Positions 1 through 50,920 of a stretch of DNA of 50,920 nucleotides are shown one piece after another (the stretch's first letter is position 1; each line of letters starts with the position of its first letter). A program made the position numbers and the translations under genes. This DNA comes from Silvanigrellaceae bacterium (GTDB lineage: Bacteria > Bdellovibrionota_B > Oligoflexia > Silvanigrellales > Silvanigrellaceae), in contig JBMSQQ010000011.1 in NCBI GenBank assembly GCA_049423385.1, positions 1 through 50,920 of the forward strand. Reading direction: 5' to 3'. Under the pieces are notes generated by a model that ran no database searches, was not told the DNA's origin, and saw only the letters and a list, made by a program, of their open reading frames with translations.

Positions 1-24
1 CTCATCCGTGGACCTTGAATTGAC

Positions 25-54
25 GTGAAGCTCGCCCGGGCTTCACTCATTTTC
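25..54 (+). terminator. possible intrinsic terminator of a gene upstream of the window
   Basis: Stem GTGAAGCTC (25-33) / GGGCTTCAC (38-46) with one G-U pair, followed by TCATTTTC. Confidence 0.3.
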
Positions 55-340
55 AAAAAGCAGCTTTTTGTTTTCTTCAATTCCTTGCGCATAATTTGGC
101 GCAAGGTGATTGTGCATCAACTCCGGCCCTCGCCAAAACCCGTTTGGCTTTTTCAACTTATCCAAATCCAGCGCGCTTTTTGAGACTTCTCCTTGCCCCT
201 ATTGTGGCATCGCCCTCTTCGGGTGTAAGCAAAAGCGGATATACAAAGGACGAGATTGAATGGAGCGCCTCCAAAGGCGGGGGATACTGCTGGTTGGCGC
301 TCAACCATGGCCGGATTTTGTTTCAAAGGGAAGAATAGAC

Positions 341-1477
341 ATGAGTCCTTCGAAGCAGGAAACTGCAAATATGCCCGGCGCTCATTTGTACCCGAAAGAT
401 CCTCTTGGTGAGCGCATTCCTGGCATCCCAACCGGGCGCGACGTCGACTGGCAGCCGCTGGTGGATTACCGCCGCAATGGCGTCAGCGAAACCACCATTC
501 ACGGTGCCGTGGCGTGGGCCAGTGGCGGAAAGTTGGTGCACAGTTTTGGCGGAAACGTGTTGTGCTACGGGCGCAGCATGATGAAGCCATTTATGCTCAA
601 GCCTTTGGCAAAAACACTTTCCGAAAGCACATCCTGGGAACAAAAGGCGATTGCCGTTTCAAGCCACAATGGCAGCACCGAGCATGTGGCAGCCGCCATG
701 AGCCTTCTCGACGAGGCAGAGTGGGGGCTGATGCAAACTCCACTGGACGTTCCCCTCGTGCAATTTGGCAGGCAGGTGCGCCGCCCGCGCCGCTGGTACC
801 ACCCCTGTTCGGGCGAACACGCAGCCATCCTCAAGGGCTTCAAGTCCATGGGTTGGGACAGGGTGGGCTACACTCTTCCGCATCATCCGTTCTTTTCTTC
901 CTACATTGCCGAACTTCGCAAAACCCTGGGCAGTCAATGGCGGCCTTTGCGCGTGGCGCGCGACGGCTGCGGGTTGCCCACTGTGTCAAACACCGTAACC
1001 GAACTCGCGATGCTTTATGCCGATCTGGCGAAGCACAAAGACGAAGACTGGATCTGGGAGGCCATGAATCGGCACCCCGACCTCGTCGGAGGATTCAATC
1101 GCCTCGATTCGACGATCCTCAAGGCCTGCAAAGGAAAGGTGATTGCCAAGGAAGGTGCCGACGGGCTTTTGGGGCTCTCGGTGGTGCACCCCGATTTCCC
1201 GCAGGGGTTGGGAGTTGTCATCAAAATCGCCCATGGTTGGAATCCGCAGGCAACCTGGTATGTCGCACGTGGCGTGCTGGGAGTTTTGGGTTTTGAATTC
1301 CGAAATCCCTATGCGTTGCATCGCCAAAAAGCCTTTCTCGTGGAAGGCATTGTTCCGCCAAATTACGAAGCGCAGTTGCGCGCCATCAAGACGTGGGACG
1401 ATTGGGATCCCAACAAAGACATGTACGAATACGACTGGACCGAGTTCGCCGAACACACGCAGGAGAATGGCCGATGA
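341..1477 (+). CDS. class 3 L-asparaginase (asparaginase II / Rhizobium etli-type) family protein
   Basis: Motifs RSMMKPF, SSHNG, HPCSGEH (variant of NCSGKH), DGCGLP, AKEGADG. ATG 341 follows purine-rich GGGAAGAA; ORF track start at 260 is probably too early. Confidence 0.85.
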   Translation: MSPSKQETANMPGAHLYPKDPLGERIPGIPTGRDVDWQPLVDYRRNGVSETTIHGAVAWASGGKLVHSFGGNVLCYGRSMMKPFMLKPLAKTLSESTSWEQKAIAVSSHNGSTEHVAAAMSLLDEAEWGLMQTPLDVPLVQFGRQVRRPRRWYHPCSGEHAAILKGFKSMGWDRVGYTLPHHPFFSSYIAELRKTLGSQWRPLRVARDGCGLPTVSNTVTELAMLYADLAKHKDEDWIWEAMNRHPDLVGGFNRLDSTILKACKGKVIAKEGADGLLGLSVVHPDFPQGLGVVIKIAHGWNPQATWYVARGVLGVLGFEFRNPYALHRQKAFLVEGIVPPNYEAQLRAIKTWDDWDPNKDMYEYDWTEFAEHTQENGR

Positions 1478-2364
1478 ACAGCAAGAACGGGCAGGGTGGT
1501 ATTGTTGCCGGTGTGTTGGCGCCGCATCCGCCGCATTTGGTTTATGCAGAAAATCCGCCGCAAAACGAACCCCGCGCAGAGTGTGGTTGGGAAGAATTGC
1601 GTTGGGGATACGAGCGTCTGCGCAACAGTCTGCAGAAGGACGATTTCGATGTGATCATCGTCCACACTCCCCACTGGCGCACTGTGGTGGGGCATCATCT
1701 TCTTGCCGTTCCGCAATTCAAGGGACTTTCTGTTGATCCGGTTTTTCCGCATCTGTTTCGCTACAACTACGATCTCAAGGTCGACGTTGGCCTGGCCGAA
1801 GCCATTGCAGAAGAAGGAAAGGCACTGGGCCTTGAAACAGCGCTCATGCGCAACCCCAAATTCCGTGTTGATTATGGCACCATCATCAGTTGTCACCTGT
1901 CGCGTCCGGGGTGGGACAAACCCATCGTCTCGATTTCCTCGAATGCGGCGTTTGATTACTTCAGCAACGATGTTGGCCAGCAGCAAATGATCGCGCTGGG
2001 ACATGCCACCCGGGCGGCCATCGAGAAATCAGGTCGGCGGGCTCTTTTGTTGGCGTCCTGTTCGCTTTCGCATCGGCATTTCACCGAGGAACCACAAGTT
2101 CCCGAAGACATGACCCACGAGCACATCTACAACCACAACCAATATTTGTGGGACATGCGCATCCTCAAGATGATGCGTGCAGGAGAGTCCAAAAAGGTGA
2201 TTGCCGAAATGCCCGACTTCACCGATCAAGCTGTGTCTGAAACCCGCGCCGGTTGCCTCACGTGGCTGTTGGCAGCAATGAACTTTCCAACCAAGCCTGC
2301 CACTGTGCATGCCTATGGAACGGTGATTGGCACCGGCAATGCCGTTGTTGAGTGGAGGATGTGA
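1474..2364 (+). CDS. amnB: 2-aminophenol 1,6-dioxygenase beta (catalytic) subunit, LigB-type extradiol dioxygenase
   Basis: N-terminus LAPHPPHLVYAENPPQNEPR, HTPHW, SVDPVFPHLFRY, MRNPKFRVDYGT, LSHRHF and YGTVIGTGNAVVEW closely match AmnB/CnbCb as I recall them. ATGA overlap with the upstream gene; AGGAG RBS. Confidence 0.9.
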   Translation: MNSKNGQGGIVAGVLAPHPPHLVYAENPPQNEPRAECGWEELRWGYERLRNSLQKDDFDVIIVHTPHWRTVVGHHLLAVPQFKGLSVDPVFPHLFRYNYDLKVDVGLAEAIAEEGKALGLETALMRNPKFRVDYGTIISCHLSRPGWDKPIVSISSNAAFDYFSNDVGQQQMIALGHATRAAIEKSGRRALLLASCSLSHRHFTEEPQVPEDMTHEHIYNHNQYLWDMRILKMMRAGESKKVIAEMPDFTDQAVSETRAGCLTWLLAAMNFPTKPATVHAYGTVIGTGNAVVEWRM

Positions 2365-2368
2365 AGAC

Positions 2369-3298
2369 ATGGAAACGATCGAGGAAACCTCCTTTGGCTT
2401 TGTTGCTGGATTCATTGTTCCGGGTCTGCCGCAGCCTTTGTTGGCACCCGAAAAATCGCCGGCATGGGCGCGCGTGCGCGATGGCTTTCAAAAGCTGCGC
2501 GAGCGCATTTTGGAACTCAATCCCGATGTATTGGTGATTTATTCGACCCAATGGCCCAGCGTTTTGGGGCATCAGATTCAGGCAGATGCGCGTCCCAATG
2601 GTGTTCACGTTGACCATGAATTTCATGACCTTGGCACCATGGAATACAACTTTCCGGTGCACGTCGAATATGCCGATGCGTACGTTGCAGCGGGCAAGGA
2701 ACGCGGCTTGCACACCCGTCGAGTTGCGTATCGAGGCTTTCCCATCGACACGGGGTCGTTGGTTGCATTGGGGCTCTTGAATCCTGACAACCGCATTCCG
2801 TGCACATTGGTCTCGTGCAACATGTATGCCGATAGGGCTGAAACCATCGTGCTTGGAAAAGCTGCTGCCGATGCGGCACGGGGTAAAAAATTGCGCGCGG
2901 TTGCAATTGCTTCAACAGCTCTTTCGAACCGGATGTGGACGCGCCCCACGGCACCCGCTCAAGACTCTATTTCTTCGCAAAAAGATGACGAATGGAACCG
3001 CAAGCTGCTCGAGCTTTTGGGCCTGGGCAGACTCGAAGACGTGGCTCAACTGGCGCGGCAATTTTCCCGCGAGGCACATGCGGATTCCAAGCTGAAAGCC
3101 ATCTGGTGGTTGTCGGCCGCATTGGGCAGCAGCAATGATTTTTGCGGTCGGGTGCTCGCCTACGAAGGCTTGTTTGGCACTGGCGCTGCAGTTGTTGAAC
3201 TCATGCCTGGCGGTTCAAGCCAGGGTGAGCAGGAATTCGATGAAGACGATGTTGAATTCTATCGTGGTGAGCGATCTGTCTTGACTGCAACCAAGTGA
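2369..3298 (+). CDS. amnA: 2-aminophenol 1,6-dioxygenase alpha (non-catalytic) subunit
   Basis: FIVPGLPQP (metal His absent), PDVLVIYSTQW, GVHVD, YRGFPIDTG, DDEWNRKLLELL, GTGAAVVEL match AmnA/CnbCa; directly follows amnB. Confidence 0.85.
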   Translation: METIEETSFGFVAGFIVPGLPQPLLAPEKSPAWARVRDGFQKLRERILELNPDVLVIYSTQWPSVLGHQIQADARPNGVHVDHEFHDLGTMEYNFPVHVEYADAYVAAGKERGLHTRRVAYRGFPIDTGSLVALGLLNPDNRIPCTLVSCNMYADRAETIVLGKAAADAARGKKLRAVAIASTALSNRMWTRPTAPAQDSISSQKDDEWNRKLLELLGLGRLEDVAQLARQFSREAHADSKLKAIWWLSAALGSSNDFCGRVLAYEGLFGTGAAVVELMPGGSSQGEQEFDEDDVEFYRGERSVLTATK

Positions 3299-3305
3299 AA
3301 AGGCG

Positions 3306-3890
3306 TCATTCGCCTTTTTCTTGGGGAGCGGCCTCTGCGCTGATCAGGTGAAAAGGGTAATTGATCTGCAAAGTGTCTTCGGTTGTCAGAACAGGAAATC
3401 TCCAATTCTTGACCTTGTTCACAAGGCACGCACCAAGCTTCGGGTTTTTATACGTTGAGCGGCCTTCATTGTAGGTTGCGTTGGCCACTTTTCCGCCCGA
3501 TTCGATGTCGAAGGTGATGTACAGTTTTCCTTCGAGTTTTGCGTCTTTTGGCAAGAGGCTTTCAAAGCAGAGCTGGGTGTCTTCGCGATTGCTTGCGATG
3601 ACCTTTTCAATTTCTTCACGGCTCAGGGGCGTTGAGCGACGCTCACCAGGTTTCAATGGGCGCGTGCTTCCATCTGACAATTCGCATTGAAAATCTTCAT
3701 CGCGTTTGAGCTGGACGTAGTTGACGCATTCTTCCGGCGAAATTTGTGCCGGGGTCACAGCTGCTGCGCTGATGGGCTCCGGTTCGCCGTCCTTTGAACC
3801 CATGGAGACGCATGCAACGTATGGTGTCACGCCAATCATCAATACAATTTTTGAAAGAAACAGCTTGTTCAGCATGATGTCACTCGTCAT
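3306..3890 (-). CDS. AgmX/PglI C-terminal (TonB-C-like) domain exported protein
   Basis: LSREEIEKVI...TQLCFE..L...LEGKLYITFDIESGGKV...LGACLVNKVKNWRFP...INYPF pattern; hydrophobic N-terminus ending VAC; ATGA overlap with the lipase stop. Confidence 0.75.
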   Translation of the reverse strand: MTSDIMLNKLFLSKIVLMIGVTPYVACVSMGSKDGEPEPISAAAVTPAQISPEECVNYVQLKRDEDFQCELSDGSTRPLKPGERRSTPLSREEIEKVIASNREDTQLCFESLLPKDAKLEGKLYITFDIESGGKVANATYNEGRSTYKNPKLGACLVNKVKNWRFPVLTTEDTLQINYPFHLISAEAAPQEKGE

Positions 3891-5131
3891 TCGATGGAAC
3901 CGGTGGCTGGTAAAAAGTGAGGCGCAACCGGAGTCTTGAGCTGACAATGACTTGCAAAGGGGATATGGTCAAAGAGCATCCGCCAATTTGCAAACACCGC
4001 AGCGAGGATTGAGCGGCCCTGGCTTCTGCCCAGAACGGTGTTCCAGTACTCGACATCCTCATTTTCCGCATATTCGCGCGGTTCAGACAGGTTTCCGCGG
4101 GCGTCTTGCGTCAGAAGTCGGCCCACGTGTGTATAGTTGAGAATTTCAAAAACACCTTGAACGGACTCGCGCGAATCCTCGGGGAAAAGCATGCTGAAAT
4201 TATTCGCGGCAACGCGTGGTGGAGGAAGTCTTGGGACTACATCCTCATTGTTCACGAAGCGATAGATTCGTTTTGGAAAAAGCTTCGAAACGAACTTTGA
4301 ATAAACCTCGTCTCCAACCCGCGGCGACGAATAGATGTAAATCGAGTCGACAGGAAAGCCCAGTGTCGAAAGTCGAGCGGCGCTGATGACGGCCTGCGCA
4401 CCTCCCAGGCTATGTCCGGTGAGAATGATGGGAAGGTTCGAGTTTGAATGTTCGCGCACCAGCGACAAGACTTTCGCCCAACTCTTTTCAAGAACATTTA
4501 GAAAACCCGTGTGAACCCGACCCGGAATTCCCGGGAAGAATTCGGGCTTGCTGGCAAAGGTCACGTCCGTCATGTAGTCGATGAGATCAGAGGTTCCCGC
4601 AAAACTCACGATGACGTATTTGCTGTTCGACCCTACGAAAGCCTGAAAGCTCGTCGAATTTTCCTGGATGAAATCAATTTTTGTGAGTCCCATCTGACGC
4701 AGTTGATCGGTGGCTTCTATCTGGCGATAAGCCTGGATGCTGAGCCACGACAGCCAATACGCATTGCCTTGATCAAAATTGTCCAGGTCTGTTGATATTT
4801 GCAATCCGGGACCTTTGGGGTTTGTGCAACGTCCCGGGTCCCATTTCGGTCGCCAGCGGCGGGCCCGGGTGGTTTCGTCGCCAACGATGGCTTTGTTGCG
4901 CAAAGTTTCATCAAGGTAACGCATGCCCTGCGCATATTTCGAAGGACGGAGAATGTTGATTTTTGAATCGTTGTCAAATTCATCAGAGAGCTGTTGGCCA
5001 CAACTCGTCAGGCCCACGGCACATACGACCGCTGTTTTTTTGAAATGACAGGCTCGAAAAACACGCCTGACGAGAGATAGATGCAACCGAAATCCCTCCG
5101 TGGATTGTTTGCAGCACCTGTATTGTTTCAA
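3887..5131 (-). CDS. class 3 lipase (alpha/beta hydrolase), probable lipoprotein
   Basis: VSFAGT, VHTGF, LTGHSLGGA nucleophile elbow, SPRVGD, NEDVVPRLPP, YTHVG, DH; lipobox LTSC. Exact start uncertain. Confidence 0.9.
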   Translation of the reverse strand: MKQYRCCKQSTEGFRLHLSLVRRVFRACHFKKTAVVCAVGLTSCGQQLSDEFDNDSKINILRPSKYAQGMRYLDETLRNKAIVGDETTRARRWRPKWDPGRCTNPKGPGLQISTDLDNFDQGNAYWLSWLSIQAYRQIEATDQLRQMGLTKIDFIQENSTSFQAFVGSNSKYVIVSFAGTSDLIDYMTDVTFASKPEFFPGIPGRVHTGFLNVLEKSWAKVLSLVREHSNSNLPIILTGHSLGGAQAVISAARLSTLGFPVDSIYIYSSPRVGDEVYSKFVSKLFPKRIYRFVNNEDVVPRLPPPRVAANNFSMLFPEDSRESVQGVFEILNYTHVGRLLTQDARGNLSEPREYAENEDVEYWNTVLGRSQGRSILAAVFANWRMLFDHIPFASHCQLKTPVAPHFLPATGSIE

Positions 5132-5200
5132 AAAAGTAACAATTTCAATCTATCAACCCGGCCAACTGAGCGTCAACCGGGCACTGGCGAGTTTGACGAT

Positions 5201-6241
5201 TTATTTGCTGCCACTCTTTAGAGCAGTCAGTTCCTTTTCCACGCTTGCGTATTGCGAGTCGAATTCCGACAGCTTGGTCCGTGCTTCAAGAACCTCTTTC
5301 ATGATTTGCACGGTTTGGCTTTGATATTGGTTGTATTGTTCAAGCTTGATCTTTGCTGCGGGACAATCGATTTGCATGATCTGCTGTGGGGCAGCCTTTC
5401 CGAGAATTTCGTTGATAGCTCCATTCAGTGCAGTACCAACTCCTGCCATCAATCCATTGACAAGAGGCGTCACCACCACGGCACTGACGATCTTGATGAG
5501 GCCCATGATCTGCGCCTGACGTGCACGATCCGCAGCTTCCTGCTCAACACAGGCTGCGTAGGAGGTGTTCGCTTCCTCGGCAGCACGGCGCATGCTGTTG
5601 AAGTTTCCGTAAAGGCGCCCCTCAGCGGAACTGAGCCCCGAGAGCACTTCCACTTCAAAGTCGGTTCTTGTGTTTTTGTAGTCGATGACGGGTGTGATCT
5701 CGAGTGCAAAACTGCAGCCAGCTTGTTTCGTTGTCGACGACGCAGCAGAAACACACGGATTCACAATGTAGTAAAACTTTCCTTCGGTGGCCGCATAGTC
5801 TGTCACGGTCTGGGCAGTTGTCGCGCTGGCAATCGCCCTGCAGGCAGAGACTTCTCCGCGCATGCGTTTGAATGCTTCTGCCGCTGCAGCCCTGTATTCG
5901 GGCGAAGATTTTGGAAGGTCGGACAATTTTTGCAGACCATTGCCATACACCATCGAAAAACTCGCCCTGCAGCGCCAGACCTCGGCGGAGTCTGCTCCAC
6001 CGTATGAAATGCTCACCACGGGAACATCGCCCTTGAGACCATCAAATCGTTTTGTTGCAGAACTCACCGTCGCAGAGGCACCGTTCGGGTCCATCAGCGA
6101 TTGTGCCGTCAGACTGCTTCCTTTGGGCTTTGTGGTTGGATTGTCGACGCACGCAACCTGGCTTGCAAGAAGAAATGCAAACGCGAAGCCACCGAGGCAC
6201 CGGCCGTTTGCGGATTTGGTTTGTTTGGTGTTGTGACTCAT
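5201..6241 (-). CDS. putative lipoprotein, paralog C: Cys-bridged beta domain plus coiled-coil with hydrophobic hairpin
   Basis: 346 aa ORF, signal ending QVAC, ATGA overlap with upstream gene, shares motifs with the two upstream genes. Confidence 0.75.
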   Translation of the reverse strand: MSHNTKQTKSANGRCLGGFAFAFLLASQVACVDNPTTKPKGSSLTAQSLMDPNGASATVSSATKRFDGLKGDVPVVSISYGGADSAEVWRCRASFSMVYGNGLQKLSDLPKSSPEYRAAAAEAFKRMRGEVSACRAIASATTAQTVTDYAATEGKFYYIVNPCVSAASSTTKQAGCSFALEITPVIDYKNTRTDFEVEVLSGLSSAEGRLYGNFNSMRRAAEEANTSYAACVEQEAADRARQAQIMGLIKIVSAVVVTPLVNGLMAGVGTALNGAINEILGKAAPQQIMQIDCPAAKIKLEQYNQYQSQTVQIMKEVLEARTKLSEFDSQYASVEKELTALKSGSK

Positions 6242-7299
6242 GGCGCTTCTCCAAACAATTTCATGCTCTGTTGGTAGCTTTCCGATTCAAGTTCGATCTG
6301 TTGCTTGTCTATCTCAATGTCTTTGGCCAGCCGGTCTGCCGGAGGACAATAATCCGGTGGCAGGAAATCTGCCGATTGGGCCGAGAGATCCTTGAATATT
6401 CCAGCCACGTCGAGGCCGCCGATAATCGATTGTGTCGCTTTGTCTGCAATCATTTTCGACCCCAAACCAACACCAATTCCCAACAACTGTCCGATTGCAG
6501 CCCTGCGTTTTTGAGAGACCCGGTTTGCGCCGCGCTCTGCTTCGCAACGGCCGATTTCCGTATCCAGTTGTTTCGCTTTGTAGACAATGTTTCGGCCCAG
6601 GCTGTCGATCTTGTCGCGTTGGGCCAGCAGCTGTGATTTTCGTTCTGCAGAGAGGGCTTGTTCCTTGTTCACGTATCCACGCAGGTCTCCCGATTTGGAA
6701 ACTTGCCGGGAACAGGGACTGACGGTTGCGCTGGTGCTGTCGAGGGGGAGACGCGACGCCTGCACGCATGCACGACTGACGTAAATCCAGTTTCCGTCAC
6801 CGGCAAAATAGTCGACGAACTTGTCGATGGACACACTTGTTGCGATCGTGACACAGCCAAAAGTGCTGGAAATATTTTTCCAGTAGTCGGTGTCTTTGTA
6901 CTTCTGATCCGCCACCTGAGTATTGGCTGCACCAATCTCGATGGTGCCGAGGTCGCCCAGTTTCGCATCGGCCCGGCAGCGGATGATTTGCACGTAATCG
7001 GCTTTTTCCGGAAATGAAAAACTCAGAATCGGATACTTGTACCGGCTGACTTCGAAATAGGAAGCCCCGAAAAAATTCAATCGCATCGTTGCGCCATCAA
7101 GTTCTTCTGCAGAAATCCGTCCCTTCACCTGTTGGGCCAGAAGATTTGAACTTTTCTTGGCAACCGATCTCGTATCCGACGTTTTTGAATTGTTGCAGGC
7201 GCTCGCGGACACACACGCCAACAGGGTCAAAACAGCAGTGCCTATTGTTTTAAGATTCTCTTGTTTTGGTGGAGTCATGAATTGAAAAAATCCAATCAT
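6238..7299 (-). CDS. putative lipoprotein, paralog B: Cys-bridged beta domain plus coiled-coil with hydrophobic hairpin
   Basis: 353 aa ORF, signal ending ASAC, ATGA overlaps on both sides. Confidence 0.75.
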   Translation of the reverse strand: MIGFFQFMTPPKQENLKTIGTAVLTLLACVSASACNNSKTSDTRSVAKKSSNLLAQQVKGRISAEELDGATMRLNFFGASYFEVSRYKYPILSFSFPEKADYVQIIRCRADAKLGDLGTIEIGAANTQVADQKYKDTDYWKNISSTFGCVTIATSVSIDKFVDYFAGDGNWIYVSRACVQASRLPLDSTSATVSPCSRQVSKSGDLRGYVNKEQALSAERKSQLLAQRDKIDSLGRNIVYKAKQLDTEIGRCEAERGANRVSQKRRAAIGQLLGIGVGLGSKMIADKATQSIIGGLDVAGIFKDLSAQSADFLPPDYCPPADRLAKDIEIDKQQIELESESYQQSMKLFGEAP

Positions 7300-8528
7300 G
7301 GATTTGCTCCTCCCATCTTGGCCTTGAGTCTTGCTGAACGAGCCTGCAATTCCGCCGCAAGAATCTTGGCAGCAGCTGTGGATGTTTGGATCGCCGTTTC
7401 GAGCTTCTGGTTCAGCGACTCGATGCAGATTCCTTCGAGTGCCACCTCACGTTCTGCATTTGCCAGATTGAAGATCGCTCCGGCAATTTGCGGAAGCACT
7501 GCACCCACATCATTCAGTGTCAGCTTTCCCGCTTTGGTGGCCGTCTGCTGCGAGACACATTGCGCAGCGGCGCCATTGCCCTTGCTTTGCAGAGCTCCGG
7601 CGATTTTGTCGACGATGGTTGTCAGGCTTGTCGAGCTCAGTGCGCTGGGGCCAATCATTTGCGCACCGGGAGTGGCTGTGGCTGAAAGGTCCAAAAGGAG
7701 CTTGGCGGCACCTGCAGCGGGATCAGTTCCATTGTTTGCTCCTGTTGCAGGTGTTTGGCCCGACGCAGCAGGATCTGTAGGAGTCTTGCCTGCAGCCGGG
7801 TCTGTTTGGGTTTTGTCTCCAGCTGGAGCTGCTGCGTTACAACCGGGTGTTCCTTTTGCGATGGCATTACTGATGACACCCAAAGCACTCTGACCCAATT
7901 TTCCAAGTGCCTCCGCGAGGCCCTTGTCAGCTGCAAGTGCGGCTTTCTGCTGCTCGGTTGCAGGTTTGCACTTGTTGGCTCGTTCAAGTTTGTACTTCAG
8001 GATCGCTTCCAGGTGCGTCTGGAGTTCCTTGGTGGCGATCTCGATTGCTTGTTGCTCTTCCTGCAATGCGGCCTTTTCGCGATCGATCACTGCCCATTGG
8101 TTGTATGATGATTGAAACCATTCTCCACAATTCGAACTGCCTGTGGCACGGGACCTGTCAACGCATGCCCGCAACTTGACGACAACCTTGGCTCCACTTG
8201 GAGCATTTGCCAGTGTGGATTCGGTTGTGAAAATGTTTTTGGCTTCACTGCAGCTGGATTCCGATTCTACGCAGGTCGCGACTTCCACGTATTCTGCGAA
8301 TCCCGAGTAGCTGAAATTCACGAGAGGCTGAACAGCTCCCCCGAATTTCGGATTTGAGTACTGAACAACGTTGATGTCGCTGATCAGCAGTGTCTTCGCA
8401 TCGACCATCGGAAGCGATGGCACAGAATCCAGACTCAGCGTTTTGTTGATCTGGGGACCATCCGGATTGGTGCAGGAAATTGCCAGCAATGCGCAAGTCA
8501 CCAGGGAAATGCAGCCAACTGTTTTCAT
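7296..8528 (-). CDS. putative lipoprotein, paralog A: beta domain plus coiled-coil hairpin with low-complexity insertion
   Basis: Start at MKTVGCISL (ATG 8528 overlapping vWA stop, RBS GGAGG); signal ending AISC. Confidence 0.75.
   Translation of the reverse strand: MKTVGCISLVTCALLAISCTNPDGPQINKTLSLDSVPSLPMVDAKTLLISDINVVQYSNPKFGGAVQPLVNFSYSGFAEYVEVATCVESESSCSEAKNIFTTESTLANAPSGAKVVVKLRACVDRSRATGSSNCGEWFQSSYNQWAVIDREKAALQEEQQAIEIATKELQTHLEAILKYKLERANKCKPATEQQKAALAADKGLAEALGKLGQSALGVISNAIAKGTPGCNAAAPAGDKTQTDPAAGKTPTDPAASGQTPATGANNGTDPAAGAAKLLLDLSATATPGAQMIGPSALSSTSLTTIVDKIAGALQSKGNGAAAQCVSQQTATKAGKLTLNDVGAVLPQIAGAIFNLANAEREVALEGICIESLNQKLETAIQTSTAAAKILAAELQARSARLKAKMGGANP
7711..7825 (-). repeat. 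imperfect TDPAA peptide repeats (3 copies) inside paralog A
   Basis: Protein ...KTQTDPAAGKTPTDPAASGQTPATGANNGTDPAAG...; DNA copies at about 7711, 7761 and 7789. Confidence 0.7.
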
Positions 8529-9673
8529 TTTGCAACTCCTCCCTGCGCGATCGAGATGCTGACAGACTTTGATTTCGCACCCGTCTGGGAGCACTTGCGC
8601 GTTACACTGAGCTTCAATGTGCCATTGGGTACGGATGGTGGTAGAGACGCCTCAAAGACGCCGGTCGTGTCGGATGTTGAGACATCCTTTTTGAAAATCA
8701 ATTGTCCACTCTGGTCTGTCGCTTCGAATGAAGTCAAAAGACAAGATTCCGAACTGGACGCATTGACCGATGCACGGTTGCTGAGAGCAGGTATCCAACC
8801 GACCAAATCGGCCGGAACAAGAACGCGCACTGGTTTGATGCCTGCCGTCGAAGTCAAAAGGTCGAGTTGCTCGATGGCTGTCGGATCAAACTTGGACAAT
8901 CCCGTTGCAATCTGGTTGTTCGCCGCATAATTGACAATTAGTTGTCCACCGCTCGATGCCAATTTGCTGGAAAATTCCGAGACAATCTTTGCGGTTGGTC
9001 CAACGTCGATTCCTGTGCTGCCAATCCCTGTTGAGCCGCTGATCAGCATCAAAAGTTTGTTGGCATTGCTGCCTGCCTGGAGATGCTTGATGCCTTCTTC
9101 AATGCCAGGGAAAACTGCCTTTGCAGCATCATTTGTGATCCAATCGGTCGAGTTCGGATCGATGGTCTTGAGACCATTGGGTGTCCAGTCGGTGGAATCA
9201 CCGCCAATGTCCGAGATGAGCTTCGCCGTTTCTCCCTGTGCAACCGATGCAACGATTTTGTTGCGAAATGAAACAGCGGAGAGGGAGCCAATACGTCCGT
9301 CCGAGTTCAGTTTCGTCAGGACCTGAATCAGCTGTGGCTTCAATGACGAGGCCAACTTCAACATGTTTTCAGATACGTCCACCACAACCGCGACATCATA
9401 TTTGAAAGCCGATTCCGCCCCTGCACCCTGCAGGCTGTTCGGGCAGTTTATCGGAATGCCAATGGCCTGTGGCCTGTTGCCTTGGTTGAATTCGTTGCCA
9501 TCAACTTTTTCAACGATGCAGTCGAGATTGACCCGACCAGGTGTACCCAGAAAGCCCGCAGGTCTTATCTTCACATCGGCACTCACATCACGCGTCGACG
9601 TGAACTTGCTTGGTGCGCAGGCAGATGCCACGGATGCCAGAACGAGTCCAAGGTTTGTCATTTTCAAGCGCAT
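8525..9673 (-). CDS. vWA-like domain lipoprotein
   Basis: Signal ending ASAC; DVAVVVDVSENM (MIDAS-like strand), LSAVSF, KLLMLISG; RBS GGAGG. Confidence 0.7.
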   Translation of the reverse strand: MRLKMTNLGLVLASVASACAPSKFTSTRDVSADVKIRPAGFLGTPGRVNLDCIVEKVDGNEFNQGNRPQAIGIPINCPNSLQGAGAESAFKYDVAVVVDVSENMLKLASSLKPQLIQVLTKLNSDGRIGSLSAVSFRNKIVASVAQGETAKLISDIGGDSTDWTPNGLKTIDPNSTDWITNDAAKAVFPGIEEGIKHLQAGSNANKLLMLISGSTGIGSTGIDVGPTAKIVSEFSSKLASSGGQLIVNYAANNQIATGLSKFDPTAIEQLDLLTSTAGIKPVRVLVPADLVGWIPALSNRASVNASSSESCLLTSFEATDQSGQLIFKKDVSTSDTTGVFEASLPPSVPNGTLKLSVTRKCSQTGAKSKSVSISIAQGGVAK

Positions 9674-9707
9674 GAAACCTCCTCCCTCCGCAGATACCCT
9701 GCGCCCT

Positions 9708-11090
9708 TTATTCCGCAGGGCAGTCGTTGCGTGTCATCAGCTGGATGAACGCGGGATTGTTCTGAATCTGCTCGGCACCGTCGTTGGAAGGCCAAACCAG
9801 TGAGTTTGAAGCGAAGGTGAAGGAGAATCCTGCTTTCTCGTAAACAACTTGATCGTTTGCAAGGATGGTGATCTTGGAGAAGCTTCGCAGGTCGAGTTCG
9901 TAACGGTGAAAGCCCGACCACGCACCGATCCCAAAAAAGCCATCAAGGCGGAACGGGTCATTCTGATAGGCGACGCCGCCTTTCTTGATGCGCAAACCAC
10001 GCAGCTCCTGAATTTCACGATCCGAAAAGGCGTTTGTGGTGAAGCCGCCACCTGGTCTGAAGATCGCACCTTGCGACTCGTCAGGCACGGTATGGAACAT
10101 GTTTTGACCAAAAGTGAAGGTGTACTCCTTCGAATTTCCGGCGTTTTGCAATGCTGACGAAGAATCTCCACGGTTCGAATTGGCAAGTGCTGCGCCTTCA
10201 ACCTTGACCTGGAGTTTCTTGATTTTCGAATATCCCCAGCATCCCAGGTTTTCCGCGCCTGTGAGTTGCTTGATCAACTGATCGTTTCGGTTGGATTCCC
10301 GCGCGAACTGTTGCTCGAGGTCTGGCGGTTGAGGGTCACTTGAGGCAACAGGCTTTGTTGCGAGCGCGTCATCCATGAGTTTTTTCAACTCGTCGCGAGG
10401 CACGGCGCACTTTGCATCCTGCTGGAATCCAAGAATCTTGGTCAGCGCAATCTGGATTCCTCCGTTGGTGTCGCTCAAATCGTTGCGGTCAAACAAGGCT
10501 TGTCCGTTGAGGAAAAGCACAAAAGTCGAGACGTCTGATTTCTTGTAGTTGGTGCTGTTCGAACAAGAGTCGGGGACCACCTTCAGGAACATGTCGCTCA
10601 GTTCGATCACGCGTGGTGATTTGACCAACGAAGTCGATTTCGGTGGAAGAATATCGCAAGGCGATTTTGTTCGGGGACCCCATGTGAGTTTTTGCTTCGT
10701 TCCGGTGCCCACGGCTTGTGTTTGCCACATGCCGTTTTTGGTGGTCAGGATCGCCTTTGTTCCGCTCGGCACGACAATGTTCAATTCAAAATTGGATTCA
10801 ACGGTGGCGTTGGGGTCAACACCCGAAACGCACCCCAAGACTTTCTGGTCGTCGTCGGGTGTCAGGCTCGCAGTGGCAACCGGACATTCAACTCTTTGTT
10901 TTTGAACCCGCAAACACAGCGCGTCGTTTTGGGTTTTGAGTTCCATCAGTTTGGAAAATGAAGCCTTCGATTGGCTGTCGAGAGCCTGGGCACCCATCGG
11001 CATGTTCTTCAAATTTGCCGGGAGTCCTGGTGGCTCTGGCGCACAGGCACTGGCAGAAATCAACGCTGTGAAGATAAGTAACGTGCGCAT
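9708..11090 (-). CDS. lipoprotein with two tandem coiled-coil + beta-domain repeats
   Basis: 460 aa; signal MRTLLIFTALISASAC; RBS GGAG; internal duplication visible by eye. Confidence 0.75.
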   Translation of the reverse strand: MRTLLIFTALISASACAPEPPGLPANLKNMPMGAQALDSQSKASFSKLMELKTQNDALCLRVQKQRVECPVATASLTPDDDQKVLGCVSGVDPNATVESNFELNIVVPSGTKAILTTKNGMWQTQAVGTGTKQKLTWGPRTKSPCDILPPKSTSLVKSPRVIELSDMFLKVVPDSCSNSTNYKKSDVSTFVLFLNGQALFDRNDLSDTNGGIQIALTKILGFQQDAKCAVPRDELKKLMDDALATKPVASSDPQPPDLEQQFARESNRNDQLIKQLTGAENLGCWGYSKIKKLQVKVEGAALANSNRGDSSSALQNAGNSKEYTFTFGQNMFHTVPDESQGAIFRPGGGFTTNAFSDREIQELRGLRIKKGGVAYQNDPFRLDGFFGIGAWSGFHRYELDLRSFSKITILANDQVVYEKAGFSFTFASNSLVWPSNDGAEQIQNNPAFIQLMTRNDCPAE

Positions 11091-11159
11091 AATTGCTGTC
11101 TCCAGACAACAGGGTTGCGAATATTCGAAGCTTTGAACGCTTATCGGATTCGTGTATTG

Positions 11160-11187
11160 AGTAATTAATAAATTCTTATAAATTACT
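11160..11187. promoter_or_regulatory. AT-rich imperfect palindrome, candidate operator in divergent promoter region
   Basis: AGTAATTaATAA-attc-TTATaAATTACT (11 of 12 arm positions complementary). Confidence 0.5.
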
Positions 11188-11318
11188 GGAAAGATGAGTT
11201 AAAATTGGATTTTCCAGTTTTTTTCCGAGATTCTTCCGTCTGAATATTGACCACCTGGCCAGTGTGTTGCATACAGAAACACAATCTGCCTTTTCAATGC
11301 TGGAACTGGGAGGAAAGA

Positions 11319-13667
11319 ATGGAGAAAATTAGAACTTTTTCGCGGGGAGCGGGACTGTCCGCTTTTGCCGTGGCGGGACTGGGGCTTTTGTTGGGACATG
11401 CCCTTGCCGATGACCGGCCTGTTCCAAGGCCCAATCCAATTCCAAATCTGCCGGCGCGTCCGCCAATTCTCATCGACCCTTCAAAACTTCCGGTCATTCG
11501 CCACTCGTACATAATCAAAACGTTGCCCATCCAGGTCATCAAGCCAATTCAAACGCGATTGCCGACCATTCCGTTGCCGCAACTTCGGCCCGAGACACAA
11601 GTCACAATCGGCCTCTACAACGGCAAGGGTGCAGTTGACGGATCTGTCAACAAATCACTGCAGCAGATTCAAAATGAAATGAACACATGGGCCAGCGACC
11701 AACGCAGCCAGTATCAAGTGTTTGCCGGTCGTTCACCGATTTTTGCAAACATGGCTCTGAAAGAGTTGACGCAGTTCAACCAAAGCAAAAATCGCAACAT
11801 GCGTGTTGGTCAAATTCCGATGAATCTTGTTCATCTGGAAGCCCTCAAGCGCCAAAGCGATGCGTTCAAGAATCCCGGACAGGTCGAAAACGAACCTGAA
11901 TTCAAGGATCGCACTGTGGCCTATTCGGGAGGCTACGCCCGCTCGCTTGGAAATGAATATTTTGGTGTCGATGCGAACGCTGGATACGGTGTGAACATCT
12001 CCAAGGATTTTCAAAAGGCCGATGCCAATGCCACGGTCAATGGAACCATCCTGCAGAGCCAGGTCAATGTGTTTGATGCGCAAGCCCACAACGAAACAGG
12101 CCAGGCCACCTACTGCTACATATCCGTATTCGGTCAAAAACTGTGGGAAATGACGAGTCCAAGTTTTGCGGATGATGTTTATTATGATCGTTCTGAAGGT
12201 GCCCGCATGAACTTCTGGCTGGGGCCTGTGCCAATGTCGGTGGGAGGTTCCGTCACTGGCCGCCTGGGAACGCAATACAATGTACAAGCACTCTATGGCG
12301 AAAAATTGCTCAATGGAACCGTGCGTCCCTATCTGGACACCTATGGAAATGTTGATGCTGCGATTGATGCTTACATCGCCTCTGCAGGAGTTTTTGGTTC
12401 GCTCAAGTTTTTGGGTTTGAGTCTGCCGACAACAGCCTATCTCAAGTACGATCTGCGCCCGGACGCTCCCTTGCTCACAGCAAATCTCGACGTGAACACC
12501 AACGTCGACGCCTTGGGTGGTCGAGTAGGGTTGTTTGCTGAAATCGATTACTGGTTCGACACGGAACGTTGGGAAAAAACGCTGTTTTCGTGGTCAGGCT
12601 TCCAGGAGAGTGCCAGCGTTTTCAAAGAGCGCGAGTCGCTTCCGCTCAAGGATTATATTGGATGGAAGTACAAGCAGCTCAATGGTGCGTCCGGATTCCT
12701 CGGTCAGCCTGTCGGTGGCGAATCACAAACCCCAAGCAAGCCTGGATTGTACCGCCATTTTCAGGGTGGCTCGATTTATTGGTCTGAAGCAACCGGGGCC
12801 CATGAAGTTCACGGACTCATTCGCAACAAGTGGGCTTCGATGGGTTGGGAAAATGGAAAGCTTGGGTTCCCAATGTCCGACGAACTCACAGCTTCCGATG
12901 GTCAAGGAAAGTACAACCACTTTCAAGGCGGAACCCTTTGGTACCATCCTGCGACAGGAAATGCGTTCCTCGTGAAAGGTGCCATCAATGAGAAATGGAA
13001 ACAGTACCGGCGTGGTTTGGGAATGCTCGGCTATCCGACCATCGACGAAACACAAACTCCCGACGGTCGTGGGTACTACAACCACTTCCAAAATGGTTCG
13101 ATCTACTGGACTCCGCAAACAGGTGCTGCAGAAGTTCATGGCCTGATCCGCCAGAAATGGGCAGACAATGCTTGGGAGCGCGGAGTGCTTGGATATCCGC
13201 TCACCGACGAGGGGCAAACTCCAGATGGAATGGGACGCTTCAACCACTTTGAGGGCGGCTCCGTTTACTATCATCCCGAGTTCGGAACAAACATTGTCCG
13301 CGGAACGATTCGTGATCGTTGGGAAGCGCTCAATTGGGAACGCGGCTGCCTCGGTTATCCAAAAGACGAACAACGCATTACCCAAACGGAAACCGTGTCT
13401 ATGGACATTCCTGTTCTGGGTCGTGTGAGTGGTCTGAGAAAAACGATCACGCAGGTGTTCGAGGGTGGTTCTGTTTCCTACAAGGAAGATTGTTTCGGAA
13501 CTCAATGCAAAATGTCATCGGGACCACTGCATCAATGCACCCTGATTCCGATCAAGGTTCCACCAATTGTCAGGATTCCGTTGCCAACACGGCCATTGCC
13601 AATGCCTTTTCCACGCCCAACGCCAGGACCAAACTCGCTGGTGGTAGATGAAGAAGTCGGGGAGTGA
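11319..13667 (+). CDS. secreted protein: Pro-rich ends, large beta-sheet domain, five LGFP repeats
   Basis: RBS GGAGG; signal peptide ending ALA; repeats LGQP/LGFP/LGYP/LGYP/LGYP with HFQGGSIYW-type segments. Confidence 0.85.
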   Translation: MEKIRTFSRGAGLSAFAVAGLGLLLGHALADDRPVPRPNPIPNLPARPPILIDPSKLPVIRHSYIIKTLPIQVIKPIQTRLPTIPLPQLRPETQVTIGLYNGKGAVDGSVNKSLQQIQNEMNTWASDQRSQYQVFAGRSPIFANMALKELTQFNQSKNRNMRVGQIPMNLVHLEALKRQSDAFKNPGQVENEPEFKDRTVAYSGGYARSLGNEYFGVDANAGYGVNISKDFQKADANATVNGTILQSQVNVFDAQAHNETGQATYCYISVFGQKLWEMTSPSFADDVYYDRSEGARMNFWLGPVPMSVGGSVTGRLGTQYNVQALYGEKLLNGTVRPYLDTYGNVDAAIDAYIASAGVFGSLKFLGLSLPTTAYLKYDLRPDAPLLTANLDVNTNVDALGGRVGLFAEIDYWFDTERWEKTLFSWSGFQESASVFKERESLPLKDYIGWKYKQLNGASGFLGQPVGGESQTPSKPGLYRHFQGGSIYWSEATGAHEVHGLIRNKWASMGWENGKLGFPMSDELTASDGQGKYNHFQGGTLWYHPATGNAFLVKGAINEKWKQYRRGLGMLGYPTIDETQTPDGRGYYNHFQNGSIYWTPQTGAAEVHGLIRQKWADNAWERGVLGYPLTDEGQTPDGMGRFNHFEGGSVYYHPEFGTNIVRGTIRDRWEALNWERGCLGYPKDEQRITQTETVSMDIPVLGRVSGLRKTITQVFEGGSVSYKEDCFGTQCKMSSGPLHQCTLIPIKVPPIVRIPLPTRPLPMPFPRPTPGPNSLVVDEEVGE
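12655..13380 (+). repeat. five tandem LGFP repeats (~54 aa each)
   Basis: I..KW...GWE.G.LGYP..DE..T.DG.G.YNHF.GG.IYW...TGA..V.G periodicity. Confidence 0.9.
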
Positions 13668-15667
13668 TGAGCAACGTGAAGCTGCGAAACGGTCGAAATA
13701 CTCTGGTTGGATTGGTGGCGGTTTTGGTGATTGGCCTGGGTGTGTACTTCACCACCCGGCAAACAACATCCGCACCCTCTCCACAGGCTGACAGCCCGGC
13801 GGGTGCTTCATCCGCAGTCGATAAAGCGACATTTGAACAGGCACTCGTCAGGTATTCACTCAATACCGATGAAGTGAGAACATTCGGGTTTTTGCAGGAT
13901 ATGTCTGTTGAGATGAATCCTGCGCAGGGGCAATCGACCGTTTCGCGCATTCACTTGCGTGGGCAATTTGATGAGCAGCTCGTTTCTGTTTCCGGAAACA
14001 GGCTGACGTATCGCTACAATTTTCATGATGTTCAATTCGAGTCCACCGATGCCGAAGGGCGAGCCGCACTTCCTCCCGACGAAGTGAACAACATTGTTCA
14101 GTCTGTGGTTGGCACCACCTTGTTGCTCAAGACGGATGTGTTGCATTCAAGCATCAGCTGGAGCGTGACTCGCCAAACGAATCTTGAAACTCTCAACCTC
14201 CTGCGCAGTGTCGTGCTTTCGGGCTCGGTGTTTTTGCCGGCCGCGAAGGACCTCAGCGAATGGACCGGCACCGAGGAAGATTCAACCGGCATTTTCACGC
14301 TGAATCACAAATTGATTTCGCTGGGGAATGGCAAAGCCCAAATTGAAAAGGAACCACGCATGGTGAGGGTTCCAGAGGATTTCGGCCTGGCCGGTCATTC
14401 CACGCAGCAGTCGGTGGTTGTTTTACCGTCCTCTTCCACTAAAATTGAATTCGACGCAACGGCGGGGCATCTGCTCAAGGCTGATCAACGCTGGAGCATG
14501 CGGGCGCAGGCCGCCGGATTGTTGGCAACCACCAATCTGCGCACTCAAGTCGATTTTCAGTCAAAACGCAAAGCGACAGATGAAGACCGTAAATTCCTGC
14601 AGTCCGATATCGCATCGACAGATTCGGGCAATGGATTCATCAGCGAGTTCGAGCTTCAGGCAGCCCATTCCACTTCGATAAAGCGCAAAGTGGCAGCGCA
14701 AAAACTTGCTGGCGAAAATTGGGCGAGCCTTAGAAGCCTTTTGATGTCGCCGGATTTTCACAAGGACGGCGCCGCTCGGGCAAAGTTTTTCGAACAACTT
14801 TCGGCACTGTTGTATTTGCAGCCTGAACTTTGCACCACAGTTGCGGATGAAATCGCCAGGCTCGACAGGCAGGACCCCGATTACAAGAGCAAATTGTCTC
14901 TCTTGGCGGGGGTTTTTTCGAGTCAGGAAACACCCGAAGCAGAGGCCGCCATGGTGGCGTTGGCAGAGCGGATGAAGGAAGATTCGTCGGCATTGATGCA
15001 AGTCATTCCTGCAATGGCAGCGCATCGGAATCCATCCGAACGCACGCGCGATGCCCTCATGCAGAGCTATACCCAGGCGGTGGATGAAGGAGTCAAATCA
15101 ACTGCAACCTTGGCATTGGGAACATTTGCCTCGCGTGCCCGGAACTCAAGGCCCGATCTGACACGTGAAACCGTGGAGCGGTTGAAACAGGATTTCGACA
15201 GTTCGTCTGCAATCAACAAGAAGGTCACACTTTCGGGTGCATTGGGAAATGTCGGTGCCAATGAAGCCCTTGAAAGCGTGAAATCGCTGTTCGCTGCGAG
15301 TCAGGATGCGTCCTTGAAGCGTTCGGCAATCTACGACCTGCGCTTTGTGAACGACCCTCAGGTCGATGTGTTTTTGCAGCAGGTCGTGACCGACTCTGCA
15401 ACCGATCCGGAACTTGTCGTTCAGGGGGTGAGGGTTATGAGAATGCGTCCGCCGCTCAAGATGCATTTGCAGACCATGACCACACTGTTTCGCACCAAAG
15501 GCGTCCGCGCGACGCTTCGGAGCGAAGCGCTTTACACGATTTCATATTTGTCGCCGGTGTCTCCGGAAGAAGTGCAAAAACTTTTGGAAGAAGCTGCCAA
15601 GGACGCCAATCCGCAGATTGCAAAACAGGCGGAACAGCTGTTGGCGCGTCAAACCCAGCCGTTGTAA
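13664..15667 (+). CDS. membrane-anchored beta-barrel + HEAT-repeat protein, vitellogenin/MTP N-terminal (LPD_N)-like architecture
   Basis: Single N-terminal TM; ~250 aa beta-strand-rich region, then helical repeats with ATLALGTFA, LSGALGNVG, LKRSAIYDLR, LRSEALY; start overlaps the upstream stop. Confidence 0.7.
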   Translation: MMSNVKLRNGRNTLVGLVAVLVIGLGVYFTTRQTTSAPSPQADSPAGASSAVDKATFEQALVRYSLNTDEVRTFGFLQDMSVEMNPAQGQSTVSRIHLRGQFDEQLVSVSGNRLTYRYNFHDVQFESTDAEGRAALPPDEVNNIVQSVVGTTLLLKTDVLHSSISWSVTRQTNLETLNLLRSVVLSGSVFLPAAKDLSEWTGTEEDSTGIFTLNHKLISLGNGKAQIEKEPRMVRVPEDFGLAGHSTQQSVVVLPSSSTKIEFDATAGHLLKADQRWSMRAQAAGLLATTNLRTQVDFQSKRKATDEDRKFLQSDIASTDSGNGFISEFELQAAHSTSIKRKVAAQKLAGENWASLRSLLMSPDFHKDGAARAKFFEQLSALLYLQPELCTTVADEIARLDRQDPDYKSKLSLLAGVFSSQETPEAEAAMVALAERMKEDSSALMQVIPAMAAHRNPSERTRDALMQSYTQAVDEGVKSTATLALGTFASRARNSRPDLTRETVERLKQDFDSSSAINKKVTLSGALGNVGANEALESVKSLFAASQDASLKRSAIYDLRFVNDPQVDVFLQQVVTDSATDPELVVQGVRVMRMRPPLKMHLQTMTTLFRTKGVRATLRSEALYTISYLSPVSPEEVQKLLEEAAKDANPQIAKQAEQLLARQTQPL

Positions 15668-15704
15668 TCCACTCCCCCGGGCTTTGGTGTTTGCGATATG
15701 TGTC

Positions 15705-15734
15705 CCGCACATTTCATTTGTGCGGTTTTCTTTT
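15705..15734 (+). terminator. rho-independent terminator
   Basis: CCGCACA-tttcatt-TGTGCGG followed by TTTTCTTTT, about 40 bp after the stop at 15667. Confidence 0.7.
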
Positions 15735-15735
15735 G

Positions 15736-15813
15736 GCTGAAAATATATTTTCTGCAATTTCGTGACTGATTGTTGAGTCGGTCTTGACTTTGAAAAATCG
15801 ACGTTACTAGGCT
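15736..15813 (+). promoter_or_regulatory. candidate carA promoter with upstream palindrome
   Basis: Perfect palindrome GAAAATATATTTTC (15739-15752); TTGACT (15784-15789), 18 bp spacer, TAGGCT (15808-15813). Confidence 0.4.
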
Positions 15814-15856
15814 CCGTCAATTTGCCAGTCGGCCTCAATTGATTCTGGAGGGTCCC

Positions 15857-16990
15857 ATGCGTGCGAGTCTTCTTCTGGAGGATGGAACTTTTGTCACGGG
15901 TCAAGCCTACGGCAAACCTTGTGAGCGTATGGGCGAGATCGTCTTCAATACCGCCATGACGGGTTACGAGGAAGTGCTCACCGACCCGTCCTACACAGGC
16001 CAGTTTGTTCTCTTCACGGCAAGTCACATTGGCAACACGGGGATGACCAGCGAGGACATGGAATCCAAGGTGATGGCTGCCGAGGGATTCGTCTGCAAGG
16101 ACTTTTCTCAATTGGCCGACAACCACCGTTCCAGGGGAAGCCTTGAGGCGTTTCTTGAGCAACAGGGACGCTGCGCGTTGTCGGGAGTGGATACCCGCTT
16201 TCTGGCAAAGCAGGTTCGCAACAAGGGCTGCATGAAAGCCATTCTTTCCACCGAGGATCACAACCGCGAATCCCTGGGCGTGAAATTGAAATCGGTCGTC
16301 GATATCTCCTCGCGTGACGTTGTCACTGCAGCACGTCAAATGTCTTTCGCCGTGCCTCGTATTTCCACATCGTCGGCAAAAGCACGATTCAAGGTCGTGG
16401 CAGTTGATTGTGGTATGAAGAGAGGAATCCTCGATGATCTCGAGGGCTGCGGCATCGACGTTCACGTCGTTGGCCCCAATGCCACTTTTCTCGAAATCGA
16501 AGCCATCCAGCCGGATGGCTTTTTTGTTGGCAATGGTCCGGGCTGCCCAAGGCAGCTTGCGGGCTCGAGCAGGGTGCTCCATTTGATCCGCGAACTCTCA
16601 TCCCGGCTGCCAACATTTGGGATTTGTCTGGGGCACCAGCTGATTGCGTTGGCTTATGGTGGTGAGACACGCAAGCTTGCTTTCGGTCATCATGCCGTCA
16701 ATCACCCGATCGTTTCGGAAATCGATCTCGCCGGCATTCCACGGGGTCAGGTGATGATGACTTCACAGAATCACAATTATCACGTTGTCGAGCAGAGCAT
16801 CGCCAACGATTTCATCGTGACGCATCGTCACATGAACGATGGCACGGTGGCCGGAATGATGCACAGAAGTCATCCCGTGTTTTCGGTGCAGTTTCATCCT
16901 GAATGCAATCCTGGCCCCAGGGATGCAAAAAATCTTTTCTCTGTGTTCCTGAAAATGCTGGAGGACAAATCGCATGCCCGTCAGAACTGA
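15857..16990 (+). CDS. carA: carbamoyl-phosphate synthase small subunit
   Basis: GEIVFNTAMTGYEEVLTDPSY, GNGPG, FGICLGHQ, SQNHNY, SVQFHPE; RBS GGAGG. Confidence 0.97.
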   Translation: MRASLLLEDGTFVTGQAYGKPCERMGEIVFNTAMTGYEEVLTDPSYTGQFVLFTASHIGNTGMTSEDMESKVMAAEGFVCKDFSQLADNHRSRGSLEAFLEQQGRCALSGVDTRFLAKQVRNKGCMKAILSTEDHNRESLGVKLKSVVDISSRDVVTAARQMSFAVPRISTSSAKARFKVVAVDCGMKRGILDDLEGCGIDVHVVGPNATFLEIEAIQPDGFFVGNGPGCPRQLAGSSRVLHLIRELSSRLPTFGICLGHQLIALAYGGETRKLAFGHHAVNHPIVSEIDLAGIPRGQVMMTSQNHNYHVVEQSIANDFIVTHRHMNDGTVAGMMHRSHPVFSVQFHPECNPGPRDAKNLFSVFLKMLEDKSHARQN

Positions 16991-19900
16991 TATCCGTAAA
17001 ATTCTTGTGATTGGCTCAGGACCAATTCAGATCGGTCAGGGTTGCGAATTCGACTACTCGGGCACACAGGCCTGTCTTGCCCTGAGGGATCTTGGCTTCG
17101 AGGTTGCGTTGGTGAATTCAAATCCGGCAACGATCATGACCGATTCAACCACTGCAGACAAGGTCTACATTGAACCGCTGACAACCGAACACATTGTGGA
17201 GATTATCGAAAAGGAAAAGCCCGATGCCATTCTTCCCACCGTGGGAGGTCAGGTGGCGCTCAATTTGTTCCTTCAGCTTGAAGAGCAGGGGCATCTGGAC
17301 CGATTGGCCGTGAAGCCTCTGGGCGTCAATTCAAGAACCGTTATTCTCACGGAAGATCGCTGCGCATTTCGCCGACTGCTGGAAGAAATGAACCTTGATG
17401 TGATTCGCGGTGATGTTGCCACGTCTCCTTCGACCGCATTGGCGATTGCGGGTCGGTTGGAATACCCCCTGGTTGTGCGAACCTCCTTCACTCTTGGCGG
17501 AGCTGGTGGCGGAATCGTGCAAACCCCGGACGCTTTCTCAGCCCTCATTGATCGTGTTTTCCACCAGAATCCATTCGCGCAGGTGGTTATTGAGGAATCG
17601 ATCGTCGGCTGGAAGGAATATGAGCTCGAGGTGATGCGCGACTCTGCGGGAACTTTTGTTGTTGTCTGTGGAGTAGAGAACGTCAATCCCATGGGTGTTC
17701 ACACTGGCGACAGCATCACGTGTGCCCCATGCATGACGCTCACCGACCAGGAGTATCAAAACCTTCGCGACATTGCCCGCCGGGTGTTTGAAAAAGTCGG
17801 TATGGAGACGGGTGGAGCAAACATTCAATTCGCTGTGCATCCACAAACCGGAAAAATCATCGTTGTTGAAATGAATCCGCGTGTTTCACGCAGTTCAGCA
17901 TTGGTATCCAAGGCGACAGGCTACCCGATCGCCCGGCTGGCTGCGAAATTGGCCGTCGGACTCACGCTGGCTGAATTGCAGAATGACATCACAATGAACA
18001 CCACTGCGGCCTTTGAGCCATCCATCGACTATGTTGTCGTAAAGATTCCACGTTGGGACTTTGCCAAGTTCAAGGGCGCTTCGTCTGCATTGGGTGTGCA
18101 GATGAAATCCGTTGGAGAGGTTTTGTCGTTTGGGCGGACTTTTCGGGACGCCTTTCAAAAGGCGTGGCGTTCGCTTGAGCTGGGCTACGATGGATGGCCC
18201 GATCTTGTTGAGGCAAACAAACTACTTTTGGCGGATGCCTCCCACGAACTTTCTCGTGATTTTGTGATGGAGGCACTGGCCTCTCCAACCCCAATGCTGT
18301 TTCCCGCCATCAAGTCTGCATTGAAGATGGGACTTTCGCTTGACGAGTTGAACGAGCGCACAGGTATTTCGCACTGGTTTCTGGCCCAGCTCGAAAACCT
18401 TTTTCAACTGGAAGAAAATCTGAAGTCAACGGGATTGTCGGAATCGGCGCTCATTCAAGCCAAGCAAGATGGATTCACTCATCAGGCAATTGCCCGACTC
18501 AGCGGAACCAGCAGCGAACATGTTTTTGAACAGACCAAGGCCTTGGGACTCAAGCCAACCTTCAAAATGGTGGATTCCTGCGCCGGTGAGTTTGAAGCCA
18601 GGACACCTTATTACTACAAAACCTGGGAACAGCAGGATGAAAATATTCCTTCCAGCCGCAAAAAGGTCGTGATTCTTGGCAGCGGACCAAACCGCATCGG
18701 CCAGGGAGTCGAGTTCGACTACTCCTGCGTGCACGCCGTGCGCGCTGCACAAGACGCGGGCTGCGAGGTGATTCTTGTCAATTGCAATCCAGAAACTGTC
18801 AGCACCGATCACAGGGTCAGCGACAAGCTCTTCATCGAACCTCTGCACAAGGAAGATGTGCTCGACATCCTGAAGGCAGAACAGCCTGAAGGAGTTTTTG
18901 TTCAGTTTGGCGGGCAAAGTCCCCTCAAATTGGCAAAGGACATCCTCGATGCCGGTTTCAAGATCCTGGGAACACCGCACGAAGTCATAGAGCTCGCGGA
19001 AAATCGCGATCTCTTTGGACGCTTCATTGCCGAGAATGGTTTCAAGGTGCCTGCGTGGTCCACCGGGCTTGGCATGGACGATTGTCGGCAAAAAGCAAAG
19101 TCAATTGGATATCCTCTACTTGTCCGTCCTTCCTATGTTTTGGGCGGAAGGGCGATGCGCATCGTGTCGAGCGAACTGGAATTGAATGACGCCTTGGCAG
19201 AGGCTGTCGATGCCTCACAGGGGCATCCGGTGCTTCTCGACAAATATCTTGCCGATGCGATTGAGTTCGATGTCGATCTCGTATGCGATGGTCGCGAGGT
19301 CTTCATTCCCGCCGTCATGGAACACATTGAGGAAGCGGGAATTCACTCGGGCGATTCCACAAGCGTCATTCCTTGCCTCAAGTCTCCTGCGCACGTGGAG
19401 CAGCGGATCCGCAAAATCTGCACCGAGCTTGCTCTCAAGTTGGGCGTGAGGGGGTTGTTGAATGTGCAGCTGGCCCTGCATGAAGATGAAATCTACATCC
19501 TTGAAGTCAATCCGCGCAGTTCGCGCAGTGTGCCTTTTGTTTCAAAGGCAATGAGTGTTCCTTTGGCGTGGTTTGGAGCTCGTGTTGCATTGGGTTCCAG
19601 CCTCGCAGAACTGTCCCTGCTCCGACCATTGGCTGCCACCGCAGTCGCTCAATTTGCCGTCAAGGCACCTGTTTTTCCATTTCACAAATTTCCTGGAGTC
19701 AGTCCAAATCTGGGACCAGAAATGCGCTCGATTGGCGAAGTCATGGGAACTGCCGACACGGCTGGAATGGCACTCGCAAAAGCTTTTGTTGCAGCCGGTT
19801 GGAAGTTGTGTCCTCGTGGAGATGTGTTGGTTGTCGGCGAAAGCGCTCAGCTTGCGGCGTTGAAGGCTCCGCTTAAAAAGCTTGTCGGGCGTTTGGGAGG

Positions 19901-20210
19901 GCGGGTTTATTGCGTTGAAGATTCACGCCGCGAGCTCGGTGAACTCAATTCCAATGTTGTTGAATTGCGCCAGGAACAACAGGTTCGTGCATTTGCCGAA
20001 GAAGCAATGCGCGGTGGTCGGTTGTCGATGGTCATCAACGTCGGGCAGGGAATGGCGAGGAAATGGCGCCAGCTGGCCGATGAATTGGGAGCGATGACGG
20101 CGCAGAGTTCTGTTCCATTCGTCGAATCGAAATTCGCGCTTGATGCCTGGGTGCTGGCACTTGTCGCCTGGTCAAACAAAAATTCACAAGTGGAGTCCTT
20201 CAATGAATAA
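16974..20210 (+). CDS. carB: carbamoyl-phosphate synthase large subunit
   Basis: IGSGPIQIGQGCEFDYSG, GVHTGDS, EMNPRVSRSS, GSGPNRIGQGVEFDY, GIHSGDS; 1078 aa. Confidence 0.97.
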   Translation: MPVRTDIRKILVIGSGPIQIGQGCEFDYSGTQACLALRDLGFEVALVNSNPATIMTDSTTADKVYIEPLTTEHIVEIIEKEKPDAILPTVGGQVALNLFLQLEEQGHLDRLAVKPLGVNSRTVILTEDRCAFRRLLEEMNLDVIRGDVATSPSTALAIAGRLEYPLVVRTSFTLGGAGGGIVQTPDAFSALIDRVFHQNPFAQVVIEESIVGWKEYELEVMRDSAGTFVVVCGVENVNPMGVHTGDSITCAPCMTLTDQEYQNLRDIARRVFEKVGMETGGANIQFAVHPQTGKIIVVEMNPRVSRSSALVSKATGYPIARLAAKLAVGLTLAELQNDITMNTTAAFEPSIDYVVVKIPRWDFAKFKGASSALGVQMKSVGEVLSFGRTFRDAFQKAWRSLELGYDGWPDLVEANKLLLADASHELSRDFVMEALASPTPMLFPAIKSALKMGLSLDELNERTGISHWFLAQLENLFQLEENLKSTGLSESALIQAKQDGFTHQAIARLSGTSSEHVFEQTKALGLKPTFKMVDSCAGEFEARTPYYYKTWEQQDENIPSSRKKVVILGSGPNRIGQGVEFDYSCVHAVRAAQDAGCEVILVNCNPETVSTDHRVSDKLFIEPLHKEDVLDILKAEQPEGVFVQFGGQSPLKLAKDILDAGFKILGTPHEVIELAENRDLFGRFIAENGFKVPAWSTGLGMDDCRQKAKSIGYPLLVRPSYVLGGRAMRIVSSELELNDALAEAVDASQGHPVLLDKYLADAIEFDVDLVCDGREVFIPAVMEHIEEAGIHSGDSTSVIPCLKSPAHVEQRIRKICTELALKLGVRGLLNVQLALHEDEIYILEVNPRSSRSVPFVSKAMSVPLAWFGARVALGSSLAELSLLRPLAATAVAQFAVKAPVFPFHKFPGVSPNLGPEMRSIGEVMGTADTAGMALAKAFVAAGWKLCPRGDVLVVGESAQLAALKAPLKKLVGRLGGRVYCVEDSRRELGELNSNVVELRQEQQVRAFAEEAMRGGRLSMVINVGQGMARKWRQLADELGAMTAQSSVPFVESKFALDAWVLALVAWSNKNSQVESFNE

Positions 20211-21147
20211 TCTGTCTGGAAAATCATTTTTGAGCTTGAAACACATGTCACCCATGCAGCTGCGTGAACTGCTTGCTCTTGCAAAAAGCCTCAAGGCTGA
20301 AAAGAGGAATGGCCAATTTCCCAAGCGGCTGGCAAACAAGAATGTCGCACTTCTGTTTGAAAAGCTGAGCACGCGCACGCGCTGTTCATTCTCGGTTGCG
20401 TGTCATGACGAGGGTGCCGCGGTTGATTTTCTTGGCAGCTCGGACATTCATTTCGGCAAGAAGGAATCGCTGGAGGACACCGCCCGTGTGTTGGGTCGAT
20501 TCTACGACGGGCTGGTTTATCGCGGCTATGCGCAGAAGACTGCAGAAACACTTGCCGAGCTCTCGGGTGTCCCGGTCTTCAACGCGCTCACAGATGAGGA
20601 ACACCCCACCCAGGCGTTGGCCGATCTCATGACTCTTGAGGAGCGATTTTCGCATCTGGCAGGCCTGAAGGTTGTTTATGTCGGTGATGCTGCCAACAAT
20701 GTGGCCCATTCACTCATGCATGCCTGTGCGTTGGTTGGCGCCCACTTTGTTTGCTCGGCACCAAAGGAATATTTTCCTGCGCCTTCGGAATTGGAATTCA
20801 CCGCACGCCTTTGCAATGACTCTGGAGCCAGCGTGACGCTCGAGGAAAATCCAGTGAAAGCGGTTGCTGGTGCGGATGCCATTTACACGGATGTCTGGAT
20901 ATCGATGGGATTTGAAAATGCACCTGGAGCACAGGAGAGGGTCAGCCGATTGCGCCCTTATCAGGTCAATGAAGCGCTCATGAAGGCCACGGGCAACAAT
21001 CAATCCGTGTTTCTGCATTGTCTGCCAGCAAACAAGGGCCTCGAAATCACTTCCGAGGTCTTCGAGGGAACTTCAAGTTTGGTTTTTGAACAGGCAGAAA
21101 ATCGCCTTCACACCATCAAGGCAGTTCTGGTTTCAGGGCTGACTTAA
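20203..21147 (+). CDS. argF: ornithine carbamoyltransferase
   Basis: FEKLSTRTR, KESLEDTARVLGR, HPTQ, YTDVWISMG, HCLP, QAENRLHTIKA. Confidence 0.95.
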   Translation: MNNLSGKSFLSLKHMSPMQLRELLALAKSLKAEKRNGQFPKRLANKNVALLFEKLSTRTRCSFSVACHDEGAAVDFLGSSDIHFGKKESLEDTARVLGRFYDGLVYRGYAQKTAETLAELSGVPVFNALTDEEHPTQALADLMTLEERFSHLAGLKVVYVGDAANNVAHSLMHACALVGAHFVCSAPKEYFPAPSELEFTARLCNDSGASVTLEENPVKAVAGADAIYTDVWISMGFENAPGAQERVSRLRPYQVNEALMKATGNNQSVFLHCLPANKGLEITSEVFEGTSSLVFEQAENRLHTIKAVLVSGLT

Positions 21148-21815
21148 AAGAATTCTTTGAAAATCTTCTCATCGCCGTCGTTGAGCGGAAGCTCTCCGCA
21201 GTGCATCGCAATCGATTTTTCAAAGTGTTGATGCTCGGCAGGAGCCTTTTCAAAGCCAAACCGTTCATAAAAACGGATGCCGATTTCGGAGTGGAGCACG
21301 AATCCCATGTTTGCCTGCTCGTTTTGAAGCAATGCAATGACGCTGCGCATCAGCAGGGTTGCGTGACCCGACTTGCGTTTGTCGGGTGCGGTTGCCAGCC
21401 AGGCAAGGCCTGTCAGCTGATTTCGAAATCGGAGCGTGTTGAGTGTCGACAAAGGTTCGCCGTCGAGGGACTCCAGCAGGTAGCGTTGACCACGAAGGTG
21501 ATTTTTGTTGTCGTTGTATGACGCAACAAACTCTGCCATCGAGCGGCCTTGTCCCCAGGCATCATAGCCAAATGGAAGAATCAGCTTGGACTCTTCAAAA
21601 GACAGCTTGCGCAACCGCGCGATGGAAACAAATCTTTTGCTGCCTCTGGGTCCACCGTTGTCGTGGAACATTCCGCTCGGGCGAATCCAGCGCTGGCCAC
21701 GTGGGTTGTCATACAAGGCCAGGTACGATTCAAAAGTTTCAGTTGATTCCGAATGCAGGCACTGGCCCAACTGAAGATAGTGCATCCCTTTGTGGTGCTG
21801 GTACAGTGTCCACAT
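21144..21815 (-). CDS. DUF1653-like domain fused to GNAT acetyltransferase
   Basis: N-terminal YQHHKG.HY...HSE.....Y.ALY....WIRP..MF; C-terminal ATAPDKRKSGHAT (motif A) and FYERFGF. Confidence 0.75.
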   Translation of the reverse strand: MWTLYQHHKGMHYLQLGQCLHSESTETFESYLALYDNPRGQRWIRPSGMFHDNGGPRGSKRFVSIARLRKLSFEESKLILPFGYDAWGQGRSMAEFVASYNDNKNHLRGQRYLLESLDGEPLSTLNTLRFRNQLTGLAWLATAPDKRKSGHATLLMRSVIALLQNEQANMGFVLHSEIGIRFYERFGFEKAPAEHQHFEKSIAMHCGELPLNDGDEKIFKEFF

Positions 21816-21895
21816 GTTTCATCCAATCCCGTTAGTTTAAAGCAGTATGAGTTACTTTTTCAGAAATAGCCAGCCCAAGCGGGGCAGTGGGTGAA

Positions 21896-22690
21896 TCAAA
21901 TCGCACCGATTCTTCCACCGTCCACCTGCAGGCTGACTCCAGTGATGTAGCCCGCTTCCCTGCTTGCCAAAAAAGACAGCGCAGCGGCCACTTCGGCGGG
22001 CTCTGCAAAGCGTCCCATGGGTACTTGCTTGAGCCACCTTTCAAGGACAGCCTCCTGCGTGATCCCTTCGCGTGTTGCTGCCGCTTGCGCCAAGGCAAGC
22101 AAACGTTCGGTGCGGGTGTAACCGGGAAGCACATTGTTGACCGTGATGCCCCTCGGCGCGAGCTCATTGGACATCGTCTTTGCGAATCCTGCAACTGCCG
22201 CGCGGATGGTGTTCGAAACGCCGAGCCCGGCAATTGGCATGCGCACCGAGGTGGAGATGATGTTGATGATCCGCCCGTAGCCTGCAGCCGCCATTCCTGG
22301 AACGAATGCCTGGCACAACTGAAGTTGAGAGAGAATGTGTGTCGTCAGGGCTGCCTCAAATGAGGCCGGTTTTGCATCCAGCAACGGACCCGATGCCGGA
22401 CCACCCGCGTTGTTCACAAGAACATGAACGGTGCCGACGTGGGTTGCAATTGCATCAACCGCTTTTTGAATATCTTCCGAACGACTCAAGTCGGCCGCGA
22501 GGCAGATGTGCTTTTCCGGGTGTGTGAGGCCTGCTTTTGCTGCTTCGAGTTTGTCGAGCTGACGGGCAAGCAAAACAACCCGTGCACCTTGTTTGGCAAA
22601 CAATTCAGCGGTTGCCCGGCCAATGCCTTGTGATGCTCCGCAGACAAGGGCGTTCAAGCCCGTCAAGTTGAAATGCGAGTTGGCTTGCAT
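21896..22690 (-). CDS. SDR family oxidoreductase (atypical, SNxxR in place of YxxxK)
   Basis: GASQGIG, NNAGGP, GRIINI, LGVSNTIRAAV, NNVLPG, VDGG. Confidence 0.92.
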   Translation of the reverse strand: MQANSHFNLTGLNALVCGASQGIGRATAELFAKQGARVVLLARQLDKLEAAKAGLTHPEKHICLAADLSRSEDIQKAVDAIATHVGTVHVLVNNAGGPASGPLLDAKPASFEAALTTHILSQLQLCQAFVPGMAAAGYGRIINIISTSVRMPIAGLGVSNTIRAAVAGFAKTMSNELAPRGITVNNVLPGYTRTERLLALAQAAATREGITQEAVLERWLKQVPMGRFAEPAEVAAALSFLASREAGYITGVSLQVDGGRIGAI

Positions 22691-22708
22691 GTTTTTTTCT
22701 CCCTGAAT

Positions 22709-23941
22709 TCACGGCGCGGGCAATGGAGCGTTGACAAGTGGAACGACGAAACGCTTGAAGTCACGCATGCTGGTGATCACCTCGTCATTGTTGTGATTGA
22801 AGAAATCAAACCACAAAAGGAGTCTGTCTTCGGAATGGAAACGTTCACGGATTTGTGCTGCGCATTCCATGGCATTGCCAACGATGGCATTGTTCACGGC
22901 ATTTTCGATTCGCGACGGATCAAGAGTGCCCTCCAATGCTTGCCAATAGGTGTTCAGTGCCTTGCGTGCCTTTTCGTGTGCACGGGCGCTTTGCTGGGAA
23001 GGACTCAGGCCTGGGGTCGCATCCAGAAACACCAGCACCGTTCGTGGCATCAATGACCTGCTCCAGGTCCCACCAGCCCGATGATATGCTTGCGGCATGC
23101 GGGCGTGCGTGCGCTCAATTTCGTCGCCCGGGGTGATTGAGAGGTTCATGACACCGCAAGGCAGAATGCTGTTGGCAAAATCCTGCGTCCTGGGGTCATG
23201 CGAACCCACGTAGAGTTGCAGGTCATCAAACGGCACGTCCTTCGGAACGACGCCGCTGCGGGCAAATTTCCAGCGGTTTGGAAGAACAATTTGTGATGCA
23301 TCGGTTTTGCCAGCCGCGCGCAGGACCTTTTGCCAGTCCTCGTCGCTGCGCATGTCTTGTCGAGAAAGAAGGGTTGGAGTCACGTCGGATGATGCAAAAA
23401 CGTCTCCGCGCATGAACCGCAAGAAGATCTCCAGCGCCTCGGAAAAGATTTTGCCTTTGAGCGCAGGCCAAGCTGCATGTTCCACTTCGTCGCGGGGAAC
23501 GATTCCGTAGGGAGCACTTGAAAAGGGAAAGCGTCCGGCCGCAATCCCCAAATGCAGTTTTCTGCCCGCATCGGGTGAGAATTGGTGCAAAGAGAGAAAG
23601 GTTTTGACTGCCTCCGCATGCGCCATGGGCCCACCATTGCAGAGAAGGCTTTTGATGGCAGAGCCAACTGCGATGCGCTTTGTTTTGGCAAAGATGTGCG
23701 GAGCAATCAGGAGGATGTCGGTGTTCAGGCCAATTTCACCCTGAAAGTTTGGAATCACTGCACCCGGGTTGTGTTTCTGAACCTCACATGACAGGTGACT
23801 CTCTGCAACCCAGGCAACATCGTAACCAAGTTCGTCTGCTGCCTGGACCTGATCGAAAAAATGAGCAAACATTTGCTTTTCAGTCGGCTGAAAGCCATCG
23901 ACGGGTGTCTGGCAAATCGAAAAGAAGACATCAAACAGCAT
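22709..23941 (-). CDS. LLM class flavin-dependent monooxygenase
   Basis: QVQAADELGYDVAWVAESH, TKRIAVGSAI, LHLGIAAG, AIVGN..EC...I; start may be 23947. Confidence 0.85.
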   Translation of the reverse strand: MLFDVFFSICQTPVDGFQPTEKQMFAHFFDQVQAADELGYDVAWVAESHLSCEVQKHNPGAVIPNFQGEIGLNTDILLIAPHIFAKTKRIAVGSAIKSLLCNGGPMAHAEAVKTFLSLHQFSPDAGRKLHLGIAAGRFPFSSAPYGIVPRDEVEHAAWPALKGKIFSEALEIFLRFMRGDVFASSDVTPTLLSRQDMRSDEDWQKVLRAAGKTDASQIVLPNRWKFARSGVVPKDVPFDDLQLYVGSHDPRTQDFANSILPCGVMNLSITPGDEIERTHARMPQAYHRAGGTWSRSLMPRTVLVFLDATPGLSPSQQSARAHEKARKALNTYWQALEGTLDPSRIENAVNNAIVGNAMECAAQIRERFHSEDRLLLWFDFFNHNNDEVITSMRDFKRFVVPLVNAPLPAP

Positions 23942-23991
23942 CGGCACAGCCTTTCGTTTGGGGTCACCGGCAGCATCCTTGGGGGAATCCT

Positions 23992-24636
23992 ATGCAGGGC
24001 CTTTTATATGATATTTCTCCAAAACTCACGCCCCGCACGGCAGTGTTTCCGGGCGACACTCCACTCAGCCAGGATGTCTTGCTCAGCTTTAAAAACGGGC
24101 AACATTTGATGCTGTCGGCCTTCAAGGGCACCGTGCATCTCGGTGCACATGCGGATGCCCCCTGTCACTATAGCCCCGATGGCGAGGATATTTCGCAACG
24201 GGAATTGCGTCGCTATTTGGGACTCTGCCAGGTGGTCAGTGTGACTCTACCGAAGCCTGGACGGATTCTCCGCGAGCACGTGAGCGCTGTGAACTTCACT
24301 GCGCCCCGGGTTCTTTTCCGAACAAATTCGTTTCCGGATGCGGAACAATGGCGAGATGATTTTTGCTCGTTGAGTCCGGAATTGATTTCAGAGCTTGCTT
24401 CGCACGGAGTGATGACTGTGGGAATCGACACGCCATCCGTTGACCCGCATGATTCCAAGGATCTTGAAAGTCATCAGGCTTTGCTCATGCATGACGTGGC
24501 GGTTCTTGAAGGACTTGATTTGTCCAAGGTTCCGGATGGCGAGTACACTTTGGTTGCTCTGCCTTTGCCGTTGGTGGGATTCGATGCATCGCCAGTGCGT
24601 GCGGTTTTGCTCCCGGCCCGGATGCCGATCGTTTGA
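23992..24636 (+). CDS. kynB: kynurenine formamidase / cyclase family amidohydrolase
   Basis: YDISP, FPGDTP, HLGAHADAPCHY, GIDTPSVDP, VLEGLDL, DASPVRAVL. Confidence 0.85.
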   Translation: MQGLLYDISPKLTPRTAVFPGDTPLSQDVLLSFKNGQHLMLSAFKGTVHLGAHADAPCHYSPDGEDISQRELRRYLGLCQVVSVTLPKPGRILREHVSAVNFTAPRVLFRTNSFPDAEQWRDDFCSLSPELISELASHGVMTVGIDTPSVDPHDSKDLESHQALLMHDVAVLEGLDLSKVPDGEYTLVALPLPLVGFDASPVRAVLLPARMPIV

Positions 24637-24745
24637 TGCAACGACATCGGCATGAACTTTGCTCTCTCGTCAATCAGGAGAGGGAGGACGCCGCATGGTC
24701 CGCATCAACTTGAAAACCAAACGTTCACGTCAAGCCGTCAGAAAC

Positions 24746-25471
24746 ATGAAGGTTTCCCTTCAACGGGCTGTCCTTGCGGTTCTGGCCACGCTGGCGGTCG
24801 CAGGCCTTTGGGCCTGTTCCGGTTCAGCCTTCGACACGACTCCACCTGGGCCTGCAGTCAATCCATCAGGCAAAAAAAATGAACCCCAGCCCCTGAATCC
24901 CGACGAGGGAGGAGGCGGAAATCCAAGGGAAAGTGAGCCTCAGGATCCGAAAAGAGTGTTGTCGCTGCAAATCACGGGAGTGCAACCGGAAGCCTGGTGG
25001 AACAACTGTTTAAAGATTGAGCTGGGTGAAAAAAACTTCGACATTGGCTGCACCAAAGACAAGAATGTGACCTCGAACATCGTTAGAATTCCAATTCCGG
25101 ACGGTGTTGAATGTCCTGTGATTGATCTGAAGATCGAAACCTTTCGGAACACAGGAAACACCTGCCGCGAACGCGCCGCCGAGGGACTTTCATGCGAAGG
25201 ACCTTTTGAATCTGCGCCATTTGCAACCAGACGTTTTTCCTCTCCGGAAGGACGAGTGCATTTTGTGCTGAGTGATGGTCCCGCGGGTACTGCAGGAAAA
25301 ATGGTACGGGCGTTCTATGAAGATCAGGATGAACAGAGCATTCGTCAGGCCAAAGAGGAATCTGCCCGTGCGGAAGAGTTGGGCATCGATTTCAATGATG
25401 CTATCTTCGATATCAAGACAAGTGGACTCCCCTTTGAAATTCTGGGAGCACCGGGTACAAAATGTCCTTAG
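24746..25471 (+). CDS. hypothetical lipoprotein with C-terminal ED...DFND motif
   Basis: Lipobox LWAC, Pro/Gly-rich linker, paired Cys, FYED...GIDFNDAIFDI. Confidence 0.7.
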   Translation: MKVSLQRAVLAVLATLAVAGLWACSGSAFDTTPPGPAVNPSGKKNEPQPLNPDEGGGGNPRESEPQDPKRVLSLQITGVQPEAWWNNCLKIELGEKNFDIGCTKDKNVTSNIVRIPIPDGVECPVIDLKIETFRNTGNTCRERAAEGLSCEGPFESAPFATRRFSSPEGRVHFVLSDGPAGTAGKMVRAFYEDQDEQSIRQAKEESARAEELGIDFNDAIFDIKTSGLPFEILGAPGTKCP

Positions 25472-25489
25472 TCCATTGAGGAGAATCCT

Positions 25490-26323
25490 ATGCACTTCGA
25501 CACCACTGCGCGGGCAAAGCCCGTTTTGAAGTGGGCCGGAGGCAAGAGTGGACTCCTGGAACAGCTGGTTCCTCATTTTCCGACACGTTTTGATCGTTAC
25601 CTCGAGCCATTTCTTGGCGGAGCTGCTGTTTTTTTGTCGCTCAAACCTTTTGTTCCAGCGCTGCTCAATGAATTGAACGAAGAGATTTTCAATCTGTACT
25701 CCGTGATTCGTACCCGGCCTGCCGAACTCGTTGCGCGGCTTGAAGAATTTCGCAGCCGCTACAGCAGGGACTTTTATTACGAGTTGCGCTCGGTGCAGCC
25801 AGAGTGCCGCGTGACAAGAGCCGCACGGACTGTTTTTTTGAACAAAACAGGTTTCAATGGTCTTTATCGACAAAACAAAAAAGGCGAATTCAACGTCCCT
25901 TTTGGACACTACAAAAGTTGTCCATCGGTATTTTCATCGGAAAACATAATGCTCGTCAGCCAACGTCTTGCAAACGCCACCCTGATGAATGCCGACTTTT
26001 CCGTTCTGCTGTCGCAAGCAGGAAAGGGCGATTTCGTGTATTGCGATCCCCCCTATGAACCGCTCACACCGACTTCGAGTTTCAATTCCTATACCGGTGC
26101 TGGTTTCACAAGGGCTGATCAGGTGAGGCTTAAAAACGAATGTTCGGCAGCAGTGGAAAGGGGAGCAGTGGTTGCCGTTTCCAATTCGTCTGCAGCATTC
26201 ATCCGTGAACTTTACAGTTCCTCTGCTCTTCAATCCATTCGCGCACGCCGAGCGATCAATTCGAATCCTGCGAGGCGTGGTGCGATTGAAGAACTGCTCA
26301 TTCTCATCCAACGTGAATCCTGA
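25490..26323 (+). CDS. dam: Dam-family (D12 class) DNA adenine methyltransferase
   Basis: KWAGGK, EPFLGG, GFNGLYRQNKKGEFNVPFG, VYCDPPY. Confidence 0.9.
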   Translation: MHFDTTARAKPVLKWAGGKSGLLEQLVPHFPTRFDRYLEPFLGGAAVFLSLKPFVPALLNELNEEIFNLYSVIRTRPAELVARLEEFRSRYSRDFYYELRSVQPECRVTRAARTVFLNKTGFNGLYRQNKKGEFNVPFGHYKSCPSVFSSENIMLVSQRLANATLMNADFSVLLSQAGKGDFVYCDPPYEPLTPTSSFNSYTGAGFTRADQVRLKNECSAAVERGAVVAVSNSSAAFIRELYSSSALQSIRARRAINSNPARRGAIEELLILIQRES

Positions 26324-26327
26324 TTTT

Positions 26328-28274
26328 TCAAAAATAGTAAAAACTGCGGGCCAGGAGTTGGATTTCCTGATTGTGCAATTCCAGGCTGCCCATGAGTTCC
26401 CACGGTTCGGCAGGCCGCCATGCCCAATTCGACGCACCTGTCAGAAGCCATTCAGGCGCTTTCCAAAGACTCATTTGTCTGCCCAGAGTCAATGAATTCG
26501 ACCATCGGTGCAGAGGAATCAATTCCACATTCAGCAATCCGCTGATACCTGGTTCGATGAAAAGAGCCCCGGATTCATCATCCCCAAACTTCAGCGAACC
26601 ACGAACTGCGGCGCGTCCTTCGGCAGCGTCGAGTTTCCATGCCAGCCCATATTGAGCTGATGCGTACGTTTGTTTGCAGCCTTCGAAACATTGTTGCCGA
26701 AAGCCGAGGTTCACAGCCCAGCTTTTCGCCCATTTTTCATCGGCCTTGGGCTCTGGCAGCACATCTATCGAAACAATCGACACTTCCCTCATGTTCAGTG
26801 TCTTGCCGTTGAACATTGCCTCGAGGTTCATGATTCCGATTCCAACACCATCGGGCATTCCTTTTAAGCTGCTCTCTGATGTTTGCTGTGCCGGTCTGTA
26901 GCTGATGAGGGAATACGTTCTGCTGTTCCTGTCGCTGTTGATGGGTCTCATCACACCCAGTCCAATGCGTGAGCTTGGATAAGCGTAGTGTGGAGCTGTT
27001 TCTTCTGGAACATGTGGTTGGGCATACTCAGGCTTGAGTTCAATCTCCGCCCGCTTTTGTGCAACGCTGTCTTGATCTTTCTCGATTCTTGCCAATTGTT
27101 GCTTTGGGTATTTTTGTCCGCGTGATTCATAAAATGTGAGTGCGCTGTCGAGGACGCGGGCTTTCTCTTCGGGAGTGAGATCTTCGATGGATTCAAATTT
27201 CAATTTCGAGCCCAGTGGTTTTTTCGTCATCAGTTCGTTTTGGGAAAACAAATTGGTGAATGCATCACGCTCTTTCTTGCTGAGGTTGTTGAGACGGTCT
27301 TCGTGTTTTTGCAGGCTCGATGGGTGATAATGAACCTTGCTGAGAAGGTTTGGAGTGTTGGCAATGACCCGCGTCGCGTCGGCGGCAATAACGATTTGCT
27401 TGAAGTTCGAATTTAAATTCAATGCCGGGCGACCAATCTCCAGCAACGCCATCATCAGGTACGAGCCGTTTTCGCCCAGCAGGAAATATTCAATCTTGTG
27501 GTTTGCCAGTTCAAAAACCGAAGCGGCAATGTAGGAAACCTCATCCTTGTTCAAATTCAGTTCGTATTCCCATTGATCGCGATTTTCCGAATTGATCAAA
27601 TCAGTTGATATTTTTTCCTCGGCAATCCAATTCAATGTGCCATTGAAGATTCCATGGAAAACGTTGAATGGATAAAAGATGGGGTTGGAGTCCTGGGTGT
27701 CGACCCTGTGGCTGACCATGTAAACAGACCTTTTGTCGGTCGCCTCTGCAGATTTTCCACCATGAAATTTGAGAAAGATGTTGCCAAAAAAGGTTTGCGG
27801 GTTCTCTGGATGGCCAGATGAGAAAACAAGAGATATCCGGTCATGACGCATCAGTTTGGAAAATTCACGATAGCGTTTGCAAACGTCTGACTCGTTTTTG
27901 GGATCAGTGTCAGAAAATATAAGCTTGAAATGGTCCTCGAGAAACTTGCGACGAGCCGGGTATCGGCACAGGGCTTCTTGTCGCTCTGCCGGAGTTCCTT
28001 CCGAAAAAATTCTCAGCGTGCCTTCGAGCTCCGCGTCGGGAGCCGAAGCACCTTCAGGGCTCACGAAATATGTCGGATCGTCAATGACGCTTTCGCCAAT
28101 GGAGCGCCAACTGTCGCGATAGAGCAGGATTTTGTGCCAACGAGGCATATTCGCTGCCTCCTGGATTTCCTGTGGACCGATTCTGTTGACGCGAGCCGAA
28201 TATGCCGTGGCATTTTGTGGCAAGTTGAGTGAAGAAATGCAGAGCAGGATTCCCAATGCAATTGTTTTCAGCAT
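26328..28274 (-). CDS. DUF4105 (Lnb N-terminal-like) domain outer-membrane protein with probable C-terminal beta-barrel
   Basis: Signal peptide; WHKILLY, CRYPARRKFL, LVFSS, ENRDQWEYELNL; amphipathic C-terminal strands ending in YYF. Confidence 0.75.
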   Translation of the reverse strand: MLKTIALGILLCISSLNLPQNATAYSARVNRIGPQEIQEAANMPRWHKILLYRDSWRSIGESVIDDPTYFVSPEGASAPDAELEGTLRIFSEGTPAERQEALCRYPARRKFLEDHFKLIFSDTDPKNESDVCKRYREFSKLMRHDRISLVFSSGHPENPQTFFGNIFLKFHGGKSAEATDKRSVYMVSHRVDTQDSNPIFYPFNVFHGIFNGTLNWIAEEKISTDLINSENRDQWEYELNLNKDEVSYIAASVFELANHKIEYFLLGENGSYLMMALLEIGRPALNLNSNFKQIVIAADATRVIANTPNLLSKVHYHPSSLQKHEDRLNNLSKKERDAFTNLFSQNELMTKKPLGSKLKFESIEDLTPEEKARVLDSALTFYESRGQKYPKQQLARIEKDQDSVAQKRAEIELKPEYAQPHVPEETAPHYAYPSSRIGLGVMRPINSDRNSRTYSLISYRPAQQTSESSLKGMPDGVGIGIMNLEAMFNGKTLNMREVSIVSIDVLPEPKADEKWAKSWAVNLGFRQQCFEGCKQTYASAQYGLAWKLDAAEGRAAVRGSLKFGDDESGALFIEPGISGLLNVELIPLHRWSNSLTLGRQMSLWKAPEWLLTGASNWAWRPAEPWELMGSLELHNQEIQLLARSFYYF

Positions 28275-28410
28275 GTTTTATCCAGGATTTTAATTTTAAA
28301 AAGTCGGATGGATGTTCGCTTGCCGGTTGGAAGCAAGTCAAGACGCCGCTGGAGTTTTTTGCTCTGTCGCGGCAGTTTTTGTGACAGAATTTAAATTTCT
28401 AGTGTGCACT

Positions 28411-28980
28411 TCACGCGGGCAGTCTGCGAGTTTTCCTTGAAGGAATAATGCGTGCCGGTGACTGCCTTTTGGATGGCGATGGTTGCAGGTTTTTAGGTTT
28501 TGCAACTTCAATCGGCCTCAACCTCAATTCCAGCAGCCAGCCTTTGTTCTTTTCCATGAACAGGAAGTTGTGCTCACTGGAATCGACAACCTTGAATGTG
28601 CCTGCGTAAAACGAAGCGGAACCCGAACGGGGTCCTGCGCTTCCCGAGGCACTCACACGAACCAGCTGTGTTTTTGCAAAAGCTGAAGGTTCGCTTTCCA
28701 GTGTCACGTTCAACGAACGACCTTTCAGGAAAACGGTTTTGCTGCCGTCCAGATTGATCTTCACTTCTGCTGTAGAGACCTCGTCAACGCGATCGGGAGA
28801 TTTGAGGCGCGCACTGGCAAGAAAACTCAATCCGACGGATGGCACTTCGCCTGCTGCCGATGAACTCGCCCCGTTTGGCATTTGAGCGTTTCCAACCATG
28901 GAAAAGCAGGTCATTGCCGCTGCGCCGATGATCTTCAGGGAAGCGATTGCGAACTTGATCGAACTCATGTTCTTGAGCAT
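28411..28980 (-). CDS. hypothetical secreted protein
   Basis: 189 aa, signal-like N-terminus, basic tail; GAGG upstream of start. Confidence 0.55.
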   Translation of the reverse strand: MLKNMSSIKFAIASLKIIGAAAMTCFSMVGNAQMPNGASSSAAGEVPSVGLSFLASARLKSPDRVDEVSTAEVKINLDGSKTVFLKGRSLNVTLESEPSAFAKTQLVRVSASGSAGPRSGSASFYAGTFKVVDSSEHNFLFMEKNKGWLLELRLRPIEVAKPKNLQPSPSKRQSPARIIPSRKTRRLPA

Positions 28981-29053
28981 AAACGAATGTCCTCTGTCCG
29001 ATGAGCGACGGAGATTGCTTAATATTGCCTCAAAATAGCCCAGGAGCTCCCGA

Positions 29054-30724
<1,671 letters not shown>

Positions 30725-30851
30725 TGTTTGTGAAACACTTGTTTTTCCTGTGTTAATCGCTCCTTGCTGGCTTGCCAGTCTGGGGCGATTCAAGTAGTTG
30801 TCACGGCACCGTAAATTTTACGTCACAAGCCGTGAATGGGGATTTCGCAAT

Positions 30852-33089
30852 ATGCTGCAGTACACACTTGCGCGCGATTCACTTCTCGTCGGATTTGGCA
30901 GTGCCCGGGATTCCGATGCCAGTCCTCTGGAAGTTCAACCCCAAAGCAAGGCTGGTGTGCGTCCCTCGCTTTTCTTTGCCCCGACACGTGATGCACATGG
31001 GTTGTTGACCCGAAAAACCTTTACCCATGTTTTGTTGGTCCGCCGAACACAGGTCGATGGTCAACCAAGGTTCATTCTGTTGCCGCTTCCGACCAATGAA
31101 TGGGTTGCCGACGAGCAGCTCGAGGAATTGATTCCCGCTGGCCAGCCCGTCGACGTTGCGACCTGTATCGCGCGCGACAGCCGGATGGTTTCCGGCGCCG
31201 ATGTTTCCCACTCGGTGTTTGAATTCGAGTCGGATGCGCTCTCGCTGGCTATCAACCTGACCATCGAGAGCTTTGTTTTTGAAAACAGCCTGCGCGAACA
31301 ATGGACTCTTGAGCACGTTCCGTCGGAATACGCTGCTTTTGTGGTGCACTGGCATCAGCCCGAGATTCATTGCAGCTCTGTTTTGCAAACGACATATGCA
31401 GCTCTCTCTGCAGGGAAACTGATTTCTTACCACGCGGGACACTATTTTTCGGTCGGCGTGGCTCAAAATGCCAACCCAATTGTTCCGGCGTTCTCGTCCT
31501 GTGTTCAAATGCAGGTTGGAAAATGTTCGATTGCGGAGTTTGCCGAAAATCTGTCCCAGGTTCTCGACACAATCAAGCAGATGGGGAGCGGGGCACCTGC
31601 TGCCGTGCGCAACCAGGTCCTCAATCAATGGACCCGATACCAAACGGAACCGCTTGCCACAGGCACGAGTCAAGGCCTGATGGTCTGGCCAGTGGATTCG
31701 TCTGAGCCTTTCGAATTGACGCATCATTATTCCGGCAAACTTGAAACCGCCTTGAAAGGCAATTCCGACACCTATCTTGCAGCCCGCAAGCGTGTTTGTC
31801 AGTCGGACGCCGAATGGCTCTCTTCTGTGCACAAAAATCGCAGTGCTCCCGAACTTCCTGATTTTGTGAGGTCACTCTACGACCGCTCGCTCCTCACTTT
31901 GAAACAGATGCAGGATCCCGACGGTGGAATCATTGCGGCTCCCGAGTTTCAATTCGAGTTCACGGCTTGTGGAGGCTATGGCTATTGCTGGGGTCGCGAT
32001 GCGGGTTTCATATCGCTCGCCATGGATACTGCCGGCATGTTCGAAGAGTCGGAACAATTTTATGCCTACATGGCCAAGTGCCAGTCGGACAACGGAAGTT
32101 TTCTACACCGCCACGACATGAGCGGAAACCTTGGCCCAAGTTGGGGTTTGCTGCAGCCAGACGAAACGGGAAGCGTTCTTTTTGGACTCTGGCAGCACGT
32201 GAAGTTGTCTGGACGCACTGAAGGCGCTGCCAAGCTGCGCGACATGGTGGAGCGCGGAGCAAATTGGTTGGAGTCTTGTCGATTCGAGGACACCGGTTGG
32301 ATTTGCGAAGGATTCGACCTTTGGGAAGAGCGCGAAGGCGTGCATCTGTATTCTGTGGCTGCGGCAGTTGCAGGACTTCGTGCTGCCGCCAATCTTGCAG
32401 AAAAGTTGAAGTGGCCAGTGCGTCCGCAGTGGCGTCAGAGGGCCGACCAGCTTTCCAGGCTGTTGGAAGAAAATCTTGAAGCATCGTCGAACGGTTCAGA
32501 GGCTTCTTTTGCCCGAACCTTGTTTTTGAAAAACACATCCCAGCAGTCCGCACTGCGCTATTCATCCTCGAGACTTGAACATAATCCTGCGCACGCAGGC
32601 TTGAATCCGCAGCGTTGGATCTCCGATTACGTTCTCGACGTTTCACTGCTCGGAGTGGTGGAGCCTTTTGAGGCGGTTTCGAATTCTTTCTCGGAAAAGA
32701 ATCTTCCACGTTTGTGTCGTGCTTTACGCAAGTCGTTGTGGCGCGATGGTGTTGGCGGACTCGGACGCTACGAAGGCGATCACTACCGCGACGGACAGCC
32801 CTGGATTCTGACAACGCTCTGGCTTGGCTTGGCTGCCGCCCGCTGTGGAGAAAAATCGCTGGCTATCGAGTGCTGCGCCTGGGTGTTGAAACACACTCCT
32901 CGCGAAGGACAATTGCCCGAGCAAATCGACCCCATCACGGGCGAGCCTTCATGGGTGATGCCACTCACCTGGTCACACGCAATGTTTGTATTGGCTTGTT
33001 GCCAGTTGCCCAAGGATATCTGGGTTTCAGTCATGAACTCTGAATCTTCATTCTCGAATTCCACCAATCACAACCAGAAGGGGCTATGA
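30852..33089 (+). CDS. glycoside hydrolase family 15 (glucoamylase-like)
   Basis: GYGYCWGRDA, QPDETG, FDLWEEREG, GRYEGD.Y, LPEQID...PLTWSHA. Confidence 0.88.
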   Translation: MLQYTLARDSLLVGFGSARDSDASPLEVQPQSKAGVRPSLFFAPTRDAHGLLTRKTFTHVLLVRRTQVDGQPRFILLPLPTNEWVADEQLEELIPAGQPVDVATCIARDSRMVSGADVSHSVFEFESDALSLAINLTIESFVFENSLREQWTLEHVPSEYAAFVVHWHQPEIHCSSVLQTTYAALSAGKLISYHAGHYFSVGVAQNANPIVPAFSSCVQMQVGKCSIAEFAENLSQVLDTIKQMGSGAPAAVRNQVLNQWTRYQTEPLATGTSQGLMVWPVDSSEPFELTHHYSGKLETALKGNSDTYLAARKRVCQSDAEWLSSVHKNRSAPELPDFVRSLYDRSLLTLKQMQDPDGGIIAAPEFQFEFTACGGYGYCWGRDAGFISLAMDTAGMFEESEQFYAYMAKCQSDNGSFLHRHDMSGNLGPSWGLLQPDETGSVLFGLWQHVKLSGRTEGAAKLRDMVERGANWLESCRFEDTGWICEGFDLWEEREGVHLYSVAAAVAGLRAAANLAEKLKWPVRPQWRQRADQLSRLLEENLEASSNGSEASFARTLFLKNTSQQSALRYSSSRLEHNPAHAGLNPQRWISDYVLDVSLLGVVEPFEAVSNSFSEKNLPRLCRALRKSLWRDGVGGLGRYEGDHYRDGQPWILTTLWLGLAAARCGEKSLAIECCAWVLKHTPREGQLPEQIDPITGEPSWVMPLTWSHAMFVLACCQLPKDIWVSVMNSESSFSNSTNHNQKGL

Positions 33090-34441
33090 TGTTCATAAAC
33101 CGGTCTGTTTCATTTTTGAGTCCTGAACAAAATTCATCTGCTCCTGGCTCTTCAAAGCCAAATGGCAAGCCAAAAGTTGTGTTTGCGGTTGTTGCTGTCG
33201 TGTTGGCTGGATTGGTTGGTCTGCAAGTGATGACCGGCAAGAAAAAGTCTGCCGGAAATACAACCGAATCTGCAGTTGGCGGAGAAGCGGTTGAAATCAG
33301 TCTTTGGGATCAGGAGGAGTCCGAGAACACCAAAGTCATGGATGAGTGGATCACTCGATTCACAACTGCGCATCCGAACATCCGCGTGGTTCGCCAGACC
33401 TACCCGAACGAAGATCTCAGAACAAAATTTACAACTGCCGCAACGGCGGGACAGGCTGCCGAACTCGTGTGGGGTCCGAACGACATCGCAGGCGTCTTCG
33501 CCACTGCAAAGTTGATCCAACCTGCCGAAGGCTTTGTGGATGTGAGCAAATTCACCCCTGCAGCTTCCGAACCGGTCAGGCTCAGAGGCGCGGTAATGGG
33601 CGTGCCGATGACCTACGGCAACCATCTGATGCTTTTTTTCAACAAGAATCTGGTCGCGAATGCACCAACAACCACTGACGAGCTGATTGCAGCCGCGCGT
33701 GAAAACACCGATGCAAAAGCCAACAAGTTTGGTCTTGTTTTCTTTCAAAACGAGCCATTCTGGCTGGTGCCGTTTGTTGGCGCATTTGGTGGATGGCCAT
33801 TGGTTGTCGATCCCGATGGCAGCAGCCGTCTGGAACTGAACTCGGAAGCGATGAAGAATGCCTTGGCATATCTCTACAAGCTCAAGACCGTCGACAAGGT
33901 GATTCCAAAGGAATGCGACTACGACTGTGCCAAAGGCCTGTTTCTTGAAGGCAAGGCGGCATTCACGATCAATGGTGACTGGAGTGTGAAGGAGTTCCAG
34001 GCCAAGCTTGGCGATCAACTGGGAATTGCTCCGCTTCCTGTGTTGAGCGAAACCAATCGTCCCCTGACCCCGATGATCAGTGGCCGGTACGTTTTCATCA
34101 ATTCGCAAATTGCTCCTTCAAAAAAAGAAGCCGTCAAGGAATTTCTCAACTTCCTGACGTCGCGCGAAATTCAAATCGAGGTTGCGGAAAAGCTGAATCG
34201 CATCCCGGCAACGGGAGAAGCTTTGAATGACCCGCGCATCACGGGGTTGAAGGCCATCCAGCCGATGATTGCCGCAGCAGCAAATGGTCGTCCAATGCCG
34301 GCGCAAACAGAAATGCGTGCTGCATGGGATGCCATGCGTCCTGTGCAACAGAAAATCATGTCGGGTGATCTGACCCCAGACAAAGGCGTCAACGTCATGC
34401 AGCAGAGCGCGCTGGAAAAGCTCGCCGCGCTCAAAAAGTAA
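33086..34441 (+). CDS. malE: maltose/maltodextrin ABC transporter substrate-binding protein
   Basis: LMLFFNKNLV..APTT.DEL, F.EGKAAFTINGDW, LGIAPLP, PMPAQTEMRAAW. Confidence 0.85.
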   Translation: MMFINRSVSFLSPEQNSSAPGSSKPNGKPKVVFAVVAVVLAGLVGLQVMTGKKKSAGNTTESAVGGEAVEISLWDQEESENTKVMDEWITRFTTAHPNIRVVRQTYPNEDLRTKFTTAATAGQAAELVWGPNDIAGVFATAKLIQPAEGFVDVSKFTPAASEPVRLRGAVMGVPMTYGNHLMLFFNKNLVANAPTTTDELIAAARENTDAKANKFGLVFFQNEPFWLVPFVGAFGGWPLVVDPDGSSRLELNSEAMKNALAYLYKLKTVDKVIPKECDYDCAKGLFLEGKAAFTINGDWSVKEFQAKLGDQLGIAPLPVLSETNRPLTPMISGRYVFINSQIAPSKKEAVKEFLNFLTSREIQIEVAEKLNRIPATGEALNDPRITGLKAIQPMIAAAANGRPMPAQTEMRAAWDAMRPVQQKIMSGDLTPDKGVNVMQQSALEKLAALKK

Positions 34442-34459
34442 GAACGAGAAACACACGTT

Positions 34460-35689
34460 ATGCTGAGTCTGTCGCTGCTGCCGGCCATCACTGAAATTCT
34501 CAGACTGCTTCTGTTTGTAGGTATTGCTGTTGCCTCGGTGGTTGGATTTCTTTGGGCCAACTACAAATTCTGGCGGAGTGAATATTATCTCGGTGGTACC
34601 GTGCTGGTTTCAGTGCTCATTGGAGCTGAACTGGTTCTGGTTCTCGAGGCTGCACTCCCGATGGCGGTGTTTCTAGGAGCCCTTCCATTCCTGACCGGTC
34701 TGTTGTTTCGCTACGTGATTCGTGGACGCTGGATGGTCCCTTTTCTTTTTGCCGCTCCTGCGACGCTGGGCGTGGCTCTTCTGTTTCTTTATCCGCTCGT
34801 TTTTGAACTCTACCTTTCTTTCCACAGACTCAATCTCGAAACTCTTGGAGAATGGATTCGCACGGGGCAAATCGAATTTGTCGGAGTGAGCAATTTCCTT
34901 GAGGTGATGCAGGTTGGCAGTCAGACGAAGGAAAGCTTTTGGCTGGTGACCGCCCGCACGTTTGCCTGGACCGCAATCAACCTTGTTTTTCATGTGGTGT
35001 TTGGTCTCGTGTTGGCGCTTTTTTTGAATCAAAAGATCCGCTGGGTGGGAGCATATCGAACAATTCTCATGCTTCCATGGGCAATACCCCAGTTGATCGC
35101 GGTTCTTGCTTGGCGCGGTGAATTTCATTCAGCATACGGCTACGTCAATCACCTCATTCAGCTGGTCAACGATACCTTCAGCCTTACGGTGGGTGGTGAC
35201 CGGATTGCACCTCTGGAATGGATTGGACTCAAGCCCCAAGAATGGTGGACTGATCCGCACGCGCTTTTTGCTTCAATCTGCATTGTGAATATCTGGCTGG
35301 GAATCCCATTCATGATGGTCGTTTCCCTGAGTGCGCTCCAGTCGATTTCAAAAAGCTACTACGAAGCGGCAAGCCTGGATGGCGCCACGGCATGGCAACG
35401 CTTTCGCAACATCACGTTGCCCCTCATCAAGCCCGTGATGATTCCTTCGATGATTCTTGGCATGATTTGGACATTCAACAACGTCAATGTGGTCTATTTG
35501 ATGACTGCGCAACGCGGAGGATCGGAAGGTGCCGACATTCTTGTCAGTGACTTGTACAAGCAGGCGTTTGTATACAACCGCTATAGTTTTTCCGCTGCCT
35601 ACGCGATCGTGATTTTTCTGATTCTTTTGGTGTTGACTGCAGTTTGGATGAAGTCGTCGCGAATGACCGAAGATCCTGGTCGGCGCTGA
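34460..35689 (+). CDS. malF: carbohydrate ABC transporter permease (MalF-like)
   Basis: Multiple TMs; LPWAIP, WLGIPFMM, YEAASLDGATAWQRFRNITLPL (EAA motif). Confidence 0.9.
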   Translation: MLSLSLLPAITEILRLLLFVGIAVASVVGFLWANYKFWRSEYYLGGTVLVSVLIGAELVLVLEAALPMAVFLGALPFLTGLLFRYVIRGRWMVPFLFAAPATLGVALLFLYPLVFELYLSFHRLNLETLGEWIRTGQIEFVGVSNFLEVMQVGSQTKESFWLVTARTFAWTAINLVFHVVFGLVLALFLNQKIRWVGAYRTILMLPWAIPQLIAVLAWRGEFHSAYGYVNHLIQLVNDTFSLTVGGDRIAPLEWIGLKPQEWWTDPHALFASICIVNIWLGIPFMMVVSLSALQSISKSYYEAASLDGATAWQRFRNITLPLIKPVMIPSMILGMIWTFNNVNVVYLMTAQRGGSEGADILVSDLYKQAFVYNRYSFSAAYAIVIFLILLVLTAVWMKSSRMTEDPGRR

Positions 35690-35713
35690 TTTCTTGATGG
35701 GAGTGATTCAGTC

Positions 35714-36556
35714 GTGTCTTCTCTTGAGAAAGTGAGTCCAGCCCGGTCGTTGGCAACACACGTTTTTCTTTGGATTGCCTGCATCGTTGCTTTGTTTCCC
35801 GTGTCGCGAATTGTCACCATTTCGCTTCGACCCGGCAACCGTTTGTTGTCGTCGGACATGAGCATTGTTCCGGCAGACGCGAGCCTTGGCAGCTACTGGA
35901 CAATATTGACGCAGAAGCCATTTCTTCAGTGGCTTTACAACAGTTTGTTGATCACGGTTTCGACGAGCTTGATTGGTGTGTCACTTGCAGCCACGGCTGC
36001 ATATGCTTTCGCGCGGTACTCTTTTCCAGGGCGCAAGTCGGGTTTGTTGTTTCTGATGACCACGCAAATGATTCCAGGCGCGATGTTGTTGCTGCCGATT
36101 TATCTTGTGCTGACAAAAATTGGCCTCAACAATTCATACACAGGGTTGGTGATCGCATACTCGGTGACAACTCTTCCTTTCTCAATATGGATTTTGAAAG
36201 GTTATTTCGACACAGTCCCCAAGAGTCTCGAGGAAGCTGCTCGTATCGACGGGTGCACAGAGTTTGGCGCATTTTATCGAATCCTGTTGCCGCTCTCGAA
36301 GCCTTCTTTGGCAATTGTATTTTTGTTCAACTTTACTCAGGCTTGGAATGAGTATTTGGTGGCATCCACGATATTGCAGGATTCAAGGCTGCGGACCTGG
36401 CCATTGGGGTTGTATGAGCTGCAGGGGAATTTCAATTCGGAGTGGGGGCTGTTTGCTGCGGGCTCGGTGCTCATTTCGATTCCTGTGGTTTTGCTTTTCC
36501 TATTTTCGAGCAAATACATGATTTCCGGACTGACACTGGGTGGTGTCAAGGGCTGA
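35714..36556 (+). CDS. malG: carbohydrate ABC transporter permease (MalG-like)
   Basis: LKGYFDTVPKSLEEAARIDG, WGLFAAG, GLTLGGVKG. Confidence 0.92.
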   Translation: MSSLEKVSPARSLATHVFLWIACIVALFPVSRIVTISLRPGNRLLSSDMSIVPADASLGSYWTILTQKPFLQWLYNSLLITVSTSLIGVSLAATAAYAFARYSFPGRKSGLLFLMTTQMIPGAMLLLPIYLVLTKIGLNNSYTGLVIAYSVTTLPFSIWILKGYFDTVPKSLEEAARIDGCTEFGAFYRILLPLSKPSLAIVFLFNFTQAWNEYLVASTILQDSRLRTWPLGLYELQGNFNSEWGLFAAGSVLISIPVVLLFLFSSKYMISGLTLGGVKG

Positions 36557-36644
36557 AACGGTTCCTGAAATTAGGTGTTGTAACTGATTTTTTGGAATGC
36601 TAAATCGTGCGGACGTTGCCTGAAAATGGTCTTAGGAGGTTCCC

Positions 36645-37196
36645 GTGAAAAGTCTTATAGCTCTGACTTCGTTGGCTATTTTTCCTGTTGCTGTTGCAGC
36701 CCCCGGGTTTGTAATTGACACTCCCACGGGCCCTCGGACGGACTCATTGGTATTTCAGCAGGTTGTCTATACGGGTGCCTGCCCCGGAACGAGCATCGAC
36801 CCTGTTCGCGGCTATTTCTTTGATCCCGGCATCCCAACTCTTCCAGGCCGCCGCGTACGCGTTGTGAACGTGACTCCCGGAATGAGTGGCGATCCATTTC
36901 CATTCACGGACCGCGAATACCAATCGGGTGGACGTTCCGAAAAAATCGACTTCCTTCCGAGCTCCAGGCACCGTCAACGCTGGTTTTCTGTTGCTGAAGG
37001 CATGAATGACTTTGAAGTCACCGTGACCGACGGCGGTCGGGTTGTAGACACCAAGCAATTCGCGTTTCCTGTGACGGTCATGACCCGTTACGAGGGACGC
37101 TGGCCGAGCTGCCGGGTGGAAAACGATTGCCACACCAACCCAAATGGTGGCGTGTATTGCGTGCCCCGGACGGTTTGTTCCTGCATCTACAACTGA
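36645..37196 (+). CDS. hypothetical secreted protein with Cys-rich C-terminus
   Basis: RBS AGGAGG, GTG start, signal peptide ending AVA, followed by a terminator. Confidence 0.75.
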   Translation: MKSLIALTSLAIFPVAVAAPGFVIDTPTGPRTDSLVFQQVVYTGACPGTSIDPVRGYFFDPGIPTLPGRRVRVVNVTPGMSGDPFPFTDREYQSGGRSEKIDFLPSSRHRQRWFSVAEGMNDFEVTVTDGGRVVDTKQFAFPVTVMTRYEGRWPSCRVENDCHTNPNGGVYCVPRTVCSCIYN

Positions 37197-37220
37197 TTGA
37201 CACCAAAACCAGCAATGACG

Positions 37221-37257
37221 AAACGGGTGGAGCCGGTATGGCCCACCCGTTTTTCTT
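37221..37257 (+). terminator. rho-independent terminator
   Basis: AAACGGGTGG (37221-37230) / CCACCCGTTT (37243-37252), then TTCTT. Confidence 0.8.
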
Positions 37258-37411
37258 GCGTCTCTTGAACATCTTCAAAGATCGAGCCCAATTTTCAGTG
37301 GGTCGATTTTTCCCAGTATAAACAGTCAATTTTATAATTTCTCAAGTCGTCGGCCCGAGACTCCGTTACTCATCACAGGCTGAACAACAATCGCTTCGGG
37401 AGGGATTCATC

Positions 37412-38416
37412 GTGAGAAGTTTAAAGTTGACGATTTTGCCTGTTGGACTTTTTGCACTGGTTTCTTGCGGTGACAAGCCCACTCAATTTTCATCTCCAGA
37501 TTCCTACCGGGTTGCGTTCTCCATGTCTGGAACGGGCGTCGATCGTGTTCAACAACTCAAACAGCAGGCTGAGGCCCAAGGTGCGGCGGCGGTTGTGCTG
37601 GAAACGGGTATGAGTTCTTCTGAAAACGCAGAGGCATTGGATGACTTCGCCAGGCAATTGGCGGAAGCCGCAGAAACTGCACCAGCCCCCTCAACGAGCT
37701 CGGGTTCTACAGACGGCGGGGGCGGCACGGGCGGCACGGCAGGGGGTAGCACGCCAAGCACAAACGATGGTGGCAGCGGCACGAACAATACGGGCGACGG
37801 TGGTGGTACAGGCGGTAGCTCCATGCCGAGCACAGACGGTGGTGGCACAGGTGGTTCATCGGGCGGAACGACAAACACCTCGTCTGGTGGAAGCTCGGGT
37901 GGCTCAAGCAGCACAACCACAGCTCCTCTTCAAATCCCTTTCGACACAAAGATGATCGAACGGTTGGGCCAGGTCGCCGGTGGTGGACTCGACAAATTCA
38001 AGAGTGCCTGTGCGTATGCAATGAAGATTGAGGAGTCCAAGGTGATATTGGCGGGCTCGACGGGCAGTGTCACCAAGGATCAAGTGTTGATGATCGTCTA
38101 CGATGGTCGCGGGGAATTGAATGTTCCCCTGAGCGGTCAGGAAATTCACGGAGTCTGTATCAGCTCGGCAAATGGAAGCAAGGTGAACGTTGACGCTTCG
38201 AACATCAAGGTGAAAGGCGTGTTCACTTTCGAGCAAGGCAAGAGCAATGCGACATCGGTTGCCTTTGGTGCCACAGGGAAGATGGACTCGGCTTTGGCTG
38301 GAGCCATTGGTAACGGCAATTCGGTGGTGTTGAAATCTCCGAAAGTGTCGTGCGTTGAGCCCGCAGTCAAATCGTTTGGCTCCGGTAACAACAAGCCCTC
38401 CCTCACTTGCCAGTGA
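37412..38416 (+). CDS. lipoprotein with Gly/Ser/Thr-rich linker and beta-rich C-terminal domain
   Basis: RBS GGAGG; lipobox LVSC; TDGGGTGG-type repeats. Confidence 0.8.
   Translation: MRSLKLTILPVGLFALVSCGDKPTQFSSPDSYRVAFSMSGTGVDRVQQLKQQAEAQGAAAVVLETGMSSSENAEALDDFARQLAEAAETAPAPSTSSGSTDGGGGTGGTAGGSTPSTNDGGSGTNNTGDGGGTGGSSMPSTDGGGTGGSSGGTTNTSSGGSSGGSSSTTTAPLQIPFDTKMIERLGQVAGGGLDKFKSACAYAMKIEESKVILAGSTGSVTKDQVLMIVYDGRGELNVPLSGQEIHGVCISSANGSKVNVDASNIKVKGVFTFEQGKSNATSVAFGATGKMDSALAGAIGNGNSVVLKSPKVSCVEPAVKSFGSGNNKPSLTCQ
37690..37922 (+). repeat. low-complexity Gly/Ser/Thr repeat region
   Basis: About four imperfect DGG(G)GTGG units. Confidence 0.75.
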
Positions 38417-38468
38417 GGCTTGCACGAGAAGCTCTGCTTCAATGAATTTCCGGTGCACCTTGAAATGC

Positions 38469-38500
38469 AAAGCCCCGCTTCGTGCGGGGCTTTTTCATTT
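38469..38500. terminator. bidirectional rho-independent terminator between convergent genes
   Basis: AAAGCCCCGC-ttcgt-GCGGGGCTTT then TTCATTT. Confidence 0.85.
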
Positions 38501-38520
38501 GAACAGTGATTGGAAAAATA

Positions 38521-38958
38521 TTACACGAGTGCTTTTTTAAGCGCCTCGGACAATCCTTTGCCATCGACACGTCCAACAAGTTCGGCTTGAAGAGATTTCA
38601 TCAGGACACCGAAAGTTCTTTCACTCGTCCTGCCGAGAAAGTCTTTGATGTACGTTTCGAGTTCAGCGCCAGACAGTGCCTTGGGCAGATAACGTTCCAC
38701 GATACTCAACTCTGCTTTGAGCGGAGCTTGCCTGTCGGGTGGGTATTCGGCGAGGCTTTTTTGAAGTTGTTTCTGATATGCTGCCAAAATCTGAACGACC
38801 TCAGCCTCGGTGCGAAGTCGCCCTGGTTCCTTGAGGTCGTTGATTTCAGCATTGCGTACTTCGTTGATCATCATGCGCAAAACGCCAAGAAGATCCTTTT
38901 CACCTTCCTTCATGGCTTTTTTCATGTCTTCTGTGAGGCGTGATTTCGTTTCACTCAT
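38521..38958 (-). CDS. GatB/YqeY domain protein
   Basis: RLTEDMKKAMK...LGVLRM...EI, ELSIVERYLPK.LS, GRVDGK. Confidence 0.88.
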   Translation of the reverse strand: MSETKSRLTEDMKKAMKEGEKDLLGVLRMMINEVRNAEINDLKEPGRLRTEAEVVQILAAYQKQLQKSLAEYPPDRQAPLKAELSIVERYLPKALSGAELETYIKDFLGRTSERTFGVLMKSLQAELVGRVDGKGLSEALKKALV

Positions 38959-39012
38959 TGCGTTCTTCCTCTTTGCGAAATTCACCGGGCCTCGGTTGAC
39001 GTTGGTCGCTGA

Positions 39013-42000
39013 TTATTGCGGCTGAACAAAAAGCACAGCCCGCTCGCGCCCAATGGTCACCGAAATGCGTCCCTTGTCGTCTACCGGATAGGAACGTCCC
39101 GAGACAAGCTCAACGGCATCTTTCCTTGGAACAAATTTGGTTTGCAGCAGGATTGTCTGAGCATCCCTCGACATCAGCTCATTGGAAAGGAAATAGGCGA
39201 AGTTCGAGTTGGCAAACGAGCGCTCATATCCCCAGAGCCAGGTTGAATCGGCTTCCGGACTCCCAACAACGACAGTTCGGTTGTCGACCGACAGGGTGAT
39301 GTTCGAATTCAGACGGCCTCGACGCAGGGCGGGATGTTCTTTGCGTGCAACAATGATGCGTTGATAAACCGAGAACAAGTCCTTGTCTGCCTCAGAGGAG
39401 AATTTCACATTCGGATTTTCAAGACACCATGTTCCCGGGTGTGTGACACACTGGGTTTCGAACTGTTGGGACAATGCCAAGTCATCCCAGACCATGGGTT
39501 TGCGACAGGTTGGATCATCCGCGCCCCACATGCCAATCTCTGCACCGTAGTAGACCACCGGCGCACCAATGTAAGACATTTGAAAAGCGACAATTCCCTT
39601 GAAGAATTCTTTTTCAAGAAGTCCGGGCTTGTCGTTTGAGTACAGGGCTCCGCGATCGGGCTTGTTGACTGTATCGTTATCCCAGCTGTTGCCTTCTTGT
39701 GGACGCGGCGAAAGTTGGCGATTCTGCCAGATGGTTTTGCTGAGGAAACGGTCGGTGTCATGGCTGTCGAGCATCGTCCAGAGCGCATGCTTGATGTGCT
39801 CCTTGTAGCCGTTCAAGCGCGATTCCATGAAGTTTCGAGCCGCACTGGGCGTGAATTTGTTGCGTTGATCGGGATTGATGAACCAGCTTTCGGCCAGCGT
39901 CCTGGCTCGATAGTTCATGATGCCGTCGGCTTGGTCGCCCTGCAGAATTTCGAATCCGTCATACCAGTCTTCAGCAATAATCAAAGCGTCGCGCTTGATG
40001 CTCTTGAGGTGATTGCGAAACAATCGCCAAAATGATGCAGGCACATCAGCATAGACGTCGAGCCTGATTCCATCGACACCCTTGTACCTGATGCCATCGA
40101 TGGTGCGCGGCATGAACCAACGATCGACAACCGCAAAGATGTGTTTCTGTAGACCAGGGTGAAGAGCACCGTTCGCAAATCCCTGTCTGTGATTGATGAG
40201 CGGACAAAATCCGGCCCATGAGTCAAAACGAATCTTGCTGGCGTATGGGAATTGGGTTGCGTCGGGGTAAAACTCCGACAACTGGCAGCCGCGTGCATAG
40301 TAGTTCGGTTCACCTTCGTATGAGGTCGCAAACCATTCATAATAAGGCGATGCTCTTCCTCGTTTCGCAATGTCTTCAACGAGTGGTCCATTCGAGGCCG
40401 AGTGATTGAAGACTCCGTCAATCACAACCCTGATGCCGTTCTCCTGCAACTCGTTGACAACCGAAATGAACTCCTTGTCGGCCCGGGTAAACTTCCAGGT
40501 TGCGGGGTCGTCGAGACTTTCGTTTGCCAGCAAACGCTTGTCATCCTCGTACAAGTCGGGCTTGCCGTCGCGTCCTGTTGTCATTGGGCCAAGTTTGGCA
40601 TCGACGTGGCGATAGTCTTTGGTGTCATACCGGTGAAGGGAATCCGAATCAAAAACGGGATTGAAGTAGACTCCGGTGATGCCCATCGACTTCAAGTAAG
40701 GAATCGATTGACGCACACCCTGAAGGTCGCCTCCATAGCGACGTGTGAAGATGATCTGTCTTTGTACTTCTCGAGGGTCCAGTTCAGGTTGAGTTTGCCG
40801 AACGATGCGCTCCATGTTTTTTTCAGTCGGCGTGAAGCTGAACCAACTGCTGTTCCAGGGTGTGACGGTGCGTTCGAGGCGAGACAACGCAGGACGACTC
40901 TTTTCCCATTCGGTGGGCAATTGACCAACGACGTCATTGGAAGGATCACCGTTCCGGAATCGTTCCGGAAAAATCTGATACCACGTGGAATCCACAGACC
41001 AGAGGGGAACTTCGTAGAGGTCTGCTCCGTTGATTTGCTGGGTGTTTGCATCATAGACGAAATCATAGGACTCGTCGGTTTGACCGTTTGCAAATGGATC
41101 ACCGGTGATAATTCCGTGCTTGCCAAGATTGAACGAATTGTCTCCGTCCTTGGCAACAACGACGTACGCAGATTTGATGGATTGCTCGGGGAGTGTGAGC
41201 AATCCCGAGTACACGGTGAATCGGAGTGCATCGATGGAATAGGTTGTTTGCGGTGAAAGTTGCATCAGTTGACCATCGGAAAACTTGACAGCAACGTTTT
41301 CTGCATCACCCTCAAACATCCGCAACTTGAAACGAATCACGCGTTCGCCGGCATCGAGGGCTGCCACCGACTGCATGTCCAGATCGACAGCGGCTTCATC
41401 AATCAGGCCATCTCTTTTTCCAATGAACGATTTTGCCAGTTGGTTTCTGGATGAAAAGAGGATGTTGTTGTTGAATGGGGCTGATCCGGACTGAGGCTGG
41501 GTGGCATCTGCCAACCAGTCGAATGTTTCATCCTCATAGCGAACAACAAACTTGTACGTTACGTCCTGCGTGCGTTCGATCTGCAGTGTTCGTTGAAACG
41601 ATCCGTCTGTTTGCGGAGCAAGGCGAAAGTTGTCGTCGAATGATGGTGACCAGCCCCTGAAGGAACCGGTGACGTACACCGACTTCACCTGTTTGCTGCG
41701 CGGCGGAAGCTTGGACAACCTGAATTCCGCACGTCTGGGACTGACCAGTGTGGAACGCATTATCGAGGAGATGCCTCGGTTGTTTATCGAAATGGCTCGA
41801 ACGATTGCCGGTTCGGAGAGTCTGAATTGTCCCGTGAAGAGTTTGGTCGAGCCGCGTGGAGCCAAGCCGTTGGTCACGGGCACGGAACCGTCAAGCGTGT
41901 AGAAAATTTTTGTATCGCGGGTCGAATTGATTGTGATTTCCTGTTCACCCGAATCGCTCACAAGCCGCGTCTGGATTTTCACGATGGGCTGTTCGGCGAC

Positions 42001-42234
42001 TCTCGTGGTGCTGCTGTTGGGCAGTCGGAGTCTTGAGACCGTCAGTTGTTCAGGCTGATTCGCAATTTGACCCCAAGCATACGTCGGTTCGAGCTGCTGG
42101 AGATCCGAGAGGTGACTGGGCTTGGAGACCGCTGTTGACGAGCGGCAACCGCTCAGTGCAGCAAGCGTGGTTGCCAACACCAGGGATTTGTTGATCCATC
42201 CGTAAGTTTTTGAAGTCTGTTTATGACAATTCAT
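39013..42234 (-). CDS. GH13 alpha-amylase/neopullulanase-type lipoprotein with Fn3-associated and CBM48-like N-terminal domains
   Basis: Lipobox LSGC; IFYTLDGSVP; VYVTGSFRGW...YKFVV; WYQIFPERFRNGD, YGGDLQG, DGVFNH, DGIRLDV, AEDW, LDSHD. Confidence 0.92.
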   Translation of the reverse strand: MNCHKQTSKTYGWINKSLVLATTLAALSGCRSSTAVSKPSHLSDLQQLEPTYAWGQIANQPEQLTVSRLRLPNSSTTRVAEQPIVKIQTRLVSDSGEQEITINSTRDTKIFYTLDGSVPVTNGLAPRGSTKLFTGQFRLSEPAIVRAISINNRGISSIMRSTLVSPRRAEFRLSKLPPRSKQVKSVYVTGSFRGWSPSFDDNFRLAPQTDGSFQRTLQIERTQDVTYKFVVRYEDETFDWLADATQPQSGSAPFNNNILFSSRNQLAKSFIGKRDGLIDEAAVDLDMQSVAALDAGERVIRFKLRMFEGDAENVAVKFSDGQLMQLSPQTTYSIDALRFTVYSGLLTLPEQSIKSAYVVVAKDGDNSFNLGKHGIITGDPFANGQTDESYDFVYDANTQQINGADLYEVPLWSVDSTWYQIFPERFRNGDPSNDVVGQLPTEWEKSRPALSRLERTVTPWNSSWFSFTPTEKNMERIVRQTQPELDPREVQRQIIFTRRYGGDLQGVRQSIPYLKSMGITGVYFNPVFDSDSLHRYDTKDYRHVDAKLGPMTTGRDGKPDLYEDDKRLLANESLDDPATWKFTRADKEFISVVNELQENGIRVVIDGVFNHSASNGPLVEDIAKRGRASPYYEWFATSYEGEPNYYARGCQLSEFYPDATQFPYASKIRFDSWAGFCPLINHRQGFANGALHPGLQKHIFAVVDRWFMPRTIDGIRYKGVDGIRLDVYADVPASFWRLFRNHLKSIKRDALIIAEDWYDGFEILQGDQADGIMNYRARTLAESWFINPDQRNKFTPSAARNFMESRLNGYKEHIKHALWTMLDSHDTDRFLSKTIWQNRQLSPRPQEGNSWDNDTVNKPDRGALYSNDKPGLLEKEFFKGIVAFQMSYIGAPVVYYGAEIGMWGADDPTCRKPMVWDDLALSQQFETQCVTHPGTWCLENPNVKFSSEADKDLFSVYQRIIVARKEHPALRRGRLNSNITLSVDNRTVVVGSPEADSTWLWGYERSFANSNFAYFLSNELMSRDAQTILLQTKFVPRKDAVELVSGRSYPVDDKGRISVTIGRERAVLFVQPQ

Positions 42235-43345
42235 TCACACGTCCGCCTTCTTCCGTGGAGTCGAACCAGTGCAGTGCTTTGCGATCGATAGTGGTTGCCA
42301 ATTCAGAGCCACGAACCGCTGATTCCATCACCTGCAATCGCTTGGGATTTGCAGAACGGATAATCACCTGTTGGCCGGCCATTGTCGCGACCAGGTGTGT
42401 TTCGTGTCCATGCGGTTCAACGAGGACAACCTTGGGATTGCAGTCGACGTTTCCTTGTGATTCCCGCCCATCGCGAGCCAGAACCTTCAAGGATTCCGGA
42501 CGCAGCCCCAACGTATAATTTCCCGATGTTTTCGGAGTCGGTGCATCCGAGAAATCAAATTGCTGGTTGTTGACTGAGAACGTCTTTTTGCCATTCGAAA
42601 TTTCGAGGTGACCCTTGAAGAAGTTCATGCTTGGGTTGCCGATGAACGACGCAACGAATGTGTTGACAGGGTTGTTGTAAAGCTCCAGGGGAGAGCCCAA
42701 CTGTTGAACGCGACCTTTGTTCAAGACGGCAATTCTGTCGGCAAGGGTCATGGCCTCAACCTGGTCGTGAGTCACATAGACGACAGTCGCACCCACCGTT
42801 TGATGCAAAGCCGCAAGTTCAATTCGGGTTTGGCTTCTGAGCTGAGCGTCGAGATTCGACAATGGTTCGTCGAACAGGAAAAGTGCAGGCTTGCGGACAA
42901 TTGCCCGGCCAATGGCCACGCGCTGCCGTTGACCGCCTGAAAGTTGGCTCGGCTTTCGTTCGAGTAGATGATCAATATTGAGCATCTTGCTTGCTGTTTG
43001 GATGCGTTCGTCGATTTCCTGCTGAGGTCGCTTTTTGATGCGCAAACCAAAGCTGAGGTTTTCCCGCACTGTCATGTGCGGATAAAGAGCATAATCTTGA
43101 AACACCATCGCAATATCGCGTTCCGCGGGAGCGAGTTCGTTGACAACTCTTTCTCCAATCTGGATGTCGCCCGATGTGATATCTTCAAGGCCCGCAATCA
43201 TGCGCAAAAGTGTTGATTTGCCACATCCCGAAGGTCCCACCAGCACCAGAAATTCTCCGTGTGCCGCTTCAATATTCACATTCTTAAGGACTTCAACCTT
43301 GTTTTCGTAAACCTTGTTGAGATCCTTTATGACCAGCTTGGCCAT
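42221..43345 (-). CDS. malK: sugar ABC transporter ATP-binding protein (MalK/MsmX/UgpC type)
   Basis: GPSGCGKST, VFQDYALYPHM, LSGGQRQRVA, DEPLSNLDA, YVTHDQVEAM; RBS GGAG. Confidence 0.92.
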   Translation of the reverse strand: MAKLVIKDLNKVYENKVEVLKNVNIEAAHGEFLVLVGPSGCGKSTLLRMIAGLEDITSGDIQIGERVVNELAPAERDIAMVFQDYALYPHMTVRENLSFGLRIKKRPQQEIDERIQTASKMLNIDHLLERKPSQLSGGQRQRVAIGRAIVRKPALFLFDEPLSNLDAQLRSQTRIELAALHQTVGATVVYVTHDQVEAMTLADRIAVLNKGRVQQLGSPLELYNNPVNTFVASFIGNPSMNFFKGHLEISNGKKTFSVNNQQFDFSDAPTPKTSGNYTLGLRPESLKVLARDGRESQGNVDCNPKVVLVEPHGHETHLVATMAGQQVIIRSANPKRLQVMESAVRGSELATTIDRKALHWFDSTEEGGRVNELS

Positions 43346-43421
43346 GTTGACTCCAAAAATGAATCGTTTGAGAAGGATTGTGTGCCCAAAATTGGTACTT
43401 GACTGGTCGCTTTTTCGCAAG

Positions 43422-45737
43422 TCATGGCGCCTGCCTCAAGCTCGACTTCAATGCTCCAAGAGCATTGATGGAGCCGCATTTGGAGAAAGGCGTTGCCAGC
43501 TTGTTTTTTTCCGCTCCTGTGCAGAGTGCAGCCAGCGTTGCCTGGTTTTGTTGTTCAGACGACCATTCGGGGTGAGTTTGCCTCAGTGTACCCAGAACCA
43601 GACTGGCAACCGACGCTGCGATTGGTGAAGCCATGCTCGTTCCGGACTTTTCACCAAAACGCCCTTCTGGAAGTGTGCTGAATATGTTTAATCCAGGAGC
43701 AAATGCAAAAACAGATCGTTCACCCCAGTTGCTGAATCGGGCCTTTGTCTGGGAGGGTGTCCCTGCTCCTATCGGAAAAATACCCGGGAATTTTTTGGGC
43801 ACCTGGGGATAAATGTCTGAATTGAGAGCATCGTTGCCTGCCGAAGAAAAAACGATCACGTTCGCACGCGATGCTGCCGCGAATGCATCTCTCAGGATTT
43901 GAGTTTCTGGCCCTCCACCCCAAGAGCAGTTCATGATGTCGGTTCCGGATTGAAGCGCAGCCGAAATTGCACGGGCGAGATCGATGCTGTTGCTTTTGCC
44001 TTGAGAATCGAGAGCTCTGTAGATTTTCAATCGGGTGTTGAAGGCTCCACCCAAAAGAACTTGTCTTGACCAGCTGTTGTTGACGAGACCTGCAACATGG
44101 GTTCCGTGTCCAAAATCGTCCTCGATGGCACCGCTTTCCTTCACGAAATCATAACCATGGACATCGTCCACAAGCCCGTTTTCATCATCGTCAATTCCAT
44201 TGTCAGGAACTTCCCTCTCATTCACGGCAAAGACTCCGCGCAGGCCAGGGTGTTTGAGATCGACACCACTGTCGACAATCGAAACTCGAACGTCGAGTGG
44301 AGACACGCCTGATGCCTGAAGTTCGGCAATCGCCTTGGGCAATTGTAGCGCATCAACCCACCAGGGTCTTTTGGGGGTGTCTTCTTTCATTTGGGTTGCA
44401 GGGATCCATTCGTTGGCCAGGCTGATGGCATCAAATTCAACTTGGGGTTCGAGTGCGGCCCAGTGGTTGGGAAGTTTTTTGGGAACAGGCCCTTCCACCA
44501 CAATGACGTCACCTGTCGCTTGAACGAAATTGGAAAAGGGTGAATAGCTGAACAGCGGTCGAGGTTTTGTCTGATTCGGATTGGCAAAGACCTCAAGTTC
44601 ATCAACCCGACCCTTGAGCCAAACTGCGAATCTGGATTTTTTGGAAAGCCTGTATTCACTTTCAAACTTCAAATTTGTTTTTGAATGGTCGAGCTTCTCA
44701 AATTCCGGGGGAAGTGTGGCGATGTCGGCATCGGTGTCGCCGACGATCATGTATTTGTTCTGCTTCCGGTTCAACGCAGTACCGGGACTTGTGGACTCAG
44801 AAAAAACGAGTGGGGTTTTGATTCGGATAAATTTCGAATCCTTGCCAACGTAGGTTCCCCAGATGCCAGCAACAATCCATGACCCATCGGGCGAAAGGGA
44901 TGCGCCGCAGCCGCCTGTTTCCGAGCACGGACTGATGTTGATGTTGGTTTTGTCGGTCCACGTCTGACTGCCGGAAACGACCCGTCTCTCGGCAATAGAA
45001 ACCTGGGCCTGTCCTGCCCGGAGGACAACATTTCCGCGAGTGGCGAAGGTGTCATGTGGATCAATTTCGCTCCAGGGTGAACGGAGCAGTTCGATTTGTG
45101 CGTTGTTGTCGTGGTCCGGACGCAATGTGGCATTCTGACCATTGATGTTGAGTGCCAGGAATTGACCACCGACTGCCAGAAAGTGTGACCATGCGCCGGT
45201 CGCGCCAGGCAGTTTGAATCTTGAAACAATCTGGTTCGACGAGTCTGCGTTGGCAAATATCAACCCGACTCCAGTCTTCAAATTCAATGCAGCCCAGGAA
45301 CCGCCTGTTGAGTCGACGGCACAGCGCAAGTCACGTGCAGATGCGAGATTGAGTTCGCCAGAAAGATCGCGAGTTTCGAACTTGAATTTGCCTGCCGAAT
45401 CAATACTGGCCAAAATGGTTTCGGTTTGCGAACAGACTCTGGCCAGTGTGGGCAAAGTGCTGTCGGGGAGTCTTTCAATCAGGCCTCCCGAGACTATCGC
45501 AGGTTCATTTGGAAAAGATCTTTTGAATAACCGTGCTGCCGAGAATTGATTCCGGTAAACAACGATTTTATTGTCTCCTGAAACGAAAAAATCTCCGGCG
45601 CTGTTGGCATCTGCAAGGGCTCTGGAACCAGGATTTGCATATCCATTGGCTGCAATGGCAGTCGCGTTCGTGAAGACGCTGGCAAGGCTGAGAATCCATA
45701 CAGGATTCCAAATCCGAAACGGCAGTTTCATCTGCAC
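43422..45737 (-). CDS. secreted S8 (subtilisin-like) serine peptidase with large uncharacterised N-terminal domain
   Basis: Triad motifs IVDSG, GHGTHVAG, SGTSMASP; NGIDDDENGLVDDVHGYDF; signal peptide. Confidence 0.92.
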   Translation of the reverse strand: MQMKLPFRIWNPVWILSLASVFTNATAIAANGYANPGSRALADANSAGDFFVSGDNKIVVYRNQFSAARLFKRSFPNEPAIVSGGLIERLPDSTLPTLARVCSQTETILASIDSAGKFKFETRDLSGELNLASARDLRCAVDSTGGSWAALNLKTGVGLIFANADSSNQIVSRFKLPGATGAWSHFLAVGGQFLALNINGQNATLRPDHDNNAQIELLRSPWSEIDPHDTFATRGNVVLRAGQAQVSIAERRVVSGSQTWTDKTNINISPCSETGGCGASLSPDGSWIVAGIWGTYVGKDSKFIRIKTPLVFSESTSPGTALNRKQNKYMIVGDTDADIATLPPEFEKLDHSKTNLKFESEYRLSKKSRFAVWLKGRVDELEVFANPNQTKPRPLFSYSPFSNFVQATGDVIVVEGPVPKKLPNHWAALEPQVEFDAISLANEWIPATQMKEDTPKRPWWVDALQLPKAIAELQASGVSPLDVRVSIVDSGVDLKHPGLRGVFAVNEREVPDNGIDDDENGLVDDVHGYDFVKESGAIEDDFGHGTHVAGLVNNSWSRQVLLGGAFNTRLKIYRALDSQGKSNSIDLARAISAALQSGTDIMNCSWGGGPETQILRDAFAAASRANVIVFSSAGNDALNSDIYPQVPKKFPGIFPIGAGTPSQTKARFSNWGERSVFAFAPGLNIFSTLPEGRFGEKSGTSMASPIAASVASLVLGTLRQTHPEWSSEQQNQATLAALCTGAEKNKLATPFSKCGSINALGALKSSLRQAP

Positions 45738-45761
45738 AGATCCTCGTGGGAAGTGTTCGAT

Positions 45762-47168
45762 TCAAGGGGTCGAAATAAATTCGAACGATCTTGGCGCGAC
45801 GATTCCGTTGTGAGGACTGGTCGATCGACCAGCACTTAACCAAAACAGTCCATCTGTCGAAAATTGGAAATTGTAATCCAGTTTTTTCCATGCGCGCTGA
45901 CGCAACATTTCGCCCGGGACAATCCAGCGGAAGCGATAATTTTGACCACTACGACCCACATATGTCAGCCACTGGTTCTTTTGCTCGTTTCCGTCCAACG
46001 ACCAGTGCACCTGCGCTTGAATCGCTTCAGGTGTCGTTTCCAATGATGTTGTCAAGCCAGGAACCAAGACTTCAGCCTCGACAACACGGCAGTTTTTCAG
46101 GTCGGTGTCGGTCAATGCCACATCATCTGCCAAAGCGACTGGCGCCGCAGGTGAAGCGCATTGGCCTGCATTCTGCAACATCCGCCATTGGCCGGCCCAG
46201 GCGGGCGAGGGGGCAACATCGGGATTGAAATGAAATTCGTAATTTCGTCCATAGTTGCTGTCCCATGCTCCTTCGCAATTCCTGCCTCGGGTTCTGAACC
46301 AAACGTGGGCATCGGTTGAGCCTTCCGGAATTTCAAAGCGTGCAGGGGTCCCGGTAATTTTCCCGTTTTGCATCGAGCTCAAGGTCGAAATGAATTCTTC
46401 GCCATTTGGCAAGAAGCGTATCAATGCCTCTGTTTGCCAGGCGGGCAACCCATTGTTGCTGCTGGCTTGGCATTGCGGCAGTCGCGAGAGATCATACTCG
46501 ATCAGAAGAGACTGTCCGGGGCGAGGATGGCCACGTTGCTCGATTTCCCAATTTCCAAGAAATCTCAGGGTGCTCGAACCTTTTCCGGCAACCGGGCAAA
46601 CCGCAGGATCGCTGTTCATTGTCCAATCGAATTCACCTGTCAGCATCACGCTGTCCGAGTCGCCCAAGCTCGTGTTGTGGTCGAAAATGCGGCGACCATC
46701 GGTGGTTTGAAGATAAGGAATAACAAACAGTTTGCTGTTTGGGTTTGGTCGCGTGGCACCCAAATCTGCGACGGGGAGGGTCGACTGCGAGAGTCGAAAG
46801 GAAAATCGCTGCATGCCCTGGGGAGCGCCGGGAATGGTCATTCCTGGGGCTGAGTGCCACAGAGGGTCGTTTGAAGCACGGTACAGCAAAAAGACGTTGG
46901 TCCCTTTTGCAAGCGGCGGCAGGGCTGCATCGACCGTACTCTCGAAGGTAAACCACGACGCACCCGTGCCGTCGATATCGATGACAGGCGTGCCTGTCGT
47001 TGCTTCCCGTTTGAGCACCGTGTTGCGCAGGACAACCTGGCAGGAGTGGTCGGCGCTGTCGCTGTCGAGCGATTTGAACGTGTCCGTTCGGATGTCTGCC
47101 TGTGCCGCTGACGTGGGCCAGATGAGGGCAAATGCTGCGATGAGCAAGCCTGCTGTCGCTTTATCCAT
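45762..47168 (-). CDS. secreted DUF6209-like multi-domain protein
   Basis: F..NW..EQ.G, IEYDLSRLPQC, VWF..., WDSNYGRNYEF; signal ending AQA; RBS GAGGAGG. Confidence 0.7.
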   Translation of the reverse strand: MDKATAGLLIAAFALIWPTSAAQADIRTDTFKSLDSDSADHSCQVVLRNTVLKREATTGTPVIDIDGTGASWFTFESTVDAALPPLAKGTNVFLLYRASNDPLWHSAPGMTIPGAPQGMQRFSFRLSQSTLPVADLGATRPNPNSKLFVIPYLQTTDGRRIFDHNTSLGDSDSVMLTGEFDWTMNSDPAVCPVAGKGSSTLRFLGNWEIEQRGHPRPGQSLLIEYDLSRLPQCQASSNNGLPAWQTEALIRFLPNGEEFISTLSSMQNGKITGTPARFEIPEGSTDAHVWFRTRGRNCEGAWDSNYGRNYEFHFNPDVAPSPAWAGQWRMLQNAGQCASPAAPVALADDVALTDTDLKNCRVVEAEVLVPGLTTSLETTPEAIQAQVHWSLDGNEQKNQWLTYVGRSGQNYRFRWIVPGEMLRQRAWKKLDYNFQFSTDGLFWLSAGRSTSPHNGIVAPRSFEFISTP

Positions 47169-47315
47169 ACAATGGACCTCCTCGAGGCAAAAACATTTGT
47201 TTGCCGGCTAGCTAGCATAGATTATCCTTGCCGGCAAAAAGCCGGGTCCTTGCTCCCTCCCCTCTGCGCATGAGAGAAGCATTCCCGTCTGGAAAATCTG
47301 GTCTGCAAGGAGAAC

Positions 47316-50057
47316 GTGATGATTTTAGGGTCACATTTGGAAGCTATGATTGAAAACCACGAGGCTCGTCAGGGGTGGAAGTCCGGAGGTTCCGGATCAG
47401 GCAGCCAGACATCGTCGGCAAGAAATTTTCCCGCACTCAAGTCCGCCAAGCAATATTATGAGCCACATCGTTACTGTCGTCAGATTCACTTGACGTTGGC
47501 GGGTCGACTCAATTTTGAAGAGGATCAGTTTGAGGCCTATGCGTTTGTCGTCGTCAAGGTGATGTCCGAAGGAGCGACTCAAGCCACTTTCGATGCACGT
47601 GAAATGGCAATCCATGACGTGCAGTTCGCGAGAGTGCCCTCATTCGATATCAACAACCCATACGCTATTGAAAGCCTGTCCTTCAAAGAGGTCGGGTTCG
47701 CTTATGATGACTCTGTGCTGACCCTGAAGTTTGATGAGGCACTTCGCCAGGGACAACTTGTTGTTGCCAAGATTCATTACACAATCACGAAACCGAATGC
47801 TGGTTTGTATTTTGTGCACAAGAAAAAGAATTCGGACGCAGCCTATGACTGCATCTGGACACAAGGACAAGACACGGATTCGCCGTTCTGGTTCCCATGT
47901 CAGGACGATCCGCGCATGAAAATCACGGTTCTCCAGAGGATGAGTTTCCCGGCTGCCTGGAAAGGACTTGGCAATGGGCAATGTCTGAGCGACTCGGTCG
48001 AGGGGAATTGGCGGACACAGGAATGGATTCTCCGTCATCCTCATGCTCCCTATCTTGTGGCCTTTGCCTGCGGCGAATTTCATGAACACAAGGTGATTTG
48101 GCGCGGACGAGACGTGAATGTTCTGGTTCCGCAAAAATTTCACGATACTGCAGTTGTGCTGGCACAAGACACTGCAAAGATGATGGAATTTTACTCCAAT
48201 TACTGGGGCTACGAATATCCCTGGAGCAAATATGGGCAGGCTTTTGTCGCCGACTTTCTTTACGGCGGAATGGAAAACACAACAGCAACATTCAATACGG
48301 ACAATGTGATTGGCCCTCAGGAATTCATGATTGGCAGCGAGTCGCGCAATTTTTTGGTGATGCATGAGCTTGCACATCAATGGTTTGGCGACACGGTCAC
48401 CTGTGAGACCTGGTCTGAAGGCTGGTTGAACGAAGGGTTTGCAACTCACTCAGAGGTTCTCTGGGAAGAGCATTGCAATGGCAAATCGGCAGGAATCTTT
48501 TACCTTCAGGAGCATTTTCAGGAAGGTTATCTTGAGGAGTCCAAAACCTACCAGCGGCCAATTGTTTTCAATCAGTTTGAATTTGTGTCCGAGATTTTCG
48601 ATGCGCACCTCTATGACAAGGGAGCATTGGTGTTGAATCACCTGCGTGACACGATTGGCGAAGATGCTTTCAGGCGTGCGATTGGGCATTATCTGACCAA
48701 GCATCAATTCTCTCCGGTTTCCACCCAGGACCTCATTCGTGCCATTGAGGAATCCACGGGATTCAATGCACGAAAGTTCTTCGATACTTTTGTTTTCAAG
48801 GCTGGGCATATCGAGTTGGAGGCCGAGATTCGCAAGCTGGACTCCGTTCCGAACGGGCTCGAGGTTTCACTCAGTCAGAAGCAAGGTCAGAAGGATGATC
48901 GTGAACTTTGCGAGTTCCAAACCAAAGTGTTTATCCAGTACGAAGATGGTTCAGGTGAAGAAAGATTGCTGCAGGTTTCCAAAGCCGACGAGAAAATCAT
49001 TCTCGCAGCCAAGCAGCCTGTGGCGTTCGCAATCGTTGATCCCAATTGTTCGATTGTTGGCTCTGTGAAGCAAAAGATCTCCCAGGAGTGGGCAAAAGCA
49101 GTGCTTTCCACGAGCAAATGTTCGGGCCCCTTGAGTTATTTCAAGTTCGTTGCGGCGCGCTCTTTGGTGGATGGTTTTGTTTCCCAGGAAGTCAAGGATC
49201 TTGTTCTGGGTTGGTTGAAGGGTGAGCAGCTTTGGCGTGCCCGGGCGAATGCCTACAGGATGATCTCCGATACAAATGCAGACCTCGCAGCAGAAATTCT
49301 CACTTCCTCAGTGGAACGGCATGCGCTTGCTCGGGCGTCATGGATTCTTTCAGTCAGCAAGAGTGCACTGCGCGAAAAGAATGAATGGTTGGCGCAACTC
49401 AAGGAAATTGCATCCCAACCGAGTGAACCCTTGAATGTTCGTGATTCGGCGCTCACAGGTATTGTCGATTTGCTGAGAAGAACACCGGCGCTGCGTTCAA
49501 ATGAGCATCGACAGGCGTTGACTTCCTGGGCTTGGACCTTGGCCCGTGGCACAACTCATCTTGGAATTGTTGAAGCTGCAGCCCTTCGATTGATTGGTGA
49601 ATTGGTGCAGCCTTCTGATGTGGGTCAATTGCAGGAGATGGTTGAGCAGCATTTGCTGCCTTTCAGGGTTCGCAATGCAGCCTTGAAGGCTGTGGCGACG
49701 TCCTCCGCTCGTTTTCCTGAGCTTCGCAGTGAAACTCGTCCTCTTCTCCAACAATATGCCGACCGGAGACATCCGGTCCGTTTGATTGCTGCTTTGCCGG
49801 ATGCCTGGATTGAATCCCAGGATGGAGCATTGGGAAGTGCGTTTGAATCCTTTATTCACCGGAAGAATTATGGATTGCTGTCAATGTTGATTCCACGGGC
49901 GAGGCGCAGTCAGGACAGATTCTTGAAGAAGCTTTCTCCTTCTTCTTTCAATGAAAAATTGTCCGAGCTTTCGGAGCTCAAGGAAAAAACCTTGAAGCTG
50001 GAAAAGGAACTCGAGTTGCTCAAGGAACTTGTAAAGAAAGCCCCGGCAAATTCCTGA
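47316..50057 (+). CDS. pepN: M1 family aminopeptidase with HEAT-like C-terminus and terminal coiled coil
   Basis: WTQGQ, GGMEN, HELAHQWFGD...WLNEGFA, YDKGALVL; RBS AGGAG. Confidence 0.92.
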   Translation: MMILGSHLEAMIENHEARQGWKSGGSGSGSQTSSARNFPALKSAKQYYEPHRYCRQIHLTLAGRLNFEEDQFEAYAFVVVKVMSEGATQATFDAREMAIHDVQFARVPSFDINNPYAIESLSFKEVGFAYDDSVLTLKFDEALRQGQLVVAKIHYTITKPNAGLYFVHKKKNSDAAYDCIWTQGQDTDSPFWFPCQDDPRMKITVLQRMSFPAAWKGLGNGQCLSDSVEGNWRTQEWILRHPHAPYLVAFACGEFHEHKVIWRGRDVNVLVPQKFHDTAVVLAQDTAKMMEFYSNYWGYEYPWSKYGQAFVADFLYGGMENTTATFNTDNVIGPQEFMIGSESRNFLVMHELAHQWFGDTVTCETWSEGWLNEGFATHSEVLWEEHCNGKSAGIFYLQEHFQEGYLEESKTYQRPIVFNQFEFVSEIFDAHLYDKGALVLNHLRDTIGEDAFRRAIGHYLTKHQFSPVSTQDLIRAIEESTGFNARKFFDTFVFKAGHIELEAEIRKLDSVPNGLEVSLSQKQGQKDDRELCEFQTKVFIQYEDGSGEERLLQVSKADEKIILAAKQPVAFAIVDPNCSIVGSVKQKISQEWAKAVLSTSKCSGPLSYFKFVAARSLVDGFVSQEVKDLVLGWLKGEQLWRARANAYRMISDTNADLAAEILTSSVERHALARASWILSVSKSALREKNEWLAQLKEIASQPSEPLNVRDSALTGIVDLLRRTPALRSNEHRQALTSWAWTLARGTTHLGIVEAAALRLIGELVQPSDVGQLQEMVEQHLLPFRVRNAALKAVATSSARFPELRSETRPLLQQYADRRHPVRLIAALPDAWIESQDGALGSAFESFIHRKNYGLLSMLIPRARRSQDRFLKKLSPSSFNEKLSELSELKEKTLKLEKELELLKELVKKAPANS

Positions 50058-50271
50058 AGTGAATATTTGCTTGGGAAAGTTGTGGACGACCCATTTCAAA
50101 ACGCCTGAAGGAGTGGTGTTTTGGATTTCGTTTTGTTTGTTTCTTTTGCGTATCCTGAATTAAATATAATAATAAAAACAATTATTTAAAAAAAAATTAA
50201 AGTTACGGTTTCCATCTCCGAAAAGTAACTCAGTGGAGAGTTGAAGGTTACTGATTGGAAGGAGACTGCAA

Positions 50272-50796
50272 ATGAAAGTAGAAACTGGCCTGCTGTTTTC
50301 TGTTTCGAATGATGTTTTGCGAGTGGTTGTTGGCTTGGTTTTGTTTGTGGTCGCGGCCTCGTTTATTGAGGATTCACGCACTCTGGAAGGATTGATCTCT
50401 GGTCCTCGTCTTCCGTTTGTATCATTTGTCTTGTCTCATCTTGTGATCGCTGCGCATTTGGCAGGTGGAGTGATGTTGGTTTTTGGTTTTCTGACGCGAA
50501 TTGCTGCTGCGCTCCAGATTCCCATTTTGCTCGGCGCGTTTGGTTTTTTTGTTTTTGGTGATTTTCCTGCGGATCAGTATTTGGTTTTGAATTTGTCTCC
50601 GATTGTTTTGTTGTCGTTGATTAATATCTTCGTCTCGGGGCCGGGTTGGTTTTCTGTTGATCGGTTGATTGGCATGGAAACGGTTGATCTTGGATCTGGT
50701 GAAGACTCGGACGTGCAAAACGGTACGGGCGCAGATTTGGTGGATGCCAGGAAGCTGGCTTTGCGTGAGCGCATTGGTGAGGTTCCGGTTGTTTGA
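50272..50796 (+). CDS. DoxX family membrane protein
   Basis: LRVVVG, AHLAGGVMLVFGFLTRIAAA, GPGWFSVD; RBS AGGAG. Confidence 0.8.
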   Translation: MKVETGLLFSVSNDVLRVVVGLVLFVVAASFIEDSRTLEGLISGPRLPFVSFVLSHLVIAAHLAGGVMLVFGFLTRIAAALQIPILLGAFGFFVFGDFPADQYLVLNLSPIVLLSLINIFVSGPGWFSVDRLIGMETVDLGSGEDSDVQNGTGADLVDARKLALRERIGEVPVV

Positions 50797-50920
50797 GTTT
50801 GAGTCTTTGAGCATTCGGTTTGGGCTTGAGGCTTTCTACGAATCCTGGGTTCGTGAAGCACTCTTGGTGCAATCTCCCCCCCCCTGAAAAAGCACTTGAG
50901 GGTCAGGTTCTGAATCGAAG

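Follow-up and report, generated by a model that had tools for sequence, protein, structure and literature searches.

Locus and gene organization

The window analysed here is a stretch of 50,920 nucleotides from a freshwater Silvanigrellaceae bacterium of the Oligoflexia type, the minus strand of which carries three translationally coupled lipoprotein genes, P0001, P0002 and P0003, between positions 5201 and 8528 (Table 1). All three junctions combine an ATGA start/stop overlap with a Shine–Dalgarno site: P0003 overlaps the upstream 382-residue gene g382 and is preceded by GGAGGAG, P0002 overlaps P0003 and is preceded by GGGAGGAG, and the ATG of P0001 shares its ATGA with the stop codon of P0002 and is preceded by GGAGAAG. 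Each protein has a predicted SPase II lipoprotein signal, with a lipobox and its cysteine closing the signal peptide (..LAISC19 in P0003), and a flexible linker. The lipoboxes were called by eye and by regular expression and bear out the lipid anchoring proposed in the initial annotation. The lipobox cysteine is at least 90% conserved in family alignments A1, A2, A3, A5 and A6 (Cys31 of P0001 in A1 and A6, Cys35 of P0002 in the 149-sequence alignment).

Table 1. Features of the locus, with positions counted from the first nucleotide of the window.
Feature	Position	Strand	Remarks
Small lipoprotein, AgmX/PglI (TonB-C-like) C-terminal domain	3306..3947	-	Last gene of the cluster; NF033768; synteny
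Class-3 lipase gene	3887..5131	-	Downstream; GHSLGG and lipobox ..GLTSC; Pfam PF01764, E 3.3e-25; synteny
P0001, A1-type paralog	5201..6241	-	346 aa encoded at 5204-6241; 13 homologs besides itself
P0001 C-terminal heptad helix	5216..5362	-	Residues 294-342; AF2 helix
P0001 Cys231-to-Cys293 insert	5363..5551	-	Charged helical stretch, then uncharged apolar Gly-containing stretch
P0001 apolar segment	~5435-5509	-	Residues 245-269
P0001 predicted FN3-like β-sandwich	5672..6094	-	Residues ~50-190; invariant columns C91, C134, C163, C176
P0001 signal peptide and lipobox	6149..6241	-	..ASQVAC, Cys31; read from sequence
P0002, A2-type paralog	6238..7299	-	353 aa encoded at 6241-7299; 15 homologs besides itself
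P0002 helical domain	6250..6648	-	Heptad helix 218-256, pins Cys252 and Cys318, heptad helix 319-350
P0002 apolar segment	6394-6498	-	Residues 268-302
P0002 predicted FN3-like sandwich	6664..7110	-	Residues 64-212, helical insert 117-144; AF2 pLDDT mostly >90
P0002 signal peptide and lipobox	7195..7299	-	..SASAC, Cys35; read from sequence
P0003, A3-type paralog	7296..8528	-	410 aa from ATG at 8528, encoded at 7299-8528; 13 homologs besides itself
P0003 Cys187-to-Cys368 insert	7425..7970	-	C187 and C368 invariant; C230 and C324 not
P0003 apolar segments	7872-7922 and 7470-7508	-	Mapped from sequence
P0003 N-domain	8094..8432	-	Residues ~33-145; hhalign alignment to FN3-like domain; invariant columns C86, C93, C122, C134
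g382, 382-aa lipoprotein gene	8525..9673	-	Upstream, same operon; DVS/DTSEN motif; faint VWA hints
g460, 460-aa lipoprotein gene	9708..11090	-	Upstream; frequent companion of A2-A1 pair in other lineages

The three proteins are true, very diverged paralogs, as the initial annotation had supposed, and their sequence likeness lies far beyond chance. P0001 and P0002 are related by BLASTP over 272 residues (E of 7e-7), and hhalign of the corresponding family alignments gives a probability of 96.7% and an E of 4.4e-10 over 236 columns for A1 against A2. The A2 and A3 alignments match in the N-domain only (probability 90%, E of 1.6e-6) and A1 and A3 on their own match weakly (probability 21.5%, E of 1e-3); the 149-sequence family profile A5 aligns with A3 over 212 columns (probability 97.8%, E of 6.7e-13), spanning the N-domain, the first helix, the first pin cysteine and the beginning of the Gly-rich segment. 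They belong to a single undescribed family of envelope lipoproteins, comprising 259 cluster representatives, that has no Pfam or NCBIfam model and no match when its profile is compared with PDB sequences. The family is so far found only in the phylum of the window (Oligoflexia/Silvanigrellaceae-type bacteria), where it occurs in 45 of 130 genomes.

The unit kept in evolution is an A2-type gene followed immediately by an A1-type gene, often accompanied by a third paralog and the 460-residue lipoprotein. The A1-type ORF directly follows the A2-type ORF in all 24 distinct loci, and the same order is found in the window and in all ten related loci that reach far enough; three genomes carry two separate pairs each, and a second cluster is present in the window's own genome. 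In one lineage the two are fused into a protein of 772 residues, with the fusion junction also present in an NCBI MAG protein. Gene order, translational coupling and this natural fusion together suggest that the paralogs may assemble as a hetero-oligomer or heterotrimer, as had been proposed. Relatives of g460 occur in nine of the 24 distinct loci. Faint similarity to VWA domains was seen among g382 members (TssR_VWA in one of ten, E of 0.0016; VWA in one of ten, E of 0.13), and the small lipoprotein at the end of the cluster matches NCBIfam NF033768 above cutoff (E of 1.8e-21). In the window, as in each of the seven related loci whose sequence continues beyond the A1 gene (L003, L004 and L007-L011), the next gene downstream encodes the lipase; none of the 20 more distant loci has this gene, which is therefore placed outside the conserved core. 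In most genomes the A2-A1 pair stands alone, with housekeeping genes on both sides.

N-terminal domain

The motifs by which the paralogs had first been recognized are all present where they had been placed: PVVSISY..ADSAEVWRC in P0001 (residues 74-91), PILSFSF..ADYVQIIRC in P0002 (90-108) and PLVNFSY..AEYVEVATC in P0003 (68-86), together with NPCV..CS, RACV..CS and RACV..CG, respectively. The FN3/Ig-like sandwich with disulfides suggested from them is supported at fold level only, by AlphaFold2 (AF2) models, Foldseek, VIA-align and invariant cysteines, as an FN3-like β-sandwich with two conserved, disulfide-capable cysteine pairs; the N-domain has no fn3 Pfam match. The P0001 sandwich is modelled with strands at a pLDDT of 80-91, and the best of its Foldseek matches listed are FN3-type domains, all with E > 1e-3. 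For P0002, Foldseek matches to FN3 domains have E values of 2e-3 to 4e-2 and probabilities of 0.9-1.00, and VIA-align superposes the domain on many FN3 chains with Z scores of 8.2-9.0 (87-99 aligned residues, r.m.s.d. 2.2-3.4). A search of BFVD with Foldseek returned only phage FN3-type tail proteins, all with E > 1e-3. The predicted fold resembles FN3/Ig-like domains such as the FN3 domain of phage lambda gpJ (8iyk), titin FN3 and cytokine-receptor domains, from which it differs in a helical insert (117-144 in P0002), the two cysteine pairs, and Arg107 and Asp163, which are family-specific here. Invariant residues of the P0002 domain are Arg107, Cys108, Cys149, Asp163, Cys178 and Cys196. Both the A1 and the A2 type have the helical insert, whereas P0003 appears by alignment to lack it.

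Helical domain and apolar insert

The order heptad helix, cysteine, Gly-rich apolar segments, cysteine, heptad helix, which the initial annotation had read from the three proteins, is conserved throughout the family. Of 149 aligned members, 146 have both pin cysteines, and the heptads are evident in the family-averaged hydrophobicity, with apolar columns at 224, 231, 238, 245 and 252 and at 321, 328, 335, 342 and 349 (P0002 numbering). The cysteines bracket an insert of 54-225 residues joining the two long heptad helices, which consists of a basic helical stretch (net charge of the N-flank +1.46) and then a pair of short apolar segments resembling glycine zippers (family-wide medians of 14 and 19 residues), with a variable, charged loop of median 26 residues (range 2-145) between them; family columns 268-281 and 292-307 are uncharged. 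The apolar segments map close to the positions first given for them. In P0001, residues 251-277 contain no Asp, Glu, Lys or Arg, and the insert is of low confidence in the AF2 model, which was built from a shallow alignment. AF2 models short Gly-rich apolar helices in P0002 at residues 260-275, 279-283, 287-293 and 298-305. Within the P0003 insert, a low-complexity linker of Pro, Thr and Ala separates the amphipathic Gly-rich segment 202-225 from a further apolar segment (337-357), and the putative helices are assigned by alignment alone.

The apolar helices of P0001 and P0002 are as hydrophobic as the signal peptides of the same proteins and have no amphipathic face. The KD19 value of the insert is 1.93 in P0001 (1.67 for its signal peptide), 1.38 in P0002 (1.57) and 1.18 in P0003 (1.82). 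On the Eisenberg scale the P0001 and P0002 segments have a mean hydrophobicity of 0.44-0.58 (0.58 and 0.47 in P0001, with a low moment) and a moment of 0.12-0.31, like their signal peptides; the P0003 segments (0.24 and 0.41, moment 0.39-0.40) are amphipathic and weakly hydrophobic. It is the apolar character of the insert, rather than its sequence, that is kept across the family: the maximum KD19 after residue 150 has a median of 1.43 and reaches at least 1.6 in 68 and at least 1.2 in 136 of 191 proteins. GxxxG motifs occur in the insert of 126 of 149 members (three in P0002, one each in P0001 and P0003) at 2.38 per 100 residues; the value is 0.30 for the remainder of the protein and 1.16 for inserts shuffled at the same composition. 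In other lineages, A1-type proteins have 35-49 uncharged residues. Some members, among them P0031, P0189 and P0178 with 40-49 uncharged residues, have two apolar stretches of ~20 residues around a Pro/Gly turn, with KD19 values of 1.83 and 1.75 in P0031.

Stretches of this kind could belong to integral inner-membrane proteins. On Sec export the apolar region would then serve as a stop-transfer helical hairpin, leaving the long helices and the FN3-like domain in the periplasm, and the disulfide may staple the periplasmic ends of the hairpin. The classical KD19 threshold for a transmembrane helix is 1.6, which P0001 exceeds, and the paired stretches of P0031, P0189 and P0178 have the expected form. 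We nevertheless consider this arrangement very unlikely. Its charges are the reverse of the positive-inside rule, with a basic flank on the side that would have to be periplasmic and a long loop of mixed charge on the presumed cytoplasmic side. Most segments are also not long enough to cross a bilayer, and P0002 and P0003 fall well below transmembrane-like hydrophobicity. With segments this short and a long, variable and charged loop dividing them, a bilayer-spanning hairpin is unlikely for most members.

Structural models and comparison with known folds

The AF2 model of P0002, calculated with the 149-sequence alignment, has an overall pLDDT of 85.7 and a pTM of 0.78. Apolar residues 260-305 are predicted with a pLDDT of ~80-90 as short helices that fold back on the two long helices to form a generic four-helix bundle. 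The exposed apolar hairpin tip envisaged in the initial annotation is not reproduced, as the model packs the segments into the bundle and the family as a whole has two short segments around a variable charged loop. VIA-align superposes residues 226-345 on four-helix bundles with Z scores of 8.3-10.6, the best being the plant pectin-methylesterase inhibitor 1x8z_A (Z of 10.6, r.m.s.d. 3.1, 111 residues), followed by single-chain ROP (1yo7_B, Z of 9.4) and LemA (2etd_A, Z of 9.1), all below the stated noise level of ~13 for helical bundles. The disulfide-stabilized pectin-methylesterase/invertase inhibitors (1x8z, 1xg2 and 1rj1; Z of 9.7-10.6 over 111-120 residues) share 8% identity with P0002, and at this Z the resemblance is topological and carries no functional inference.

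The fold-search matches are not marked by any membrane protein or toxin fold. None of those listed by Foldseek and VIA-align for the P0001 and P0002 models is a ClyA, Hbl, Nhe, Xax, Yax or Ahl chain, an absence that does not exclude the family, and neither an α-pore-forming toxin (α-PFT) of the proposed kind nor a viral fusogen stands out among them. The gp41 hairpin 3k9a appeared for the first model among generic hairpins at a Z of 9.6, below the helical noise level. Toxin models of Pfam and NCBIfam (HlyE, HBL and Xax-type) gave no match at E <= 1 in the three proteins, nine relatives and 64 members, and no Pfam toxin family was hit at that level in the 7 + 9 + 64 proteins scanned.

These models bring forward the main rival to membrane insertion, a soluble structural or adhesive complex in which the Gly-rich helices would form the core of a disulfide-stabilized bundle or the A1/A2 interface and would never enter a membrane. 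As lipoproteins of the periplasm or cell surface, the proteins may then use their FN3-like domains to bind a ligand or partner, for instance in adhesion or in a gliding-type envelope apparatus. The well defined helices 260-305, the bundle superpositions, the shortness of the apolar segments and the charged, variable loop are all consistent with it, as are the neighbouring protein with an AgmX/PglI C-terminal domain and the faintly VWA-like lipoprotein. Small-xxx-small spacing also favours tight helix packing in soluble proteins. We regard this explanation as possible but rather doubtful: the P0001 and P0002 segments have no polar face and match signal peptides in hydrophobicity, A1-type members elsewhere have 35-49 uncharged residues, two all-apolar helices would probably not be shielded by two long helices within a monomer, and the bundle matches lie under the noise level. 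Burial in a soluble core without membrane interaction, which had been put forward as the finding that would overturn the initial annotation, is half borne out by the AF2 bundle; the burial is not decisive because α-PFTs, too, keep their hydrophobic heads hidden when soluble (PMC6602965).

Possible membrane interaction and function

We tentatively prefer, at little short of an even chance, a hetero-complex at the membrane surface in which the apolar helices are a latent or shallow membrane-inserting element or are buried between subunits. The paralogs would be held on the membrane by their lipid anchors. In the resting state the apolar helices would lie against the long ones, with the pin disulfide stapling the resulting four-helix bundle. 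Because the helices of P0001 and P0002 are apolar all round, they would be either buried between partner subunits or released for shallow insertion into one leaflet, of the cell's own membrane or of an apposed one, where they may serve as a second anchor or oligomerization zipper. Signal-peptide-like hydrophobicity, the missing amphipathic face and GxxxG enrichment make a latent or shallow membrane-inserting element the best, if tentative, reading of these sequences. Candidate roles are envelope stabilization, adhesion, or an attack in which the co-encoded lipase takes part.

One close analogy for such an element may be the glycine-zipper 2TM lipoproteins (SlyB, YfgH, OsmB and YiaD), which likewise combine a lipobox with an apolar GxxxG helical region; in SlyB and YfgH, as summarized in bioRxiv 10.64898/2025.12.22.696046, this region sits in the membrane and mediates oligomerization. 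The insert has the GxxxG repeats that typify SlyB and YfgH, at about twofold over composition. Glycine-zipper and Rick_17kDa_Anti Pfam models, however, match none of the 80 proteins scanned (7 + 9 + 64) at E <= 1, the sole related match being C19orf12-like in two of the 64 members (best E of 1.8e-4, below cutoff). The present proteins also differ from the SlyB type in their far greater size, in possessing an FN3-like domain and a pair of long heptad helices, in the conserved disulfide-bracketing of the apolar helices and their division by a variable charged loop, and in occurring as obligate paralog pairs.

Attack on a membrane would be the main purpose if the proteins were a multi-component weapon, that is, lipid-anchored analogues of bi- or tripartite α-PFTs with heads graded P0001 > P0002 > P0003, which may be delivered by vesicles or at the surface of the cell and act with the class-3 lipase on prey or host membranes. 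As described in PMC6602965, the ClyA-family systems (AhlABC, SmhABC, YaxAB/XaxAB, Nhe and Hbl) likewise encode, in one operon, two or three helical paralogs that have diverged and carry a hydrophobic head, graded in length, between two long helices and hidden in the soluble state, as in AhlC, where oligomerization hides a head of 15 residues. Membrane-damaging glycine-zipper toxins provide a further precedent (as outlined in PMC12955049), and three paralogs of graded hydrophobicity in one coupled operon fit the analogy, as does the lipase downstream in the window and in the seven related loci. We judge it improbable. Beyond the lack of toxin chains among the fold matches listed and of toxin Pfam matches, the long helices of P0002 (39 and 32 residues) are far shorter than the 140 Å of AhlB (PMC6602965), and the predicted FN3-like domain with one four-helix unit differs from a tail of four or five helices built from N- and C-terminal helices; the lipid anchor, FN3-like domain and disulfide pin have no counterpart in ClyA-type toxins as described there. 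In the ClyA family the elongated tail bundle is joined to a head with a β-tongue or a hydrophobic helical hairpin between α3 and α4. The absence of the lipase from all 20 distant loci and the isolation of most A2-A1 pairs among housekeeping genes also speak against it, and the lipoboxes point to retention on the producing cell.

A bolder version of the surface complex, which we consider equally improbable, is a new lipid-anchored, multi-component α-helical machine for membrane insertion, sharing no ancestry with ClyA-type toxins, SlyB-type zippers or viral fusogens, in which a redox change or a partner would switch the release of the helices into an apposed membrane. Such a machine would free disulfide-bracketed glycine-zipper helices from the bundle so that a membrane is permeabilized, tethered or fused, and in the genus of the window it would work in concert with the lipoprotein lipase encoded alongside.

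Gene cluster organization

The three paralogous lipoproteins P0003, P0002 and P0001 are encoded within a run of seven genes spanning 3306-11090 of the window, all on the minus strand (see table). A signal peptide followed by a lipobox cysteine was recognized by eye at the N-terminus of every product, and all seven genes (g460, g382, P0003, P0002, P0001, the lipase and the AgmX/PglI-domain protein) appear to encode lipoproteins. The g382/P0003, P0003/P0002 and P0002/P0001 junctions are ATGA start/stop overlaps, each with a GGAG-type Shine-Dalgarno sequence upstream, and the three paralogs are hence translationally coupled. Contigs from two aquatic metatranscriptome runs match parts of P0001, P0002, P0003, g382 and the AgmX-domain gene at 99-100% identity; the metatranscriptome shares are small (0.16 and 0.06), DNA carry-over is possible, the uncovered parts are uninformative, and the contigs give at most a weak hint of cluster transcription. 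In g382, a conserved D-[VT]-S-E-N motif behind a β-strand-like VAVV(L/V) stretch recalls a degenerate VWA MIDAS motif; the VWA signal among g382 relatives is faint (TssR_VWA, E 0.0016, in one of ten; VWA, E 0.13, in one of ten).

Genes of the cluster and the second module of the same genome
Feature	Position	Strand	Remarks
g460, 460 aa	9708-11090	-	First in transcription order
g382, 382 aa	8525-9673	-	Second
P0003, 410 aa from ATG at 8528	7296-8528	-	Third
P0002, 353 aa	6238-7299	-	Fourth
P0001, 346 aa	5201-6241	-	Fifth
Class-3 lipase with GHSLGG	3887-5131	-	Sixth; Pfam PF01764, E 3.3e-25
Small protein with AgmX/PglI (TonB-C-like) C-terminal domain	3306-3947	-	Seventh; NCBIfam NF033768, E 1.8e-21
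Second module: g460-like 509 aa, A2-like 384 aa, A1-like 328 aa	Contig C77, L018 4269-7910	+	

The paralogous family

Every sequence motif quoted in the initial annotation was found in P0001-P0003, and its claim of three diverged paralogs was confirmed by comparison of the family alignments built around them (A1, A2 and A3, respectively). P0001 and P0002 are related at the level of BLASTP (20% identity over 272 residues, E 7e-7), and no pair involving P0003 is significant by BLASTP alone. Profile-profile comparison matched A1 to A2 with a probability of 96.7% (E 4.4e-10) and A2 to A3, over the N-domain only, with a probability of 90% (E 1.6e-6). The A1-A3 comparison does not by itself establish homology (probability 21.5%); it takes the deep profile of the 149-sequence wide-family alignment A5 to do so. 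A5 matches the A3 family over 212 columns (probability 97.8%, E 6.7e-13), covering the N-domain, the first long helix and the first pin cysteine and extending into the Gly-rich segment. Judged by these profile matches, P0001, P0002 and P0003 are real, deeply diverged paralogs.

For each of the three proteins, metagenomes yielded 13-15 close homologs, located on the same contigs. An A2-centred profile search of 1.84 billion representatives returned 259 of them at an E-value cutoff of 1e-3, of which 148 also passed 1e-10 and 90 passed 1e-30. Among 191 proteins the best-scoring model was A2 for 147, A1 for 30 and A3 for 14, with most scoring with both A1 and A2. Scans of P0001-P0003, their relatives and the 64-member alignment A6 found no Pfam or NCBIfam model and no PDB-sequence relative, and searches of PDB chain sequences with A5, A7, A8, g382 and g460 gave nothing significant (best match CIP4, E 0.0018, at the C-terminal helix). 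A literature search, with subscription journals outside its coverage, found no paper describing the family, nor any description of its combination of lipobox, FN3-like sandwich and four-helix bundle with apolar, glycine-zipper-like, disulfide-bracketed inner helices. The family is real and undescribed, joins known folds in an uncommon way and is seen in one phylum. No domain model, solved relative or paper was found, yet it is conserved in about one third of the sampled genomes of that phylum, and it merits its own name and a domain-database model whether or not its apolar helices enter membranes.

Distribution and gene order

The survey covered genomes of the window's phylum alone, in which the family profile A4 matched 43 of 131 and A5 matched 45 of 130 (the genome carrying locus L016 lies inside the same 130-genome set). 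Within the window's genus the family was matched in each of the 12 other genomes, and in a sister genus (mostly few-contig assemblies) in none of 13; elsewhere in the phylum the counts are 16/16 in one family and 0/22 in each of two others. Related MAG records are labelled Silvanigrellaceae, Silvanigrella, Oligoflexia or Oligoflexales, with a few carrying broader or probably loose labels. Three single-contig, apparently complete genomes of 2.2-3.1 Mb (G177, G178 and G179) each contain an adjacent family pair. In same-genus genomes such as G236, G238, G239 and G240, the A2-type profile matches show one or two in-frame TGA 'stops inside', most likely because the N-terminal positions of the profile reach back beyond the real start codon and over the ATGA junction.

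Close relatives keep the order g460-g382-A3-A2-A1-lipase-AgmX-domain gene. Across 24 distinct loci of greater diversity, an A1-type ORF without exception comes directly after an A2-type ORF in the same orientation; nine of these loci also have a g460-like gene and 11 have a third family member upstream. Many A2-A1 pairs stand solitary amid unrelated genes. The lipase is present in none of 20 distant loci; it and the AgmX-domain gene occur beside the paralogs in close relatives only. The family often has at least two copies per genome: the window's own genome carries a second, more diverged module on contig C77, and three other genomes have two pairs each. Judged by their N-terminal sequences, the ORFs flanking this second module resemble housekeeping genes. 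In an Oligoflexales lineage A2 and A1 are fused into a 772-aa protein (P0057/P0193), the second module of which lacks a signal peptide of its own. Over its residues 250-772, junction included, P0057 shares 100% identity with a protein of an NCBI MAG; the fusion is counted as one observation because the two assemblies may share a sample.

Protein anatomy and structure models

In A5 (P0002 numbering) the columns Arg107, Cys108, Cys149, Asp163, Cys178 and Cys196 are invariant, and Cys35 (the lipobox cysteine), Asp101, Tyr173, Ser197, Cys252 and Cys318 are at least 90% conserved. The disulfide partners predicted from these cysteines are Cys252-Cys318, Cys108-Cys149 and Cys178-Cys196. AlphaFold2 modelled P0001 from a shallow alignment with a confident β-sandwich and a low-confidence apolar region (pLDDT 65.5), and P0002 from A5 with a pLDDT of 85.7 and a pTM of 0.78. 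The P0002 model consists of strands within residues 75-209 with a helical insert (117-144), a long helix (218-256), four short helices (260-275, 279-283, 287-293 and 298-305) and a second long helix (319-350). When hydrophobicity is averaged over the family, the two long helices each display clean heptads and Cys252 falls at a core position, and both pins (Cys252 and Cys318, which bracket the apolar insert) are kept in 146 of 149 members, bearing out the initially described succession of heptad helix, cysteine, Gly-rich apolar segment, cysteine and heptad helix.

The FN3/Ig-like β-sandwich first suggested for the N-domain is upheld at the fold level only, by Foldseek (FN3 probability up to 1.00, E 2e-3 to 4e-2) and by superposition on FN3 chains, including lambda gpJ (8iyk_J; Z 9.0, r.m.s.d. 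2.5 over 94 residues), IL-10R1 (Z 8.8) and titin (Z 8.8). Foldseek searches of the PDB with both models gave FN3-type matches only, none at E <= 1e-3, and a fold search of BFVD gave phage FN3 tail proteins only. The C-terminal domain (residues 226-345) superposes on generic four-helix bundles, for example PMEI (1x8z_A; Z 10.6, r.m.s.d. 3.1 over 111 residues), single-chain ROP (Z 9.4), LemA (Z 9.1) and Csp1 (Z 8.3), all with Z-scores short of the noise level that the tool states for helical folds. VIA-wide comparison of the first, shallow-alignment model had returned Snf7 (Z 11.2), IpaB (10.5), colicin Ia (9.7) and PspA (9.3); these are generic helical hairpins below the same noise level, and the ESCRT-III/PspA, translocator and colicin readings were therefore rejected. 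A search for look-alikes of P0002 and g460 in the ESM Atlas gave no usable match (all TM scores <0.3; the g460 Atlas model is poor, with a pLDDT of 0.40).

The apolar insert and its possible function

The insert between the pins is 54-225 residues long (median 83) and comprises, in order, a net-basic charged stretch (+1.46), a first apolar segment with a median of 14 aa, a charged variable loop of 2-145 aa (median 26), another apolar segment with a median of 19 aa and a D..P-R..C motif. GxxxG occurs in the insert at 2.38 per 100 aa, compared with 1.16 in shuffles (about twofold above the composition expectation) and 0.30 in the rest of the protein, and 126 of 149 members have it. The hydrophobicity figure KD19 is graded across the three proteins, P0001 > P0002 > P0003, at 1.93, 1.38 and 1.18 versus 1.67, 1.57 and 1.82 for their own signal peptides. 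The segments of P0001 and P0002 have low hydrophobic moments (0.12-0.31) and thus lack a polar face; those of P0003 (0.39-0.40) are amphipathic.

The paralogs are lipid-anchored (lipoboxes read by eye) and carry predicted disulfides, which place them outside the cytoplasm. They are kept as an ordered and coupled pair, and their conserved insert between the pins is apolar and rich in GxxxG. We tentatively favor a hetero-complex of the paralogs in which the apolar helices, which the two long helices could only half shield in a monomeric bundle, would be buried between subunits or shallowly inserted in a membrane leaflet, with the basic N-flank at the entry side, where it would suit anionic head groups. 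Complex prediction for P0002(60-353) and P0001(45-346) with A5 and A6 gave ipSAE values of 0.00 and 0.00 and weighs neither way. The main rival, that the apolar helices do no more than pack tightly as the core or an interface within a soluble complex, draws on the AlphaFold2 model and on the shortness of the segments and the charged loop between them, and we consider it a serious if somewhat unlikely alternative. An inner-membrane stop-transfer hairpin is highly improbable, since the charges run against the positive-inside rule.

The initial annotation had interpreted its observations, which stand, as a lipid-anchored hetero-oligomer of clamped hairpins with a membrane-inserting tip, analogous to α-pore-forming toxins (α-PFTs) or fusogens; this interpretation is supported in part only. 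The paralog operon, graded heads and hidden hydrophobics agree with the analogy (PMC6602965), but no fold or sequence link to α-PFTs was found, and ClyA-family toxins share design principles only with the family. A dedicated membrane-damaging, α-PFT-like weapon working with the lipase is accordingly improbable, the lipase also being genus-specific. Functionally, the nearest analogues are SlyB, YfgH, OsmB and YiaD, glycine-zipper 2TM lipoproteins of the outer membrane, which likewise combine a lipobox with GxxxG-bearing apolar helices (bioRxiv 10.64898/2025.12.22.696046) but differ in architecture and paralog pairing, with no domain-model match between them and the family. If the apolar helices enter membranes, the family would be a heteromeric addition to the few glycine-zipper envelope lipoproteins tied to outer-membrane organization or, at the bold end, a lipid-anchored relative-by-analogy of multi-component α-helical pore formers; if they stay out, it would be an ordinary pair of structural lipoproteins specific to its lineage.

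Other genes in the window

Two plus-strand genes (11247-15667) diverge from the cluster, the first encoding a protein of 806 aa that contains four LGFP repeats (PF08310, E 4.9e-83) and the second a protein of 667 aa that matches HEAT_2 below threshold. Farther along, a D12-class N6-adenine DNA methyltransferase (24659-26323, plus strand; PF02086, E 4.7e-56) follows an ORF of 270 aa that has no Pfam match and with which it may form a restriction-modification pair.

Follow-up and report, generated by a model that had tools for sequence, protein, structure and literature searches.

[quoted passage not shown]

Two overlapping genes on the + strand of the window (the whole 50,920-nucleotide stretch of DNA analysed, from a freshwater Oligoflexia bacterium) probably encode, as a translationally coupled pair, a bacterial version of the module with which large lipid transfer proteins (LLTPs) bind lipid, made here in two pieces and with a putative lipid pocket. 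The gene 2 protein consists of a beta-barrel and a two-layer helical clamp and ends exactly where the clamp ends; one N-terminal transmembrane helix would anchor it in the inner membrane, facing the periplasm. The gene 1 protein would be exported, and its conserved core of ~265 aa would dock polar strand faces onto the inner layer of helices in gene 2, where MTP and lipovitellin have their C- and A-sheets. The remaining, apolar faces would be free to form a pocket for lipid or another hydrophobic ligand, and the complex may bind or transfer lipid in the periplasm. In the window's genus the partner has gained four LGFP repeats and Pro-rich tails, by which the complex is probably attached to the cell wall. 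The sequence-only reading had proposed two halves of an LLTP-like lipid-carrying complex; the homology of gene 2, the conservation of the pair and the predicted docking speak for this proposal, whereas the sheets of gene 1 gave no LLTP sequence match.

The gene pair and the LPD_N-like protein

Gene 1 (11319..13667, + strand) encodes an exported partner protein of 782 aa, as judged from the ORF, its translation, the start context and close homologues. Its ATG at 11319 is preceded by GGGAGGAAAGA, and its TGA stop (13665-13667) overlaps the ATG of gene 2 as TGATG, so that the overlap noticed earlier holds. Gene 2 (13667..15667, + strand) encodes a membrane-anchored LPD_N-like protein, an assignment based on translation, start choice and model. 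The ORF list begins it at GTG 13664 (667 aa), but ATG 13667 (666 aa) is the likelier start, and the public copy also has 666 aa; residue numbers here are counted from GTG 13664. Directly 3′ of gene 2, a consensus scan in which the number of sites was not above that in shuffled sequences placed a hairpin with a T-run (15705..15735, + strand), a terminator-like element that may close a two-gene operon. The proposed tie to a lipase-containing operon was not borne out: the Lipase_3 gene (3887-5131, minus strand) belongs to a divergent operon at a distance of six genes, and this operon accompanied the gene pair at 0/20 loci outside the genus.

The AF2 model of gene 2 (pLDDT 89.1, pTM 0.82) contains strands at aa 70-303 followed by 19 helices at aa 306-664. 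Its N-terminal hydrophobic helix (aa 13-29, 13700..13750, + strand; aa 10-26 in the model) follows K6, R8 and R11 and is read as an uncleaved signal anchor, which would set the topology of the protein. The beta-barrel domain (aa 62-303, 13847..14572, + strand) matches the N-sheet of LLTPs and encloses a helix, as in LPD_N. Directly behind it comes the second LPD_N feature, a two-layer right-handed alpha-helical superhelix (aa 306-664, 14579..15655, + strand), which carries the ALG and ALGN.G motifs in ATLALGTFA (aa 481-489) and LSGALGNVG (aa 523-531). L483, G486, G528 and N529 are invariant or nearly so among 92 relatives of gene 2. The anchor, beta region, helical repeats and both motifs read earlier from the letters were thus all located.

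When the gene 2 model was searched with Foldseek, ranks 1-11 were occupied only by the LLTPs MTP (6i7s_H, E 6e-15), apoB (9bd1, 2e-12), lipovitellin (1lsh_A, 1e-11) and bee vitellogenin (9ens_A, 5e-10), and the first non-LLTP appeared at rank 12 (E 2e-6). The gene 2 family profile A3 (92 sequences) matched lipovitellin at E 7.9e-20, with profile positions 143-543 aligned to chain positions 90-507, and matched MTP and apoB at E 6.7e-12 and 9e-9, respectively. PF01347 (Vitellogenin_N) was matched at E <= 0.01 by 54/60 distant relatives, 49/60 reaching the 24-bit cut-off, and in four of them the match runs from about position 48-76 of the profile to 572-582. In A1, which comprises the window's gene 2 protein and 14 close relatives, 4/15 sequences matched and 3/15 reached the 24-bit cut-off; the close relatives match profile positions 319-582. 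The gene 2 sequence itself gave no PF01347 match at E <= 1, and the kinship is seen at the level of the family. Judged from profiles and the predicted structure together, gene 2 is truly homologous to the N-terminal module of LLTPs, barrel plus helices, in agreement with the earlier view that it is LPD_N-like.

Superposed globally on LLTPs, gene 2 fitted poorly (TM 0.34-0.39, rmsd 12-14 Å), and the domain arrangement therefore differs. The protein ends 3 residues past its last helix, without C- or A-sheets behind it in its own chain, and none of the 150 best relatives out of 703 exceeds 714 aa. Gene 2 thus stops exactly where the lipid-binding sheets of MTP would begin.

The partner protein and the conservation of the pair

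Gene 1 comprises a signal peptide, a Pro-rich linker, a conserved beta-rich core, LGFP repeats and a Pro-rich tail. The signal-peptide-like N-terminus (aa 1-30, ending in LLLGHALA/DD; 11319..11408, + strand) was recognized by eye in the translation. The core, at about aa 175-440 (11841..12638, + strand), was delimited by alignment, blastp on 20 loci and genome searches; it is the region common to all distant partner proteins and also the predicted contact region with gene 2. Eleven close homologues share 66-93% identity with gene 1 over its N-terminal 470 aa. A continuous run of amphipathic strands of ~250 aa had been proposed here. The quoted strings are present (MNFWLGPVPMSVGGSVTGRLG at aa 297-317, VRPYLDTYGNVDAAID at aa 335-350 and LGGRVGLFAEID at aa 399-410) and polar and apolar residues alternate in the sequence, for example at aa 233-270, but AF2 pLDDT was <50 over aa 117-443 and about 20-40 in the core, so that the proposal stands in part.

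The core matched no Pfam family and no PDB sequence. A phylum-wide scan with PF09172 (Vit_open_b-sht) returned 21 matches, all of them weak, below the cut-off and outside gene 1-like ORFs. A low-confidence Atlas model of a gene 1 paralogue (pLDDT 0.61) reached TM 0.38 to the open sheet of vitellogenin, tied with TM 0.32-0.35 to TonB-type and outer-membrane barrels. The suggestion that gene 1 supplies the sheets of a lipid cavity consequently gains from the predicted placement of its core on the concave helical face and loses from the missing Vit_open_b-sht match and the tied TM values.

Across the phylum, the gene 2 family is present in 65/131 genomes and the gene 1 family in 59/131, and all 59 of the latter (59/59) also hold the gene 2 family. 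A same-strand gene 2-like match lay within 3 kb for 54/68 gene 1-like matches, in both gene orders (42 and 12), and at 20/20 fetched loci the two ORFs overlapped or were <90 nt apart. The pairwise distances of the two proteins in 21 pairs were strongly correlated (Mantel r 0.934, reached in 0/2000 permutations), and the nearest neighbour was identical for both proteins in 17/21 pairs. Conservation is higher in the partner than in the barrel-helix protein. The gene 2 family contains 703 clusters (50% identity, E <= 1e-3), and a single genome has as many as 9 gene 2-like matches. These results indicate that the two genes stay adjacent, are nested in occurrence and co-diverge far outside the window's genus, as the sequence-only reading had asked of other bacteria. 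By sequence comparison, the gene 1 core founds a family without a name that is restricted to genomes with the gene 2 family. A literature search found no paper on a two-gene bacterial LLTP-like module.

The four LGFP repeats of gene 1 (PF08310; 12684..13343, + strand) were matched in 4 stretches at E 4e-83, with a score of 274 bits against a cut-off of 22, which places them in that family. A degenerate fifth unit, recognized by eye, reaches about 13538, and AF2 pLDDT was 70-87 across this part. None of the 20 other partner proteins carried LGFP (0/20); as far as these sequences tell, the repeats are an addition specific to the window's genus.

The predicted complex and alternative explanations

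Complex prediction, which had been proposed as a check, gave ipSAE values of 0.72, 0.90 and 0.73 (median 0.73) for gene 1 with gene 2, and 0.00 for the best of 3 controls. The runs share at least 54% of contacts, with partner pLDDT of at least 53. The pass mark is reached by 116/157 solved complexes and 2/215 mismatched pairs, counts that are only roughly valid here because the analysis used its own alignments. In the predicted interface, ten alternate helices of gene 2, one per hairpin and together its inner layer, face aa 175-363 of gene 1, which places the core on the concave helical face. L483, G528 and N529 of gene 2 are predicted to lie against G272, K274 and W276 of gene 1, and the strand face that would point outward is Ala/Val-rich. 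Interface residues were not better conserved than the rest (0.32 vs 0.34 in gene 1; 0.24 vs 0.26 in gene 2). Familiarity of the model with solved LLTPs may have contributed to this pass, which therefore shows likeness rather than binding. Co-occurrence in every gene 1-bearing genome and a prediction above the controls nevertheless argue against two proteins that neither associate nor co-occur.

An LLTP-like pair need not carry lipid. It could instead form a periplasmic or surface scaffold for protein, cell-wall polymer or prey-surface material, its many paralogous pairs and variable add-on modules serving recognition or adhesion, and we regard this joint reading as rather unlikely. The abundance of gene 2-like matches within single genomes, the great differences among partners in their extra segments, the confinement of LGFP repeats to the copies of one genus, and the binding of microbes and receptors by animal vitellogenins, as described in the parts of the literature available, would all fit it. 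However, conservation in the partner falls on the amphipathic sheet core rather than on the add-ons, the Ala/Val-rich face of this core points off the predicted interface as a pocket lining should, and every relative of the module characterised in the available portions of PMC6717300 and PMC12214520 binds lipid. Less probable still is an arrangement in which the gene 1 core forms a beta-barrel in the outer membrane and its LGFP tail binds the wall from the periplasm, as in OmpA-like proteins, with gene 2 as its periplasmic partner anchored in the inner membrane, the two forming a trans-envelope link rather than a composite soluble module. Such a protein would show the order seen in gene 1 (signal peptide, long Gly-rich amphipathic strands, putative wall-binding domain), the Atlas model comes as near to barrels as to the vitellogenin sheet, and two minimal gene 1 paralogues terminate in ...VIY. 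On the other hand, the remaining paralogues examined lack an aromatic last residue, 0/25 family members matched an outer-membrane-protein Pfam family at E <= 1, and the outward face is neither bulky nor aromatic. Moreover, whole strand faces (alternate residues 235/237/239/241, 253-259 and 307-313) are predicted to lie on the helical layer with 256-303 contacts, which would be impossible for a lipid-facing barrel wall.

That gene 2 is a generic HEAT/PBS-lyase-type repeat protein, its LLTP likeness and its gene 1 neighbourhood being functionally meaningless, we consider very improbable. In Pfam it matches HEAT_2 alone, with 24.2 bits, under the 27.7 cut-off; the top scores for aa 350-667 were designed alphaRep and Integrator HEAT proteins; and a search among longer proteins gave HEAT-repeat proteins only. 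Such matches are restricted to the helical half, however, whereas the barrel aligns with LLTP barrels and several relatives match PF01347 from about profile position 48-76 on. The HEAT-only reading is contradicted by these matches, the Foldseek ranking and the barrel alignment as well as by the adjacency and co-divergence of a pair nested in occurrence.

Relation to known LLTPs and their origin

The two-piece LLTP module that we favour most resembles the large subunit of MTP (PDB 6i7s, 8eoj), the smallest LLTP. The available part of PMC6717300 divides MTP into aa 21-297, 298-603 and 604-884 and describes the helical domain as "a clamp" for the C- and A-sheets; the first two domains agree in order and size with aa 62-303 and 306-664 of gene 2, a half-barrel followed by a two-layer helical clamp. 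MTP is also the best Foldseek match of gene 2. The gene 1 core, at ~265 aa, compares with 281 aa for the C-terminal A/C-sheet domain of MTP and is predicted to lie in the clamp. The better conservation of the sheet partner parallels that of the lipid-binding domain, the best-conserved part of MTP in the same portion of PMC6717300. In contrast to MTP, the bacterial module is split over two genes of variable order, is anchored by a transmembrane helix and has no PDI subunit; identity to gene 2 is about 11-13%, with a global TM of 0.34. The barrel disulfide that this source reports as conserved in MTP (C174-C194), lipovitellin and apoB (PMC6717300) is also absent, gene 2 having a single cysteine (...PELCTT...) in its helical domain. 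Half of the A-sheet touches the barrel in MTP, whereas no contacts with the gene 2 barrel were called in the best complex run.

The partner has no detectable sequence similarity to LLTP sheets. In lamprey lipovitellin/vitellogenin (PDB 1lsh; PF01347, PF09172), the C- and A-sheets lie in one chain around a large funnel cavity, whereas gene 2 stops behind its helices and gene 1 lacks a PF09172 match. ApoB-100, beyond its N-terminal beta-alpha1 region (PDB 9bd1, 9bd8), runs on into thousands of residues of amphipathic belt that have no counterpart in the pair.

LLTPs (MTP, vitellogenin, apoB and apolipophorins) are presented as animal lipid carriers whose emergence is linked to multicellularity in the available parts of PMC12214520 and PMC13540394. 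Our data point to a bacterial family of the barrel-plus-clamp module that is large and diverse, each copy having a separate sheet-rich partner. Bacterial Vitellogenin_N matches are already known, as Pfam scores most relatives so; what is new is the two-gene architecture with its conserved partner. It is conceivable, though we would not expect it, that barrel-plus-clamp and sheet proteins began as separate partners shuttling lipid through the periplasm between bacterial membranes, and that such a pair, once transferred into early eukaryotes, was fused and gave rise to MTP, vitellogenin and apoB; in that case LLTPs would not be an animal invention. Should the pair form a lipid pocket, phylogeny and reconstitution of both halves would allow direct tests of how LLTPs originated, and the pair would offer a natural "split" system for the cooperation of clamp and sheet. 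It would also be a new candidate route of lipid handling in the envelope of Oligoflexia and, following hints from the Atlas, in other phyla.

LGFP repeat proteins (PF08310) are cell-wall-associated proteins of Corynebacteriales, and the Pfam description gives cell-wall anchoring as the role of the repeat. A targeting role of the kind suggested in the sequence-only reading is plausible for the clear repeats of gene 1, which differ from those proteins in being fused behind the core of an LLTP partner, in belonging to an Oligoflexia lineage of Gram-negative type and in occurring within one genus only.

Gene layout and the LLTP relationship of gene 2

The region 11319-15667 of the forward strand is occupied by two open reading frames. 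Gene 1 extends from ATG 11319, preceded by GGGAGGAAAGA, to a TGA at 13665-13667. Its 782-aa product opens with a signal-peptide-like segment and a proline-rich linker, continues with ~350 aa that match nothing in the databases, and then carries four LGFP repeats (PF08310, E 4e-83), a degenerate fifth unit and a tail rich in proline. The likeliest start of gene 2 is ATG 13667, in a TGATG overlap with the gene 1 stop, and the gene ends at 15667. Its protein has 666 aa in the public copy; residues are counted here from GTG 13664. A terminator-like hairpin, detected by consensus scan only, lies 3′ of gene 2 (15705-15725, +). The window's genome is 3.47 Mb and 90.6% complete. The sequence-only reading had proposed that the two genes encode the halves of a lipid carrier resembling the large lipid transfer proteins (LLTPs: MTP, vitellogenin/lipovitellin and apoB), and all the sequence strings that it quoted were found at the expected residues of gene 1 and gene 2.

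When the gene 2 sequence was used alone, the sole Pfam match was HEAT_2, under the cut-off, and NCBIfam gave no match. Among the gene 2 protein and 14 close relatives, 4 of 15 matched Pfam Vitellogenin_N (PF01347); three exceeded its 24-bit cut-off, and the matches spanned the helical part of the profile. An exhaustive search for relatives returned 703 cluster representatives at E ≤ 1e-3, of which 167 had E ≤ 1e-10; the best 150 of the 703 were nearly all 580-715 aa long and aligned across most of their length. Vitellogenin_N was matched by 54 of 60 distant relatives (E ≤ 0.01) and its cut-off was reached by 49, so that by Pfam's own standard most gene 2 relatives would already count as Vitellogenin_N. 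In four of them (P0030, P0032, P0040 and P0070) the alignment ran from profile positions ~48-76 to 572-582, covering barrel and helices. A 92-member gene 2 profile matched lamprey lipovitellin (E 7.9e-20; profile positions 143-543 aligned with chain residues 90-507), MTP (E 6.7e-12) and apoB-100 (E 9e-9). Designed HEAT proteins outscored the LLTPs against this profile, but on the last helices only.

An AF2 model of gene 2 built from the 92-row alignment was confident (pLDDT 89.1, pTM 0.82). It comprises an N-terminal helix (aa 10-26), a disordered linker, strands with two inner helices (aa 70-303) and 19 helices (aa 306-664). The N-terminal helix would be an N-in signal anchor, judging from the sequence, and would place the complex in the periplasm. 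In a Foldseek search with the model, ranks 1-11 were all LLTPs (MTP, apoB, lipovitellin and bee vitellogenin; E 6e-15 to 1e-7), and rank 12 was an engineered repeat protein (E 2e-6). Global TM-scores on the LLTPs were low (0.34-0.39) and the rmsd was high, indicating that the two domains of gene 2 are set differently from those of the LLTPs; sequence identity was ~10-13%. Gene 2 also differs from the animal proteins in that it has no counterpart of the barrel disulfide which, according to excerpts of PMC6717300, they have in common. The profile matches, including that to lipovitellin, and the Foldseek top 11 support the homology that had been proposed for gene 2, which is genuinely related to the N-terminal module of the LLTPs.

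Excerpts of PMC6717300 divide MTP into a barrel (aa 21-297), a helical domain (aa 298-603), which acts as a clamp on two sheets, and the C-terminal A/C-sheet domain (aa 604-884). In gene 2 a barrel (aa 62-303) is followed by helices (aa 306-664), and the protein ends at aa 667, where the lipid-binding domain of MTP would begin. The longest of the best 150 of 703 relatives had ≤ 714 aa, and a word-limited search with the 92-sequence profile for fused forms among longer proteins returned generic HEAT-repeat proteins only; because of that word limit, the evidence against fused bacterial forms is weak.

Pairing and co-divergence across the phylum

Close homologues of gene 1 (66-93% identical) occur on the same contigs as those of gene 2. 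Across the 131 species genomes of the phylum set, the gene 2 family was found in 65 (E ≤ 1e-10), relatives of the first 450 aa of gene 1 in 46, and the partner family, searched with a profile of 25 partner sequences, in 59. All 59 genomes were nested within the 65, leaving six with the gene 2 family only, none with the partner only and 66 with neither, counts that are inflated by kinship among the genomes. In g8, a genus of the window's family with complete genomes, the pair occurs in 7 of 13 species. In single-sequence searches, 54 of 68 partner matches lay ≤ 3 kb from a listed gene 2-like match on the same strand, with the partner first in 42 cases and second in 12; several of the 14 non-adjacent matches were on short contigs. 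Of the gene 2-like matches listed (150), at least 54 have a partner by this criterion. At each of 20 fetched loci, picked because matches to both families were listed there, the two families are represented by one ORF apiece, and the two ORFs overlap or are separated by < 90 nt. The gene pair, whose conservation in other bacteria the sequence-only reading had singled out for checking, is thus kept, and the gene 1 core (aa ~175-440) is a constant companion of the gene 2 family.

That core is the part common to the partner proteins of the 20 loci, which range from 281 to 659 aa. Pfam detected LGFP repeats, previously suggested to be a targeting module, in none of these 20 other partners. The N- and C-terminal additions of the partners vary by clade and include helical segments and long inserts, with LGFP solely in the window's genus.

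Over 21 pairs, the distances of the two proteins were strongly correlated (r 0.934; reached in 0 of 2000 permutations), and both proteins had the same nearest neighbour in 17 of 21 pairs. Because the paralogous pairs of one genome group with counterparts in other genomes, the pairs have been duplicated as units. At each of the 20 loci the partner was more conserved than the adjacent barrel-helix protein (distances, for example, of 0.08 versus 0.28 and 0.28 versus 0.47), which parallels the lipid-binding domain of MTP, described in excerpts of PMC6717300 as the most conserved part of that protein.

The window's genome carries a second pair, in divergent arrangement, on another contig (C146, 1-1869), and so do most same-genus genomes (for example G109:C89, G110:C10 and G107:C136). 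Its two members are a partner-like ORF (~408 aa) and a gene 2-like ORF (~410-455 aa); the latter matches only the helical part of the profile (positions ~374-639) and may be a barrel-less variant. The module is strongly expanded in genomes G060-G075 (family f18), where a genome has as many as 9 gene 2-like matches and 7 partner-like ones, versus 1-2 in the window's genus.

Predicted complex and the fold of the gene 1 core

Complex prediction was performed with gene 2 aa 62-667 (92-row alignment) and gene 1 aa 85-450 (25-row alignment). The three runs gave ipSAE values of 0.72, 0.90 and 0.73 (median 0.73), and the best of three controls 0.00; contact agreement was ≥ 54% and partner pLDDT ≥ 53. 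In the tool calibration, 116 of 157 solved complexes reached the mark that this prediction passed, as did 2 of 215 mismatched pairs; these counts are only roughly valid here because custom alignments were used. Since the model may be reproducing intact LLTPs that it has learned, the result shows likeness rather than binding.

On gene 2, the predicted interface consists of ten alternate helices (starting at ~aa 338, 369, 408, 445, 476, 518, 548, 583, 615 and 649), one per hairpin, which form the inner layer of the arc and include L483, G528 and N529; no barrel contacts were called, and in MTP the A-sheet does touch the barrel. On gene 1 the interface covers aa 175-363, often alternate residues of strands (235/237/239/241, 253/255/257/259 and 307/309/311/313), which are mostly polar (23% hydrophobic), and the faces pointing away are Ala/Val-rich. 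This geometry is that of the C-sheet of MTP, which 'lines' the helical domain in excerpts of PMC6717300. The predicted interface was not enriched in conserved positions relative to the rest of the proteins, which, like the missing barrel contacts, counts against an MTP-like docking. On balance, the members of the conserved pair are probably physically associated.

Searches with gene 1 and its family gave no confident fold for the core. AF2 with only 11 close homologues gave pLDDT < 50 for aa 1-443, the ESM Atlas held neither a model nor a usable match for aa 90-450, and the partner-family profile found nothing under E 3 among PDB sequences. A scan of the 131 genomes for the vitellogenin open sheet (PF09172, E ≤ 1) yielded 21 weak chance-level matches, none on a partner ORF. 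We considered whether gene 1 is instead OmpA-like, an outer-membrane barrel with a wall-binding LGFP tail. The weak model that the Atlas provides for a 388-aa partner paralogue is about as near to outer-membrane barrels (TM 0.32-0.35) as to a vitellogenin open sheet (TM 0.38), and these resemblances are taken as leads. However, the predicted complex packs gene 1 face-on against gene 2, and Pfam searches with 25 partner-family members gave LGFP and chance-level matches only, with no outer-membrane-protein family among them. An OmpA-like gene 1 is therefore improbable; it keeps some small probability because the partner fold lacks a confident model or match and the Atlas model is nearly tied.

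The Atlas neighbours of the 388-aa paralogue were unnamed bacterial clusters (feature scores 0.92-0.94) of hypothetical proteins, with Bacteroidota and Myxococcota as the commonest phyla; its second structural neighbour was a 'Lipoprotein' cluster (TM 0.51), commonest in Pseudomonadota. Because these clusters are commonest in other phyla, the partner family may extend well beyond Oligoflexia.

We regard the gene pair as a split, bacterial, putatively membrane-anchored form of an LLTP-like module, in which the partner may supply the sheets and the pair may bind lipid. Excerpts of two papers tie LLTPs to animals and multicellularity (PMC12214520, PMC13540394). In full-text searches of the main text of freely accessible papers, none described LLTP homologues from bacteria or a two-part version of the module.

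Neighbouring genes

A divergent operon of six genes lies upstream (3887-11090, -). All six products have, at the N-terminus, a lipoprotein-like signal peptide that ends in Cys. Five genes are without a Pfam family and the last encodes a class-3 lipase. Two of the genes (5201-6241 and 6238-7299) are weakly related paralogues (20% identity, E 8e-6). None of the six has relatives at the 20 pair loci outside the genus, and within it only the first (9708-11090) recurs beside gene 1, at 5 of 9 loci. We therefore rejected the operon as a functional part of the system and did not count the lipase in it. The proposed split LLTP-like complex is supported in the homology of gene 2 and in a conserved pair that, by the predicted complex, is probably associated, and its link to the lipase is unsupported.

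Downstream of gene 2 are carA, carB and a carbamoyltransferase gene. Elsewhere in the window, a DUF1653-GNAT acetyltransferase fusion (21144-21815, -) and a 648-aa Lnb_N/DUF7843/DUF7840 protein (26328-28274, -) are encoded, both apparently unrelated to the gene pair. Tandem overlapping LigB-type extradiol dioxygenase paralogues (1393-2364 and 2327-3298, +; 28% identity) are preceded by an Asparaginase_II gene (260-1477).
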